Counted from the whole stretch's first letter, positions 1-63,627 are shown. The stretch: DNA of 63,627 nucleotides, filler included, from Reclinomonas americana ATCC 50394 (GCA_048213135.1; 12 parts of 9 records of this genome joined end to end with filler, not necessarily neighbours in it); one strand, 5' to 3'. A program made the numbers and translations. The notes: a model not told the origin generated them from the letters alone.

Positions 1-784
1 GAATGGCAAGGGACAGACGGAGAGTTAATGAGTGGACAGGAGGGTGAGAAAGAGAGACAAGAGCAAGACGCATTTTTTCGCAAATGCGTGGAATAAGGGA
101 AGAAAAAAGAGCTTGAGAGAGTGTGTGCATGAGAGAGAGCAAGAGAGAGCGAGGGACAGAGACGGAGGAAGGGGGAGAGTGACAAAGAGCACGAGGTTCG
201 TTCGCGATCGCTGGCTACTGCTCATTGTTTGTGGTGGTCAGTGAAATAAGTGGAGAAGCAAAGAACACGAGAGACTGCTAGCGACAAGGACAACGAAAGA
301 GTCACAAGGAGAGGCGCGAGAGAAGAAGGGCTGAAGCAGAGAGCAAGGAAGACTGATCATTCTCACGCAGTGGACCTGGTGAAAGAAGTGGAGCGGAAAA
401 CATGAGTGTTCGCGAGAGACAAAAATGATGGAAGGAGTCAGAAGGAGAAGCACGAGAGAAGCAGTGCGCAAGGATAACTGAGAGGGAGATCATTCTCTCG
501 CAGCGGACCATGTGAAAGAAGTGGAGCAGAAAACATGAGAGTTTGAGAGACAAGAACAGCAATAAGAGTGACGAGGGGAAAGGAGAAACAGGGGCTCACA
601 CTGAGAAAAGGATGATTGAGAAGGAGATCATTCTCATGCAGCGGGCCTTGTGAAAGAAGTGGAGCAGAGGACATGGGGATTTGAGAGAGAGAAGAACAGC
701 ACAAATGGGTGACGAGGAAAGAGAGAAGACAGAGCTGAACAGAGAGAAAGAATGACAGAGAGTGACTGTTCTCATGCAGCAAAC

Positions 785-2689
785 CTTGTGCAAGAACGCC
801 ACGGCCTCAGCCAGTCCGAGACCAATCTGCACACGCTGCACGACGGTGAGTGGTGCCTGACCGGCACGCGGTAGCAGCAGCAGATCCTCCAGGTTGGGAA
901 CTCTGCGTGCTTTCACAGTGAGATGATGAAGGGCCAAGAAGGAGGGAAAGTGGAGAACGCACTGCAGGGCCTTGTACACGAGACAGCGTGCCTTGTCGTC
1001 GCCCACCGAGTAGCCGACGAGAGGCACAATGCGACGGTCACGCAGTCGACCCAGGGTGGCGACCTTGTGAGAAGGAACGAGGATGAGGAGAGACAGGGAG
1101 AGAAGAAACAGAAGAGAGGGAAAGTAAGACCTCACTCTCAAACGACTCCATTGTCCACGGTGCAGTGGGGTCGAGCACCTTGATGGCCACGTGCATCTCG
1201 CGAAGCAGAGAGATGAACACGGCACCCTGACCACCTTCACCGACCTTGAGACGGGGGGAGAATGAGTCGGTGGCGAGCACGATCTCGGGCCACTCAAAGC
1301 GCTGCACCGCGGTGTCGACTGTGGAATGAGAGGGAAGGGAGTGAGACATACGCAACAAAAGAGGACATGCGGAGGGAAGAGATGCAGACCTTGGGCGAGG
1401 AGGAGTTCTTGTCGGAGTTGGGAGACGAGTTGATCTCTTTCTTGAAGCTGTACGGCGAGGTCGTCCTTGTCGCGGAGTGCCACAGTCAGCTGGGAGGCGA
1501 TTCGATCCCTCTCGGCTTGCAGTTGGGCATGCGCTCGCTGTCCCTCAGCATGCGCTTGCTGCCATTGCGTCACGGCTTGATACAGTTGGACCACTTGCTG
1601 GTGCTCTGCGGCATGCGCTTGCTGGAACTGGGTGACTTGCTGTTGCAGCTGGACATTCTTCCGCTCCTCATCGACCTTGCCATGTTGCAGTTGAGCGTTG
1701 GATTGCTGCAACTGCGCCACAATGTCCTCGTGCTCTCGTCGCTGCCGATCCCACTCTCGCTGTTGCTCTTCACGCTCCTGCTGCGCTGCAGCGAGATCGC
1801 GCTGGAGCTGAGCATTCTGACGAGTCACGGTGTCGACGTCGACAACCTGGACAGAGAGGGAGAAGGAGAATTAAATGCAGATAGGAAGTGGATGACTCAC
1901 GAACAGAGTCAGCCTCACCTGGTGTGGCGGCACTGTGTGTTGCGCAGGGCGATACACACAAATGGAACAGTGTGAGAAGAAAGAACACCAGCTGAACAAC
2001 ATAAGGGCAACCAAACCTGCAGGTGGAGGAGGTGGGGGCGATCGCGCCTGTACATGTTGCTGTTGGTGACGTGGATGCGCTGGCTGCGCAGCAAGGCGCT
2101 CGAGCAATTCGGCCAGTTGCTGATTGCGTGCCACCTGAGGTGCCGTCCAGCCCTCATTGTCGACCATGGGAATGAGGTCGGGGAAGCGAGTGGCGAGGAG
2201 TCGCACAATGGCTTCGTGGCCCCTCTCGGCAGCCTTGTGCAGTGCTGTTTCACCGTAGTTGTTCACCGCCCGCACTATCTCCGGCGGACAGCGTCGCTCA
2301 TCGGCCAGCAACCACTCCACCACTTGCAGCTGGTCATAGGCGGCAGCCATCAGCGGTGTCCAGCCATCGTCGTTGACCATTTGCGCGAGTTGTGGCCCAA
2401 CACCACTCTCCTCCCACAAATATGCCAACACAGAGAGATGGCCTTCGCAAGCGGCCCAGTAGAATGCCGAGGCGCCGTATTTGTCCATCTCCTCTCTCTT
2501 CAGCAGTGTCTGTGCGCCCTCACTCGCCACCAACTCGCGCAGTCCCCTCACGTCACCTTCCATCCCCATCCCCCATGCTCCAATCCTCGGTTGCTGACTG
2601 CCAGTTCAAACAGAAACACAAACAACAAGATTGAGTGCGTTGATGAGATGCCTTCTGACAGCAACAAGACGCACACAAACACACCTCAC
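785..2689 (-). CDS. Ankyrin repeat - coiled coil - RLK/Pelle/IRAK-like kinase, copy 1 (spliced; 3' kinase exons lie beyond the window start)
   Basis: ANK motifs (GWTPLMAAA, GETALHKAAERGHEAIVRLL), Q-rich coiled coil, then FEWPEIVLATDSFS..KVGEGGQGAVF..VAIKVL..FESEVATLGRLRDRRIVPLVGY..RVQIGLGLAEAVAFLHK over GT-AG introns. The position of the paralogs' first-exon ATG is GTG here (2689), so the start is uncertain. Confidence 0.85.
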
Positions 2690-2776
2690 TCTTCTCAAGC
2701 CGGAATCCAGCAGGGACTCTTGCACATACAGACACAGCACAGAGAACTGCCTTCTCCCCACCCTGCCTTTGCCGAG

Positions 2777-2809
2777 TTCTTCCGCGTGTCCTGTTTCATG
2801 GCGGACGAT
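2777..2809. promoter_or_regulatory. Conserved upstream element of the ANK-kinase genes (TTCTTCCGCGTGTCCTGTTTCATGGCGGACGAT)
   Basis: 33 bp identical to 12120-12152, with close variants at about 6277-6305 and 9016-9045. Always about 80-110 bp upstream of the first exon. Confidence 0.55.
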
Positions 2810-3053
2810 TCTGCAGAGATGAAGCAGGCGACGTTGCGTGCCCTGACTCAACCACCACCCTTTTTGCATCTTGGTAAACCGTGACCTCATTCGTGTACCG
2901 CCAGGGGTCAGCGGTCACGGAATGTCATCGGGTGGCGATACAAGGTGAGTGGAAGGCATCATAGTGCCAAACCGCTCATTCCAGGGGTTGAGAGTTGTTG
3001 CTTGGTGCTCGGCGACGGTGTGCCAAACCCCCCTTCTCCTTCCCTTCTTTCAC

Positions 3054-6000
3054 TCACAACTCCATCGTAAACTGCCCACACGCCTCACGAATGACCCGCA
3101 TCCTGTCGAGCACCTCCAGCGCCGTCGGCCGGTCTCGTCGCACACCCATGCACTGCATACCGAGCTCGAACATTGGCTCGGCGATGCGCGGAGTCCACTC
3201 CACGCTTCCATCCACCAGCTCCATGACGCGCAGCGACTCTGGCGACTCGTCCCAATCCAGAGACCACTCGCCCACCGTCACCATCGGTTTGGCGGTGACC
3301 AGCTGCACGAGTACCACGCCCATGCTGTACACGTCGTGCTTGGGCAGTGGACGCCGGGCGCGGAAGGCCAGCGGGTCCATGTAATCAAGCGTGTCAGCGA
3401 CGGCGGTCGACTGCGAGAGGTGAGTGAGTGAGAAAAAGGGAGTGAAAGAAGAGAGACGGAGAGGAAGACCAAACCTTGTCTCCAGCAGTAGATCGCGCAA
3501 TGCCAAAGTCACCAAGGCATGGCTCGAAGCGGTGATCGAGCAGCACGTTGGCGGGTTTGATGCCGCGGTGCACCACATCATTCTGGAGAGTGGATCGAAA
3601 GGGGAAAAGAAGTGAGGGAAGGATCAATAACGAAGAGCACGACAAGCGACGAGGCGTGTTGCGCGTGGAAACAAGGCTGACGGAGAAAGGAGAGTAAATG
3701 AGCGAGCAGGAGGAAAGGAAACGAGAGAGAAAGAGCAGAACACTTGGCGAAGATATTGTTGAAAGAGCGCGAGAGAGTGTATGCACGAGAAACAAGCACA
3801 GAGTGTGTGCGGGACAGAGACGGAGCGAGGGGGGGGTACGACAAAGAGCACGAGACTCTCAACGATCGCTGCCATGGCCACACATTATTTGTTGGTGGTC
3901 AGTGAACTAAAGTGGGGCAGCAGAGAACACGGGAGACTGCAAGCGACAAGAACAACGAAAGAGTCAGAAGGAGAAGCACGAGAGAAGAAGTGAGCAAAGA
4001 AGGCAGAGATAAGTCTCATGCAGCGGCCCTTGTACAAGAAGTGGAGCGGAAAACATGAGTGTTCGCGAGAGATAAAATGATGGAAGAGACAGAAGGATAA
4101 GCACGAGAGAAGCAGTGCGCGATAACTGAGCGGGAGATCATTCTTACGCAGCGGACCTTGTCGAAGCAATGGAGCAAGAGAACATTAGGGTTTGCGAGGG
4201 ACAAGAACAGCACAAAAGAGTGACAAGGAGAAAAGAGAAGAGAGAGAAAAAAGAAGAGAGAAGGAAAGACAAAGTGTGACAGTATTCACATGCAGCGTGC
4301 CTTGTGCAAAAACGCCACGGCCTCGGCCAGTCCGATACCAATCTGCACACGCTGCACGACAGAGAGTGGTGCCTGACTGGCACGCGGCAGCAGTAACAAG
4401 TCTTCCAGGTTGGGAACTCTGCGTGCTTTCACAGTGAGATGATGAAGGGCCAAGAAGGAGGGAAAGTGGAGAACGCACTGCAGGGCCTTGTACACGAGAC
4501 AGCGTGCCTTGTCGTCGCCCACCGAGTATCCAACGAGAGGCACAATGCGACGGTCGCGCAGGCGTCCGAGGGTGGCGACCTGCGAGAAGAGGGACGAAGC
4601 ATGAGGAGAGACAGGGAGAGAAGGAAAGGAGATGGAGACACAGACCTCACTCTCAAACGACTCCATCGTCCACGGCGCTTCGGGGTCGAGCACCTTGATG
4701 GCCACGTGCATCTCGCGAAGGAGAGTGGTGAACACGGCACCCTGGCCGCCTTCGCCGAACTTGAGCCGGGGTGAGAATGAGTCGGTGGCTTGCACGATCT
4801 CGGACCACTCGAAACGCTGCACGGCACTGTCGACTGTGGAATTAGAGTGAAGGGAGTGAGATTTGGGAAGATGAAAGAAAGTGGAAAAACATGCAGACCT
4901 TGAGCAGGGAACAGTTCCTGTCGGAGCTGGGAGACGAGTTGATTGCTTTCTTGAAGCTGCGCAGCGAGATTGTCCTTGTCACGCAGAGCCACATCCCGCT
5001 CAGCCTGCAGTTGGGCGTTCGCCTGCTGCTCTCTCGCGTGTGCTTGCTGCCATTGCGCGACAGCTTGTTGCAGCTGGGTGTTGATCTCCTGCTGTTGAGA
5101 AACTTGTTGCTGCAGCTGAGCATTCTTCTCCTCCTCAACGATCTTGCCACGCTGCAGCTCAGCATTGGCTTGCTGCAGCTGGGCCACGATGTCCTCGTGC
5201 TCTCGTCGCTGTCGATCCCACTCTCGCTGTTGCTCTTCATGCTCCTGCTGCGCAGCAGCGAGATCGCGCTGGAGTTGAGCAACCTGACGAGTCACGGTTT
5301 CGTCGTCGACCACCTGGACAGAGAGGGAGAAGGAGAATGTAATGCAGATACGAGATTGATGACTCACGAACGAGTCAGCCTCACCTGGTGTGCTGGCACT
5401 GCGTGTTGCGCAGGGCGATACACACAAATACACACGTGGAACAGTGTGAGAAGAAAGAACACCAGTTGAACAAAAACAGGCAACCAACCTGCAGGTGGGG
5501 GAGGTGGGGGAGATTGCGCCAGTTGTTCTTGTTGTTGTTGACGAGGTGGTACAGGTTGCGCAGCGAGGCGGTCGAGCAACTCGGCCACCTGTCCATAGAG
5601 GTTGTCGCGTGCCTCTTGAGCTGCTGTCTTGCCCCTCCTGTCGACCGCCGGAATGAGGTCGGGGAAGCGAGTGGCGAGAAGTTGCACAACGTCCTCGCGG
5701 CCATTCGCGGCAGCATAGTGTAGTGCAGTGTCACCGTCGTTGTCGCTCGCCCGCACCATCTCTGGCGGACAGCGTCGCTCATCGGCAAGCAACCACTCCA
5801 CCACTTGCAGCTGGTCATAGGCGGCAGCCATCAATGGCGTCGCGCCGCCATTGGAGATCATTTGCGCGAGCTGTGATCCGACGCCACTCTCCTCCCACAA
5901 ATACTCCAACACAGAGAGATGGCCATAGGCAGCGGCGTAGTGGAATGCCGAGCTGCCACGCTCATTCATGTCCTCTCTCTCCAGCAGAGTACGGGCGCCT

Positions 6001-6173
6001 TCGCGAGCCACCAACTCGCGCAGTGCCTTCACATCGCCATCCCTCCCCATCTCCCATGCTTTCTTCCTCTGCTGCTGACTGCCAGGTTAAACAAAACCAC
6101 AAACAACGAGAGAGTGAGTGTGTTGAAACGCTATTCGGACAACACGTACAAGACACAAACAAGCACACCTCAT
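3054..6173 (-). CDS. Ankyrin - coiled coil - RLK/Pelle-like (pseudo)kinase, copy 2, complete
   Basis: Exons reconstructed by eye: ATGAG (6173-6169), ANK exon 6078-5489, 14-nt exon 5398-5385, coiled-coil exon, three N-lobe exons, 3582-3475 (VVHRGIKPANVLLD..GDFGIAR), 3410-3054 (DTLDYMDP..DVYSMGVVLVQLVT..RPTALEV, stop TGA). Confidence 0.88.
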
Positions 6174-6432
6174 TCTTCCCAGGCAGAATCCAGCAGAGAG
6201 CACTCGCACACAGAGACAAGCACAGAGAGCACTGCCTTCTCCCCGGCCAAGATGCTGTGAGAAGGGACGACGGTTTTCCCGCGTGTCCTGTTCTTGGCGG
6301 ACGATTCTGTGGCGACGTTACTTGCACTCACTCAGACCACCACATTTTTCAGTATCTTGGTAAACCTTGACCTCATTCGTGTGCCACCAGGGGCCCACGG
6401 TCAAGAGATGCCACTGGATGTACATGTGCGAC

Positions 6433-6532
6433 NNNNNNNNNNNNNNNNNNNNNNNNNNNNNNNNNNNNNNNNNNNNTTAATTAATTAANNNNNNNNNNNN
6501 NNNNNNNNNNNNNNNNNNNNNNNNNNNNNNNN
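6433..6532. other. Assembly gap linker (N-TTAATTAATTAA-N, 100 nt); the same linker recurs at about 18747, 22176, 24902, 31960, 38425, 41054, 44506, 51421, 54235 and 58759
   Basis: Identical six-frame stop linker embedded in Ns. Genes (carrier, RNase H1, PAP2, CHD) continue across it, so these are gaps inside a scaffold. Confidence 0.95.
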
Positions 6533-7053
6533 GAATGGCAAGGGACAGACGGAGAGTTAATGAGTGGACAGGAGGGTGAGAAAAGAGAGACAAGAGCAAG
6601 ACGCATTTTTTCGCAAATGCGTGGAAGAAGGGAAGAAAAAAGAGCTTGAGAGAGTGTGTGCATGAGAGAGAGCAAGAGAGAGCGAGGGACAGAGACGGAG
6701 GAAGGGGGAGAGTGACAAAGAGCACGAGGATCGTTCGCGATCGCTGGCTACTGCTCATTGTTTGTTGGTGGTCAGTGAAATAAGTGGAGAAGCAAAGAAC
6801 ACGAGAGACTGCTAGCGACAAGGACAACGAAAGAGTCACAAGGAGAGGCGCGAGAGAAGAAGGGCTGAAGCAGAGAGCAAGGAAGACTGATCATTCTCAC
6901 GCAGCGGGCCTTGTGAAAGAAGTGGAGCAGAGGACACGGGGATTTGAGAGAGACAAGAACAGCACAAATGGGTGACGAGGAAAGAGAGAAGACAGAGCTG
7001 AACAGAGAGAAAGAAAGACAGAGAAAGAGGAAGACTATTCGCATGCAGCAAAC

Positions 7054-8910
7054 CTTGTGCAAGAACGCCACCGCTTCGGCCAGTCCGAGACCAATCTGCA
7101 CACGCTGCACGACGGTGAGTGGTGCCTGACCGGCACGTGGCAGAAGCAACAGATCCTCCAGGTTGGGGACCCTGTGTGCTCAACAGTGAGATGATGATGG
7201 AAAAGAAGAAGGAAAGAAAGAGACATGAACACGCACTGCAGGGCCTTGTACACGAGACAGCGCGCCTTGTCGTCGCTCACCGAGTAGCCGACGAGAGGCA
7301 CAATGCGACGATCCCGCAGGCGTCCGAGGGTGGCGACCTGCGAGAAGACGGACGAAGCATGAGGAGAGAGAGGAGATGGAAAGGAGATGGAGACACAGAC
7401 CTCACTCTCAAACGACTCCATCGTCCACGGCGCTTCGGGGTCGAGCACCTTGATGGCCACGTGCATCTCGCGAAGCAGAGTGATGAACACGGCACCCTGA
7501 CCACCCTCGCCGATCTTGAGACGGGGCGAGAATGAGTCGGTGGCTTGCACGATCTCGGACCACTCGAAACGCTGCACGGCAGTGTCGACTGTGGAATGAG
7601 GGGGAAGGGAGTGAGATTTGGGAAGATGAAAGAAAGTGGAAAAACATGCAGACCTTGAGCAGGGAACAGTTCCTGTCGGAGCTGGGAGACGAGTTGATCT
7701 CTTTCTTGAAGCTGTACGGCGAGATTGTCCTTGTCACGAAGCGCCACAGTCAACTGGGAGGCGATTTGATCTCGCTCGGCCTGCAGTTGGGCGTTCGCCT
7801 GCTGCTCTCTCGCGTGTGCTTGCTGCCATTGCGCGACAGCTTGTTGCAGCTGGGCGTTGATCTCCTCCTCAACGATCTTGCCACGCTGCAGCTCAGCATT
7901 GGCTTGCTGCAGCTGGGCCACAGTGTCCTCGTGCTCTCGTCGCTGTCGATCCCACTCTCGCTGTTGCTCTTCACGCTCCTGCTGCGCAGCAGCGAGATCG
8001 CGCTGGAGCTGAGCAACCTGACGAGTCACGGTTTCGTCGTCGACCACCTGGACAGAGAGGGAGAAGGAGAACTTAATGCAGATACGAGATTGATGACTCA
8101 CGAACGAGTCAGCCTCACCTGGTGTGCTGGCACTGCGTGTTGCGCAGGGCGATACACACAAATACACACATGGAACAGTGTGAGAAGAAAGAACACCAGT
8201 TGAACAAAAAAGGCAACCAAAAAACCTGCAGGTGGCGGAGGTGGGGGAGATTGCGCCAGTTGTTCTTGTTGCTGTTGACGAGGTGGTACAGGTTGCGCAG
8301 CAAGGCGGTCGAGCAACTCAGCTACTTGTCCGTAGAGGTTGTCGCGTGCCTCTTGAGCTGCTGTCTTGCCCCTCCTGTCGACCGCCGGAATGAGGTCGGG
8401 GAAGCGAGTGGCGAGGAGTTGCACAACGTCCTCGCGGCCATTCGCGGCAGCATAGTGCAGTGCAGTGTCACCGTCATTGTCGCTCGCCCGCACCATCTCC
8501 GGCGGACATCGTCGCTCATCGGCCAGCAACCACTCCACCACTTGCAGCTGGTCATAGGCGGCAGCCATCAATGGCGTCGCGCCGCCATTGGAGATCATTT
8601 GGGCGAGCTGTGATCCGACGCCACTCTCCTCCCACAAATACTCCAACACAGAGAGATGGCCATAGGCAGCGGCGTAGTGGAATGCCGAGCTGCCACGCTC
8701 ATTCATGTCCTCTCTCGCCAGCAGAGTACGGGCGCCTTCGCGAGCCACCAACTCGCGCAGTGCCTTCACATCGCCATCCCTCCCCATCTCCCATGCTTTC
8801 TTCCTCTGCTGCTGACTGCCAGTTTAAACAAAACCACAAACAACGAGAGAGTGAGTGTGTTGAAACGCTATTCGGACAACACGTACAAGACACACACAAG
8901 CACACCTCAT
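7054..8910 (-). CDS. Ankyrin - coiled coil - RLK/Pelle-like kinase, copy 3 (3' exons lost in the gap at 6433-6532)
   Basis: Same exon architecture as copy 2. The ANK exon is nearly identical to copy 2. ATGAG|gt first exon at 8910-8906. Confidence 0.85.
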
Positions 8911-9735
8911 TCTTCCCAGGCAGAATCCAGCAGAGAGCACTCGCACACAGAGACAAGCACAGAGAGCACTGCCTTCTCCCCGGCCAAGATGCTGTGAGAA
9001 GGGACGACGGAGTTTTCCCGCGTGTCCTGTTCTTGGCGGACGATTCTGTGGGCGACGTTGCTTGCACTCACTCAGCCACCACACTTTTCAGTATCTTGGT
9101 GAACCTTGATCTCATTTGTGTGCCACAAGGGGCCCACGGTCACGGGATGCCACTGGATGTACATGTGCGATNNNNNNNNNNNNNNNNNNNNNNNNNNNNN
9201 NNNNNNNNNNNNNNNNNNNNNNNNNNNNNNNNNNNNNNNNNNNNNNNNNNNNNNNNNNNNNNNNNNNNNNNNNNNNNNNNNNNNNNNNNNNNNNNNNNNN
9301 NNNNNNNNNNNNNNNNNNNNNNNNNNNNNNNNNNNNNNNNNNNNNNNNNNNNNNNNNNNNNNNNNNNNNNNNNNNNNNNNNNNNNNNNNNNNNNNNNNNN
9401 NNNNNNNNNNNNNNNNNNNNNNNNNNNNNNNNNNNNNNNNNNNNNNNNNNNNNNNNNNNNNNNNNNNNNNNNNNNNNNNNNNNNNNNNNNNNNACCGGGG
9501 CGATCGAACAAAACGAGTGGGAGGCATCATCCGCTCACTCCAGTGGTTGAGAGTTGTCGCTGGGTGCTCGGCAAGCAAGAGGAGAAGGTGGCCAAAGCCC
9601 TCTTGTCCTTCGCCAGATTTCACTCAAAGCTCCAAAGTGAACTGCCATCATGTGCCAAACCCCTTCAGTGGTAGAGAGTTGTCGGTGAGTGCTCGGCGAT
9701 CAAGACACGAGGGCTTGTTAACAGGCCCCTTACCT

Positions 9736-9890
9736 TCAGCTGCTTTCTCTCACAACTCCGACGTGAACTGCCCACACCCTCGCGAATGGCCCGCATCCTG
9801 TCCAGCACCTCCCGCGCCGTAGTTCTCTCGTCGCACACTCATGCACTGGCTCGGCGATGCGCGGCGTCCACTCCACATCTCGCCGACAGT
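9736..9890 (-). pseudogene. Degenerate remnant of the last kinase exon of copy 4
   Basis: VEWTPRIAEP matches copy 2's last exon and is followed by a deletion/frameshift. The 3' flank (about 9510-9790) resembles copy 2's 3' flank (about 2940-3060). Confidence 0.7.
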
Positions 9891-10337
9891 TGCGCACTCC
9901 ACGAAACGTAGTTAGAAGGAGCAACAAGGGAAGAGGAGAAAAACGATAAAGAAGTAACCAGTCGCATGTCTTGTCGAGAGTAAGTGACCCTTGAACGACT
10001 CTTGGGTTCAAGGATTCCACCTTCCACAGTGTAACAAGAGAGCAGAGCACTTGGCAGGCAGCAGAGAGGACTCTGACCACCTCCCTTGCCATTCGCTCCC
10101 TCCCTTCTCCCTCCTCTCCCTCCTCTCTCCTCCACTCCATCCCAGGCCGCGACCCATCGCCATTCCCTCCAGCCCGACAATCGCCTCACGAACCACCACT
10201 GCTCACCTTCCACAACCTCCTCATCCACATCCCCATAAACCTACAGGCGACACGACAGTGGAAACCTGCCCAACGCTTCACTCGCAACGTCGACAACTTG
10301 CTGAAAAAGATTGATTCGAGACACACTCCGCACTTGC

Positions 10338-11267
10338 TCACTGGTCGCTTCCCCTTCCTTGTGCATGCTGAGCGATTGTTTCTTTGCAAACCCAGATAAA
10401 GTGAGGACGAGGCACGGGAAACGAGAGAGTGCGAGAGACGAACACACCCTGCGCACGAGCGAGATCCTCCCGAAGCTGCGCCACGAGTTGATCCCTCTCC
10501 CGCAACTGCGCGGCGAGATCGTCCTTCTCACGCAGTGCCGCCGCCAGCTGTGCGTCGAGTCGATCCCGCTCAGCCTGCAGCTGGGCGACTCGCTGCTCCT
10601 CTGTGCCCTGCCGCTCCTGCGCAACAACAATTTCGCGTTCCCGTCGCTGCTCCTCCACCTCCCGCTGCTGCTCCTCACACTCCAGCAGCGCGGCGGCAAG
10701 ATCCCGCTCCAGTTGCGCAATGACTGCATCCTTGTCGATAGCCACCTTGCGCACAAGCGAGAATGAGCGAAATGCTGAGACAAATGAGGGAGCAGAACAT
10801 CCGTCTCACCTGCTGGCGTGCTGGTGCTGCGTTGTTCCAGAGAGGCGACACACGAAGCACAGAAGTGAGCAGGAAGAGAGCGCAGAACAACAAAGGGGGC
10901 GGGGACAACGAAACGACAAGCAGCAAGTGAGAAGTGAGCAGGAAAACACAGGAGAGACCACGCCTGTTGCAAAATGGACGGCACACGGAATAGCACACAG
11001 AGAATGAGAAAGAGAAAGCACAAAAGCGCCAAAGACAGCACACTCTCTGCACAGGGGCGACACGCGTAACAACAAGCAGAGACAGAGAAGCGAGCAGCAA
11101 GAGATCACACATGCAGCAGGAGGGCGACACATGAGACAAGCGGAGAATGAGAACTATGCAGGAAGTGAGTGCAAAACGCAGAAGAGAAAGCGAGCAGGAA
11201 GAAAGCGCACACCACGCGCAGAAGAGAGCACACCTGCTACATACGGGCGACACACGAAACAACAAGC

Positions 11268-11298
<31 letters not shown>

Positions 11299-12040
11299 AA
11301 GGGAAGTGAGCAGGAAAACAAGCAAGAAATCACACCTGCTTGAGCCGGAGGAGGAGGAAGAGGTCGCGGCTCTTCCCGACGCTGCTGCCTCTCCTGCTCT
11401 CGAGGCTGCTGCTCCCGCTCCCGCTGCGGCGCCAAACCCTCCAGCACCTCCGCCACCCGCACCTTGCCATTCACACGCGCCTGCTGCGCCGCCGTCATGC
11501 CCGCCTTGTCGACCATCGCCACCAGCTCAGGAAAGCGAGTGGCAAGCAGGCGCACAATCTCCTCATGCCCATTCATGGCCGCAAAGTGCAGCGCCGTCGA
11601 CTGATCATCTCTCGCCGCCGCGCGCACCATCTCCGCCGGACACCGTCGCTCCTCGGCCAGCAACCACTCCACCACCTCCAGATTGCGATTATACGCGGCC
11701 CTCATCAGTGGTGTCCACCCATAGTCGTCGACCAGCAGTGCCAGTTGCTCGCCGACTCCGCTCTCCTCCCACAGGTACTGCAGCACCGCAAAGTGGCCGC
11801 CGTTGACGGCAAAGTGGAAGGCCGAGTCGCCCCAGTCGTTCATCTCCTCTCGGCGCAGGAGGGTGTGGGCGCCCTCGCGTGTGACCAGCTCGCGCAGTGC
11901 GGGCACGTCGTTTTCCCAGGCCAGTTCGTGGGCTTTCTTGCGGGTGCTAAAAAGAGAGGAGAGAGAGTGAGGGGAAAGGGAAAGGGAAAGAGGAGGGAGA
12001 GAAAGGGAGAGAAAGGGAGAGAGTCGCAGACAAACCTCAT
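10338..12040 (-). CDS. Ankyrin - coiled coil protein, copy 4, lacking an intact kinase domain
   Basis: ATGAG|gt (12040) spliced to STRKKAHELAWENDVPALREL.. ANK repeats, a 17-nt microexon (10826-10810) and a coiled-coil exon. Probable stop at 10338. Confidence 0.7.
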
Positions 12041-12140
12041 GGTGTTGATGTTGAAGACGGGGGGAAACAGCAGCAACTCGCACACGCTCGTCTGCTATCA
12101 CAATGCCTTCTCTTACGTGTTCTTCCGCGTGTCCTGTTTC

Positions 12141-12453
12141 ATGGCGGACGATGACGAAGGCGACGTCCTGCTTCCACCCCTACCCTTACACAACAATTCT
12201 TCTCGTCTTTTGCACACACACACACACACAATGCACAGACGTGGCTCTCAAGAGATTGTTACTAATCTTTCAAACTATCTGGCGAAACCGATAGCGCCCT
12301 TCGCCGTCTCCGGCTCGTTCCACCACACCGCGCCGATCGTGCTCAGTCACGTGCAGTCGGGTACTGTGATCGCGCTCGGCCAGTCCACCGAGGCCGAGCT
12401 GGAGACCTTCTTCCAGCTGTGTCGACCCGCCGGCTTTGGTCGTGGCACCGAGA
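12141..12453 (+). CDS. 5' part of a putative 2OG-Fe(II) oxygenase-family protein (runs into gap)
   Basis: ..PFAVSGS..ELETFFQLCRPAGFGRGTE resembles the 'C.PA.FG.G.E' motif found N-terminal to fungal/protist 2OG-Fe(II) oxygenase domains. Start uncertain (12141 or 12231). Confidence 0.45.
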
Positions 12454-13408
12454 NNNNNNNNNNNNNNNNNNNNNNNNNNNNNNNNNNNNNNNNNNNNNNN
12501 NNNNNNNNNNNNNNNNNNNNNNNNNNNNNNNNNNNNNNNNNNNNNNNNNNNNNNNNNNNNNNNNNNNNNNNNNNNNNNNNNNNNNNNNNNNNNNNNNNNN
12601 NNNNNNNNNNNNNNNNNNNNNNNNNNNNNNNNNNNNNNNNNNNNNNNNNNNNNNNNNNNNNNNNNNNNNNNNNNNNNNNNNNNNNNNNNNNNNNNNNNNN
12701 NNNNNNNNNNNNNNNNNNNNNNNNNNNNNNNNNNNNNNNNNNNNNNNNNNNNNNNNNNNNNNNNNNNNNNNNNNNNNNNNNNNNNNNNNNNNNNNNNNNN
12801 NNNNNNNNNNNNNNNNNNNNNNNNNNNNNNNNNNNNNNNNNNNNNNNNNNNNNNNNNNNNNNNNNNNNNNNNNNNNNNNNNNNNNNNNNNNNNNNNNNNN
12901 NNNNNNNNNNNNNNNNNNNNNNNNNNNNNNNNNNNNNNNNNNNNNNNNNNNNNNNNNNNNNNNNNNNNNNNNNNNNNNNNNNNNNNNNNNNNNNNNNNNN
13001 NNNNNNNNNNNNNNNNNNNNNNNNNNNNNNNNNNNNNNNNNNNNNNNNNNNNNNNNNNNNNNNNNNNNNNNNNNNNNNNNNNNNNNNNNNNNNNNNNNNN
13101 NNNNNNNNNNNNNNNNNNNNNNNNNNNNNNNNNNNNNNNNNNNNNNNNNNNNNNNNNNNNNNNNNNNNNNNNNNNNNNNNNNNNNNNNNNNNNNNNNNNN
13201 NNNNNNNNNNNNNNNNNNNNNNNNNNNNNNNNNNNNNNNNNNNNNNNNNNNNNNNNNNNNNNNNNNNNNNNNNNNNNNNNNNNNNNNNNNNNNNNNNCTT
13301 CTCTATCTCTCTGTGTGAATATGTCTGTGTGCGTGTGTGTGAGTGGTGCTGCCTTGTCTGTGCAGGAGAGTGTGAATATGCGCTTCGTGTCTGTCTATGC
13401 TCTTCTCG

Positions 13409-13440
<32 letters not shown>

Positions 13441-13711
13441 CGAGTGATTGAGAAGCGCGAGCAGCGTTGCCCGTCTCTCTGTGCACGAGAGCGTGAGTAT
13501 GCGCCTCGCGCCTGTCTGCGTTCATCTACTCTCTCTCTCTGTGCGTGAATAGTGCTTCATCTGTCTCTCAGTCACGTTCTTACTCTCTTTCCTTCACTCT
13601 CGTAAGAGTCGTTCTTCTTTCATCTCTCGCTCCTCTACATCTCCCTACGTCTCTCCCTCCTCCCTCTCCCTCTCTCTCTCTCTCACATCTCCCTCTCTTC
13701 CATCCACTCAC

Positions 13712-13818
13712 CTGTCGACCTTGCGACGCGCCAAGTACGCAATGCCGAAGCTGCCACGACCAATCTCCTGCAGTCGATCATAGTCGAGCGAGCGGTCGCT
13801 AGTCGCCACCGACGACAT
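13712..13818 (-). CDS. First coding exon of a NEK (NIMA-related) Ser/Thr kinase; remainder in gap
   Basis: MSSVATSDRSLDYDRLQEIGRGSFGIAYLARRKVD followed by a gtgagt donor; typical NEK N-terminus (Y..L..IG.GSFG.AYL). Confidence 0.7.
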
Positions 13819-14343
13819 GCTTTCTTCCTGTAAACAAACAAACACAAACACACAAACAAACACACAAGAAAATAACAAACAGAAAAAAACACATGAATGA
13901 TTGTTGTTGTTGTCGAGATCATGGCCAAACACACACTCATAACAACTGACACACAGAGACGCGCGTGCTCTTTCTCTCTCTGTGTGAGTGTGTCAGAGTG
14001 AGGAAGAGCGCGATGTCCTCACCCGCAACTGTGACTCGTTGCGCAAATTGAGCCTCCACTCAGCACGCACACTCAAACCGCTCACTTACACACACACACA
14101 CTCACTGACTAACACACACAACTATGCCACACACACAGAGACAGAGAGAGAGAGACAACAGAACACAACAGCGCGTGCGTGCGTGCGTGCGTGCGTGTCT
14201 GCGTGTGCGAGGCAGACAGAGACAAGGCAGTGGTGTCTCACCTGTGTGTATGCGCGCGCGCGTTGACTCTGAGTGTGCGCGCGTGCGGGACAGTGACAAT
14301 GCGTGACAGTGCTGCTCGCGATCGTTTTCTTTTTTGTTTGACA

Positions 14344-15935
14344 ATGGCGACATCGTTGTTGTCGCAGCGCAGCTCATCGACGCAGCAGCGACGTGCTGGC
14401 GTCAACAAGCTGAGCGATGAGTTCTCGCGAGTTGCGTCTCTCTTTGTGTGTGAGTCTTTCTTTTCTTTGTGTGTGTGTGTGCTGACTGATGTGTTTGTTT
14501 GTGTGCAGAGTCTGGTGGCGGCCTACAAGCAGAGTGTGACGCACAGGCCATCGGCCAAGTATATGTTCCGGAAGCTTGCACCGCGTGGTGGTCCGGGAGT
14601 GCCTGCTCCGACGTTGCGTGGTCAAGAAGGGGGCTTCACTGGTCTTCTTCCTCGTCCTCCCTCTTCTTCTTCTTCTTCTTATGCTTCTTGTCCTCCTTCT
14701 TCTTGTTCTTCTTGTCCTTCTTCTTCTTCTTCTCCTCCTCCTCCTCCTCCTCCTCCTCCTCCTCCTCCTCCTCCTCCTCCTCCTCCTCCTCCTCCTCCTC
14801 CTCCCTCTCCTTCTCTTCGCCTTCTTCTCATCATCTCTCTTCCCCTTTTCCCCCCTTCTTCCCCTTTGCAGACTGGCCACCCGCTGTCACGCGCGGACTG
14901 GAAGGAGTTCCTGGAGACGGTGCTTCCCAACCGCAGCCTGCGTTACTTGCCGCGCTCGGAAGTGGAGGCCGCTGAGCAGGAGCTGAGGGAGCAAGGGGGA
15001 TCGGAGGCGATGAGTGGATCTCAATTTGCGGCGCAACACATTGACTTGTAGAAGCGCTGCCCCCGAGATACACACAATCGTCTTTCGATGCCTCTCACCT
15101 TCCGCCAGCTTCTGCTCTGCCGGTCGCCGCACTACCCGATGCGCCGTCCCACGAGCACGCCTTCTCGCCATCCTCTTCGTCCACCACCACCACCACCACC
15201 ACCACGACGTCTTCTTCAAGCGCCTCGTCGCCTTCTTCCCCTATTCCCACATCATCGTCATCATCATCATCGTCGTCGTCGCTTGCTGGTGCCGGCACCT
15301 TTGTCTACCAGGAGCTGTCCACGGTTGACATGTACAAGTTTGCAGCCAGCCGTGGACTGTCGTGGGAGCATCTGCAGAAGCGGCAGCCGACGACACCACC
15401 ACCGATGTACCCCGCACCTGGACCACAGTGTGCGTATTTCCCGGTGAATCCTGTGCAGCCGCAGCATTCAATGCACCTGCCGCCACCGCCACCACCGCCA
15501 CCTCCTCCTCCTTCGGTGCCGATGCCGAGCAGCTGGCTGGGTCCGTACGTACCGCAGCCGCCACCACCACCACCATCATTCTACATCCCGGTGCATCCAG
15601 TCCCCGTGGTCCCATCGTTCAGTGTGCCGGTGTCGGCGTCGCCGTATCCTCCTGTCTCGAACGCTCCCACACCCACTCCAGTACCGTCGTCGCCTCCACT
15701 TTGGTCGCAGGTGGAGCCTCCGTATCTGCCGACAGAGGCCCTGCTTTGGCCGGCTCCGTCGCCTACTTCCTCGCAGGCTGACCAGAAAGTGGATCCTGAA
15801 CCGTTTGCGTCAGCCGCCGTTCCTGTGTACTCAAGTGACTACCTCCGGGATGACGACGGCGACGACCTCAACCTGTTGTATCCGGACCCTGTGCCCGAGA
15901 GCGACCCCGAGTTTCCGTTCCTTCTTCGTGATTAA
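14344..15935 (+). CDS. Hypothetical spliced protein with Pro-rich and acidic C-terminus
   Basis: ATG at 14344, protein-like segments (HPLSRADWKEFLETVLPNRSLRYL; DMYKFAASRGLSWEHL) flanked by plausible splice sites, and a last ORF ending TAA at 15935. Exon structure uncertain. Confidence 0.4.
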
Positions 15936-16148
15936 AATGATGTACAATGTGTGGAATCATTCACACGTCTCTTGCACTCAAAATACCAGCCCTTGTGCCT
16001 TCTGTTCCCTTTTCTTTCCCTCATTGCATATCCAGTCTCCTCTTGCATGCGCATATTTTACCTTTCCCTTCAAGAATATGTTTCCACACTCTATTCTCTC
16101 CCCATGTCTTTCTGTTGCACAATCTCTTCTCTCTGAATCATCTCTTCT

Positions 16149-18746
16149 TCACGTATTCTTCTTCAAACGAACACTTCTCCATCCGTTGCCGGCATACACA
16201 CCAAGCACTCTTTCCACCACCAGCTTCTCCATGTCGCACACATACACGGTGCCGTCGTCGCTGCAGGAGAACATGCGCCGACTGTCGGGCGAGAAGCACA
16301 CGGCCCTGACCGTCATGGTGTGACCACCATTCACATACAGTGCCGGCGCCCCTGAATCCACCACCGACTCTGCCGACATGGAGCCGTCGACACCGCCACT
16401 GGCCACCCACTTTCCATCGTTGGAGACAGCCACTGTCGTCGTCGTATCGGTATGCCCATCCAGTTTCACGTCCCTCGTCTTGGAGGCCACTGACCAACGT
16501 TCCACATTCATCCACCTACTTGCCGTGCCGAGGTACACGTATTGCGAGTCGGGAGTGAAAGCTGCGGCCATAACAAGGCTTCCACGGTCACCCAGTGTGC
16601 ACACGAGCTCACCCGTCTCCACCGACCACACCAATGCTCGCCAATCGTATCCTCCTGCACTCACGACGTACTTGCCGTCGTGCGAAATGTCCACCATCTC
16701 GACCGTTTTCCTGTGCTCCTTCATGCGGTGCCGCAACCGCAGCAGCTCGCCACCAGCGCCGGCACCACCACCGTCATCATCACCATCATCGGCGGCGACA
16801 TCGTAAACGCAAACCTCATAGTCTGGCGGTGCGCCGCCGGTGGCCACTAAGCGACCATCACGCGATACCGCCAGTACCACGCCGTCGCAGGAAATCGAAC
16901 CCAGCTGCTCTCCCGTGGCCATTGACCACAACGACAGCGCGCCACCATTATGCCACCGTTTCAGGACACACAGAGTGCACTGGCTGCCGGCCCCTTTTGG
17001 CAGCAACGCCACCTCGCCGCCGACACCGGGGAATCGTCGCACCTCCTCACCAGTGGCACACGACCACACCCGCACGACGTCGTCGTCGCCGCCCGTGACC
17101 ACATGCAGGCTGTCTGGCGTGACGGCCAGTGACGCGAACGCGGGGAACACCGCTCGCCGAATCTCGTCGCCCTGCGCCGTGGACCACACGCGAATCGCTC
17201 CAAAGAAGGAGCCTTCGTCGCCCTCGAGGCCACCGTCACTGCTGATAATGTACTGACCGTCGGGCGACACGCAGCACGCATCCAGAGAGCGAGTGTGCCC
17301 CACAAAGCATCGCAACTCTTCGCCCGTGACAAGACCGTAGACACGAATGGAGCGCCCGCGCGTTGCCACGAACCGCTGGCTGTCAGGCGAGAGGCCAATC
17401 AAGGACACACCATCAAACTTGCGCACCAGCTCGCCAGTGGTCATGGAGAAGACTGCGCGAGAGATTACTGCGTAGCGCAGATCTCGAGTGACAGTCACCG
17501 CCCCTGATCCGGCCGGCACATCACAGTGCACGCGACGCACTTCACGACCAGTGTCCACCTCCCACACCCGCACTGTGCTGTCGGTGGCGAGTGCAACAAT
17601 GTGCGCACTGCCAGGCACGATGCTAATGCACGTCAACTCTTGCTCTTGCACCTCTGCAAACCGCTCCGCATGCGCCACCTCACCCGTCTCCAGCGACCAC
17701 AGCGTAAAGCCGAGGATCATGCACTCGCCGTCGGCGGTCAGCGCCATGCTCTGGCCGGCCAGCTTGCTGCCGCGCACCTGGAATGCTCGTATAGGTGCGC
17801 CAGTGGCCGAGTGCCACACGTGAACATTCAGCTGCCGCGACAAGCTGACCACTCGCTCGCCGTCGGGTGTGACGGCGACACACGTGGCTCCGTCGCCCTC
17901 GGCACGATGCTTTTCGTACATCACGAGCCGCTTGCCATCTTGCAGCGCGAACACGTACGCATAGCCTTCCAGGCAGCTGGCAACAATGAGCCGGTTGTCC
18001 GGCGACACGACGACAGAGTTAAGCGAGTAGTTAAAGTAGTCGATTTCCCCTCGTGGCAAGCGAGCACCCGTCAAGTTGGCGCCGCAAACATCGGCCTGTG
18101 AGCAGTACGCCGAGAGCAGATTGACATTGCGCAGGTCGGCGTCGCAGAGCACCGTCTTGTGCATCACTGCATCGCGCAAATCGGCGCCGACTAGCGAGCA
18201 GTTGCTGAGATCGCGCGCACTGAACGGCACTCCAGCGGCGCACAAGACACTGGCGGCGCTGGCCGACACCACCGACAACACCGACTCATTCGCCGGTGTG
18301 CGCCTTCGCGACAGCTCAATCGCGTGCCACAGCGCACTCTGCAGCGTGGTGTCGAGTCGCACGTGCTCGGCGGCGAACGAGAGGACCGAGTTGAGGCCCT
18401 ACAAAGAAAGGGACAGCGTGACGATGGGTTCGAGAGAGAGAGGAGGGGGGGGAGAGGAAGGGCGATGAATGGTACCCACCTCGTCCATTGGCGTGAGGGG
18501 ACGCGTGCCCGCGAGACCGCCTCGGAGTCGGTCGACAGCGTCCTGTGCAGGAACCATGAGTGGTCTTGACCACAAAGACAATTAGAAAACCGAGAGATCA
18601 CCTCCAGCTGGTCGCTGTTGCCGGCGAGAATGTGCACCTCGTCCAGCCACGACTGCGCAGCAAAGTACTCGAGCACCGACTTGTGGACGAATTCGACACG
18701 CTGCAGGTGGTCGGCACGGCGGCTCCACTTGAACAGGGACTTTTTT
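16149..18746 (-). CDS. NLR-like protein: NACHT winged-helix end - pentapeptide repeats - WD40 repeats (5' truncated by gap)
   Basis: EFVHKSVLEYFAAQ (NACHT winged-helix motif F.HKS..EYF.A) at about 18650-18695, two short introns, then SVLSFAAEHV..LWHAIELS..AASVLCAAGVPFSARDLSNCSLVGADLRDAVMHKTVLCDADLRNVNL (pentapeptide) and about a dozen divergent WD40 repeats up to the stop at 16149. Confidence 0.8.
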
Positions 18747-18859
18747 NNNNNNNNNNNNNNNNNNNNNNNNNNNNNNNNNNNNNNNNNNNNTTAATTAATT
18801 AANNNNNNNNNNNNNNNNNNNNNNNNNNNNNNNNNNNNNNNNNNNNCGTCGTCGTCGTC

Positions 18860-18923
<64 letters not shown>

Positions 18924-19698
18924 GGCGAGAAAGTGAGAGCTCAAGGACGAAACTGGCTGAGGTTTGTTGTCAGTTCGCGTTGATCATTCGCAGTGTGGCA
19001 GTGAGCAGCACGTCATTGATCGTTGTGACGCACGCACCTTCTTCTATCGCAGTGAGTCACTCAGTGTTTGGTGGAAGCGAGAGTGGGAGAGAGATATCGA
19101 TCGAACGTCATATCGCGACCGGTTGCACTTGTCAGAGTGCACACTCTCAGCGTGAGCAGTGAGCTGCAGCCATTTATCGCCGTGATGCAACCACACCTGT
19201 ACACGTGCATGCCTTCTGTGTTGACAGGAAATAGAGAGTGAGAGAGACTGAGAGAGTTGGACGATCGCGAATAATAATTTCCTTTTCTGTCGCACGTTCG
19301 TTGATCACGCACTCCCAACGCACAGAAGCAATCGCCATTCACTGATCGCACCCACGCCTGTCTTCTTGCTCACTGCCTCTTCGTCTCCGCTGGTCTCGTT
19401 CGAGTTGTCAGATTCGTCATTTTCTTGCGAGATTTGTGTGTCTCATTCAGTCGCCCTGCCATCTTCGTGTCTCTCTCTTCCACACGACAGCAGTGGTACT
19501 CAGTAGCAGCGCGTACCCCGGAGTTGATCGTGTGGCGGTGGGTGAGAGATACACGACAAACTCCGGGATCCGACGCTGTTCCCACTGCCAAGTATTGTCG
19601 TATTAGTCAAAGTTTTATTGAATTCACTCCTCTTTTCCCTCTCCGTCCGTGAGCAAACAGAACTCGCCTCCCTTCGCTCTCACTTTTCTCCTCTTGCC

Positions 19699-20026
19699 AT
19701 GTCGAACGCACCTCAGCCACACGCTGATGGTGGCGACGCATGGGGTGCTGCTGGACGCTCAGCGTCACCAGTGCCTGTGGACGATGCCATTGTTTTTTGA
19801 TCGAGCTAGTCCATGTGGCTTTGATGACCTTGGCGTTCCCAGTAGCCCTCCTCACGCCCCTCAGTCTGCACCCTCTCCATCTTCTTCTGACGACTCTCCT
19901 CCTGAGCTCGAGTTTCCTAAACATGTCTGTGCACCATCCGTCTGCGCACCTTCCGCTGCGCAGCTTTCTGAGATGGACCTTTACCCGGAGGTCAAAGAGA
20001 TGCTCTGGTCCTGTGGAGAGTGGTGA
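19699..20026 (+). CDS. Small acidic orphan protein A (two frames joined by a probable 73-nt intron or a +1 shift)
   Basis: ORF1 MSNAPQPHADGGDAWGAAG.. stops at TTT-TGA (19798-19800). The +1 ORF continues ..SVCAPSAAQLSEMDLYPEVKEML..W*. Both parts are homologous to gene B. Confidence 0.5.
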
Positions 20027-20459
20027 TTGTGTGTTTTGAGTGTGCTTTGTGTGGCGAAAGAAAGATTTAGTGAGTGTGTGGCCGATGTGTGGTAGTAAAG
20101 TAAGCCTCATTGTGCTGTTGCAAGGCTGGAGAGGAGATTGTGAAAGCTTCCCGAGAGCCATGCGGCAGTGAGGAGGGATATCGAGAGAGAGATCTCGAGA
20201 TTTGTTGTCAGACTTGCGTTTCCTCGCGTGTGAGGGTGATCTGTGTGCCTCCTGGCCACCACTGTGTGTTACACCTGGCGCGCGTGGGCGAGTGGGCTTG
20301 TTGATCTTCTGGCAGATAATGTTGAAACACGACAATCGACTGTATCACATCAATTCTGGCTGCCATGATTGACAGGCCCTGTCCTGTTTGGCTTGTTTTT
20401 TCTTCTCTATCCTCGCGTGTGAGCAAAGACAAACCCGCTCTTCTCTTCTTCCTTCACAG

Positions 20460-20964
20460 ATGTCATCCGCGCCTCAGTCGCCTGCGCCGACTGACGGTGG
20501 CGAAGCAGGCGGTGCTTCGGGAAGCTCGTCGGCGGCAGAAGCAGTGGGTGCACACATAGGTTGTTATGTGCGCTCACTGCGGAGCCGTCATTGAGTTTCA
20601 CGAGGGCACTGCCGCGTCTGCCGCCGCTCAGCTTGAACCCGCCGCAACTCTCCCAACTTATGCCCATGACGACGACGCTCCTGCGGAATTCTCTCACGAT
20701 GCGGCTCCCCTTTATGGGCACCCCATGATGGCTCTGTGCGCCAGCTCGTACTGCGTGCGCTCACTTGCGCAGTTTGCCTTGATGGATTACGAGTTCATGC
20801 CTGAGGCCCGCCAGTGGCTTGAGGATTATCATGACTATGATCCTGGCTTTGACGAGTTTGGCTGGCACGCTTATATGGAGCCTCATTTTGTGGGTGATGA
20901 GCTGGTGGACGTGGATTGTTCTGATGGAGATATGTCTGTGGACGATGAGGACGGAGAGGGGTAG
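20460..20964 (+). CDS. Small acidic orphan protein B, paralog of A
   Basis: ORF1 MSSAPQSPAPTDGGEAGGASG..; +1 ORF ..SYCVRSLAQFALMDYEFMPEARQWL.. with an acidic tail. Candidate donor gtgggt at 20544. Confidence 0.5.
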
Positions 20965-21607
20965 CATGCGCAGAGAGTGGGGGTTTATGATGTGTGTGTA
21001 GAAAGAATAATCGAGAGTGTGTGTGTGTGGTTTTCGTATGTGAAGGGTGTGTATGTAGGGTGGAAGGGAATGTGAGTATGTGTGTGTGTGTGGGGGGGCG
21101 CGCCAGCGCAGTCGGCACAGTAAATGTGTTGATTGTGTGGGGCCATGTTGTCAGATCATTGATCATGTGTGTTCTCTCGTCATGCCACAACCGCCGCAAC
21201 GCCACACTGCTCGTACCACCCTTCTCCTACTCCTCTCCCTCTCACTCCCCTGTCACCTGTGGCCACCAGCAGCGACACCGTCGAGTGGTTATCAAATGCT
21301 CAAATTCGATTGAAACTCGACAGGACCACCGCCATTCTCAGGGAGAAGGAGGGCAGGCGAACACACTCCAGCGGCAGTGAGAAACGTCCACGAGTGTGCG
21401 CGGAGGCCGAGGAGCCGAGCAACCACATCCAGCAACCACATCCGGCGACTGCCGGATTATGACTGGATTAAAAATCTGTCACACGGTGGACCTCAATTCG
21501 GTTCCGGACACTTTTTTACCTACACACATTCCGAGAGAGAGCGCACTTTCGGCTTCCCTCGCTCCATTCCCCCTCTCCCTCTCACTCTCTGTGTGTTGGG
21601 TTTTAAA

Positions 21608-22025
21608 ATGAACTCCTCTTCATCTTCATCTTCCTCGTCTGCTGCTGCCTCCGCGGCTGGCAATGTGACCATCAGGCCGACCACCCTCATTGTTTGCTAA
21701 GGGTGTCGGTCCTCGTGGTCGCGGAGCCGAACCGCAGTCTTCCTCTTCCTCCTCCTCCTCGTCTCTCGCACAGTGGACACCCACTCGCACACCTCACACG
21801 CCACAGCAGCAGCAGCAACACCAGTCGCTCACCATCCGCCCCCTCCAATACATGGACTACGACGATGCTCAGCGCGTCGTTCAGCTCCTCTTGTCGACGC
21901 CGACGCCGGCGGCGGACTTTACTCCGCCGCCCGCGCGGCCGGACGCCTATCCGGAGGAGCTGATGGAGGAGCTGATGGAGCCTGGCGATGATACCTTGAG
22001 TGGTGACTGGTGGCCGCAGCAATGA
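21608..22025 (+). CDS. Small acidic low-complexity orphan protein C
   Basis: ATG at 21608. A canonical-looking 82-nt intron (gtttgc 21692 .. pyrimidine tract cgcacag 21773) joins ORF1 to the +1 ORF ending ..DWWPQQ*. Confidence 0.45.
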
Positions 22026-22295
22026 CGCGGTGTGTTGCGAGTGTGTTCGTGTGTACAGCTTAATGATAAATGAAAATGGCGAGGCGGAGGTCCTCCTTGT
22101 TTGAAGTGGAGAGGGAGGGAGAGAGAACACGACAAAAACTTCTGACAGCAACACTTTTGCGCGTGTTCTTCTTCCNNNNNNNNNNNNNNNNNNNNNNNNN
22201 NNNNNNNNNNNNNNNNNNNTTAATTAATTAANNNNNNNNNNNNNNNNNNNNNNNNNNNNNNNNNNNNNNNNNNNNGTTGTGTCGTCATCACGCAG

Positions 22296-24010
22296 GGTGT
22301 GAAGAGATCGCGCGAGGACGCCGAGGACGACGATGATGATGATTCCAACGCTGTCGATGATGACCGATGGGCCAGCACCAGGAGAGGCACAGTTGACGGC
22401 AGCGACGATGACGATGACGGCGATGATGATGTGAAGATGAAGGACAAGGAGGCGACGGCCTCTGCTGCGAAGAAGCAGAAGAAGGCATCAGCGAAGAAGG
22501 AGAAGGAGGAGGACGAGGAAGAGGAGGAGAAGGAGGACGGTGAGCCGCCGTTGAAGCGCCCTCGCAGCGACCCGGATCTCGATCGACGAACAGTGTTTGT
22601 GAGCAATGTGGATGTCAAGTGCAAGCAGCAGGTGAGGAGGGGGAATACTGCAGATTTGCATCACAGTTGGTGCCAGATGTCTTCACCAGTATCTTCTTGT
22701 TGTCGCAGTCGTGACATGATTCATGTGTTTCTACCTCGTCTTTAATTCTCCATCGTGTTTCTCTTTCTTCTCTATTGAGCTTACTGCATGTGAGTGTGCG
22801 AGGTGCCTCTGCAACATCTGCGTCTTTCTTTTGATCGAGTTTCCTCTGTGTTAAGGGGAAGGGTTATGTTGTAATCTCACTCTCCCCCATCACCGTGCAG
22901 GATCTGAAGCGACTGTTTTCCGCTCACGGCACCGTGGAGAGCATTCGCTTCCGCAGCATTGCGTACGGCAAGCCGAACGTGCAGCGCAAGGTGGCATTCA
23001 TGAAGAAGGAATTCCACCCGAAGGTGTGCCTCTCCTGCCATTCACTCCCCTCCATCCTCCACACTCACCCTTCTCGTCGCCACAGCGCGCCACCTGCCAC
23101 GCCTACGTCAAGATGGACTCAGCGGCGGAGGCCGACGCGGCCGTGGCTGCATTGAATGGCATCGAGTTTGCCGGCCGACACATTTTCCTCGACCTGGCCA
23201 GCGCCTCCGACCAAAAGTACAATCGCAAAGTCAGCGTGTTCCTCGGCTCGCTTCCCCTCGGTGAGTGCACCATGCTCCGAAAAGAAGTTTCTTGTCGTTC
23301 ACTCTCCTCACCGAGCCTCTCTACCAAAAGATGTGGAAGACGAGGATGTATATCAGCACTTTGCGTCATGCGGCACCATTACCCGCATCCGACTGGTGCG
23401 CGACGCTCAGTCGGGCATTGGCAAGGGCATCGGGTTTGTGGTGTTTAGCGATGCGGCGGCCGTGGACAAGGCGCTGAAGCTCAACGAGAGCAAGATCGCC
23501 GGGCGTGACGTTCGCGTCAAGCGACTGGTGCGCAAGCAAAAGGAGAACAAGGGCGCACGACGTGCCGCCAGCAAGCACGCGAGGGACGACGATGATGACG
23601 ACGAGGACGACAGCGACACGGAGGCTCGCGACGCTCGTGTGAAGGCCTACCACCGCCGCAACCCCGAAAAGCACGCCGCCAAGACCGTGGAGGCGGCCAT
23701 CAAGAGCAAGGAGAAGCACCACCGCAAGCTGGCGGCCTCTGCCTCGGCGGCCACCACCACCACCACCACCTCCTCCACCAAGAAGACTGCCGGAACACCG
23801 TCGTGGATGGGCGCCAAGGCGCAGCAGGGCGACATTCCGCGCGCACTGACCAAGGCACCGACGGCGCGCAAGGTGTCCACGTCGAAGCGACTGACGCTGG
23901 CCGAGAAGGTGCACAAGCAGCACCGCAAGGACCGCAGCAAGGCGCTGAAGCAGCGCGACCAGAGGAAAAAGGCGGCGGCGATAGCAGGACCGCCGAAGGA
24001 TGCGGATTGA
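22296..24010 (+). CDS. RBM34: Nucleolar two-RRM protein RBM34/Nop12-like (5' end in gap)
   Basis: RTVFVSNV; LFSAHGTVESIRFRSIA..RKVAFMKKEFHP; HAYV; SVFLGSLP|DVEDED..RLVRD..GIGKGIGFVVF; basic tail. Confidence 0.85.
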
Positions 24011-24674
24011 GAGGAATGAAAGTGGTTTTGAGAGGAGAAGCCAGGTGAAGGAGAGGGGGGAGGAGTGGAGGGGAGGGGAGGAGGGGAGGGGAGAAGGGGA
24101 GGGGAGAAGGGGAGGGAGAGGAGAGAACAGGAGAGAGGGAGGAATGGGAGAGGGAGAGGGAGGAGAAAGGAGAGGAGAAGGGAGAAGGGAGAGGGAGAGG
24201 GAGAGGGGAGAGAGGGAGGAGATGAAGAGGAGATGAAGAGGAGAGGAGAGGAGATGGGAGAGGTGCAGAGGGAAGGTGTTGACCTCCAACTGACCCTTCC
24301 CTTTGTACAACTTCAACGAGTTCAGCTGAGGTCGCTGGCCATGAAGTCCTAGTTATAAGGCCAACCCGCGCTTGATTCGCGTCGCCTCCTGAAAGCGAAG
24401 ATGACTGTTGGAGAAGAGTCATTCTGTGCTTCTATTGTTTGTGTGCCAAGAGCATTGTCGGCAAGGGATTTGTGGAATTATGAAGGCATTGCAATGCTTG
24501 GTCAGATATCTCTGGACGTGTGTTGCATGCAGCGAACGTCAGAGTAAAAAAGGAAAACGCGAAATCAGAGAACGCACTGCCGCTGGTCGTTCTATGCGCA
24601 GGAATGACATGCCTTTGTCCATAACTTCACACGTCCCTCCATCCACGTCCCGCTCAACTGTCCACCAACCACAA

Positions 24675-25347
24675 ATGGGCCGCGGTGGCAAATCAGGCTC
24701 CAAAGCCTCTTCCTCCTCACAATCCTCCTCATCCTCCTCTTCCCGCGGTGGCGGCGGTGGCGGGAAACGCGGCGGACGGCGCCCACCGCAGGACGGAAGC
24801 AGCAGCGAAACGCGCGTCGCCTCCAACGGCGGCTTTGACGACGACGACGACGACGGCGCTAGTGTAAGCACTACTACGACTACGGCTGCTGCCGCGGCTG
24901 GNNNNNNNNNNNNNNNNNNNNNNNNNNNNNNNNNNNNNNNNNNNNTTAATTAATTAANNNNNNNNNNNNNNNNNNNNNNNNNNNNNNNNNNNNNNNNNNN
25001 NAAGGAGAGAGAGAGAGAGAGAGGAGAGAAGAGATTGTCTTTCTTGCTTGTCTCGTCCCGAGTGAGCCTGCTTCATGCGTGTGCCTCTCAGAGGGACGAA
25101 TGAGAAGAGATCGTCGTTCTTGCTTGTTTCGTCTTGAGTGAGCCTGCTTCATTCGTGTATCTCTCTCAGTGGGACGAATGAGAAGATCTTCTTTCTTGCT
25201 TGTCTCGTCTCGAGTGAGCCTGTGCGCGTGCTCATCGCTGTCAGACTGAGGAGAAGGATAGAGAGAGAGCGCGAAGAATGAGAAGAGATCGTCTTTCTTG
25301 CTTGTCTCGTCTCGAGTGAGCCTGCTTTGTGCGCGTGCATCTCGCTT

Positions 25348-25385
<38 letters not shown>

Positions 25386-28006
25386 TTCGTTCTTGCATGT
25401 CTCGCATCGCTGAGAGCGAGAGGATCCGGCTTCATGTCCCTCTCTTCTCTCTTGCTACCTCCTTCCCTCTCTCATCGCTCTCCCTTTGCCCTCCCTCCCG
25501 CAGATCGTCAAGAAGCAATCCGACGACGGCAGTGGAGCTTCCGGCTCCGGCTCCTCCTCCTCCGCCGCCGCAGGCAGCAGCGATTCCAGTGGCAGTGGCC
25601 GCCCGCCTGTGCGATTCTCCACCGGCGACACTGTCGTCGTGCGCAAGAGCAAGACGCAGGATCTGAAAAAGGAGGTCCGCCCTCTCTCTCTCTCTCTTTT
25701 TTCATCCTCCTTGTCTCCACACCTCACGGGCGACGCACACAGTACGCTCTGAAAGGCGTCGTCAACATGGTGACAGATCGCAGTCTCGTCGTTGTGCTGG
25801 ACGACTTTGAGGTGGATCTGTGGGACACGGATGTGATTGTGCACAAGACGCCAAACGAGGTCACGTATCGGCGACTGAGCGAGGCCCTCCAGCGTCTGGA
25901 TCGCCACCACGAGACACCAGCGGCGCGTGTGGCGGACGTCATTTTCGGCGAGCGTGCACCAGAGGTGCAGCATTTCATCTCCCGTTGTTTGACGAGGCCT
26001 TTGGCTGACATGTGCGTGGATGCAGTTCGCCGCCGAGCAAGACGACCCGGCGTACTTCAACGCATCGCTTAATGATTCTCAAAAGGCCGCCATTCGTTTT
26101 GCAATGAGCTCGAAAGGTGCGATGGATGGATAAGCTGCACTCCTGTTTACCCTCCTTCAACTGTGAATGAGTCACTTGCGTTTCCCTCCTGCCTGTGCCA
26201 ACTATTTCTTTCGGTTCTCCTGCCTGATTCCTTTTTTATTGCGTTTCCCACCTTCCCTTCTCTCCCTTTCCCCCTTCTTCTCTGCTCTCCCTTTCCCCTT
26301 CTCTCCCTTTCCCCACTTCTCCTTCTCTCCCATTCCCCACCTTCCTCTTCTCCCCCTTTCCCCACCTTCCTTTCTCTCCCTTTGCCCACTCCCCCTCTCC
26401 CCTTTCCCCACTTCTCCTTCTCTCCCTTTCCCCACTTCCCCTTCTCTCCTTTTCCCCACCTTCCTCCTCTCTCCCATCCCCCACCTTTACTTCTCTCCCT
26501 TTCCCCACTTCCCCTTCTCCCCCTCTCCCCACCTTCCCCTTCTCCCCCTTTCCCCTTCTTCCTCTTCTACCCCTTTCCTTACCTTCCCCTTCTCCCCCTT
26601 TGCCCGTTTCAGACGTCTGCCTCGTGCACGGCCCGCCCGGCACCGGCAAGACCACCACCGTGTGCGAGATCGTCCGTCAGTGTGCGTGCCTTGGCGAGCG
26701 TGTGCTCGTGTGTGCGCCCTCCAACATCGCCGTCGACAATGTGGTGGAGCGACTGTCGGTGCGCAATCGCAAATTGCGCATTGTGCGCGTCGGTCACCCA
26801 GCACGGTGTGTGATTCAGTCTCTGTTTCTCTGCTCTCGCCTTGAGCATGTGTTCCTCACATTCTGCGCACGTGTAGTTTGTTGCCGTCGGTTCTGCAACA
26901 CTCGCTGGATGCAATTGTGGAGGACGCTGATGGCGCCAAGATTGTCAAGGTGCATACGCCAAATTGCGATTTCTGCATTCTCAGCACTCCCCTGACTCGC
27001 TTGATTTGGCGCAGGAAATCCGCGACGACATCAGCAAGAGCATGCGACAGCTGAGACGCTGTCGCGACAAGGGCGAACGACGCAATCTCCGCGACGAAAT
27101 GAAGACACTGCAGCGCGAAATCAGGATGCGCGAGGAGAAGACTATCTACGAGGTGCTGGAGGCAGCGCAAGTTACGTCTCTGTTGTGTCGCCAAGAATAT
27201 TTCTTTCCATTCTCACACTCTGCAAACGTGCAGATCATCTGCACGACCATCACGGGTTCGGCCGATCGCTACCTGGAGAGCATTCAGTTCGATCTGGTGG
27301 TCATTGACGAGGCGGCGCAGGCACTCGAGTCGGCCTGCTGGATGTTGAGTGTCGCGCGCACATCTTTCTCGTTGGAGAGCGCCTGCATGCTCACTCCTGC
27401 CTCCTCCCTTCTCCTGCCTCCTCCTCAAACCTTCTCCTGCCTTCTCCTGCTTCCCCCTGCCTTCTCCTCCCTTCTGCTCTCTCCCCCTGCCTCCTCCTCC
27501 TCCCTTCTCCTCCCTTCTCCTGCCTTCAGTCCCCTGCTCAAGGGCACACGGTTGTTGCTGGCTGGCGATCACCACCAACTGCCCCCGACCGTCACCTCTC
27601 CAAAGGCCAAGGCCGGTGGACTCGACTACACGCTGTTCGACCGACTGCACCGCGCGTATGGCGATCGGGTGACGCGCATGCTCACGGTGCAGTATCGCAT
27701 GCACGAGACGATTTCGCGGTGGAGTTCGAATGAGTTTTACGATGGGCGACTGGTGCCTGATGAGTCGGTGGCGGCGCATTTGTTGTGGTGCGTTGCGAGG
27801 GGGAGGGGAGGTGGGGAGGGAGGGGGAAGGGGGGAGGAGGACGGGAGACGGGGAGACGGGGAGACGGGGGAGGGGGAGGAGAGGGAGAGAGGAGAAGGAG
27901 AGGGGGGAGGGAGAGAGGAGAGAGAGAGAGAGGAGGAAGGAAGAGAGAGAGCGCGAAGTAATAGACGAAGACGACGGACCGACAGTGGAAGGGAATCGTA
28001 CTTTGG

Positions 28007-28048
<42 letters not shown>

Positions 28049-29115
28049 ANNNNNNNNNNNNNNNNNNNNNNNNNNNNNNNNNNNNNNNNNNNNNNNNNNN
28101 NNNNNNNNNNNNNNNNNNNNNNNNNNNNNNNNNNNNNNNNNNNNNNNNNNNNNNNNNNNNNNNNNNNNNNNNNNNNNNNNNNNNNNNNNNNNNNNNNNNN
28201 NNNNNNNNNNNNNNNNNNNNNNNNNNNNNNNNNNNNNNNNNNNNNNNNNNNNNNNNNNNNNNNNNNNNNNNNNNNNNNNNNNNNNNNNNNNNNNNNNNNN
28301 NNNNNNNNNNNNNNNNNNNNNNNNNNNNNNNNNNNNNNNNNNNNNNNNNNNNNNNNNNNNNNNNNNNNNNNNNNNNNNNNNNNNNNNNNNNNNNNNNNNN
28401 NNNNNNNNNNNNNNNNNNNNNNNNNNNNNNNNNNNNNNNNNNNNNNNNNNNNNNNNNNNNNNNNNNNNNNNNNNNNNNNNNNNNNNNNNNNNNNNNNNNN
28501 NNNNNNNNNNNNNNNNNNNNNNNNNNNNNNNNNNNNNNNNNNNNNNNNNNNNNNNNNNNNNNNNNNNNNNNNNNNNNNNNNNNNNNNNNNNNNNNNNNNN
28601 NNNNNNNNNNNNNNNNNNNNNNNNNNNNNNNNNNNNNNNNNNNNNNNNNNNNNNNNNNNNNNNNNNNNNNNNNNNNNNNNNNNNNNNNNNNNNNNNNNNN
28701 NNNNNNNNNNNNNNNNNNNNNNNNNNNNNNNNNNNNNNNNNNNNNNNNNNNNNNNNNNNNNNNNNNNNNNNNNNNNNNNNNNNNNNNNNNNNNNNNNNNN
28801 NNNNNNNNNNNNNNNNNNNNNNNNNNNNNNNNNNNNNNNNNNNNNNNNNNNNNNNNNNNNNNNNNNNNNNNNNNNNNNNNNNNGAGAGAGAGAGGAGAGA
28901 GAGAGAGAGAGAGAGAGAGAAAAGAGAGCACATCTGACCCTCCCACACTACATCTTTACAGAAGTAGTCTTGAGGAGTTGTTCTCTTTCTACGCTCGGTG
29001 ATGGAAGCATTATCGATGCCTTCCCGCTCTCTCGTTCGTTTCGTTCACTCTACTGCGTGCACTCCTTTTAGTCTTGTTTTCGTCAGTTCCACGTTTGCGT
29101 TTCTTTCGCTGATTG

Positions 29116-29153
<38 letters not shown>

Positions 29154-30946
29154 GTGTGTCAGCGCGAGACCTGGTCTCTTTCCGCTTTTTCTTTGTGTAC
29201 TTGATGGATGGTGAGCATCGCATGCGCTATTGCACACTCTCGGTTGTTTGTTTGTTTCGAGTGGAGATCTTTCTTCCTTCTCGTACTTGACAGAGTTGAA
29301 TAACGAGCTTCCCATCAGTTCCACTCTTGGATCGAGAGAGTGGATTGGGACGATGGTTGTCTCCGTCTCTTCCCCTTCCCTCTCCTTCCCTCTCACCACT
29401 CTTCCCCTTTCTTCAGCCAACTACCGGGCGTGGCGGAGACTCCCGAAACCACGGTACCCGCCGTCTTTGTGGACACGGCAGGCTGCGATCTCAACGAGTC
29501 TGGCGGCGAAGGCGAGAGCAAGTACAACGAGGGCGAGATCGACATTGTGTACGCCTACGTGCAGAAGCTGCGTGCCGCCGGTTTGCACGAGCGCGGCATG
29601 GCGGTGATTACGCCGTACAGGTGCGTTGTTTCTGTGTCACTTGGGTGTGCACCAGGATGAAGCTCACGGCGACCGAAACGCACACAGTGCACAAGTCGAG
29701 CGACTGAAGGGACGACTGCGACCGGTGTTTGAGGACATTGAGATTGGCACAGTGGTGAGTATGTGTTTTCCCACCTCCTCCACTTGCTCCGTCTCACCCT
29801 CCCTGCACACAGGACGGCTTCCAAGGGCGCGAGAAGGAGGCGATTATCTTCAGCATGGTCCGCAGCAACGACGCCGGGTACGTCTCCTTTCTCTCCTGCG
29901 TGTTGCTGCTTCATGTCGCCGCGTTGCGCAGCTTTCCCTCCATGTCTTGTATGTCTCCTCTCTCTTTCCTCTCTCTCTCTCTCTCGCTCTCCTGTCGTGT
30001 CGCTTCGTGTCGCTGCGCTGCTCAACTTGATCTCACTTTCTTGCTACTCCTTTTTCTTCCTCTCTCTCTCTCTTTCCTCTCTCATTCGCACCCTTCATGT
30101 CGATGTACTGCGCAAGTTTCCTCTTGCTGTCTCTCCCTCACTCGTACAAACTCTATTTCTTGCTTGCTGCTTCATGTCGATGCATTGCGCAGCTTCCTTT
30201 GGTGACTCTATCCCATGCGCCCTCTGTTTCTTGCTGCTTCACGGCAACTTCCTCTCAAAGTCTTGTATGTCTCGTACGCATTCTGTCTCCTGTTTGTTTG
30301 TGTCGATGAATTGCGCAGATTTCCTATCTTGTTTGCTCCTGTTCTCCTCTTTTTCTGCATTTCCTCTCAATGTCTTGAAGGTCTCCTCTCTCCCTCTCTC
30401 AGACTCACTCTATCCCCTGCTTGCTGCTTCGTGTCGATGCATTGCGCAACCTCCTCTTGCTGTGTCTCCCTCGCTCGTACAAACTCTGTTTCTTGCAGCT
30501 TCACGGCAACTTCCTCTGCATATCTTGTATGTCTCGTACGCATTCTGTCTCCTGTTTGTTTTCCTCGAAGTACTGCGCAACTTCCCTGTCTTGTTTGCTC
30601 CTGTTCTCCTTTTCTGCACTTCCTCTCAATGTCTTGAAGGTCTCCTCTCTCCCTCTCTCGTACGCACTCTGTCTCCTGCTTCCCTGCTTGCCGCTTCGTG
30701 TCGATGTACTGCGCAACTCTCTCTCAATGTGCTGTATGTCTCCTTTTTCTTTCCCCTCTCCTCAGTGAGGTCGGCTTCCTCGCCGACCAGCGACGCACCA
30801 ACGTGGCCATTACCCGCGCCCGACGCCACGTGTGCATCGTGTGCGACTCGACGACGCTGGCCAACGACGAGTTTTTGAACCGCATGAGTGACTACTTCCA
30901 GGAGCACTCCGAGTACCGCCTGGCCAACGAGTTCATCGATGCATAG
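24675..30946 (+). CDS. IGHMBP2: IGHMBP2/SMUBP-2/Hcs1-like superfamily 1 helicase (multi-exon, spans gaps)
   Basis: [113 protein letters not shown]. Assignment of the first exon is tentative. Confidence 0.9.
25020..25410. repeat. Intronic minisatellite, about 5 degenerate copies of GAGAAGAGATCGTCTTTCTTGCTTGTCTCGTCTCGAGTGAGCCTG
   Basis: Unit visible at about 25026, 25102, 25180, 25280 and partially at 25376. Confidence 0.75.
29885..30765. repeat. Intronic degenerate tandem duplication in the last helicase intron
   Basis: Blocks such as GCTTCACGGCAACTTCCTCT..TCTTGTATGTCTCGTACGCATTCTGTCTCC recur at about 30236 and 30498. GCTTC(A/G)TGTCGATG recurs several times. Confidence 0.7.
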
Positions 30947-31198
30947 TCGGAAAGTAGAAGAAGCGAGGCGCAATAGACATCAACGCGTGATTGTGTGGGT
31001 TACACCGTACATTCCTTGTTTTTTCTTAAGGGGACATCAAAAAAGTTGAGGGAAAAGAAGAGGTGCGGTAGGTACGTAATACATAGGGAAAAAAAGGGAG
31101 GAGTCAGAGGGAAACGAAAAAAAGAACCGGGTGTTTTCCTCTTCTCCACTTCTGCTGCTACTGAAAGTGTTTTTTCAACCAGCCCTCGCGGGGGCATT

Positions 31199-31479
31199 TT
31201 ACGCCTTCGACGACTCGCCGCTGGAGGCGGAAGCCGATGGGTCAGCCGGCTTGTTGCCCTGCGGGCTCAAGCCGTAGCGCTGCAGCTTGCCAAGGTTGCG
31301 CAGCACGAGCTCGCGCATAATCTGAAGGAAAAGGGAGGGGTGAGCAGCAGGCGAGAGAACAACAGTGAGTCAGAAGACGTACAGAAGGCAATAAGTGCTC
31401 TCTCTCTCTCTCTCACTGCACAAAAGCAACGACGCGCACTCTCAACAAAGAAGAACGAACTCACAGTAAAGATTGAGCT

Positions 31480-31510
<31 letters not shown>

Positions 31511-33617
31511 TCAGCGTGCTGACAAACAAGGCCACGCTGTCCAACCCGAAACAGAATACACATATGCGCATCCATCTCTCTCTCTCTCACACACACACAT
31601 ACTCCCTTCGTGCACATACACACCACAACAAGAGATGACACACGTCTCTCTTCTTCTCCCCCTTTCCCTTCCCCTATATTTTCCCTTCCCCTCTTACCTT
31701 GTAATCCTCCTCCGACGCCGGCGCACCACCAGCCATCACACCCAGCGGTCGCGGCTGCTCCGGATTGGTGGCGAAGAAGTTCTGCAGCAACTCGTACGAC
31801 AACAGCGTCACACCAAACTGCGGCGAGCTGCGCACAATACGCGGCGTCACACCCTTGAAGAGCGCAGTCACGCCCTCCTCGCGCAGAATCTGCACGCGCG
31901 AAAAGCGGGGTGAGAAGACCATTGGTCAAAAAAAGGCGGGGGGCATTGACGACGAAACTNNNNNNNNNNNNNNNNNNNNNNNNNNNNNNNNNNNNNNNNN
32001 NNNTTAATTAATTAANNNNNNNNNNNNNNNNNNNNNNNNNNNNNNNNNNNNNNNNNNNNCGGAAAAAGGCATCAGCAATGCCCTTGTACGGCGGGCCGTT
32101 GATCGGCTCGACTTGCAGACGCGTCTTGATGACATCAGCCGGCGTGGTGCTCGATGCGGCAAACATACCCGCAAAGGTGCCGGCAGCCAGCAAGTGTTGC
32201 GGCTCAGGTGGGCGCTGCGTCGTTGGATTAGCCAACTGGCAACGAATACGGCAGTGTCACACAAAGTTACGCAACAGGATTGGCCTTGATCTCCTCCGGC
32301 GTGCGACCCATGTTGGCGAAATCAGTGCGCTTCTTGGCGTACAGCGGGAAGTAGATGCCAGAGAATGGCACGTCACGCAGCAAGCAGGCACTGGCGCCCT
32401 TGTAGAGACCGGTGAAGCCGAGCTCGCGGACAATGGTCATTGCCGACTTGGGCGCAATGCCCTGCTTGGCCAACTGACCCTGCACCTGCAGACGAATCTT
32501 GACAATCTCCAGCGGGTTGGTGAAGATGACCTGAGCGGCGCCAGCGCCACCACCAGCCAACACCTCCAGCGGCAGGTACAGGCTCTTGTCGGGGCGCGCA
32601 AAGAGGCCGCGCAAAAAGTCATTGACCACCAGCTTGATGGCCTTCTCGGGCGCCACACCAATCAGCTGCGGGCCAATACCGCGGTACAAGCCCTTGAAGC
32701 CCTCGCCGCGGTACGTCTGAATGAAGCAGTCGATCGACGACTTGTAGTGCATCACACCCTGAGTGGTGACCACAGCGCGGCCACTCCTCTGGTTCTGCAT
32801 GCGGGTCTTGACCAAATCAATCGGGTACACCGCCGTGGCGCCAATGGCACCGGCCACACCACCCATGACAAAGCTCTTGGCGGTGACCAGCAGGCCGGCA
32901 GCAAACTTCTGGAANNNNNNNNNNNNNNNNNNNNNNNNNNNNNNNNNNNNNNNNNNNNNNNNNNNNNNNNNNNNNNNNNNNNNNNNNNNNNNNNNNNNNN
33001 NNNNNNNNNNNNNNNNNNNNNNNNNNNNNNNNNNNNNNNNNNNNNNNNNNNNNNNNNNNNNNNNNNNNNNNNNNNNNNNNNNNNNNNNNNNNNNNNNNNN
33101 NNNNNNNNNNNNNNNNNNNNNNNNNNNNNNNNNNNNNNNNNNNNNNNNNNNNNNNNNNNNNNNNNNNNNNNNNNNNNNNNNNNNNNNNNNNNNNNNNNNN
33201 NNNNNNNNNNNNNNNNNNNNNNNNNNNNNNNNNNNNNNNNNNNNNNNNNNNNNNNNNNNNNNNNNNNNNNNNNNNNNNNNNNNNNNNNNNNNNNNNNNNN
33301 NNNNNNNNNNNNNNNNNNNNNNNNNNNNNNNNNNNNNNNNNNNNNCCCAGTGCGGTTGTCAGCCAGCGGCGTGTCCGCCTTCTTCTTGTCACCAACGGCC
33401 ATGTCGGCCGCGGTAAGCTCCTGTCCGCCCGACGACAGCCACTGGCTGACCGTCATGCCGCGCTGGCGACGCGAGGCCGCCAACTCCAGGAACTCCGAGT
33501 ACTCGTCGGGGGTGAGCATGCCGTCGCCGACACGGTCAAAGATCCAGAAAATGATCTCCACCTCCAACGGGGCGAGGATGATGCCGGTGGCGGACTTGAC
33601 GCCGACAGCAAAGTCGC
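31199..33617 (-). CDS. Ca-binding mitochondrial aspartate/glutamate carrier (aralar/citrin, SLC25A12/13-like); 5' part in gap
   Basis: EF-hand-like exon ([22 protein letters not shown]); [93 protein letters not shown]; stop TAA at 31199. Confidence 0.92.
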
Positions 33618-34261
33618 CTGTTGGTGGGGAAAAGGGTAAGCAAAGCGGGAAGGGAAGGGAAGGGAGGAGAAGGGAGGGGAAGGGAGGGAAAGGGAGGGAA
33701 GAGAGGCGGAAGGGAGGGGAAGGGGGAAGAGCAAAGGGGTGAGACAAAGGGGGGAAGAGCAATGGGGGAAGAGGAAGGGGAGGAGCAAAGAGGGACAAGC
33801 AAAAGGGGGAGGAGCAACGGGAGAAGAGCAATGTGAGAGGAGAGCGAAGAGGGAGAGCGAAGGGGAAGGAGGAGAAGGGGGAAGGGCAAAGGGGGAATGA
33901 GCAAAGGGGGGGAGGAGCAAGGGGGAAGAGCAAATGGGGATGAGCGAAGGGGGAAGAGCGAATGGAGAAGAGCAATAGGGGAAGAGCAAAGGGGGAAGAG
34001 AGGCGGAAAGAAGGACGAGAAAGGCAGAAGAGCAACGGGGCAAGAGCACAGGGGAACAGCAAACGGGAAGAGAAAGGGGAGGAGCAAGGGAAGAGCAAAG
34101 GAAGAAGAGAAAAGGAGGAAGAGCAAAGCGAGAAAAGGAGGAAGAGCAAAGCGAGAAAAGAAGGGCAATGAAATGGAGACGAGCGAGAGAGCAAGTGGAG
34201 AAGAGCGACAGGGGGAGAGAGGAGAGAATGCCAGCAGTACATTTCAGAAGAGAAGAAGAGA

Positions 34262-34315
<54 letters not shown>

Positions 34316-35198
34316 AGAGAAGACGACGANNNNNNNNNNNNNNNNNNNNNNNNNNNNNNNNNNNNNNNNNNNNNNNNNNNNNNNNNNNNNNNNNNNNNNN
34401 NNNNNNNNNNNNNNNNNNNNNNNNNNNNNNNNNNNNNNNNNNNNNNNNNNNNNNNNNNNNNNNNNNNNNNNNNNNNNNNNNNNNNNNNNNNNNNNNNNNN
34501 NNNNNNNNNNNNNNNNNNNNNNNNNNNNNNNNNNNNNNNNNNNNNNNNNNNNNNNNNNNNNNNNNNNNNNNNNNNNNNNNNNNNNNNNNNNNNNNNNNNN
34601 NNNNNNNNNNNNNNNNNNNNNNNNNNNNNNNNNNNNNNNNNNNNNNNNNNNNNNNNNNNNNNNNNNNNNNNNNNNNNNNNNNNNNNNNNNNNNNNNNNNN
34701 NNNNNNNNNNNNNNNNNNNNNNNNNNNNNNNNNNNNNNNNNNNNNNNNNNNNNNNNNNNNNNNNNNNNNNNNNNNNNNNNNNNNNNNNNNNNNNNNNNNN
34801 NNNNNNNNNNNNNNNNNNNNNNNNNNNNNNNNNNNNNNNNNNNNNNNNNNNNNNNNNNNNNNNNNNNNNNNNNNNNNNNNNNNNNNNNNNNNNNNNNNNN
34901 NNNNNNNNNNNNNNNNNNNNNNNNNNNNNNNNNNNNNNNNNNNNNNNNNNNNNNNNNNNNNNNNNNNNNNNNNNNNNNNNNNNNNNNNNNNNNNNNNNNN
35001 NNNNNNNNNNNNNNNNNNNNNNNNNNNNNNNNNNNNNNNNNNNNNNNNNNNNNNNNNNNNNNNNNNNNNNNNNNNNNNNNNNNNNNNNNNNNNNNNNNCG
35101 GAAAAAAGACGAGAAAAAGTGAGATGCCCCGATGCTCAGTTGCTAGCATGCTGTTCAGACTATCATTGCATTGTCACTTTTCCTCCTTCTCCCCCCCC

Positions 35199-37405
35199 TC
35201 AGTGCATCTCCATATCCACCACGATCTTCCCCAGCGGATGACCACGCCCGGTCTCCAGCCGCTGCAGTCCCTCTGCCACCTGTTCGAGGGGGATGCGCTC
35301 TGCCACACACGCACTCATCTTGCCGCTGCTGACCATCGAAATCACCGCCTCGCCAATGTCGTGCAGCATGCGACGACCCGTGTCACCGTCGGCGTGCAAG
35401 CCGGCGCCCAGGAACACGTAGTGGATGCTCACACCGCGCGACAGCAGTGCAAAGGACGACGGCTCGAGTTCCTCCGGTGTCAACACAATGGGCCCTGCGG
35501 TCGTCGTCGCGGTCAGCAAGTGTAGCGGGAGAAAGGAGTAAACGCAAGGCGCACCCATGATGGTGGTCACGTGGCCGCCGAATGCCAGCGCGTCCATGCA
35601 CCGGCGTGCTTCCTTCGAGTCCACATTGTTCTGCGCATGCAAAGCACATGAGCGTCACAATTATGTCGTGCGACAACAAAGGGAAAGAGACCTGCGCGTA
35701 GTCGACACCACGACCATCGGTGATCTCACGCACGCGCGCCACGACATCCTCGGTGTGATAGTCGACTGCGAGTCGGGGAAGTTTGGTGAGCACAATGGAG
35801 GTGACAAGTTTGCAACTGAGAGAGAGAGAGAAAGCGTCTCTTCCCCTTTTCCCTCCCTCTTCCCTTCCCAGACTCACTGGTGTGCGTGGCACCGAGTGAC
35901 CGACAATAGTCGCCAGACGACGCCGAGCAGGTGGCAATGATCGGCGACAAACCTGCGCACGAATGCGTCATGAGTGAGATGCAGCAGCAGCACACTGAAG
36001 TTACCATAACGCACCCAAGTTGCGCGCCATCTGCAGCGCAAAGCTGCCGACACCGCCGGCACCGGCAGTCACCAGGATCGAGCGCCCCGGCTGCACATTC
36101 ATCTTGGTGACCAGGCACTGATACGCCGTCCACGCCGCGCACGGTAGCGCGCCGGCATCGCTAAAGACAGGGAGACCATGAGCATACAGCACACTTGTGC
36201 ACTCGCCGCCACTCTCGGCGCGCAACGCAACGTAAACGACACATCGTCGGGCAGCGGCACGCACACGTCGGCCGCGGCCAGGCAGTATTCGGCAAACGAG
36301 CCGTGCCCGTTGGGCGGCAGGTGGCTGTACACGCGAGCGCCGACAGGCAGCTTTGTGGCGTCGACGCCAGGGCCGAGTTGGTCCACAGTGCCGGCAACAT
36401 CGCAACCTGTGAGACGGAAGAGGAGTGAGCGAGGGGAGAAGCGAGAAAGAGAAGGGAAGAAGAGGAAGAGAAGGAAGCGGAGTAAGAAGGGGAAGGAGGA
36501 CGATGAGGGAGAGAAGACGAGAGACGAGAAGAACGATGACGACAGAAGAGATGGGAAAGGGAAGAAGAAATGGGAGCATGCGAAACATGTGTGGAGACAG
36601 GAGCAGGAGCAGGAGGAGGAGGAGGAGGAGGAGGTGGAAGAGGAAGAACAAAAAGGACAGCAACAACAACAACAACAAGAAGAAGAAGAAGAAGAAGAAT
36701 GAAGGCGACAGAAGAGGAGAGAAGAAAAGACGAGACAAGAGAAGAATGAGGAGCACGAGAAGCAGGGAGGAGCAGGAGACAGGAAGAGGAAGGATGACGA
36801 GGGAAGAGAAGACGACAGAAGAATGCAGATGAGAAAGAGAAGAGAAAGGGACGCATGCGCAGCAGGCTTGGAGACAAGAGGAAGAAGAGAAGAGGAGGAG
36901 GAAGACAAGAAGAAGAGGAAGAGCAGGAGGCGAAGACAGAGGGCGGAGAGTGGAGGTGCAGATGCAAAGAGAAGGAGCGATCAAGGAAAAATGAAGCGAT
37001 GAAGAGGGCGAGAAGAACCAGGCGGAGAAGAAGAAGGAGCAAGAATGCTCTCTCTCTCTCTCTCTCTTCTTTCTCCCTCCACGCTTCCCCCTCCTCCCTC
37101 CCCTCTTCTCTCTTCTCCTCTCTCCTCTCTCACCTGGCACAAAGGGAAACTTTCTACGATGCCGACCCACCATATCCACGCACTTGTAACTGCACACGTA
37201 GTGAGCGATCATCGCGAGTGCATCACACACACCCCCACACACAGTGTGTATGAGAGGGAGAGCATGCACACACACGTAACTCCCACGGATTCAGTGCCGC
37301 CGCATACACTCGCAGGCGCACCTGCCCGGGACCCGGTTCCGGCGCTGCGGCATTGTCAAGCACTTGCAGCTCGCCATCGGCACTGGCCAGAGCAACTGCG
37401 CGCAT
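35199..37405 (-). CDS. MDR-superfamily NADPH:quinone oxidoreductase / enoyl reductase-like protein
   Basis: PEPGPGQVRLRVYAAALNP; GCDVAGTV..GPGV; GSFAEY; ALPCAAWTAYQCL; ILVTAGAGGVGSFALQMA; TDGRGVD; GKIVV. Confidence 0.88.
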
Positions 37406-37551
37406 GAGAACAAATCGAAAAAATGGACTGTGTAGTAATTCCGCACACTCGTCCGCTCAGTATCAATCGGATCGGATGCAATATCCTCGCACTCTGAGCT
37501 TCTGCTGCCGTTCTTTATTATTCACCCTGGCATCTTCATGCCGTAGGGTTG

Positions 37552-38152
37552 TCATCGTCGCGCGCACATGCCTGCCCGAGCCAGCTGATCGGCGGCCTCA
37601 TTTCCTGCGCACACACACACACACACACAATCACCTTCAATCCCCAGCTGTGTGGGTCGCGAGCCGCGTGCATCTTGCACAACAGACCTTCAATGCCGGC
37701 ATGCCCACGCACATGCACGACGCGGAAACCATCGGGGCCGGCTCTGGCGCGGCGCTCCTGCACAAGCCGCCACAGGCGCTTGAATTCCACGCAGTTCACC
37801 TGCTTCTCCCACGCGTTATTCTTGTCCCACTTGGGCATCCAGTCGAGAATGGCTGTGTGTGCGTGTCGGGTTAGGAGACGCATCATCATCATCCTCTTGT
37901 GGCTCAGTGCGCACGGTGCACAAACCATCGCGCACATAGATTGAATCCGTGTACACGACAATCGGCTCGTCAGGGTCCGTCACCTCCAGTGCACGAATAC
38001 ACGCCTGCAACTCGGCGACTTGGTTGGTGTGCCGATCACCGCGCACAGGCTCCGCCACGTTTCTGCAGCAGTGGCAGCGGCGGTCACATGAGAGGGGGGC
38101 GACAGCAGGGAAAGGAGGTGACAGAGCAGGCACACACACACACACACACACT

Positions 38153-38183
<31 letters not shown>

Positions 38184-39323
38184 CGTGGATCTCCGTGCCC
38201 GAAAAAGACGCCGACTCCAGCCCGTGCTCCCGATCGGCCATTTTTCGAGCACGCGCCGTCCGTGAAGCTGTGAGAAGGGTGTGAGGAACGGCGATCGCCA
38301 AAAAATGTCGACATGATGACGACGAACACATGGGTCGGTGCTCTGCTTTTCGGTCGCGGCAGCACAGGCGGCGGTGACCGCGGCAGCGGGGCGGCCACAG
38401 GCGGTGCAGACGGGAGTCCGGCGANNNNNNNNNNNNNNNNNNNNNNNNNNNNNNNNNNNNNNNNNNNNTTAATTAATTAANNNNNNNNNNNNNNNNNNNN
38501 NNNNNNNNNNNNNNNNNNNNNNNNCTAGCAGGCTTCTCTGGTGACGAAAAGCTGGGAGACACAAACTCCTCCTCCCCTTCCTCCTCCTCCCCGTCGCTAT
38601 ACGCAGAGGCATACTGCAGCTCCGCGAACTTGACATCGAACGCCTCCGGAGTGCGAATCGATCGGCGATGGAGGTACTCTTGCGCCTCCTCCTCAGTGTC
38701 GAACTGTGGTCGAGGGAAGCAGTCAACGACTCTGTGTGTGTACATAGCCTCTCTGTCTCTCTCTCTCTCTCACACACTTACTTTGTGGTACTGCGCGCCC
38801 TGGAAGCCGACCACCTGCTCGGCACATGCCGGCCACGTGCGATAGATGCCACGTCGACGACCACGACGCACGGCATAGTAAAAGCTGGAAGGCGGCAACG
38901 TCGCAGGATCGACCCGAGGTCCCACAAACGCCTCGGCTTCGGCCTTGGTCGCGAACTGAGAGAGCAACGGTGTGTGTGAGAGTGAGTGAGAGAGTGTGAG
39001 CGAGTGAGTGATTGGACCTTCTTGTACACTGCGTTTCTGAAGCCGCTTACGGCGGCTTTGCAGTGGTCCCATGAGGTGAAGACGCCTTGTTGCCAGCCGG
39101 CACGCACGGCATAGTAGGCTTGTGACATTGCTTGCGTGTGTGAGGCAAGCGAATGAGGTCTGATTGACACAGGACGGACACCAAAGCGATGTGTTTTGGT
39201 GTGCGTGACGTGCTGTGTACCGCAGTGAGCTGGTGCCATGTGCCGACTAGAACGCAAGCAGAAGCGCAAAGACGAAGAGAGCGACGTCGAAGTCGGAATA
39301 ACAAATGCTGACGTCACCTTCAT
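37552..39323 (-). CDS. RNASEH1: Ribonuclease H1, copy B, with two hybrid-binding (Caulimovirus viroplasmin) domains; spans a gap
   Basis: YYAVRAGWQQGVFTSWDHC..|FATKAEAEAF; FYYAVRRGRRRGIYRTWPAC..|FDTEEEAQEY; FTDGACSKNG; TNQVAELQA; VYTDS; HVRGHAG|GNEAADQLAR. Start at 39128 or the upstream in-frame ATG at 39323. Confidence 0.88.
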
Positions 39324-39399
39324 AGAACGCTTTATTATACATCGCGCAGCGACGACGACAACTGCATACAACAACCGTCACGCATTCGCCAACTCCAGC

Positions 39400-40639
39400 T
39401 CAACGACGCCCGCTCATACCAGCGCGAGCCAGCCGATCAGCGGCCTCATTTCCTGCTCACAGATGCAGTGAGATCGTTTGCCAGCTAGCCGAGCAATGCC
39501 CCTCTGCTGCGAGCCAAACCTTTCACGCCAGCATGCGCAGGCACATGCTCGATGCGGAAACCATCGGGACCGGCGACGGCACGACGCTCTTGCACGAGCG
39601 CATGCAGACGCTTAAACTCCCTGCTGTTCGCCTGGTCATCCCACGTGCCGCGCCTCTCCCACTTGGGCATCCAGCTGACCACGGCTGCGCGGCCCACAAG
39701 TCAGCAAGCAGCACGCTGCTGCGACACTCGCAGCGCACAGACAACTCACCATCGCGCGTATACTTTGAATCCGTGTACACGGCAATCGGCTCCTCCGGCG
39801 CCGTCTTCTCCAGCGCACGGATGCACGCCTGCAACTCCGCCACCTGGTTCGTGTGCTTTTCGCCACGCACCGGTTCCGCCACGTTTCTGTCGCAACATGC
39901 ATGCAGCGTGAGGACGTTGCGAGAAGAGCAAGAGAGGCAAGTCAATTACAAACCGTGGATCGCCCGGTCCAAAGTACACGCCAACGCCCGCACGTGCTCC
40001 CGACTTGCCGTTCCGAGTGCACGCACCATCCGTGTACCTGATACACATGCATGAGAGTGCTTGCAAGAGCAAGACAACCTTCTAATTATTACGAAACACT
40101 CGAGTTGGCGATCGCCTGCGAGGTGGCGGAGGTGGAGGAGACGGAGCTCGTCGAGGGGGTGCAGCAAGTGGGGCCGAGCTGTACGAGGAACGACGCTTCT
40201 GCGCAGGCTCATAGTCGTCATAGTCGTCATAGTCTGCGCGAGAAACATGATGAGAAGCACGACACACACACTTACACGCGTGCTCACAGATTGATACATA
40301 CGCACCACGCTCAGGCGCACGCTTGCGACTGTGTGTGTGTGAGAGAGAGAGAGAGAGTGAGTGAGAGAGAACGGACTCAGCAACATGTGACAACGAAACG
40401 AGTAGCGAGGAGCCGACGAGCTGCCCGCAAAGTCTGCGGCGATCTCCTCTGAGTAGAACTGGACGTGCATGTGTGTGTGAGAGAGAGATGACAAGTGAGC
40501 GTGTGATCAGGGCTCTTGTCTGTCTGTTTGTTACCTTGCGGAAGACGGGGTTTTTGTAGCCGCTGACCGCGGCCTTGCACTCCTCCCACGAGTCGTAGAC
40601 ACCTCGTCGCCAGCCAGATTGCACTGCGTAATAGGCCAT
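39400..40639 (-). CDS. RNASEH1: Ribonuclease H1, copy A, with one hybrid-binding domain
   Basis: MAYYAVQSGWRRGVYDSWEECKAAVSGY; YTDGACTRNG; TNQVAELQA; VYTDS; HVPAHAG|GNEAADRLAR; D-E-D-D catalytic set intact. Confidence 0.9.
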
Positions 40640-40823
40640 TTTGGGTTTGCCTTCGCGATCTCGGAAAAATTGGCGGGATATATCCACCAGTGAGGACGCG
40701 AGGACGGTGGGCGACTCCGGGTGTTTTGTGGGCTCGCTCTGCAGCAACGAATGTGCTTGGGACGGCAGTGTCGACGTTGGTGATTTATTAAACAATCTGC
40801 GCATGCATCTCTGATCCTGACGT

Positions 40824-42105
40824 TTACAGGCAAAGGAGTGCATTCGTGGAACACCGATGCAGAACGACCTCTGCCTCCTCGACCAGGAAGCAGCGCAGCA
40901 CGATCTCCACCAGACAGCGGCGATCTCCTTCTCCTTCTTCTTCTTGCATCTCCTGCACCACATGCATGGCCGACCGCGCACAATCGAGCTCCTGCCGAGC
41001 AAGGCCACACGGCGAGGACCACACTCGAATGGTGTGATCGTCGCTGCAGCTGANNNNNNNNNNNNNNNNNNNNNNNNNNNNNNNNNNNNNNNNNNNNTTA
41101 ATTAATTAANNNNNNNNNNNNNNNNNNNNNNNNNNNNNNNNNNNNNNNNNNNNGTGTGTGGTCACTGGTGACAGGGGAGGAGGTGCGACGGTTGCAGGGG
41201 CACACTGCGCCAGTGTTGTGTGTCGCTGTCACTCCCGACGGCCAGCACGTTGTGAGTGGTGGGAGTGACAAGACAGTGCGAGTGTGGTCGCTGGCCAGTG
41301 GTCGGGAGGTACAGCAATTGCACGGCCAAAGGGGCGATATTTGGTCTATCGTGGTCACTCCCGATGGTGCGCATATTGTCAGTGGGGAGGTTGTGCGACT
41401 TTTAGAGAGGCACACGGATAGGGTGCAATGTGTTGCAGTCACTCCTGACGGACAGCATGTTGTGAGTGCGGTTACGGACTTTAGTATTCGAGTGTGGTCC
41501 CTGGCAACGGGCGACGAGGTGCAGCGACTGTGCGGACACGAAGATGAAGTACTGTCTGTCGCCGTCACTCCCGGCGGCCAGCACGTCGTGAGTGGGAGTT
41601 TTGACTGGACCGTTCGCGTGTGGCTGTTGGCTCGTGGACAAGAGGTGCGTCGGTTTGTGGGACACTGTGCCGCTGTGCGGTCAGTTGTGGTTGCACCCGA
41701 TGGGCAGACTATCGNNNNNNNNNNNNNNNNNNNNNNNNNNNNNNNNNNNNNNNNNNNNNNNNNNNNNNNNNNNNNNNNNNNNNNNNNNNNNNNNNNNNNN
41801 NNNNNNNNNNNNNNNNNNNNNNNNNNNNNNNNNNNNNNNNNNNNNNNNNNNNNNNNNNNNNNNNNNNNNNACACGGTCTTGTCGTCGCTCCCACTCACTA
41901 TGAGCTGTCCGTTGTGTGAGATGGCGACTGCACGCACTGGCGCAGTGTGTCCCTGCAGCAGTCGCACCTCCTCGCCACTCGCAAGCGACCACACTCGCAC
42001 TGTCTTGTCGTAGCTTACACTCGCCACGTGCTGCCCGTCGGGAGTGAGGGCGATAGATGTTACCCCGTTGGTGTGTCCGTGCAAGCACTTGCAGTGGAGA
42101 GACAT
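40824..42105 (-). CDS. WD40 array gene W1 (fragmented: N-terminus 42105-41871, middle piece 41154-41714 in opposite orientation, C-terminus 41052-40824)
   Basis: MSLHCKCLHGHT.. start and the family C-terminal tail ..CGLARQELDCARSAM..EIVLRCFLVEEAEVVL. Linking the pieces across gaps is inferred. Confidence 0.6.
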
Positions 42106-42112
42106 GAAGAGG

Positions 42113-42145
<33 letters not shown>

Positions 42146-42297
42146 GTGTGTGGAGAAGGACAGCTAATGTGGGACGCTGCACTAACGACGTTGCTGCGTC
42201 GCCTGTGTTCAATGTTCCACAGTCGACGACCTACAAACAAGGGGCTCTCTTTACAATGTTTCAAAACACAGCACATCAGAGCACGAATAACCTGTGG

Positions 42298-43295
42298 TCA
42301 CAGGCAAAAGAGTGCACTTGACGAACACCGATGCAGAACGACCTCTGCCTCCTCGACCACGAAGCAGCGCAGCACAATCTCTATCAAGCAGCGGCGATCT
42401 CCTTCTTCTTCTTCTTCTTCTTGCATCTCCTGCACCACGCGCACGGCCGACCGCGCACCCTCGAGCTCCAATCGCGCAAGGCCGCACGGCGAGGACCACA
42501 CGCGAATGGTGTTGTCCCAGCTCCCACTAACAANNNNNNNNNNNNNNNNNNNNNNNNNNNNNNNNNNNNNNNNNNNNNNNNNNNNNNNNNNNNNNNNNNN
42601 NNNNNNNNNNNNNNNNNNNNNNNNNNNNNNNNNNNNNNNNNNNNNNNNNNNNNNNNNNNNNNNNNNNNNNNNNNNNNNNNNNNNNNNNNNNNNNNNNNNN
42701 NNNNNNNNNNNNNNNNNNNNNNNNNNNNNNNNNNNNNNNNNNNNNNNNNNNNNNNNNNNNNNNNNNNNNNNNNNNNNNNNNNNNNNNNNNNNNNNNNNNN
42801 NNNNNNNNNNNNNNNNNNNNNNNNNNNNNNNNNNNNNNNNNNNNNNNNNNNNNNNNNNNNNNNNNNNNNNNNNNNNNNNNNNNNNNNNNNNNNNNNNNNN
42901 NNNNNNNNNNNNNNNNNNNNNNNNNNNNNNNNNNNNNNNNNNNNNNNNNNNNNNNNNNNNNNNNNNNNNNNNNNNNNNNNNNNNNNNNNNNNNNNNNNNN
43001 NNNNNNNNNNNNNNNNNNNNNNNNNNNNNNNNNNNNNNNNNNNNNNNNNNNNNNNNNNNNNNNNNNNNNNNNNNNNNNNNNNNNNNNNNNNNNNNNNNNN
43101 NNNNNNNNNNNNNNNNNNNNNNNNNNNNNNNNNNNNNNNNNNNNNNNNNNNNNNNNNNNNNNNNNNNNNNNNNNNNNNNNNNNNNNNNNNNNNNNNNNNN
43201 NNNNNNNNNNNNNNNNNNNNNNNNNNNNNNNNNNNNNNNNNNNNNNNCGTCAAGACGTTAGCGTGTCCGTGCAAACTCTTGCAGAGGAGAGACAT
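42298..43295 (-). CDS. WD40 array gene W2 (middle in gap)
   Basis: MSLLCKSLHGHANVL at 43295 and the family C-terminal tail at 42533-42298. Confidence 0.7.
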
Positions 43296-43481
43296 GAAGA
43301 GGGATGTGTGTAAGCGCGCGGTGAGATAAGAGTGTGAAGAATGGGACAAGCAGTCGGCTCATGGACGTCGCCTTGAGTTTACGTTCCACTGCAAAGCCAA
43401 GGACCGCCACGCACAAACACGAGAAGAGTCTTCTACTTTATTTTGTTAACAAACACCGCACATCAGAGCAATAACCTGTGG

Positions 43482-44653
43482 TCACAGGCAAAGGAGTGCA
43501 CTTGACGAACACCGATGCAGAACGACCTCCGCCTCCTCGACCACGAAGCAGCGCAGCACGATCTCCGCCAAGCAGCGTGGATCCTCCCCCACTTCATCTT
43601 GCATCTCCTGCACCACGCGCATAGCTGACCGCGCACCCTCGAGCTCCAATCGAGCAAGGCCACACGGCGAGGACCACACGCGAATGGTGTTGTCCCAGCT
43701 CCCACTAACGATGTGCTGACCGTCGCTTGAGACGGCAACAGATCGCGCAGTGGAAGTGTGCCCTTCCAGCACGTGCACCTCTTCACCACTCGTCAGGGAC
43801 CACACGCATACAGTGGTGTCCCTGCTTCCACTCACCACGTGCTGGCAGTCGGGAGTGACGGCGACGGACATCACCCGATTAGTGTGTCCCTCCAGCCGTC
43901 GCATTTCATCACCCGTTTCCAGCGACCACACTCGAATAGTGTTGTCCCAACTCCCAGTCACAACATGCTCTCCGTCAGGAGTGATGGCGACTGCCCACAC
44001 CCAGTGAGCGTGCCCTTCAAACTGCCGCACCTCCTCCCCAGTCGCCAGCGACCACAATCGCACTGTACGGTCCTGGCTGCCGCTCACCACGTGCAGTCCA
44101 TCGGGAGTGACGGCAACCGAGTACACGGAACCAGTGTGTCCCTCCAACAGACGCACATCGTCGCCACTCTCCAGTGACCACACACAGATTGTACCGTCGA
44201 GACTCCCACTCGCAACGTGCTGACCAGCGGGAGTGAGAGCGACGAACGGCACGCTCACAGTGTGACCCGCCAGACGCCGGTGTCGCACCTCTTCCCCAGT
44301 CGCCAGCGACCAAATGCGCACGATAGTCATCCTCGCTCCCACTTACGATGTGGCGCCCATCGTGAGTAACGGCGACAGATGACACCTCTTCATTGTGTCC
44401 TTCCAATCGTCGCACCTCCTCGCCCGTCGTCAGTAACCACACACGCACGGTTTTATCCGTACTCCCGCTGACGATGTATTGCCCGTCTGGAGTGAGGGCG
44501 ACAGANNNNNNNNNNNNNNNNNNNNNNNNNNNNNNNNNNNNNNNNNNNNTTAATTAATTAANNNNNNNNNNNNNNNNNNNNNNNNNNNNNNNNNNNNNNN
44601 NNNNNCCTCAAGACGTTAGCGTGGCCGTGCAAACACTTGCAGAGGAGAGGCAT
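43482..44653 (-). pseudogene. WD40 array gene W3 with a frameshift near 44325 (pseudogene or sequencing error)
   Basis: MPLLCKCLHGHANVL start; repeats switch frame at SGSEDD/IVRIWSL; family tail intact. Confidence 0.65.
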
Positions 44654-44834
44654 GAAGAGGGATGTGTGTAAGCGCGCGGTGAAAGAAAGTGTGAAGAATG
44701 TGTGGGACAAGCAAGTCGGCTCATGGACGTCGCCTTGAGTTTACGTTCCACTGCAAAGCCAAGGACCGCCACGCACAAACACGAGGAGAGTCTTCTTCTT
44801 TACTTTGTTCACAACACAGCACACCAGAACACAA

Positions 44835-45899
44835 TCACAGACGAAGGAGCGGATCTGCGGAACATTGATGGAGAACGACCTCCGCCTCCTCGACTAGGAA
44901 GCACCGCAGCGCAATCTCCGCCAAGCAGCGGCGATCTCCTTCTCCTTCTCCCTGCATCTCCTGCACCACATGCATGGCCGACCGCGCACAATCGAGCTCC
45001 TGCTGAGCGAGGCCACACGGCGAGGACCACACACGAATGGTGCGATCGTCGCTGCAACTGACGACATGCTGACCGTCGGGCGAGACGACAACAGTGCGCA
45101 CAAGATTCGTGTGCCCCTCCAGCCGCCGCACCTCCTCTCCAGTCGCCAGTGACCACACGCGCACAGTTGCGTCAAACCCCCCACTCACGAGGTGCTGGCC
45201 GTCGAGAGTGACAGCGACAGACATTACTCGATCAGCGTGTCCCTGCAGCCGTCGCACCTCCTCACCACTCGCCAGGGACCACACTCGAATAGTGGTGTCA
45301 AGACTTGCGCTAATAATGTGCTCTCCATCGGAAGTAACAGTAACACATTGCACCCTATCCGTGTGCCCCTCCAACCGTCGCACTTCTTCGCCGGTCGTAA
45401 GCGACCACACCCGCACTGTGGTATCGTGGCTTCCACTGACAACATGGGTGCTATCGGGAGTGACGGCGACAGACCAAACATCGCCTGTGTGGCCTCGCAG
45501 GAGTCGCACCTCCTCCCCAGTCGCCAGTGACCACACGCGCACTGCCATGTCACTGCCACCACTCACAACGTGCTGGCCGTCGGGGGTGACGGCGACAGAG
45601 TACACGCCTTTCGAGTGTCCCTTCATCCGGTGCACCTCCTCCCCTGTCGCCAGTGACCACACTCGCACAGTCTTATCTTGACTCGCACTCACGATGTGTT
45701 GGCAGTCGACAGTGGCGGCGACAGACCACACTGGCCCAGAGTGTCCCTCCAGCAGTCGCACCTCCTCGCCACTCGCCAGTGACCACACACACACCGTCCT
45801 GTCTAGGCCGCCGCTCACAATGTGCTGTCCATCGGGAGTGAGGGCGATGTATAGCACGGCACCGGTGTGCCCATGCAAACACTTGCGGAGGAGAGACAT
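44835..45899 (-). CDS. WD40 array gene W4: intronless, 7 x 42-aa WD40 repeats plus conserved tail
   Basis: 354-aa ORF with seven GH..V..VA.TPDG.H.VSG..D.TVRVWSLA.GEEVR repeats. Confidence 0.92.
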   Translation of the reverse strand: MSLLRKCLHGHTGAVLYIALTPDGQHIVSGGLDRTVCVWSLASGEEVRLLEGHSGPVWSVAATVDCQHIVSASQDKTVRVWSLATGEEVHRMKGHSKGVYSVAVTPDGQHVVSGGSDMAVRVWSLATGEEVRLLRGHTGDVWSVAVTPDSTHVVSGSHDTTVRVWSLTTGEEVRRLEGHTDRVQCVTVTSDGEHIISASLDTTIRVWSLASGEEVRRLQGHADRVMSVAVTLDGQHLVSGGFDATVRVWSLATGEEVRRLEGHTNLVRTVVVSPDGQHVVSCSDDRTIRVWSSPCGLAQQELDCARSAMHVVQEMQGEGEGDRRCLAEIALRCFLVEEAEVVLHQCSADPLLRL

Positions 45900-46088
45900 G
45901 AAGAGAATGTGAGCGCGGTGAGAGTGCGACTGATGAAGGAGAGTACATGTGGGACATTAGCCGGCTCCATCAACGACGTCGTCGCTTGCGTTCAATGTTC
46001 CACGAGAGCAGCGACGTACAAACACGAGGAGAGTCTTCGTCTTCACTTTGTTTCAAAAAAAAAAGCGCAACAGAACACAGCGACAGGA

Positions 46089-47147
46089 TCACAACGCATC
46101 CGAAAAACACCGACGGAGAACAATCTCCGCCTCCTCCACCAGGAAGCAGCGCAGCACGATCTCCGGCAGACAGCGTGGATCCTCTTCTCCGATATCATGC
46201 AGCATCTCCTGCACCGCCAACATGGCCGACCGCGCACCCTCGAGCTCCTGTCGAGCAAGGCCACGCGGTGTTGACCACACTCGAATGGTGCGGTCCCAGC
46301 TCCCGCTCACGATGTGCTGGCCGTCACTTGAGACGGTAACAGACCGCACAGTGGACGTGTGCCCCTCCAGTCGCCGCACCTCCTCCCCACTCGCCAGTGA
46401 CCACATGCGCATAGTGAAGTCCCTGCCCGCAGTCAGAACGTGCCGGCCATCGGGAGTGACGGCGACAGACATCACTCGATTGGCGTCTCCCCTCAGTCGT
46501 CGCCCCACGCTGCCGGTTGCCAGCGACCACACTCGAATAGTGTTGTCCCAGCTCCCAGTCACAACACGCTCTCCGTCAGGAGTGACGGCGACTGCCCACA
46601 CGCAGTCAGAGTGTCCTTTCAATTGCCGCACCTCCTTCCCAGTCGCCAGCGACCACACTCGCACTATGGGATGCTTGCTGCTGCTCACAACGTGCTGTCC
46701 ATCGGGAGTGACGGTAACAGACCACACTGGTGCGCCGTGCCCCTCCAATCTTTGCATTTCCTCACCACTCGCCAGTGACCACACGCGAACGGTCATATCT
46801 TCACCCCCACTCACAATGCACTCATCACTGGGAGTGATGGCGACACACCACACGACACCAGCGTGTCCCTGCAATTGTCGCACCTCCTCCCCCGTCGCCA
46901 GCAACCAGATGCGCACTGCCTCGTCGTAGCCTCCGCTCGCAATGTGCTGTCCGTCGTGAGTAACGGCGACTGCACACACTTGCGCAGTGTGCCCCTCCAT
47001 GCGTCGCACTTCCTTGCCACTCGCCAGTGACCACACTCGCACTGTCGTGTCGTGGCCTCCACTGACAATGTATTGCCCGTCTGGAGTGACAGCGACAGAC
47101 GACAACACGTTGGTGTGGCCACGCAAGCACTTGCAGTAGAGAGACAT
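46089..47147 (-). CDS. WD40 array gene W5
   Basis: MSLYCKCLRGHT start at 47147, seven repeats, tail containing DPRCLPEIVLRCFLVEEAE. Confidence 0.92.
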   Translation of the reverse strand: MSLYCKCLRGHTNVLSSVAVTPDGQYIVSGGHDTTVRVWSLASGKEVRRMEGHTAQVCAVAVTHDGQHIASGGYDEAVRIWLLATGEEVRQLQGHAGVVWCVAITPSDECIVSGGEDMTVRVWSLASGEEMQRLEGHGAPVWSVTVTPDGQHVVSSSKHPIVRVWSLATGKEVRQLKGHSDCVWAVAVTPDGERVVTGSWDNTIRVWSLATGSVGRRLRGDANRVMSVAVTPDGRHVLTAGRDFTMRMWSLASGEEVRRLEGHTSTVRSVTVSSDGQHIVSGSWDRTIRVWSTPRGLARQELEGARSAMLAVQEMLHDIGEEDPRCLPEIVLRCFLVEEAEIVLRRCFSDAL

Positions 47148-47351
47148 GAATGGGTGTGCGGAGAGGATCAAAGGACACAGTGTGCACGTGGGACTCCGTC
47201 GCAATCCACTCTCTCGTGTGCTGCTGTCACCAGCTTCCTTGCCATACAACGTCCACCTCTGCAGGGCTCATCCGCGTCGCAACTAACACAGGACCACCTG
47301 TTCGCATTCTTCAACGACTCTTCTCCTCACTTGCGCGCGCGCATCTCAATC

Positions 47352-48407
47352 ATGTCTCTCCTCTGCAAGTGTCTGCATGGGCACACCGACTCGGTGATGT
47401 CTATCGCCCTCACTCCCGATGGACAGCATATTGTGAGCGGCGGTCTGGATACATCAGTGCGCGTGTGGTCACTGGCGAGTGGCAAGGAAGTGCGACGCAT
47501 GGAGGGCCACACTCTGCCAGTGTATGCAGTTGCCGCCACTGTCAACAGCCAGCATGTTGTGAGTGCGAGTCAAGACAGGACTGTGCGTGTGTGGTTGCTG
47601 GCCACAGGGGAACAGGTGCGCCGGCTGCAGGGACACTCGAAAGGCGTGGTCTCTGTCGCCGTCACTCCCGACGGTCAGCACGTTGTGAGTGGGGGTGAAG
47701 ACATGACAATACGCGTGTGGTCACTGGCGAGTGGTCGGGAGGTGCAGCAATTGCAGCAAGGCCACACGAGCTTTTCTATCGTGGTCACCCCCGATGGAGA
47801 GCATATTGTCAGCGAGAAGCGCGATTCAACAGTGTTGATGTGGTCGCTGGCGAGTGGAAAGGTGGTGAGACGGTTGGTTGGGCACTGGAGTATCGTGATT
47901 TGTGTGGCTGTCTCTCCTGACGGACAGCATGTTGTGGGTGGGGGTATGGACAACACTATTCGAGTGTGGTCGCTGGAAACAGACGACGAGGTGCGACGAT
48001 TGGAGGGACATGCTGATGAGGTAATGTCTGTCGCCGTCACTCCCGACTGCCGGCACCTAGTGAGTGGGAGTTTTGACGAGACTGTGCGCGTGTGGTCACT
48101 GGCGAGTGGAGAACAAGTGCACGTGCTTGAAGGGCACACTGCCGCTGTGCGGTCTGTTGCCGTCTCAGGCGACGGCCAGCACATCGTCAGTGGGAGCTTT
48201 GACAACACCATTCGAGTGTGGTCCACGCCGTGTGGCCTCGCTCGCCAGGAACTCCAATGCGCGCGGTCGGCCATGTTGGCTGTGCAGGAGATGCAACAAG
48301 AAGGAGACGGAGAAGATCCGCGCTGTCTGTCGGAGACCGTGCTGCGGTGCTTCCTGGTGGAGGAGGCGGAGGTTGTTCTCCGTCGATGTTTTTCGAGTGC
48401 ACTGTGA
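47352..48407 (+). CDS. WD40 array gene W6, head-to-head with W5
   Basis: MSLLCKCLHGHT start at 47352, seven repeats, same tail. Confidence 0.92.
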   Translation: MSLLCKCLHGHTDSVMSIALTPDGQHIVSGGLDTSVRVWSLASGKEVRRMEGHTLPVYAVAATVNSQHVVSASQDRTVRVWLLATGEQVRRLQGHSKGVVSVAVTPDGQHVVSGGEDMTIRVWSLASGREVQQLQQGHTSFSIVVTPDGEHIVSEKRDSTVLMWSLASGKVVRRLVGHWSIVICVAVSPDGQHVVGGGMDNTIRVWSLETDDEVRRLEGHADEVMSVAVTPDCRHLVSGSFDETVRVWSLASGEQVHVLEGHTAAVRSVAVSGDGQHIVSGSFDNTIRVWSTPCGLARQELQCARSAMLAVQEMQQEGDGEDPRCLSETVLRCFLVEEAEVVLRRCFSSAL

Positions 48408-48576
48408 TCCCGTCGGTGTGTTCCAGTGTGCGGTGTTTGAAACAAAGTAAAGAAGAGGATTCTCCTCAAACAGTCGATTGCGGTGTCGTGGCCCGCACTT
48501 GGCGCCACTCAACAGTCACGCACCACTGCCAGACTTCACGTGCGCGTCCCACGCATTTGCACGTCGTTCGGAGATC

Positions 48577-50697
48577 ATGGAGCCACCCTCGCCCTCTCGC
48601 CGCATCGAAGCCACCGACACTCCATGCATCGTGCAAATGCAAGCCATGATGCGCGCGGCCTCGCGTCCCGTGCTCTCTCTCGCGCAGGGCATTGTGCACT
48701 GGGAGCCTCCAGAGTCGGTCATGCGTGCAGTCGCTCGTGCCGGTCGCGATGTGCACGCCTACGGACCCGACGATGGCATGCCAGAGTTGCGCGATGCACT
48801 CTGTCAGGCGATTCACCTCCGACATCAACACCAGCAGCAGCAACAAGAGGGGGAGGAGTCATCGGAGAAATCACAGGTGCAAGTCATGATTACAGCTGGT
48901 GCCAATCAGGCGTTTTTCAATGTGGTGACTGCGTTGTGTGACACTGCTGGCGACGGTGTGTCCTCGGCAGCGGCTGTGCTCTTTGCGCCATACTATTTCA
49001 ATCATTTGATGGCGTTGCAAATGTCGTCGGTGCGAGTGCTGGTGGCCGAGTATGCGGGTGATGGCGAGTCGCGACAGCCGGATGTGGAGCAGTTGGAGCG
49101 CATGATGACGGGTAGTGAGGGAGCGCGTGTGCAAGTGGTGGTCTTGTGCAACCCAGGCAATCCCACGGGCATCACTGTGAAGAGAGTTGCGGGTGGCATC
49201 TTGCGTGTTGTTGTTGGTGTTGNNNNNNNNNNNNNNNNNNNNGTCGCCGGCCTCCAGTGCTCCCAGTGCCGCCACTTGTGAGATCTGTGTCGGGCAGATG
49301 GGAATGGTGTCTTGGACCTTGAGCAAGGCGGCGGCCAGGGAGGGTGGGTGGGCAATGTAGCCGATGCGCCAGCTGGTGCGCAGAGGAGTGAGGTGGAGGG
49401 AAGAGGAGCGAAGGTCTCTTGTTCGACTCACCCCATCATGCCGAACGCCTGGACACAAGGCAGCATACAAGGCGTCAGTCGCAAACATGCAAACCCTTCC
49501 CCTCAACCCCCTCCCTTCCCACTTCTCCCCTTCTCCCTTCCCCCTTTCCCCTCACCTTGGAAAACGAAAAGATATTCACCACATGCTCCCCGAGCACCAG
49601 GTGATGCCTCTCCTCCCCCGGATACACAAAGTGGTGATACGTGTTGTCCACAACCAACCACGCCCTGTGCTGCCTGCACAACTCGGAGATGCGTTCCAGC
49701 ACACTCTGCGCACTCTTGTCATCAANNNNNNNNNNNNNNNNNNNNNNNNNNNNNNNNNNNNNNNNNNNNNNNNNNNNNNNNNNNNNNNNNNNNNNNNNNN
49801 NNNNNNNNNNNNNNNNNNNNNNNNNNNNNNNNNNNNNNNNNNNNNNNNNNNNNNNNNNNNNNNNNNNNNNNNNNNNNNNNNNNNNNNNNNNNNNNNNNNN
49901 NNNNNNNNNNNNNNNNNNNNNNNNNNNNNNNNNNNNNNNNNNNNNNNNNNNNNNNNNNNNNNNNNNNNNNNNNNNNNNNNNNNNNNNNNNNNNNNNNNNN
50001 NNNNNNNNNNNNNNNNNNNNNNNNNNNNNNNNNNNNNNNNNNNNNNNNNNNNNNNNNNNNNNNNNNNNNNNNNNNNNNNNNNNNNNNNNNNNNNNNNNNN
50101 NNNNNNNNNNNNNNNNNNNNNNNNNNNNNNNNNNNNNNNNNNNNNNNNNNNNNNNNNNNNNNNNNNNNNNNNNNNNNNNNNNNNNNNNNNNNNNNNNNNN
50201 NNNNNNNNNNNNNNNNNNNNNNNNNNNNNNNNNNNNNNNNNNNNNNNNNNNNNNNNNNNNNNNNNNNNNNNNNNNNNNNNNNNNNNNNNNNNNNNNNNNN
50301 NNNNNNNNNNNNNNNNNNNNNNNNNNNNNNNNNNNNNAAGTGGGTGCGAGAGCGCGTGCTGAGCTTGGAGGCAAATCGCGCCGCCTTGCGCGAGGTTCTC
50401 TGCTCGCTACTCGGCGCCGATCGTGTATTCGGCGGCGAGGGCGCCATCTACATGATGGCGCACCTGCCGGAGGTGTTTGCCGAGTGCGACACGGCCGTGG
50501 TGCGCTGGTTGTGCTTCCGACACGCCGTCACCGTCATCCCCGGATCGGCATGCGGCGCCCCCGGCTTGATCCGCGTGTGCTTTGCCAACTTGGCGGGCGA
50601 TCGCTTCGCAGAGGCACTGGAGCGATTGCGCCAAGGTTTGACGGAGCTGACGTCGGGATCGATCTCGGCGAGGGATGTGAAGGAAGTGGAGCCGTGA
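48577..50697 (+). CDS. Class I/II PLP aminotransferase, ISS1/VAS1-like aromatic aminotransferase; middle contig 49243-49724 is reverse-oriented
   Basis: LSLAQGIVHWEPP; YGPDDGMPELR; VMITAGANQAF; FAPYYFNH; CNPGNPTG on +. LVVDNTY, NIFSFSK|AFGMMG|WRIGY and KVQDTIPICP on -. GEGAIY..VIPGSACGAPG..RVCF on +. Confidence 0.88.
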
Positions 50698-51241
50698 TAA
50701 ATACAACAGTGACAAGTGGTGTGTTGCTGAGCATTGGAAAGACGCAAAGTGCTGCTGGGAGGAAGGGAAGCTCTCGTCCCAATCAACGGTCCTCAATCAT
50801 TGCTCTAGATCGATGGAGGAGTCATCAGACTCCCACGGTACGTCTTTCCTCTCTCACAGCAGGCACACCGCACCTTCCACTCACCTCCCTCCACGAGACA
50901 GAGTTCGCCGACTTTGACGACACAAGCCCCACAGAACCTCAAAACGGTTTTCCATCTGCAGTCTTCCCGCGCACTCGCGCACTCTCACTCTCTTACTCTC
51001 TTGACTCAATGCACAGACATGTACGTTGAAGTGTGGAGCTCATTACTGGCCACCACGAGGCAAATGGACGATGATGAGTGGCAGTTCAACGCCACCTCCA
51101 ATCTGGGATTGCAGATCACGTGGTGACGAGAGAGACAGAGTGAATGATGGTGAAGGCGAGGGAGAAGGGGGGTGGTGAGGGGGGAGGGGGAAGGGGGAAG
51201 GGGGGAAGGGGAAGGGGGGAAGGGGAAGGGGGGAAGGGATT

Positions 51242-51305
<64 letters not shown>

Positions 51306-51639
51306 AGAAGAAGAAGAAGAAGAGAGAGAGAAGAGAGAGAGACGACGTACGACGACGACGAGACGAGAGACGAGGAGGTAGTGTGTCGTGTCGTACGGAC
51401 CGGACGGACGGACGGTAGTANNNNNNNNNNNNNNNNNNNNNNNNNNNNNNNNNNNNNNNNNNNNTTAATTAATTAANNNNNNNNNNNNNNNNNNNNNNNN
51501 NNNNNNNNNNNNNNNNNNNNGAGAGAGAGAGAGAGAGGAAGAAGAAGAAGAAGAAGAAGAAAAGCTTGGAAGAAGAAGGATAGCATGCCGACTGAGCACT
51601 AGACATGAAGACAGGCGAGTGTGTCAGCTGCTGCGCTGG

Positions 51640-52790
51640 GGTATCGAGCAAAAGACAGAGGCTGGGAGGAGAGCTCGACTGATCACATTTGCGCTGGGCG
51701 ATCGGGCAGAAGGGTGTGGAGTTGACAGTCATCGAGACAAGCGTGGACACGAGACGAGAAGAAAACTGAGGATGTCAGCTTGCGTGCAGAGCGATCGAGC
51801 AAAGACGGAGTCTGAGATGAGAGCTCGACTGATCACATGATGGTCACGTTTTGCGCTGGGCGATCGGGATGAGAAGTTGACTGCCATCGAGACACGCGTG
51901 TCGATAGAGCAGGAGACGAGAACAAAACTGAGGATGTCAGCTTGCAGAGCGATCGAGCTGAAGAGAGGAGAAACCAGACTGAATGCATGACGTGAAGACA
52001 ACAGGTGATCGAGATGGGAAGATATGCGTTCATTGTTCCGCTGTGGAAGCGAGAGAAGGGAGGGGAGGGTTGACTGCCATCGAGACAGGAGTGGCGGCGA
52101 TCAACTGCGAGAGAAGACATGTCATGCACCCTGGGTTTGGCAGTGGATAGCTGAAGAAAGCTGGGCAGCCGTGTTGGTGTGTAATCGCTGCAGGCAGAAA
52201 GAACAAGAGGATGGCCTGCATCATGGGTTGGGCGTCATCGCGGCAGGCGTACAGACGAGACGCAAAGACAGCAGAGGCGGTCATCATGCAGAGAGAGACG
52301 AGTGGGAAAACGAAGCCCCACGAGTTTGGACAGCTGGGGAACCATATCGTCAGAGCACAGTGCGTGAAGATTCAAGTGAGCATGACGAGGCAGAACCAGA
52401 GAGAACAACGACGATTACGCAGAAGTCAATTGTGGGTATCAGCGACGCACTTCCGCAATGAGGAGGAAGATTGCTAAATGTCGGCGAGCATGCTGATTGA
52501 ACTTAGAGCGACCACGAGGAGGAGTAGAGGGCAGGAGAGCAGCAACAGTCATGCAGGAATAACAGGGATACAGAGCGGTAACGAGGGAAAGTGTCCTACC
52601 CGCGAAACCTGTAGATAGAGCACGAGGCATGACCATTCGAGTGAGCGTGAGCCCAGAACGATCAAGCAAAACAAGCATAGGGGCCATCCGTGATGAGGAG
52701 GGAGAATGGCTGCAGTCGGCAACTGCGCAGATAGAGCACGAGGCATGACGATTCGAGTGAGCGTGAGCCCAGAACGATCAAGCAAAGACA
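51640..52790. repeat. Degenerate direct repeats, probably intronic
   Basis: GAGAGCTCGACTGATCACAT x2, AAAACTGAGGATGTCAGCTTGC x2, GTTGAC(T/A)G(C/T)CATCGAGACA x3, and a roughly 58-bp unit AGATAGAGCACGAGGCATGAC.ATTCGAGTGAGCGTGAGCCCAGAACGATCAAGCAAA at about 52613 and 52729. Confidence 0.7.
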
Positions 52791-52879
52791 ACTGTGAGAG
52801 CTGTCTGCGACAAGGAGGAACAAGTGAAGAGCGAAGACAACGATGCAACTCGCGAGCAAGGATGGGCAACGACGAGTCA

Positions 52880-53420
52880 AGGCTTGCAACTAGCATCCCC
52901 TTCCCTCTCCGCCCAATCAACGAGCAACTGCAAGACAGAGCACTCATAGTTTACAAGTTGGCCGACAACTGCGACGGCAGACCCCGCGGTTCTGGTGGCT
53001 GCCTCATCTCCGGTGGCGCCGGTGCCCGCAACGCCGAGCGCAACAACGGGTGCTGCAAGTGATACCGAAACTGCGACACATCCTCGTCGGCGACCTCCAC
53101 AAAGGTGAACTCGAGAGAGAGGTTCTTGGGCTGCACGGCGATCGCTTGTGAGCTCACAAGAGAGATAGACAGTGGGCAATGCAGGAAAGCAACGCACAGG
53201 CTTGTCAAAGTGACGCAGAAAGGCCACCAAGCGTCGCATGAGGTGCGGATAGGTGTGCACGCAGACCTGCGCGCGACACATGAGATCGCTTGTCACTCTC
53301 TCTCTCTCTCTTCTCTGTCTCAGACACGCGCACCACAGCAGCTGCTTGCCCAGACCCGCCACCACCGCTCTCTCCCGCCAACTCGGCGGGTGCTCGCTGA
53401 GAGAACACAGTGGAGCGGAA
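52880..53420 (-). CDS. Exons of a hypothetical protein
   Basis: Protein-like segments (HTYPHLMRRLVAFLRHFDK; AIAVQPKNLSLEFTFVEVADEDVSQFRYHLQHPLLR) separated by intron-like sequence; no recognised family. Confidence 0.3.
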
Positions 53421-53960
53421 GCGCTCTCCGTCGTCCATCTGTCCGTCAATCAAAGAGAATGAACGCAGGACAGCGATGGACTTGTCGCATGCGTGAGACG
53501 ATCAAGCTGACTGCTAGGTGGGGAGAGAAGGATACAGTGGGGAATCTGTCGTGTTCAGGGAAGCACAGCGACGAGTCGATTGCGATTGGCGAGCTAGCGC
53601 TTGAAACGTCGCGCTGCGAAGACTAGTACTTCAGAGCATGTGAAGTGCCTTTCCTCGCCTTCTGGCCTCGCAGCAGGGTTGCAGTGAGTGGCATGCAGAG
53701 TGCTGGCTGGTAACTATGCGGTTGCGTTCGCTGTGGGCGGCAAGGAACGATCACGAAGTTGACTTCGAAGCGTGCAACTGATCCTGAACTGGTTCCACTC
53801 ACAGCGTACGTTCGCTTCACCATTATCTCCTCACCCTCCTCCTTCCCCTCTCCAAAGATCAACTCGTCGCGGGCACACCTCGCATCAACGACATCCTGTC
53901 ACTGCTTGTCGGATTTCAGGGATTTCATGCACACATTCCGACAATCGCACAACGCGGAGC

Positions 53961-55279
53961 ATGACTCGCCTTCCTCACGAGCAAGCACCACAGCGGTGGC
54001 TGGAGCTCTATGATCACTACATCTCCCGTCATGTTGCGGCTTCTTCACTCACACGCACACACACTCTCTCTCTCTCACCCACTGGCGATCACATGCAGCT
54101 CAAGTACCTCGCCGTGGGCACTGGAGCTCTTGACTTGGCCCTCAGTGCGTGGAAATCGGGTCACTGGGTGCTCCTGCTCACACCACTGGCGGGACTGGTG
54201 CTGCGTGCGATTGGTGAGTGCAGAGAGAGAGAGANNNNNNNNNNNNNNNNNNNNNNNNNNNNNNNNNNNNNNNNNNNNTTAATTAATTAANNNNNNNNNN
54301 NNNNNNNNNNNNNNNNNNNNNNNNNNNNNNNNNNAGAGAGAGAGAGAGAGAGAGAGAGACGGGGGGCAGGGAGGGTGAGAAGGAGAGCAGGGAGCGAGAA
54401 GAAGAAGAAGAAGGGGCATCGTTCAGGGGCAGTCACATGTTACGAGAGAGAGAGAGAGAGAGGGAGAGACGGAAGGAGGGAGGGAGGGAGGGAGCGCAGG
54501 CACATGCCACGACAAAAGAAAGGCATCGGTAGGCAGGCATATGTCACCAAACGCTGCAGCTCCTCATTTTGCCTTCTCCCACCCTCCCTCCCCGTTGCAG
54601 CCAAGTTCCTCAAGCGACACTACAGCCAACCACGTCCCTTCCGGCCCAGTCACGTTCCCCTCGCCAGTCTCACTCGCATCCCGTTCCACGAGCCACACGT
54701 TCTCCAGTTCTACAAGCAGCGGGAGGAGGAGTTGCCGGAGGATCAGGTGCTGTTTGACAACTCGCGTGCTTCTGGTAATGGTGCATGCCTCTCACACGCG
54801 AGACGTGTGGCAGCGACGAGTGAAGCCACGAGGACCGGGCATGCCGAGCGCACACTCGTTGGCGGCCTCGTTCATGTTCACCGTCGTGCTGTGTCGCTTG
54901 TTTGCGGCTCCGGCCGAGCCTCTGGATCGGAGGTCTGTTGCATGCCGTCTCTTGTACACAAGTTGTCGCCGGTCTCACCTGGCGTGCGCAGTTGCTTGTT
55001 TGGCGTCGACATGCTGCAGTTTCCGCTCGCTCAGCGACTCCTCGGTTGGTGCCTGGCAATGGTGTGCGCTTGGCCCTCACTCTCTTTCCGCATCCGCTCG
55101 CGCAAACACACGCCGCTGCAAATGATGGTCGGGGCCGCAGTCGGAGCTCCCATTGGATTGTTGCGTGGTGTGAGAGAGTGTGTGCGTCCATTTCCCCTCC
55201 ATCTCAATCATACGCGCGTGTCTGCAGGCTGTGGTTCCTCGTCATGCGCTACATATCGTCGACCGTGCGGTCTTTCTGA
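53961..55279 (+). CDS. PAP2-superfamily membrane lipid/dolichyl pyrophosphate phosphatase
   Basis: Three PAP2 motifs: KRHYSQPRP (KxxxxxxRP), GMPSAH and RIRSRKHTPLQ, plus hydrophobic helices. Confidence 0.8.
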
Positions 55280-55371
55280 TTACACTAGTACAAAAGTAGA
55301 TGAAAGGGAATGGCGGGTGGGCGCGCGCGAACACTCTGCTTGTCGTCGTCGCCGTGGTAGCAGCAGCACAT

Positions 55372-56317
55372 TCATCGCGCTGCTACACGACCTCCAGTGA
55401 CAGCGTTGATTGCGGCCTCCAACACAATGCGCCAGCCTCGCATTTCCTGTGAAATGGGGTGAGTAACATGCCAAGGGCGATTCATCGTATCTCCTCACCT
55501 CCGGCATCTCAAAAACCAAGTAATAATTGCGTCCCTTCACCGGAATCACTAGACACTCGGCTTGCGGCGGGGCCGACGAGCTGTCGTCGACCTCGCTGAC
55601 CGACTCCAGATACGGCACGTTCACGGCATCCATCAAATGAATGGTGCCTTTCAAACTGCGCCCCTTGTCGTCCACAAAGTAATGCAGATCCATGTCGCCT
55701 GCGGAGAAGCTCAGATGGCGCACAACAGAGATGTGCAGAAGGGAACACGCGACTGACCCGTGAGAATGAAGAATCGGCGACGCCATGTTTTGAAGACAGC
55801 ACCGCTGCAGAGACGACGATGCAAAAGCTTCAGCGTGCGAACGCTGAGCGAGGAGAGGGACAGAGTGTGAACCGTTTCGTCGCCCATCCGTCGTAGAGCA
55901 CCAGCGATCTCCTCAAATCCACAGCCATTTCCGTGAGCTCGTCCCTATGCGTCTCAGCGTGAGTACACAACGCACCAGAGGCAATACGCACAGAAGGAAA
56001 CGCAACAATGACACGCCGAGGAAGGAAAACACCTGCAACACAGTCGCGTGAGAAGCCAAAACCTCTTCCATCCAACACCAACCATTCCTCACCTCGCCCG
56101 TCGACATGTCCAGCGACAGCGGCCTCCGATGCCCCGGCCTCCCCGCTGTCGCCTGCTTCTTCCACCACGCGCGCACACTCACCGACGACGGTGATGAGGC
56201 GCCCGCCGCAGCACTACTGACGGCAGCAGGCGCGGCTGCCGATGACGAGCCGCCTTGCCAGGCAGCGGATTCACGCTCGGCGAGCTTTTCCCGGGCGGCC
56301 GCTCTGCGAGTGGAGGG
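55372..56317 (-). CDS. 3' exons encoding a PH domain (separate gene or the C-terminus of the CHD gene)
   Basis: Spliced: LYDGWATKR|GAVFKTWRRRFFILTG|DMDLHYFVDDKGRSLKGTIHL..RNYYLVFEMPE|EMRGWRIVLEAAI*, a canonical PH signature. Confidence 0.82.
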
Positions 56318-57849
56318 CTGTGAGGGAAAGGCGGGCAAGGAAGAGGAGTGAAGGAGAGAGGAGCATGAGGAGGAGGAGGACGAGGAGGAGGATAGTCGCG
56401 AGAAAGAAAGGGCCGTGTGAGTAGCCAAGAGAAAGACGAGGGGAGATGCGGCGAGAGAAGAAGATGAAGGAGGAGGAGGAGAAGAACCGTGAGATAGAAA
56501 GAGACATGTGAGTGTAGCCAAGAGAACGACGACGGGACATGAAACGACAAAAAAAAAAGACGGGGAAGGAGAAGAGCAAGACGAATAACAAGAAGATGAA
56601 GATGAAGAAGAAAGGATGAGGAGGAGATGAAGAAGGGGGCATTTGTGCATAAATGAGAAGCAGAAGAACAAGAAGGAGAGAGGAAGAGGAGAACGACAAA
56701 GAGGAAGAAGAACAAGATGAAGAAGACGAGGAGAGATGGACAAGAAGAAGAAGAGGGCGATTGTGCAGAAAAGAGCAGCAGAAGAACCAGGAGAGACGAA
56801 GCCGACAAAGAGCAAAAGGAACGAGAACAAGAAGAAGGAGAGAGGAAGAGGAGGCGAATGAGGAGGATGAGAACGACGGAAGAAATGAAGAAGAGAAGAA
56901 GCATGTAGAGGAAGAGGGGGAGGAGGAGGATGAAGAAGAATAAAAAGAAGCACAGAATGAGAGATGAAGAAGAAGAAGAAGAACAAGAAGAAGAACAAGA
57001 AGAAGAACAAGAAGAAANNNNNNNNNNNNNNNNNNNNNNNNNNNNNNNNNNNNNNNNNNNNNNNNNNNNNNNNNNNNNNNNNNNNNNNNNNNNNNNNNNN
57101 NNNNNNNNNNNNNNNNNNNNNNNNNNNNNNNNNNNNNNNNNNNNNNNNNNNNNNNNNNNNNNNNNNNNNNNNNNNNNNNNNNNNNNNNNNNNNNNNNNNN
57201 NNNNNNNNNNNNNNNNNNNNNNNNNNNNNNNNNNNNNNNNNNNNNNNNNNNNNNNNNNNNNNNNNNNNNNNNNNNNNNNNNNNNNNNNNNNNNNNNNNNN
57301 NNNNNNNNNNNNNNNNNNNNNNNNNNNNNNNNNNNNNNNNNNNNNNNNNNNNNNNNNNNNNNNNNNNNNNNNNNNNNNNNNNNNNNNNNNNNNNNNNNNN
57401 NNNNNNNNNNNNNNNNNNNNNNNNNNNNNNNNNNNNNNNNNNNNNNNNNNNNNNNNNNNNNNNNNNNNNNNNNNNNNNNNNNNNNNNNNNNNNNNNNNNN
57501 NNNNNNNNNNNNNNNNNNNNNNNNNNNNNNNNNNNNNNNNNNNNNNNNNNNNNNNNNNNNNNNNNNNNNNNNNNNNNNNNNNNNNNNNNNNNNNNNNNNN
57601 NNNNNNNNNNNNNNNNNNNNNNNNNNNNNNNNNNNNNNNNNNNNNNNNNNNNNNNNNNNNNNNNNNNNNNNNNNNNNNNNNNNNNNNNNNNNNNNNNNNN
57701 NNNNNNNNNNNNNNNNNNNNNNNNNNNNNNNNNNNNNNNNNNNNNNNNNNNNNNNNNNNNNNNNNNNNNNNNNNNNNNNNNNNNNNNNNNNNNNNNNNNN
57801 NNNNNNNNNNNNNNNNNNNNNNGCATGGGATTGAGTGAGAGGGAGCAAC

Positions 57850-63560
<5,711 letters not shown>

Positions 63561-63627
63561 CACCTCCTCTAACCCTCTCCCCCTTCCTCCTTTCCCCAAT
63601 GCCCCTTCTCCTTTCTCTCCCTTTTCC

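Follow-up and report, generated by a model that had tools for sequence, protein, structure and literature searches.

A candidate young gene family encoding soluble ankyrin-helix-kinase proteins of predicted RLK/Pelle type in a protist

Four paralogous genes, here called copies 1 to 4, lie on the minus strand between positions 785 and 12040 of the window (the whole stretch of DNA that we analysed, 63,627 nucleotides), and with moderate confidence we read them as a small, young, recombining gene family encoding soluble proteins in which ankyrin repeats, a Pro/Gln linker, a long helix and an RLK/Pelle-type (RLCK-like) kinase follow one another. The ankyrin domain would bind a protein, with the partner varying from copy to copy, the helix would pair two chains in parallel and so bring two kinase domains together, and the kinase domain would either phosphorylate or, where the catalytic aspartate is missing as in copy 2, serve as a scaffold like other pseudokinases of the superfamily.

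An earlier note on this DNA had described four same-strand paralogues with a common exon plan, and an ankyrin exon, a Pro/Gln-rich linker and a helical exon rich in Q, A and E indeed recur in 4/4 copies (Table 1), but a whole kinase is present only in copy 2. One splice plan holds in frame across copies 1 to 4, with a micro-exon of 14 nt (17 nt in copy 4), and all length differences are multiples of 3. Ankyrin repeats are units of 33 residues arranged in tandem, and such tandem repeats are recognised in all four ankyrin exons by Pfam Ank_2 (E 4e-20 to 9e-23), with Ank_2, Ank, Ank_3, Ank_4 and Ank_5 exceeding their cut-offs in 4/4 copies. Blocks of 44 N, TTAATTAATTAA and another 44 N are contig or scaffold linkers, and the window consists of small scaffolds strung together. 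A tandem arrangement is therefore established for copies 1 and 2 only, which share one gap-free piece (1-6432), while the remainder of the proposed array of four, copies 3 and 4, sits on a separate piece (6533-18746) behind a linker.

Table 1. Positions of the genes, exons and associated elements in the window.
Feature	Position	Strand	Remarks
Copy 1, cut by window start	785..2689	-	K1-K3 only; K4, K5 outside window
Copy 1 exons	2689-2685, 2597-2017 (ankyrin), 1932-1919 (micro-exon), 1846-1390 (helix)	-	
Copy 1 kinase exons	1318-1131 (K1), 1063-963 (K2), 902-785 (K3)	-	
Copy 2, sole complete gene	3054..6173	-	nine exons, 631 aa; splice model and translation, tblastn, Pfam
Copy 2 exon 1	6173-6169	-	ATGAG
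Copy 2 ankyrin exon and Pro/Gln linker	5489..6078	-	about four repeats plus caps; Pfam Ank_2 E 5.5e-20
Copy 2 micro-exon	5398-5385	-	14 nt
Copy 2 helix exon	4899..5313	-	138 aa, 25% Gln, one Pro, one Gly
Copy 2 K1	4833-4646	-	
Copy 2 K2	4579-4479	-	
Copy 2 K3	4418-4301	-	GC donor
Copy 2 K4, catalytic loop and DFG	3475..3582	-	HRG (CAC CGC GGC) at HRD site; DFG intact
Copy 2 K5 and stop	3410-3054	-	stop 3054-3056
Copy 3, cut by contig end at 6533	7054..8910	-	K1-K3 only
Copy 3 exons	8910-8906, 8815-8226 (ankyrin), 8132-8119, 8047-7654 (helix)	-	
Copy 3 kinase exons	7588-7401 (K1), 7337-7237 (K2), 7171-7054 (K3)	-	
Copy 4, kinase-less	9770..12040	-	exons 1 to helix, K5 remnant
Copy 4 exons	12040-12036 (ATGAG), 11946-11336 (ankyrin), 10826-10810 (17-nt micro-exon), 10745-10448 (shorter helix)	-	
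Conserved upstream element, copy 1	2782..2809	-	~95 nt ahead of exon 1; no chance match in 100 shuffles
Upstream element, copy 4	12125-12152	-	28/28 identical to copy 1
Upstream element variant, one base shorter	6279-6305 (copy 2), 9018-9044 (copy 3)	-	
Contig/scaffold linker	6433..6532	.	44 N + TTAATTAATTAA + 44 N; separates copy 1-2 piece from copy 3-4 piece

Judged from its sequence, the kinase domain is of the RLK/Pelle/IRAK type, an assignment made in the earlier note that is borne out by the pre-kinase hallmark and by phmmer searches of PDB with exons K1 and K5. The hallmark of these kinases is a pre-kinase alpha-helix with an ST motif (TxxF), FSYEELEKAT[D/N]NF[S/D], as given in the available text of PMC10916322. 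In copy 2, the corresponding stretch reads FEWSEIVQATDSFS followed by PRLKF-GEGGQGAV, and FEW(S/P)EIV(Q/L)ATDSFS in copies 1 to 3 is identical to the RLK/Pelle consensus at 7/14 positions with T-D-S-F aligned. The motifs quoted earlier (the pre-kinase motif, R..I..G.A.A..FLH and YMDP) are all present, except that five residues and not four precede GEGG, and the copy 2 kinase also has GxGxxG, VAIK and DFG. With exon K5, 38/38 distinct PDB sequences at E<=0.01 were IRAK4 (26), the best match, or plant RLKs; at E<=10, the top 46 matches were IRAK4 or plant RLK/RLCK and the next was Aurora A (E 0.25). Structures of ILK and RIPK exist in PDB, and no RIPK, ILK or RAF chain occurs among the best 60 of 131 PDB matches to K5 (E<=10). 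All matches to exon K1 (15/15) were RLK, RLCK or IRAK1. Single exons match Pfam Pkinase and PK_Tyr_Ser-Thr below the curated cut-offs only (E 2e-4 to 7e-6); the spliced 290-aa kinase domain of copy 2 aligns end to end with library kinases at 30-36% identity (E 6e-41), the best matches being U-box kinases named PUB51/PUB33, THESEUS1 and proteins of Chlorokybus, Stenamoeba and Gefionella. Over the full domain, the closest matches (~34% identity) are plant U-box kinases of RLCK-IXb/PUB-VI (PUB32-35, PUB50-53; matches named PUB51, PUB33 and PUB35) and protist repeat-kinase-RING proteins, and the nearest Atlas clusters are streptophyte PK_Tyr_Ser-Thr.

In a midpoint-rooted tree of RLK/Pelle-like rows only, with no named non-RLK TKL references, the kinase stands on a branch of length 1.32 beside the U-box (RLCK-IXb/PUB-VI) clade (group SH-aLRT 82), and the nearest rows by tree path are the repeat-kinase-RING proteins of Stenamoeba and Gefionella and a Vitrella kinase. 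An AU test gave p 0.73 for a position outside the U-box/RING group, and the constrained tree was better by 9.87 log-likelihood units. The plant RLCK-IXb/PUB-VI kinases are the best BLAST matches, but the tree does not fix them as sisters of the kinase. The catalytic Asp of HRD is absent in copy 2, which reads HRG and is therefore predicted to be inactive; HRG is one base off HRD and was read in just one copy, in a draft assembly with gaps, exon K4 of copies 1 and 3 being absent from the window. That the kinase signals, as had been proposed, is accordingly doubtful for copy 2, the sole complete kinase. Among the IRAKs, IRAK2 and IRAK3 are pseudokinases.

The helix probably pairs as a dimer, and modelling supports the earlier suggestion of an oligomerising coiled coil. 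A two-copy structure prediction of the copy 2 helix scored 0.54 (best of 3 controls 0.00), a mark that was reached in calibration by 21/30 one-chain pairs and 0/23 single chains of microbes and by 17/29 pairs vs 0/30 of eukaryotes, with 1/7 among those that have no older solved relative, and coiled-coil pairings may come from model memory. The model is a parallel, in-register homodimer forming a continuous paired helix (pLDDT 89) with contacts at 3-4 spacing and like residues face to face; runs share at least 96% of contacts, with a partner pLDDT of at least 88. In a crude heptad test, the helix did not differ significantly from shuffled sequences (4.75 vs 4.40 +/- 0.28; 63/500 shuffles as high). 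The proposed lack of a membrane span and of a death domain agrees with what we found: the maximal 19-residue hydropathy is 1.39, within the kinase (the usual threshold for a membrane span is 1.6), the N-terminus is polar without a signal peptide, and Pfam on the N-terminal exons gives ankyrin families only. Copy 2 has no U-box either, as its stop codon falls at the end of the kinase domain.

Ankyrin-headed and U-box-less in design, the protein is a counterpart of plant RLCK-IXb/PUB-VI and green-algal ANK-helix-kinase-U-box proteins. The earlier note knew of no such fusion, but it has precedents: an N-terminal ankyrin domain, a helical middle and an RLK/Pelle-type kinase are combined in a soluble protein, as here, in green algae (Chlorokybus atmophyticus P0084 and clusters P0178 and P0185 with Tetraselmis striata members). 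The kinases of P0084 and copy 2 share 34.8% identity. Unlike copy 2, the algal proteins end in a C-terminal U-box, and their ankyrin domains share generic repeat similarity only with the copies here (E 4e-7 in a set of 170). Among the relatives compared, this plan is rare, occurring in 1/150 nearest library kinases and in 4/120 best relatives of P0084.

According to the available part of 10.64898/2026.02.10.704836, RLCK-IXb/PUB-VI proteins are soluble and consist of an N-terminal domain, a long alpha-helical domain predicted as a coiled-coil pair and an RLCK kinase, with some members lacking the HRD Asp and 11/20 Arabidopsis RLCK-IXb proteins lacking the U-box. Copy 2 has the same order of N-terminal domain, long predicted helix and kinase; it differs in its ankyrin head (UspA in RLCK-IXb/PUB-VI), in lacking the C-terminal U-box that PUB-VI carry and in belonging to an organism that, judged by one conserved gene, is not a plant. 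IRAK/Pelle kinases and copies 1 to 3 both have the pre-kinase TxxF (PMC10916322, available text), but the former have a death domain, whereas the copies carry ankyrin repeats and a helix N-terminally, with putative coiled-coil oligomerisation instead of death-domain assembly. Plant-type RLKs proper have a signal peptide, an ectodomain and a TM helix; by hydropathy, copy 2 has neither TM helix nor signal peptide. The Stenamoeba and Gefionella proteins and the Vitrella kinase are, like copy 2, soluble with the same kinase type and an N-terminal repeat domain, but their repeats are WD40 and most have a C-terminal RING. Ankyrin repeats are joined to TKL-group kinases in RIPK4/ANKK1, ILK, plant KEG and oomycete OS1 (available parts of PMC9573974 and PMC3019232; KEG, 10.64898/2026.02.10.704836), with RIPK4 and ANKK1 having the kinase first and the ankyrin domain last, the reverse of copy 2.

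Outside plant receptors and animal Toll signalling, reports of RLK/Pelle kinases are sporadic. Phytophthora infestans has five IRAK-class kinases, RLK/Pelle-like and all predicted to be catalytically inactive, 4/5 of which have a transmembrane segment and none of which is reported with ankyrin repeats in the available text of PMC3019232, whereas copy 2 is soluble and ankyrin-headed. None is reported for Dictyostelium (PMC1420674), and the last eukaryotic common ancestor is inferred to have had an IRAK4-like kinase (bioRxiv 10.1101/2020.01.27.920793). The family adds a soluble RLK/Pelle kinase with an ankyrin head, from a protist that probably belongs to neither plants nor animals and may be amoebozoan-like. 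It also suggests that the plan of interaction domain, dimerising helix and RLCK kinase known from plant RLCK-IXb has a greater age and modularity than one would gather from the literature on plants.

Within these proteins, it is the ankyrin domain that evolves fast, and its changes are concentrated on the binding face. Between copies 1 and 2, 43/155 ankyrin residues differ vs 10/136 in the N-part of the kinase, and dN/dS (Nei-Gojobori) falls from 0.50 in the ankyrin domain to 0.16 in the helix and 0.12 in the kinase N-part, which confirms the excess of ankyrin divergence noticed earlier; between copies 2 and 3, 1/158 ankyrin residues differs. At the canonical binding-face positions known from the design of artificial ankyrin binders, 19/24 residues differ between copies 1 and 2, compared to 24/131 elsewhere (Fisher p 1e-8). 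On the binding face, dN reaches 0.83 compared with a dS of 0.38 for the whole ankyrin domain, and pN is 0.50 against a pS of 0.30 (p 0.009), values that all come from this one pair of copies and hint at positive selection on the binding face. To our knowledge, binding positions are the least constrained sites of any ankyrin protein, so that pathogens are not needed for fast change there. Over pairs of copies, dN/dS is 0.09-0.24 for kinase N-part and helix and 0.20-0.25 for the ankyrin domain against copy 4, which points to purifying selection for most of the family's history.

The earlier note had gone further and seen in these genes, by analogy, a candidate one-component intracellular immune receptor whose variable ankyrin domain senses a pathogen molecule, whose helix oligomerises and whose Pelle-type kinase signals. 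We consider this unlikely. A rate of change at binding-face positions that exceeds the rate at silent sites (copies 1 and 2), tandem duplication with exchange between copies and the modelled helix dimer would all fit such a receptor, and RLCK-IXb/PUB-VI proteins are targets of pathogen effectors with the related ZED1/ZRK pseudokinases acting as decoys (available part of 10.64898/2026.02.10.704836). However, the window holds four copies and not a large repertoire, ankyrin dN/dS stays below 1 overall, the complete copy is predicted to be catalytically dead, and the rapid change of binding positions requires no pathogens. Less likely still is another reading by analogy, that what we see of these genes belongs to a larger, fast-diversifying family of intracellular sensors in a protist outside plants and animals. 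In it, positively selected ankyrin faces would recognise proteins that are foreign or modified-self, a parallel coiled coil would pair two RLK/Pelle-type domains, and the HRG kinase and kinase-less copy 4 would be decoys or regulators comparable to the ZED1/RKS1-type pseudokinases of plants and IRAK2/IRAK3 of animals. If true, RLK/Pelle kinases would be linked to surveillance in a third lineage of eukaryotes. With the hallmarks of a young recombining cluster and the hint of positive selection on its binding face, the family is a lead to what soluble RLK/Pelle proteins sense and not evidence of protist immunity.

Sequence has been exchanged between the copies, and copy 3 combines stretches like copy 2 with stretches like copy 1 in a mosaic. 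Down to ~7270, it is 86-99% identical to copy 2 per 100-base window (mostly 96-99%), and from ~7170 to 6533 it is 91-100% identical to copy 1 (97-100% from ~6970), with the switch point lying within a stretch that is identical in copies 1 and 2. It is possible, though we think it the lesser probability, that there are fewer than four loci and that copy 3 stems from the second haplotype of the copy 2/copy 1 region or is a chimaera of that region made in assembly, e.g., an unequal-crossover hybrid. Both the mosaic and its switch point would agree with this, the contig ends of copy 3 are homologous to those of copy 2 (upstream) and copy 1 (copies 1 and 3 are cut at homologous positions in the K3-K4 intron, the former at base 1 of the window and the latter at 6533, next to the linker), and the linker is copy 3's only join to copies 1 and 2. 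Yet copy 3 matches neither parent exactly, with 86-93% identity in some 100-base windows and a helix exon that lacks 21 nt relative to copy 2, and the same picture is expected from gene conversion between true paralogues.

Our reading as a family of four recombining copies also has to accommodate signs that part of it may be decaying. Copy 2 combines HRG with a GC splice donor downstream of K3, where copies 1 and 3 have GT, and its splice model has 7 GT-AG and 1 GC-AG introns; copy 1 has GTG where the other copies have the ATG start codon; and in copy 4, exons K1 to K4 were not found in the N-free stretch from 10448 to 9876, with K5 persisting as a frameshifted remnant only (9876-9770). That most copies are pseudogenes or nearly so, and that ankyrin divergence reflects relaxed constraint after duplication, nevertheless seems quite improbable to us: the modelled exons are open in 4/4 copies, the dN/dS values given above are low, GC-AG introns can function, and in-frame ATGs occur 11 and 13 codons further downstream in copy 1. 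The 28-nt upstream element, probably a promoter or 5' UTR, is moreover identical between the most diverged copies.

All genes of the family lie on the minus strand and follow one plan, in which an ankyrin exon, a Pro/Gln linker, a helical exon and the kinase exons K1 to K5 (5' to 3'; K4 encodes the catalytic loop and DFG motif, K5 is the last exon with the stop codon) succeed one another. When pieces of the best copy were searched by tblastn against the whole window, they recovered 4 ankyrin exons, 4 helical exons, 3 sets of K1 to K3 as well as one K4 and one full-length K5, and no further family exons elsewhere in the window. Copy 2 encodes an intact 631-residue protein from nine modelled exons, with exon 1 consisting of ATGAG and exon 3 being a micro-exon of 14 nt (17 nt in copy 4). 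The introns are short (around 56-100 nt, with two longer exceptions), CT-rich and bounded by canonical splice sites; 22 of the 23 modelled introns start with GT, while the intron after K3 starts with GC in copy 2 and with GT in copies 1 and 3. The same plan keeps the reading frame in copies 1, 3 and 4, with all length differences being multiples of three (the helical exon measures 457, 415, 394 and 298 nt in copies 1-4, respectively), and it is on this conservation of frame across diverged copies that the predicted splice model rests. Exon 1 of copy 1 has GTG in place of the ATG found in the other copies. The long intron after K3 (480-796, with counterparts at around 3900-4290 and 6780-7050) contains degenerate tandem copies, in copy 1 of a 138-nt unit repeated 2.3 times; since this unit opens with the 3' end of K3 plus the splice donor, further donor-like sites occur within the intron. 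Two contigs end within this intron.

The window is GC-rich (around 55-60% in coding parts) and contains 32 runs of N, of which 20 make up linker blocks. By this tally there are 10-11 such blocks, each composed of 44 N, TTAATTAATTAA and another 44 N; such linkers, with stops in all six frames, are used for chaining contigs or scaffolds. The window thus strings together small scaffolds of around 2.6-12 kb each, and gene adjacency across linkers is meaningless. Copies 1 and 2 are the sole pair seen head-to-tail, with around 365 nt from the copy 2 stop to exon 1 of copy 1. The simplest explanation for the lack of K4 and K5 in copies 1 and 3 lies in the assembly. Copy 4 has lost its kinase: the 572 N-free bases between its helical exon and a frameshifted K5 remnant contain no similarity to K1-K4.

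Positions of the gene copies, sequence pieces, linkers and other features along the window
Feature	Position (nt)	Strand	Remark
Copy 1	2689-785	minus	reaches window start inside K3-K4 intron
Copy 2	6173-3054	minus	complete
Copy 3	8910-7054	minus	reaches linker at 6533; end point homologous to that of copy 1
Copy 4	12040-9770	minus	helical exon ends at 10448; K5 remnant 9876-9770
First piece	1-6432		gap-free
Second piece	6533-18746		sized gaps at 9172-9493 and 12454-13297
Linker blocks	6433-6532, 18747-18846, 22176-22275, 24902-25001, 31960-32059, 38425-38524, 41054-41153, 44506-44605, 51421-51520, 54235-54334, 58759-58858		
WD40/pentapeptide frame	16152-18745	minus	large open frame
WD40-repeat open frame	41156-41713	plus	TEP1, WDR3, WDR5 type propeller models
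WD40-repeat open frames	43485-44342, 44020-44505, 44838-45956, 46092-47267	minus	TEP1, WDR3, WDR5 type propeller models
RNase H domain and RNase H1 N-terminal (Cauli_VI) domain	39526-39945 and 40085-41053	minus	adjacent open frames
AAA_11/AAA_12 helicase	26931-28049	plus	
Aralar-type mitochondrial carrier	32270-32914	minus	
SNF2-type helicase C domain	59092-59517	minus	
Chromodomain	62052-62789	minus	

Copy 3 is a mosaic of copies 2 and 1. In 100-base windows, its identity to copy 2 is 86-99% (mostly 96-99%) from the upstream region to around 7270, and its identity to copy 1 is 91-100% from around 7170 to 6533 (97-100% from around 6970). The switch point falls within around 100 bases (7172-7272, comprising the end of K2, the intron and the start of K3) over which identity between copies 1 and 2 is 100%, the kind of site where paralogue exchange resolves. 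Either paralogues have exchanged sequence here by gene conversion or unequal crossing-over, or copy 3 is the other haplotype. Upstream of the genes, around 95 nt 5' of exon 1, copies 1 and 4 share identical 28-mers (2782-2809 and 12125-12152), and a variant one base shorter is found at 6279-6305 and 9018-9044. Copies 1 and 4 are the most diverged pair, with silent sites saturated. The element probably serves as a signal in the promoter or 5' UTR, and in these two copies an ATG within it starts a short upstream ORF.

The earlier note had assigned the kinase to the RLK/Pelle/IRAK type, and the PDB matches of K5 and K1 agree with this. Of the 38 distinct sequences matched by K5 at E≤0.01, 26 are IRAK4 and the rest are plant kinases, i.e., SYMRK (2), FERONIA (4), BRI1 (4) and two chains labelled "Protein kinase" that we take to be Pto. 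At E≤10, the top 46 among the best 60 of 131 matches are all IRAK4 or plant RLK/RLCK, and the first other kinase is Aurora A (E 0.25). The matches of K1 (15/15) are LysM kinases, CERK1, IRAK1, a lectin kinase, BRI1, BIK1, BAK1 and two "Protein kinase" chains. The stretch before the glycine loop is identical to the 14-residue consensus of the hallmark motif at 7 of 14 positions, TxxF included. Similarity and hallmark motif both lend good support to the predicted membership in the RLK/Pelle family. Membership among the ILK, RAF or RIPK4 ankyrin-kinases was rejected, as no such chain is found among the best 60 of 131 PDB matches of K5, and this sets the window proteins apart from other TKL ankyrin-kinases: in the available text of the respective papers, RIPK4/ANKK1 carry their ankyrin repeats last (PMC9573974) and oomycete OS1 is an ankyrin-kinase fusion of another TKL family (PMC3019232).

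No close relative was found among 1.84 billion representatives, which gave 188 matches at E≤0.001, 7 at E≤1e-10 and none at E≤1e-30 (best 65.5 bits, 30% identity), and a homologue search with the K5 protein, directed at longer proteins, returned 232 candidates with none at E≤0.001. The spliced 290-residue kinase domain of copy 2 aligned end to end with library kinases at 30-36% identity, and its ten best full-domain matches comprise plant U-box kinases (PUB51, PUB33 and unnamed ones), THESEUS1, a Tagetes kinase, a Chlorokybus protein, two Stenamoeba proteins (Amoebozoa) and a Gefionella protein (malawimonad). In a tree of 98 rows, all RLK/Pelle-like, built by a quick method under LG+G4, copy 2 sits on a branch of length 1.32 and groups with protist kinases, i.e., Stenamoeba WD40/RING kinases and a Vitrella kinase, as well as nameless assembly proteins, adjoining a U-box kinase clade (95*). 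This grouping is weak (SH-aLRT 82), and a position outside the U-box side was not rejected by the AU test (p 0.73; constrained tree 9.87 log-likelihood units better).

The glycine loop, VAIK and DFG are all present in copy 2. In the catalytic loop stands HRG (CAC CGC GGC), one base off HRD, a feature that the earlier note did not mention and that is seen in a single copy of a draft assembly. If real, this change would make copy 2 a predicted pseudokinase, in likeness to all five IRAK-class kinases of Phytophthora (as stated in the available text of PMC3019232) and two Arabidopsis RLCK-IXb proteins (likewise in the available text of preprint 10.64898/2026.02.10.704836).

Ankyrin families scored above the Pfam threshold on the first large exon of all 4 copies. 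Between copies 1 and 2, the Nei-Gojobori method gave a dN/dS of 0.50 for the ankyrin domain (dN 0.188, dS 0.379), 0.16 for the helix (0.120, 0.751) and 0.12 for the N-part of the kinase (0.041, 0.330), so that ankyrin divergence beyond that of the kinase N-part, as described before, was borne out for this pair; in comparisons with copy 4, the ankyrin ratio is 0.20-0.25. The differences are concentrated at repeat positions 2, 3, 5, 13, 14 and 33, the ones randomised in designed ankyrin binders. With six positions in each of four repeats, copies 1 and 2 differ at 19 of 24 such binding-face positions vs 24 of 131 other ankyrin positions (Fisher p 1e-8), and 18 of 24 differ in both comparisons with copy 4. 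At the 24 codons, dN is 0.83 vs an ankyrin-wide dS of 0.38, a ratio of around 2.2 (framework codons of the domain, 0.27) that comes near 1 when the local dS of those few codons is used; pN is 0.50 vs a pS of 0.30 (p 0.009, rounded counts). In this one gene pair, the pattern fits positive selection on the putative binding face, or at least no constraint.

The helical exon is composed of 25% Gln and contains one Pro and one Gly. Pfam assigned no named domain such as MLKL_N to the helical exons, with sub-threshold coiled-coil matches only (DUF4407, HMMR_N, FPP), and a crude test of heptad periodicity was not significant (63 of 500 shuffles equally high). A two-copy structure model of this exon scored 0.54, compared to 0.00 for the best of 3 controls, with at least 96% contact agreement between runs and a partner pLDDT of at least 88. 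In calibration, the pairing mark was reached by 21/30 proteins solved as same-chain pairs and 0/23 single chains, and among eukaryotic proteins by 17/29 pairs and 0/30 single chains, with just 1/7 for those without an older solved relative. The modelled interface has 3-4 spacing along nearly its whole length and brings like residues face to face, which suggests a parallel in-register pair. The model supports pairing of the helix, with the qualification that a predictor may reproduce coiled coils it has already seen. The reading as a membrane-spanning receptor kinase was rejected, since the N-terminus is polar and no stretch of the protein is hydrophobic enough to cross a membrane.

The fusion itself has a precedent in a protein of the alga Chlorokybus atmophyticus (library entry P0084), which combines ankyrin repeats, a helical part with a weak MLKL_N-like match below cut-off, a kinase and a U-box. 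Four of its best 120 relatives combine ankyrin and kinase, 3 of these with a U-box, and 2 of those 3 are clusters in which Tetraselmis striata proteins also occur. Among the 150 nearest library kinases of K5, ankyrin repeats were found in one (P0084): Pfam found none in 45, most of them plant proteins that carry several kinase domains alongside malectin, WAK, LRR, EGF or U-box domains, and the remaining 105 were screened by jackhmmer seeded from P0084 (8 of them Pfam-scanned too). According to the available text of preprint 10.64898/2026.02.10.704836, plant RLCK-IXb/PUB-VI proteins combine UspA, a long alpha-helix predicted to pair, a kinase and a U-box, and 11/20 Arabidopsis RLCK-IXb proteins have no U-box. 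Protist relatives of the copy 2 kinase combine WD40, kinase and RING. Given these ankyrin- or UspA-helix-kinase precedents, the window proteins are a U-box-less, ankyrin-headed version of a known modular plan represented in several lineages already, and the architecture is not wholly new. What the earlier note observed was largely right, if overstated: the kinase assignment stands, and the claim of an unprecedented fusion does not, in view of the Chlorokybus protein and the Tetraselmis-holding clusters. We found no paper dealing with both RLK/Pelle and ankyrin; the fusion may still be published, e.g., in supplementary kinome tables of the cited papers.

The proposed role as a protist immune receptor family would be an analogy, for which the divergence of the binding face is one suggestive fact, while it is awkward that the sole complete kinase looks inactive. 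In the available texts, Dictyostelium is reported to be without IRAK orthologues (PMC1420674) and an IRAK4-like kinase is inferred for the last eukaryotic common ancestor (bioRxiv 10.1101/2020.01.27.920793). The WD40-repeat genes on other pieces lend no weight to the immune reading, and the search of the WD40-repeat pieces of the window yielded neither a NACHT nor an NB-ARC domain. These open frames are spread over three or four separate scaffolds and may represent a large repeat-protein family of the genome. The large frame with WD40 and pentapeptide repeats shares its scaffold with copies 3 and 4, and a motif in its upstream part (18194-18745) is NACHT-like by eye, without Pfam match. Elsewhere, the adjacent RNase H frames are probably an RNase H1 gene, and the helicase, carrier and chromodomain frames are ordinary genes. 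The source is a eukaryote with short introns, probably no plant and possibly an amoebozoan-like protist. The nearest Atlas cluster of a helicase fragment is labelled mostly Haptophyta, and the closest named proteins of the aralar-type carrier exon are amoebozoan (Luapelamoeba, 71%; Copromyxa; Amoeba proteus) as well as from Ancoracysta.

Follow-up and report, generated by a model that had tools for sequence, protein, structure and literature searches.

Six paralogous, intronless WD40 genes (GA to GF) were located at positions 40827-48404 by tblastn of the intact copy GD against the window, i.e. the whole stretch of 63,627 nucleotides that was analysed, together with reading-frame checks. The explanation that we favour, with about even confidence, is that they form a family of moderately repetitive WD40 adaptors specific to this lineage, in which the ligand faces have diverged and a docking tail is common to all. 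An earlier sequence-only reading had described the array as a diversified binding repertoire; its observation is partly confirmed and its interpretation partly supported.

GA, GB, GC, GD and GE lie on the minus strand, and only GF is on the plus strand, head-to-head with GE. The stop codons of the six units are 1184-1474 nt apart (about 1.2-1.25 kb once linker and gap Ns are subtracted), in agreement with the unit of about 1.25 kb seen earlier, and TRF detects a 126-nt period in the array. The window is a draft containing 11 artificial N44-TTAATTAATTAA-N44 linkers and further N gaps; at least two small contigs are misoriented (41154-41714 and 49243-49725), and three of the six copies contain a contig break. 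As assembled, only GD (44838..45899, minus strand, 354 aa), GE (46092..47147, minus, 352 aa) and GF (47352..48404, plus, 351 aa) are intact. The six-gene array described earlier is thus real in its number of units, but only half of the copies are intact as assembled and one is on the opposite strand.

The remaining copies can be read to different extents. GA (40827..42105, minus; tblastn) is interrupted by a linker (41054-41153) and a 156-N gap (41715-41870), and its residues 1-78, about 80-279 and 281-341 are encoded by 42105-41872, 41154-41714 (inverted, reading plus) and 41051-40827, respectively. Flipping the misoriented 561-bp piece gives a joined ORF of 1023 nt (341 aa) in which both junctions are exact, and only on that basis is GA counted as intact. 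GC (43485..44653, minus; tblastn and frame checks) continues exactly in frame across the linker 44506-44605, where no residue is lost; a single frameshift near 44325 may reflect a pseudogene or a sequencing error. In GB (42301..43295, minus; frame translations), the first 16 codons (43295-43248) and the last blade plus tail (42533-42301) are readable; a 714-N gap (42534-43247) covers most of the gene, so that its seven repeats cannot be checked. Of the six copies, two or three are thus defective, counting the GC frameshift, a deletion in GA and the unread GB. Seven repeats of 42 aa had been claimed for each gene; the five readable copies do align over seven blade positions, but blade 4 of GA is about 14 aa short and GB is mostly gap. 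In GF, three residues are missing from the d-a loop of blade 4.

The WD40 identity of the encoded proteins is certain, with Pfam PF00400 matching 5-7 stretches in each of the four ORFs tested (E values of 6e-57 to 9e-78). In the AlphaFold2 model of GD (pLDDT 91.7), 28 strands form seven blades, the N-terminal strand closing the ring in blade 7, and two helices follow at residues 294-317 and 324-346; the seven 42-aa blades occupy residues 8-301. The best match among solved folds is the WD40 domain of Thermomonospora PkwA (5yzv; rmsd 0.9 A, 39% identity), followed by the designer protein WRAP-T (7big), Nostoc 2ymu and WDR5. The proteins had been proposed to be stand-alone propellers without a NACHT domain, and this holds: they start at the blade-7 closing strand and end 53-57 aa past the last blade, spacers of only 181-204 nt leave no room for an extra domain, and a Pfam scan of the four ORFs revealed nothing beyond WD40-type families, with no NACHT, HET or other signalling domain.

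Orthology to a known housekeeping WD40 family, which the sequence-only reading had raised against itself, found no support: the scores of the Pfam WDR5, G-beta, Prp19, THOC3 and EIF3I models were all below their cut-offs. The cut-offs were exceeded by the models for WDR3 (1st and 2nd), WDHD1 and WDR36, in only 2-6 overlapping partial stretches, which we attribute to the consensus-like repeats; the proteins that these models describe have several propellers, exceed 354 aa by far, and were rejected as identities. The Pex7-related WD40 paralogs Gcp1-3 of the mitochondrial type II secretion system of jakobids and heteroloboseans (Horvathova et al. 2021, PMC8134430) are unlikely counterparts: by their published description they are Pex7-like with one orthologue each per species, which does not suit a uniform-blade tandem family.

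At their C termini the proteins share a conserved tail of some 60 aa (53 aa in GD), which matches no known family. By alignment, the tail-coding segments are 40827-41018 (GA), 42301-42495 (GB), 43485-43673 (GC), 44838..45026 (GD) and 46092-46274 (GE) on the minus strand, and 48222-48404 (GF) on the plus strand. The mean column identity of the six tails is 82%, and their core motif is LRCF[LV]VEEAE, or LRCF[LI][VK]E[ED] when distant relatives are included. Two helices are predicted (pLDDT 58-77 in the full GD model and 75 for the tail alone), and we assign only moderate confidence to a helical hairpin. A Pfam scan of the six tails with E values up to 10 listed four weak families and neither an F-box nor a SOCS-box; among PDB sequences there was no match with E below 0.6, and fold searches returned only generic helical hairpins. 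In a profile search against 1.84 billion representatives, only three proteins were found to carry the tail. The nearest is encoded by an EST of the jakobid Reclinomonas americana and matches GE at 70% identity over 111 aa. The two others, with 30% and 23% identity end to end, are divergent propellers that stand alone and have kept the tail motif, suggesting that the propeller-plus-tail architecture has a long history. The shared tail may link ligands to one common partner, or the paralogs to each other.

Variation between the paralogs is concentrated at few positions of the blade. When the same blade is compared between paralogs, the mean pairwise amino-acid difference is 66-84% at unit positions 5, 6, 7, 9, 25 and 27 (a set picked after inspection of the data) and 63% at position 2, while the remaining 35 show 0-49%. 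The hypervariable residues noted earlier after the GH and around the conserved Asp are thereby confirmed, and the strings quoted for one gene (TGAVL to TNLVR) are those of GD. According to the strand positions of the GD model, the variable positions sit in the d-a loop, at the start of strand a and in the b-c turn, which is the usual ligand face of WD40 propellers, whereas the bottom-face loops (positions 14-18 and 34-38) differ by just 6-43%. All 35 readable blades have distinct top-face signatures, and Trp, Phe and Tyr, rare in the framework save for the invariant Trp, are enriched at the variable sites (12% of 207 residues). Part of the top face is constrained, as position 9 is Arg in blade 7 of all five paralogs and of the EST product, and Met in blade 6 of four of the five. 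These sequence and model data point to paralogs that would bind different ligands on their top faces.

The paralogs are old, with a framework dS of 0.45-0.83 between them. Maximum-likelihood omega is 0.28-0.31 for the framework, 0.23-0.28 for the tail and 0.98-1.08 for the six variable positions, the last class comprising six sites in seven blades of five sequences with sites near saturation. In a SLAC-like site-wise count, dN/dS at the six sites is 0.64-1.21 and none of the 42 positions is significantly above 1, while pN exceeds pS at positions 7 and 25 only. Variable-site dN is larger than framework dS in all ten pairs, with a ratio of 1.53 (bootstrap 1.14-2.08) that depends on the saturation correction and is not matched by maximum likelihood on the sites' own synonymous changes. 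The rapid diversification suggested earlier is not borne out by these values.

An omega of about 1 is also the value for unconstrained, functionless surface positions. The paralogs could accordingly be redundant, as in a dosage array, or act through the tail, the framework or the top faces of blades 6 and 7, the only ones with conserved top-face residues, with the variable positions simply drifting; the lack of any position significantly above 1 fits this as well. We nevertheless consider such drift rather unlikely, since the variable set coincides with the canonical WD40 contact positions and leaves the bottom loops little changed, aromatic residues are enriched in it, and its dN exceeds framework dS in every pair.

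The history of the blades bears on a fuller form of the sequence-only reading, namely a HET-E-like, fast-diversifying repertoire for non-self, prey or pathogen recognition, or a repeat donor pool for such receptors, with positive selection and the shuffling of repeats as driving forces. At the nucleotide level, blades are 73.3% identical for the same position in different genes, compared to 63.2% within a gene and 63.4% for different positions in different genes. For 33 of the 35 blades the nearest neighbour is the same blade position in another gene, and on the tree of 35 blades the position label changes 8 times (minimum 6) and the gene label 27 times. Blades thus cluster by position and not by gene, which argues against intragenic concerted evolution of the HET-E type, and whole-blade gain or loss is absent from the five readable copies, all of which align over seven positions. 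Patchwise sharing between paralogs, on the other hand, is upheld: the PHI statistic for 184 informative sites lies at 0.357-0.388, the permuted data average 0.4285 and none of 1000 permutations is as low, and the best-supported pairings shift along the gene, from GD+GF in blades 1-3 and GC+GE in blades 1 and 4-6 to GA+GD in blade 7 and GE+GF in the tail.

In favour of a HET-E-like repertoire are the 42-aa unit, the variable codons 7, 9, 25 and 27, the exchange of patches, the individuality of all top-face signatures and the intronless tandem genes. However, signalling domains and within-gene homogenisation are lacking in the array, no whole blade is gained or lost (GA is short of part of one), divergence is old, and none of the sites exceeds a dN/dS of 1 significantly. 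Moreover, the longest exact nucleotide matches between paralogs are 22-51 nt, a poor substrate for frequent present-day exchange. A tblastn search with the intact copy identified no receptor gene with such repeats within the window. Taken as a whole, we judge this proposal improbable.

The history of the adaptor family that we favour reads as follows. The seven blades were in place before gene duplication, and tandem duplication of the entire 1.25-kb unit (gene plus spacer) probably amplified the family. Duplication of whole units is indicated by the four alignable inter-unit spacers of 181-195 nt on the minus strand (42106-42300, 43296-43484, 44654-44837 and 45900-46091); the first 70 nt or so past each stop codon are conserved, including that of GF (48405-48470). 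The divergent spacer of 204 nt that separates the GE and GF start codons (47148..47351) presumably acts as a bidirectional promoter. Subsequently, the copies diverged over a long period while homologous blades swapped patches by gene conversion, with selection maintaining the propeller framework and tail (omega about 0.3) and leaving six positions per blade free to vary (omega about 1). A bolder version, which we regard as distinctly unlikely, is that a jakobid-like protist possesses an NLR-independent recognition repertoire, in which individually diversified stand-alone propellers obtain new specificities through gene conversion between tandem paralogs, and a helical tail of their own ties them together or connects them to signalling. 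If true, codons 7, 9, 25 and 27, the set known from HET-E, would have been put to use for repertoire building a second time, independently and outside fungi.

The origin of the family, as distinct from its function, could lie in horizontal transfer, a reading compatible with the others, in which a repetitive WD40 domain without introns was acquired from bacteria, gained the tail and was then duplicated. Every readable copy is a single uninterrupted ORF, confirming that the genes are intronless, next to an aminotransferase gene that, within 483 nt, is interrupted twice by short GT..AG-type sequences and contains a 16-nt micro-exon. Among solved structures an actinobacterial one is closest, and the database proteins of highest similarity (53-59% identity across the propeller) look bacterial in architecture, e.g. 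FHA, membrane segment and WD40. In contrast, GC content (0.59-0.61) and GC3 (0.64-0.67) of the array genes do not stand out from those of genes nearby (0.55-0.62 and 0.62-0.80), 47 prokaryotic loci show only 25-48% identity and in none of them is the tail covered, and two divergent stand-alone relatives retain the tail. In addition, consensus-like repeats inflate similarity among unrelated repetitive WD40 proteins, and we consider such a transfer highly doubtful. Finally, the gaps, linkers, misoriented contigs and breaks within copies could suggest that array and mosaic pattern stem from mis-assembly of fewer real genes, but this is extremely unlikely, since GD, GE and GF lie on one unbroken stretch (44606-49222) and encode proteins that differ by 31-37%, the absence of exact matches above 51 nt makes collapse or chimeras unlikely, and the broken copies rejoin exactly in frame.

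According to Hu et al. 2017 (PMC5587647), moderately and highly repetitive WD40 proteins occur widely among prokaryotes, fungi and protists. With an internal blade identity of 51-59% in the five readable copies, determined by a method that does not exactly reproduce that of the source, the array proteins fall inside the moderately repetitive band (0.4-0.7) as given in that paper. Members of this class, such as PkwA of Thermomonospora curvata (5yzv) and Nostoc 2ymu, likewise combine high repeat identity and a conserved frame with diverse predicted hotspot positions, but these are domains of larger multidomain proteins, and many database matches of the array proteins carry kinase, caspase, peptidase or GTPase labels. 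Each array gene, as one of six in tandem, encodes a single propeller that stands alone and has a helical tail of its own. The HNWD/NWD proteins of Podospora anserina (HET-E, HET-D), as described by Paoletti et al. 2007 (PMC1805685), whose codon numbering agrees with the one used here, share with the array the 42-aa unit, variability at codons 7, 9, 25 and 27 (positively selected in HET-E) on either side of codons 8 and 26, which are conserved, within the top-face d-a loop and b-c turn, exchange of sequence between family members, and a distinct combination of top-face residues in almost each repeat. They differ in having HET or NACHT parts, variable repeat number, blade identities of up to 100%, grouping of blades by gene or species instead of by position, and omega strongly above 1 at the variable sites; the C-terminal tail is peculiar to the family of the array.

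Housekeeping single propellers such as WDR5 (30% identity, rmsd about 1.6 A) resemble the array proteins in having seven blades and a similar size, but have no such tail and do not occur as tandem multi-copy genes. In substrate receptors of the F-box/WD40 type and in those combining WD40 with a SOCS-box, a variable WD40 propeller is joined to a small constant docking module. Although neither box is among the Pfam matches of the array tails at E values up to 10, the combination of a variable propeller face with a short conserved helical module common to the paralogs is analogous. If the paralogs indeed bind different ligands and connect them through the shared tail, they would work in the manner of interchangeable adaptors or substrate receptors.

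The array at window positions 40827–48404 is a real gene family of six tandem WD40 paralogs, here called GA to GF, for which annotation was found in none of the resources searched. The genes were identified by a tblastn search of the window with the intact ORF of GD (44838–45899, minus strand, 354 aa) as the query. GE (46092–47147) is also encoded on the minus strand, and GF (47352–48404, plus strand) lies head-to-head with it and lacks 3 aa in a loop of blade 4. GC (43485–44653, minus strand) has one frameshift near 44325 and is split without loss by a linker at 44506: query residues 1–15 correspond to 44653–44609 and residues 18–75 to 44502–44329, and the interval between the two halves consists of 6 nt plus the 100-nt linker, with uninterrupted translation across it. 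GB (42301–43295, minus strand) consists mostly of a gap of 714 N. GA (40827–42105, minus strand) was recovered in three pieces, i.e. residues 1–78 at 42105–41872 (minus), 80–279 at 41154–41714 (plus) and 281–354 at 41051–40827 (minus). Once the 561-bp piece 41154–41714 is flipped, an intact ORF of 341 aa is obtained, in which blade 4 is about 14 aa short; its codon junctions are exact across the linker as well as across the 156-N gap.

The window is a draft assembly of eukaryote type, with a G+C content of about 57% and numerous N runs. Eleven of these runs share one artificial form of 100 nt (44 N, TTAATTAATTAA, 44 N), and are located at 6433, 18747, 22176, 24902, 31960, 38425, 41054, 44506, 51421, 54235 and 58759. 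Two of these linkers lie within the WD40 array (41054–41153 and 44506–44605), together with two ordinary gaps at 41715–41870 (156 N) and 42534–43247 (714 N). The artificial joints behave as contig boundaries, unlike real gaps; the joint at 44506 has simply been inserted into a reading frame that is otherwise continuous, and the one at 41054 gives an exact junction after flipping the adjoining piece. Several artificial joints are situated in or next to microsatellites. Small contigs between gaps are misoriented at 41154–41714 and at 49243–49725, the latter carrying the PLP-lysine exons (SFSK / AFGMMG / WRIGY) of an aminotransferase on the minus strand, with the remainder of that gene on the plus strand. 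Because this neighbouring gene has the same kind of misorientation, the inversion within GA is read as a scaffolding error and not as biology. Gap and linker artefacts of draft assemblies are able to conceal intact genes, as in this case.

The aminotransferase (class I/II) is located to the right of the array and begins about 170 nt past GF. Within 483 nt (49243–49725) its reading frame is interrupted twice, by short introns that flank a 16-nt micro-exon. The sequence-only reading had described the WD40 genes as intronless among intron-bearing genes, which, given the two interruptions in this neighbour, holds at least locally. To the left of the array, RNase H1-type ORFs are found at 38.7–40.6 kb. 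At 38773–40600 (minus strand) and 37683–38065, the N-terminal hybrid-binding domain of RNase H1 is present three times, along with part of RNase H, in different frames, and the segments 37683–38065 and 39515–39889 are 73% identical; this region may comprise two RNase H1-type genes or one duplicated exon. For a conserved neighbouring gene that encodes a mitochondrial carrier, the best database matches are 69% identical and gave no indication of lineage; the published description of the Andalucia godoyi assembly, as intron-poor with 66 scaffolds, is at odds with the window.

Several other repetitive features were observed. A (TG)20 microsatellite (42114–42152) directly precedes the GA start codon, and a shorter CACACA stretch occupies the equivalent place in the other units. 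Long antisense ORFs of 195–293 aa at 45094–45681 (plus), 46048–46929 (plus) and 47675–48508 (minus) have repetitive Ser/Pro/Thr-rich translations and were rejected as genes; they are most likely by-products of the codon make-up of the repeat. An Rfam scan of 38500–51400 gave no match. Elsewhere in the window, an uninterrupted ORF of 749 aa (16152–18398, minus strand) combines pentapeptide repeats (residues 73–111) with a long WD40 region, and was discarded as a seventh array member because it shares only some 30% identity with them. A second tandem family (1–9170 and 11157–12179), with units of about 3.2–3.5 kb that are 80–96% identical, carries one ankyrin-repeat ORF per unit (1874–2605, 5367–6086, 8101–8823 and 11157–12179, all on the minus strand); a protein-kinase fragment is located at 3397–3858.

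Only WD40-type Pfam families could be identified in the array proteins. The AlphaFold2 model of GD (pLDDT 91.7) has 28 strands in seven blades, the last of which is closed by the N-terminal strand, followed by two helices (294–317 and 324–346) at lower confidence. Among solved structures, the nearest are repetitive or designed propellers, namely Thermomonospora PkwA (5yzv; rmsd 0.9 Å, 39% identity), WRAP-T (7big) and Nostoc 2ymu; WDR5 follows at 30% identity. In the numbering of the 42-aa blade unit (GH at 3–4, conserved V at 8, D at 26, W at 32), the mean pairwise amino acid difference between paralogs in the same blade is 66, 76, 80, 70, 84 and 84% at positions 5, 6, 7, 9, 25 and 27, respectively, hereafter the variable positions. 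Position 2 reaches 63%, and the remaining positions 0–49%. Strands a to d of the GD model span unit positions 8–13, 19–24, 28–33 and 39–2, by which the variable positions are predicted to form the d-a loop, the start of strand a and the b-c turn. For HET-E, a fungal NLR of Podospora anserina, Paoletti et al. (2007, PMC1805685) report that codons 7, 9, 25 and 27, in the same unit numbering, are positively selected and codons 8 and 26 purified, and put the selected codons on the top interaction face. The predicted top-face placement of the variable positions in the array rests on strand topology and on that report. The proposal that HET-E-like positions vary is correct, as paralog variability and strand positions match this numbering. 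All 35 blade top-face signatures are distinct; at position 9, blade 7 has a conserved Arg in all five paralogs and in a Reclinomonas americana EST product (see below), and blade 6 has Met in four of the five paralogs.

The blades group by position and not by gene. Nucleotide identity is 73.3% between blades of the same position in different genes (n=70), versus 63.2% between different blades of one gene (n=105), and 63.4% when both gene and blade differ (n=420). For 33 of the 35 blades, the nearest neighbour is the equivalent blade of another gene. In an ML tree built from these blades, the position label requires 8 changes against a minimum of 6 (mean after shuffling 24.4; 0/200 shuffles as low), versus 27 for the gene label. 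The concerted evolution that had been suspected by analogy with HET-E is absent. Patchwise sharing among paralogs is supported, both by the PHI test (184 informative sites; significant at three window sizes, 0/1000 permutations as low) and by pairings that shift along the gene. The best-supported pairs are GD and GF in blades 1–3, GA and GF in blade 4, GC and GE in blades 1 and 4–6, GA and GD in blade 7, and GE and GF in the tail, i.e. the common C-terminal segment. Exact sequence identity between copies extends over no more than 22–51 nt, which argues against assembly chimeras as well as against frequent present-day exchange. The inter-unit spacers (181–195 nt) can be aligned, chiefly over the first ~70 nt past each stop codon, and the region downstream of GF behaves likewise. 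The duplication unit therefore comprised the gene and its flanks. The array was formed by whole-unit tandem duplication, with gene conversion between homologous blades.

The tail comprises the last 61–65 residues, with 82% identity per column across the six copies. A Pfam scan of the tails gave no meaningful family (best E 0.14), and a comparison with solved chains gave no match (best E 0.6). Folded alone, the tail is predicted to be a two-helix hairpin (pLDDT 75), for which Foldseek returned nothing at E <= 0.001 and VIA-align gave Z <= 8.1, a range that the tool calls common; the modelled hairpin resembles generic hairpins only. An F-box, a SOCS box, a zinc site, a prenylation signal and a PTS1 signal were considered for the tail and found no support in Pfam or the PDB. 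A profile of the tail matched only three of 1.84 billion representative proteins, implying that the propeller-plus-tail proteins are a small lineage-restricted family. The first is a 116-aa Reclinomonas americana EST product (EukProt), which shares 70% identity with GE across the last blades and the tail. The others, of 394 and 381 aa, are 30% and 23% identical to GE in end-to-end alignments, and have irregular blades with the tail motif LRCF[LI][VK]E[ED] kept. Neither the tail cysteines nor the C-terminal residues show conservation in these three relatives. The array is a regular-bladed tandem branch of this family. The three complete array proteins were absent from a collection of 15 billion proteins, a tail-directed word search among proteins of 194–620 aa gave 11 candidates of which none scored, a scan of metagenome contigs with the tail profile gave 219 pattern matches of which none was confirmed, and an ESM Atlas search with the tail gave no usable match.

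The similarity of the closest database proteins (53–59% identity) is confined to the propeller, and the architecture of several of them looks bacterial. Among 47 prokaryotic genome loci (25–48% identity), none covers the tail. The propeller could conceivably be of bacterial origin; in G+C and GC3, the WD40 genes are inside the range of the neighbouring genes.

The framework, i.e. the remaining unit positions, and the tail are under purifying selection, the canonical contact positions vary freely, the propeller is closed and seven-bladed, and the tail is conserved. We propose, with roughly even confidence, that the proteins act as adaptors, in which the top face of each paralog would bind its own putative ligand and the common tail would dock all paralogs to one putative partner or to one another. 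The main rival is that the top face merely drifts, which we consider rather unlikely. ML codon models gave omega values of 0.98–1.08 for the 42 variable codons, 0.28–0.31 for the framework and 0.23–0.28 for the tail. In a SLAC-like count over the blade tree, no position out of 42 was significantly above 1 and 20 were significantly below, with values of 0.64–1.21 at the six variable positions. The ratio of variable-site dN to framework dS is 1.53 (bootstrap 1.14–2.08), which is treated as a hint only, because it is saturation-corrected at pN 0.42–0.61 and the sites were picked post hoc. Framework dS between paralogs is 0.45–0.83, and the array copies are old. With such old copies, near-neutral omega and no site significantly above 1, the rapid diversification claimed in the sequence-only reading is not demonstrated; the variable sites do fall on the predicted top face, and omega there is not below 1, so that the refuting rule set in that reading does not overturn it. 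An immune-like recognition role is improbable. If the adaptor reading is true, the array would be a compact natural case, from a deep-branching and barely studied eukaryotic lineage, of a single scaffold with a docking tail displaying many ligand faces; its tail would represent a novel small module, with a partner worth seeking.

In the papers retrieved on tandem WD40 arrays in protists, Paoletti et al. (2007) among them, no comparable protist array is described, and nothing on the family was found in those on jakobid nuclear genomes and WD40 proteins. The Gcp1-3 WD40 proteins of miT2SS-bearing protists are Pex7-like, and hence set apart, as far as their published description goes. Identity is 51–59% among blades of one protein and 62–71% among paralogs, and by the former value the array proteins belong to the WD40 class that Hu et al. 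(2017, PMC5587647) call 'moderately repetitive'. That class is reported there as common in prokaryotes, fungi and protists, with predicted hotspot positions that remain diverse on conserved frames. The array is best filed as a variant of this known repetitive-WD40 kind, new in being stand-alone, in its private tail and in its six-gene tandem arrangement. The comparison with HET-E is right on which positions vary, but wrong on the mode and speed of their evolution. The same four top-face codons vary in the fungal repeats, whereas the array lacks all three elements of the fast-evolution machinery of HET-E: near-identical repeats, changes in repeat number and a NACHT domain. Since these codons vary here without that machinery, variable WD40 'hotspots' alone are no signature of immune-type diversification, and the array marks the limit of the HET-E analogy.
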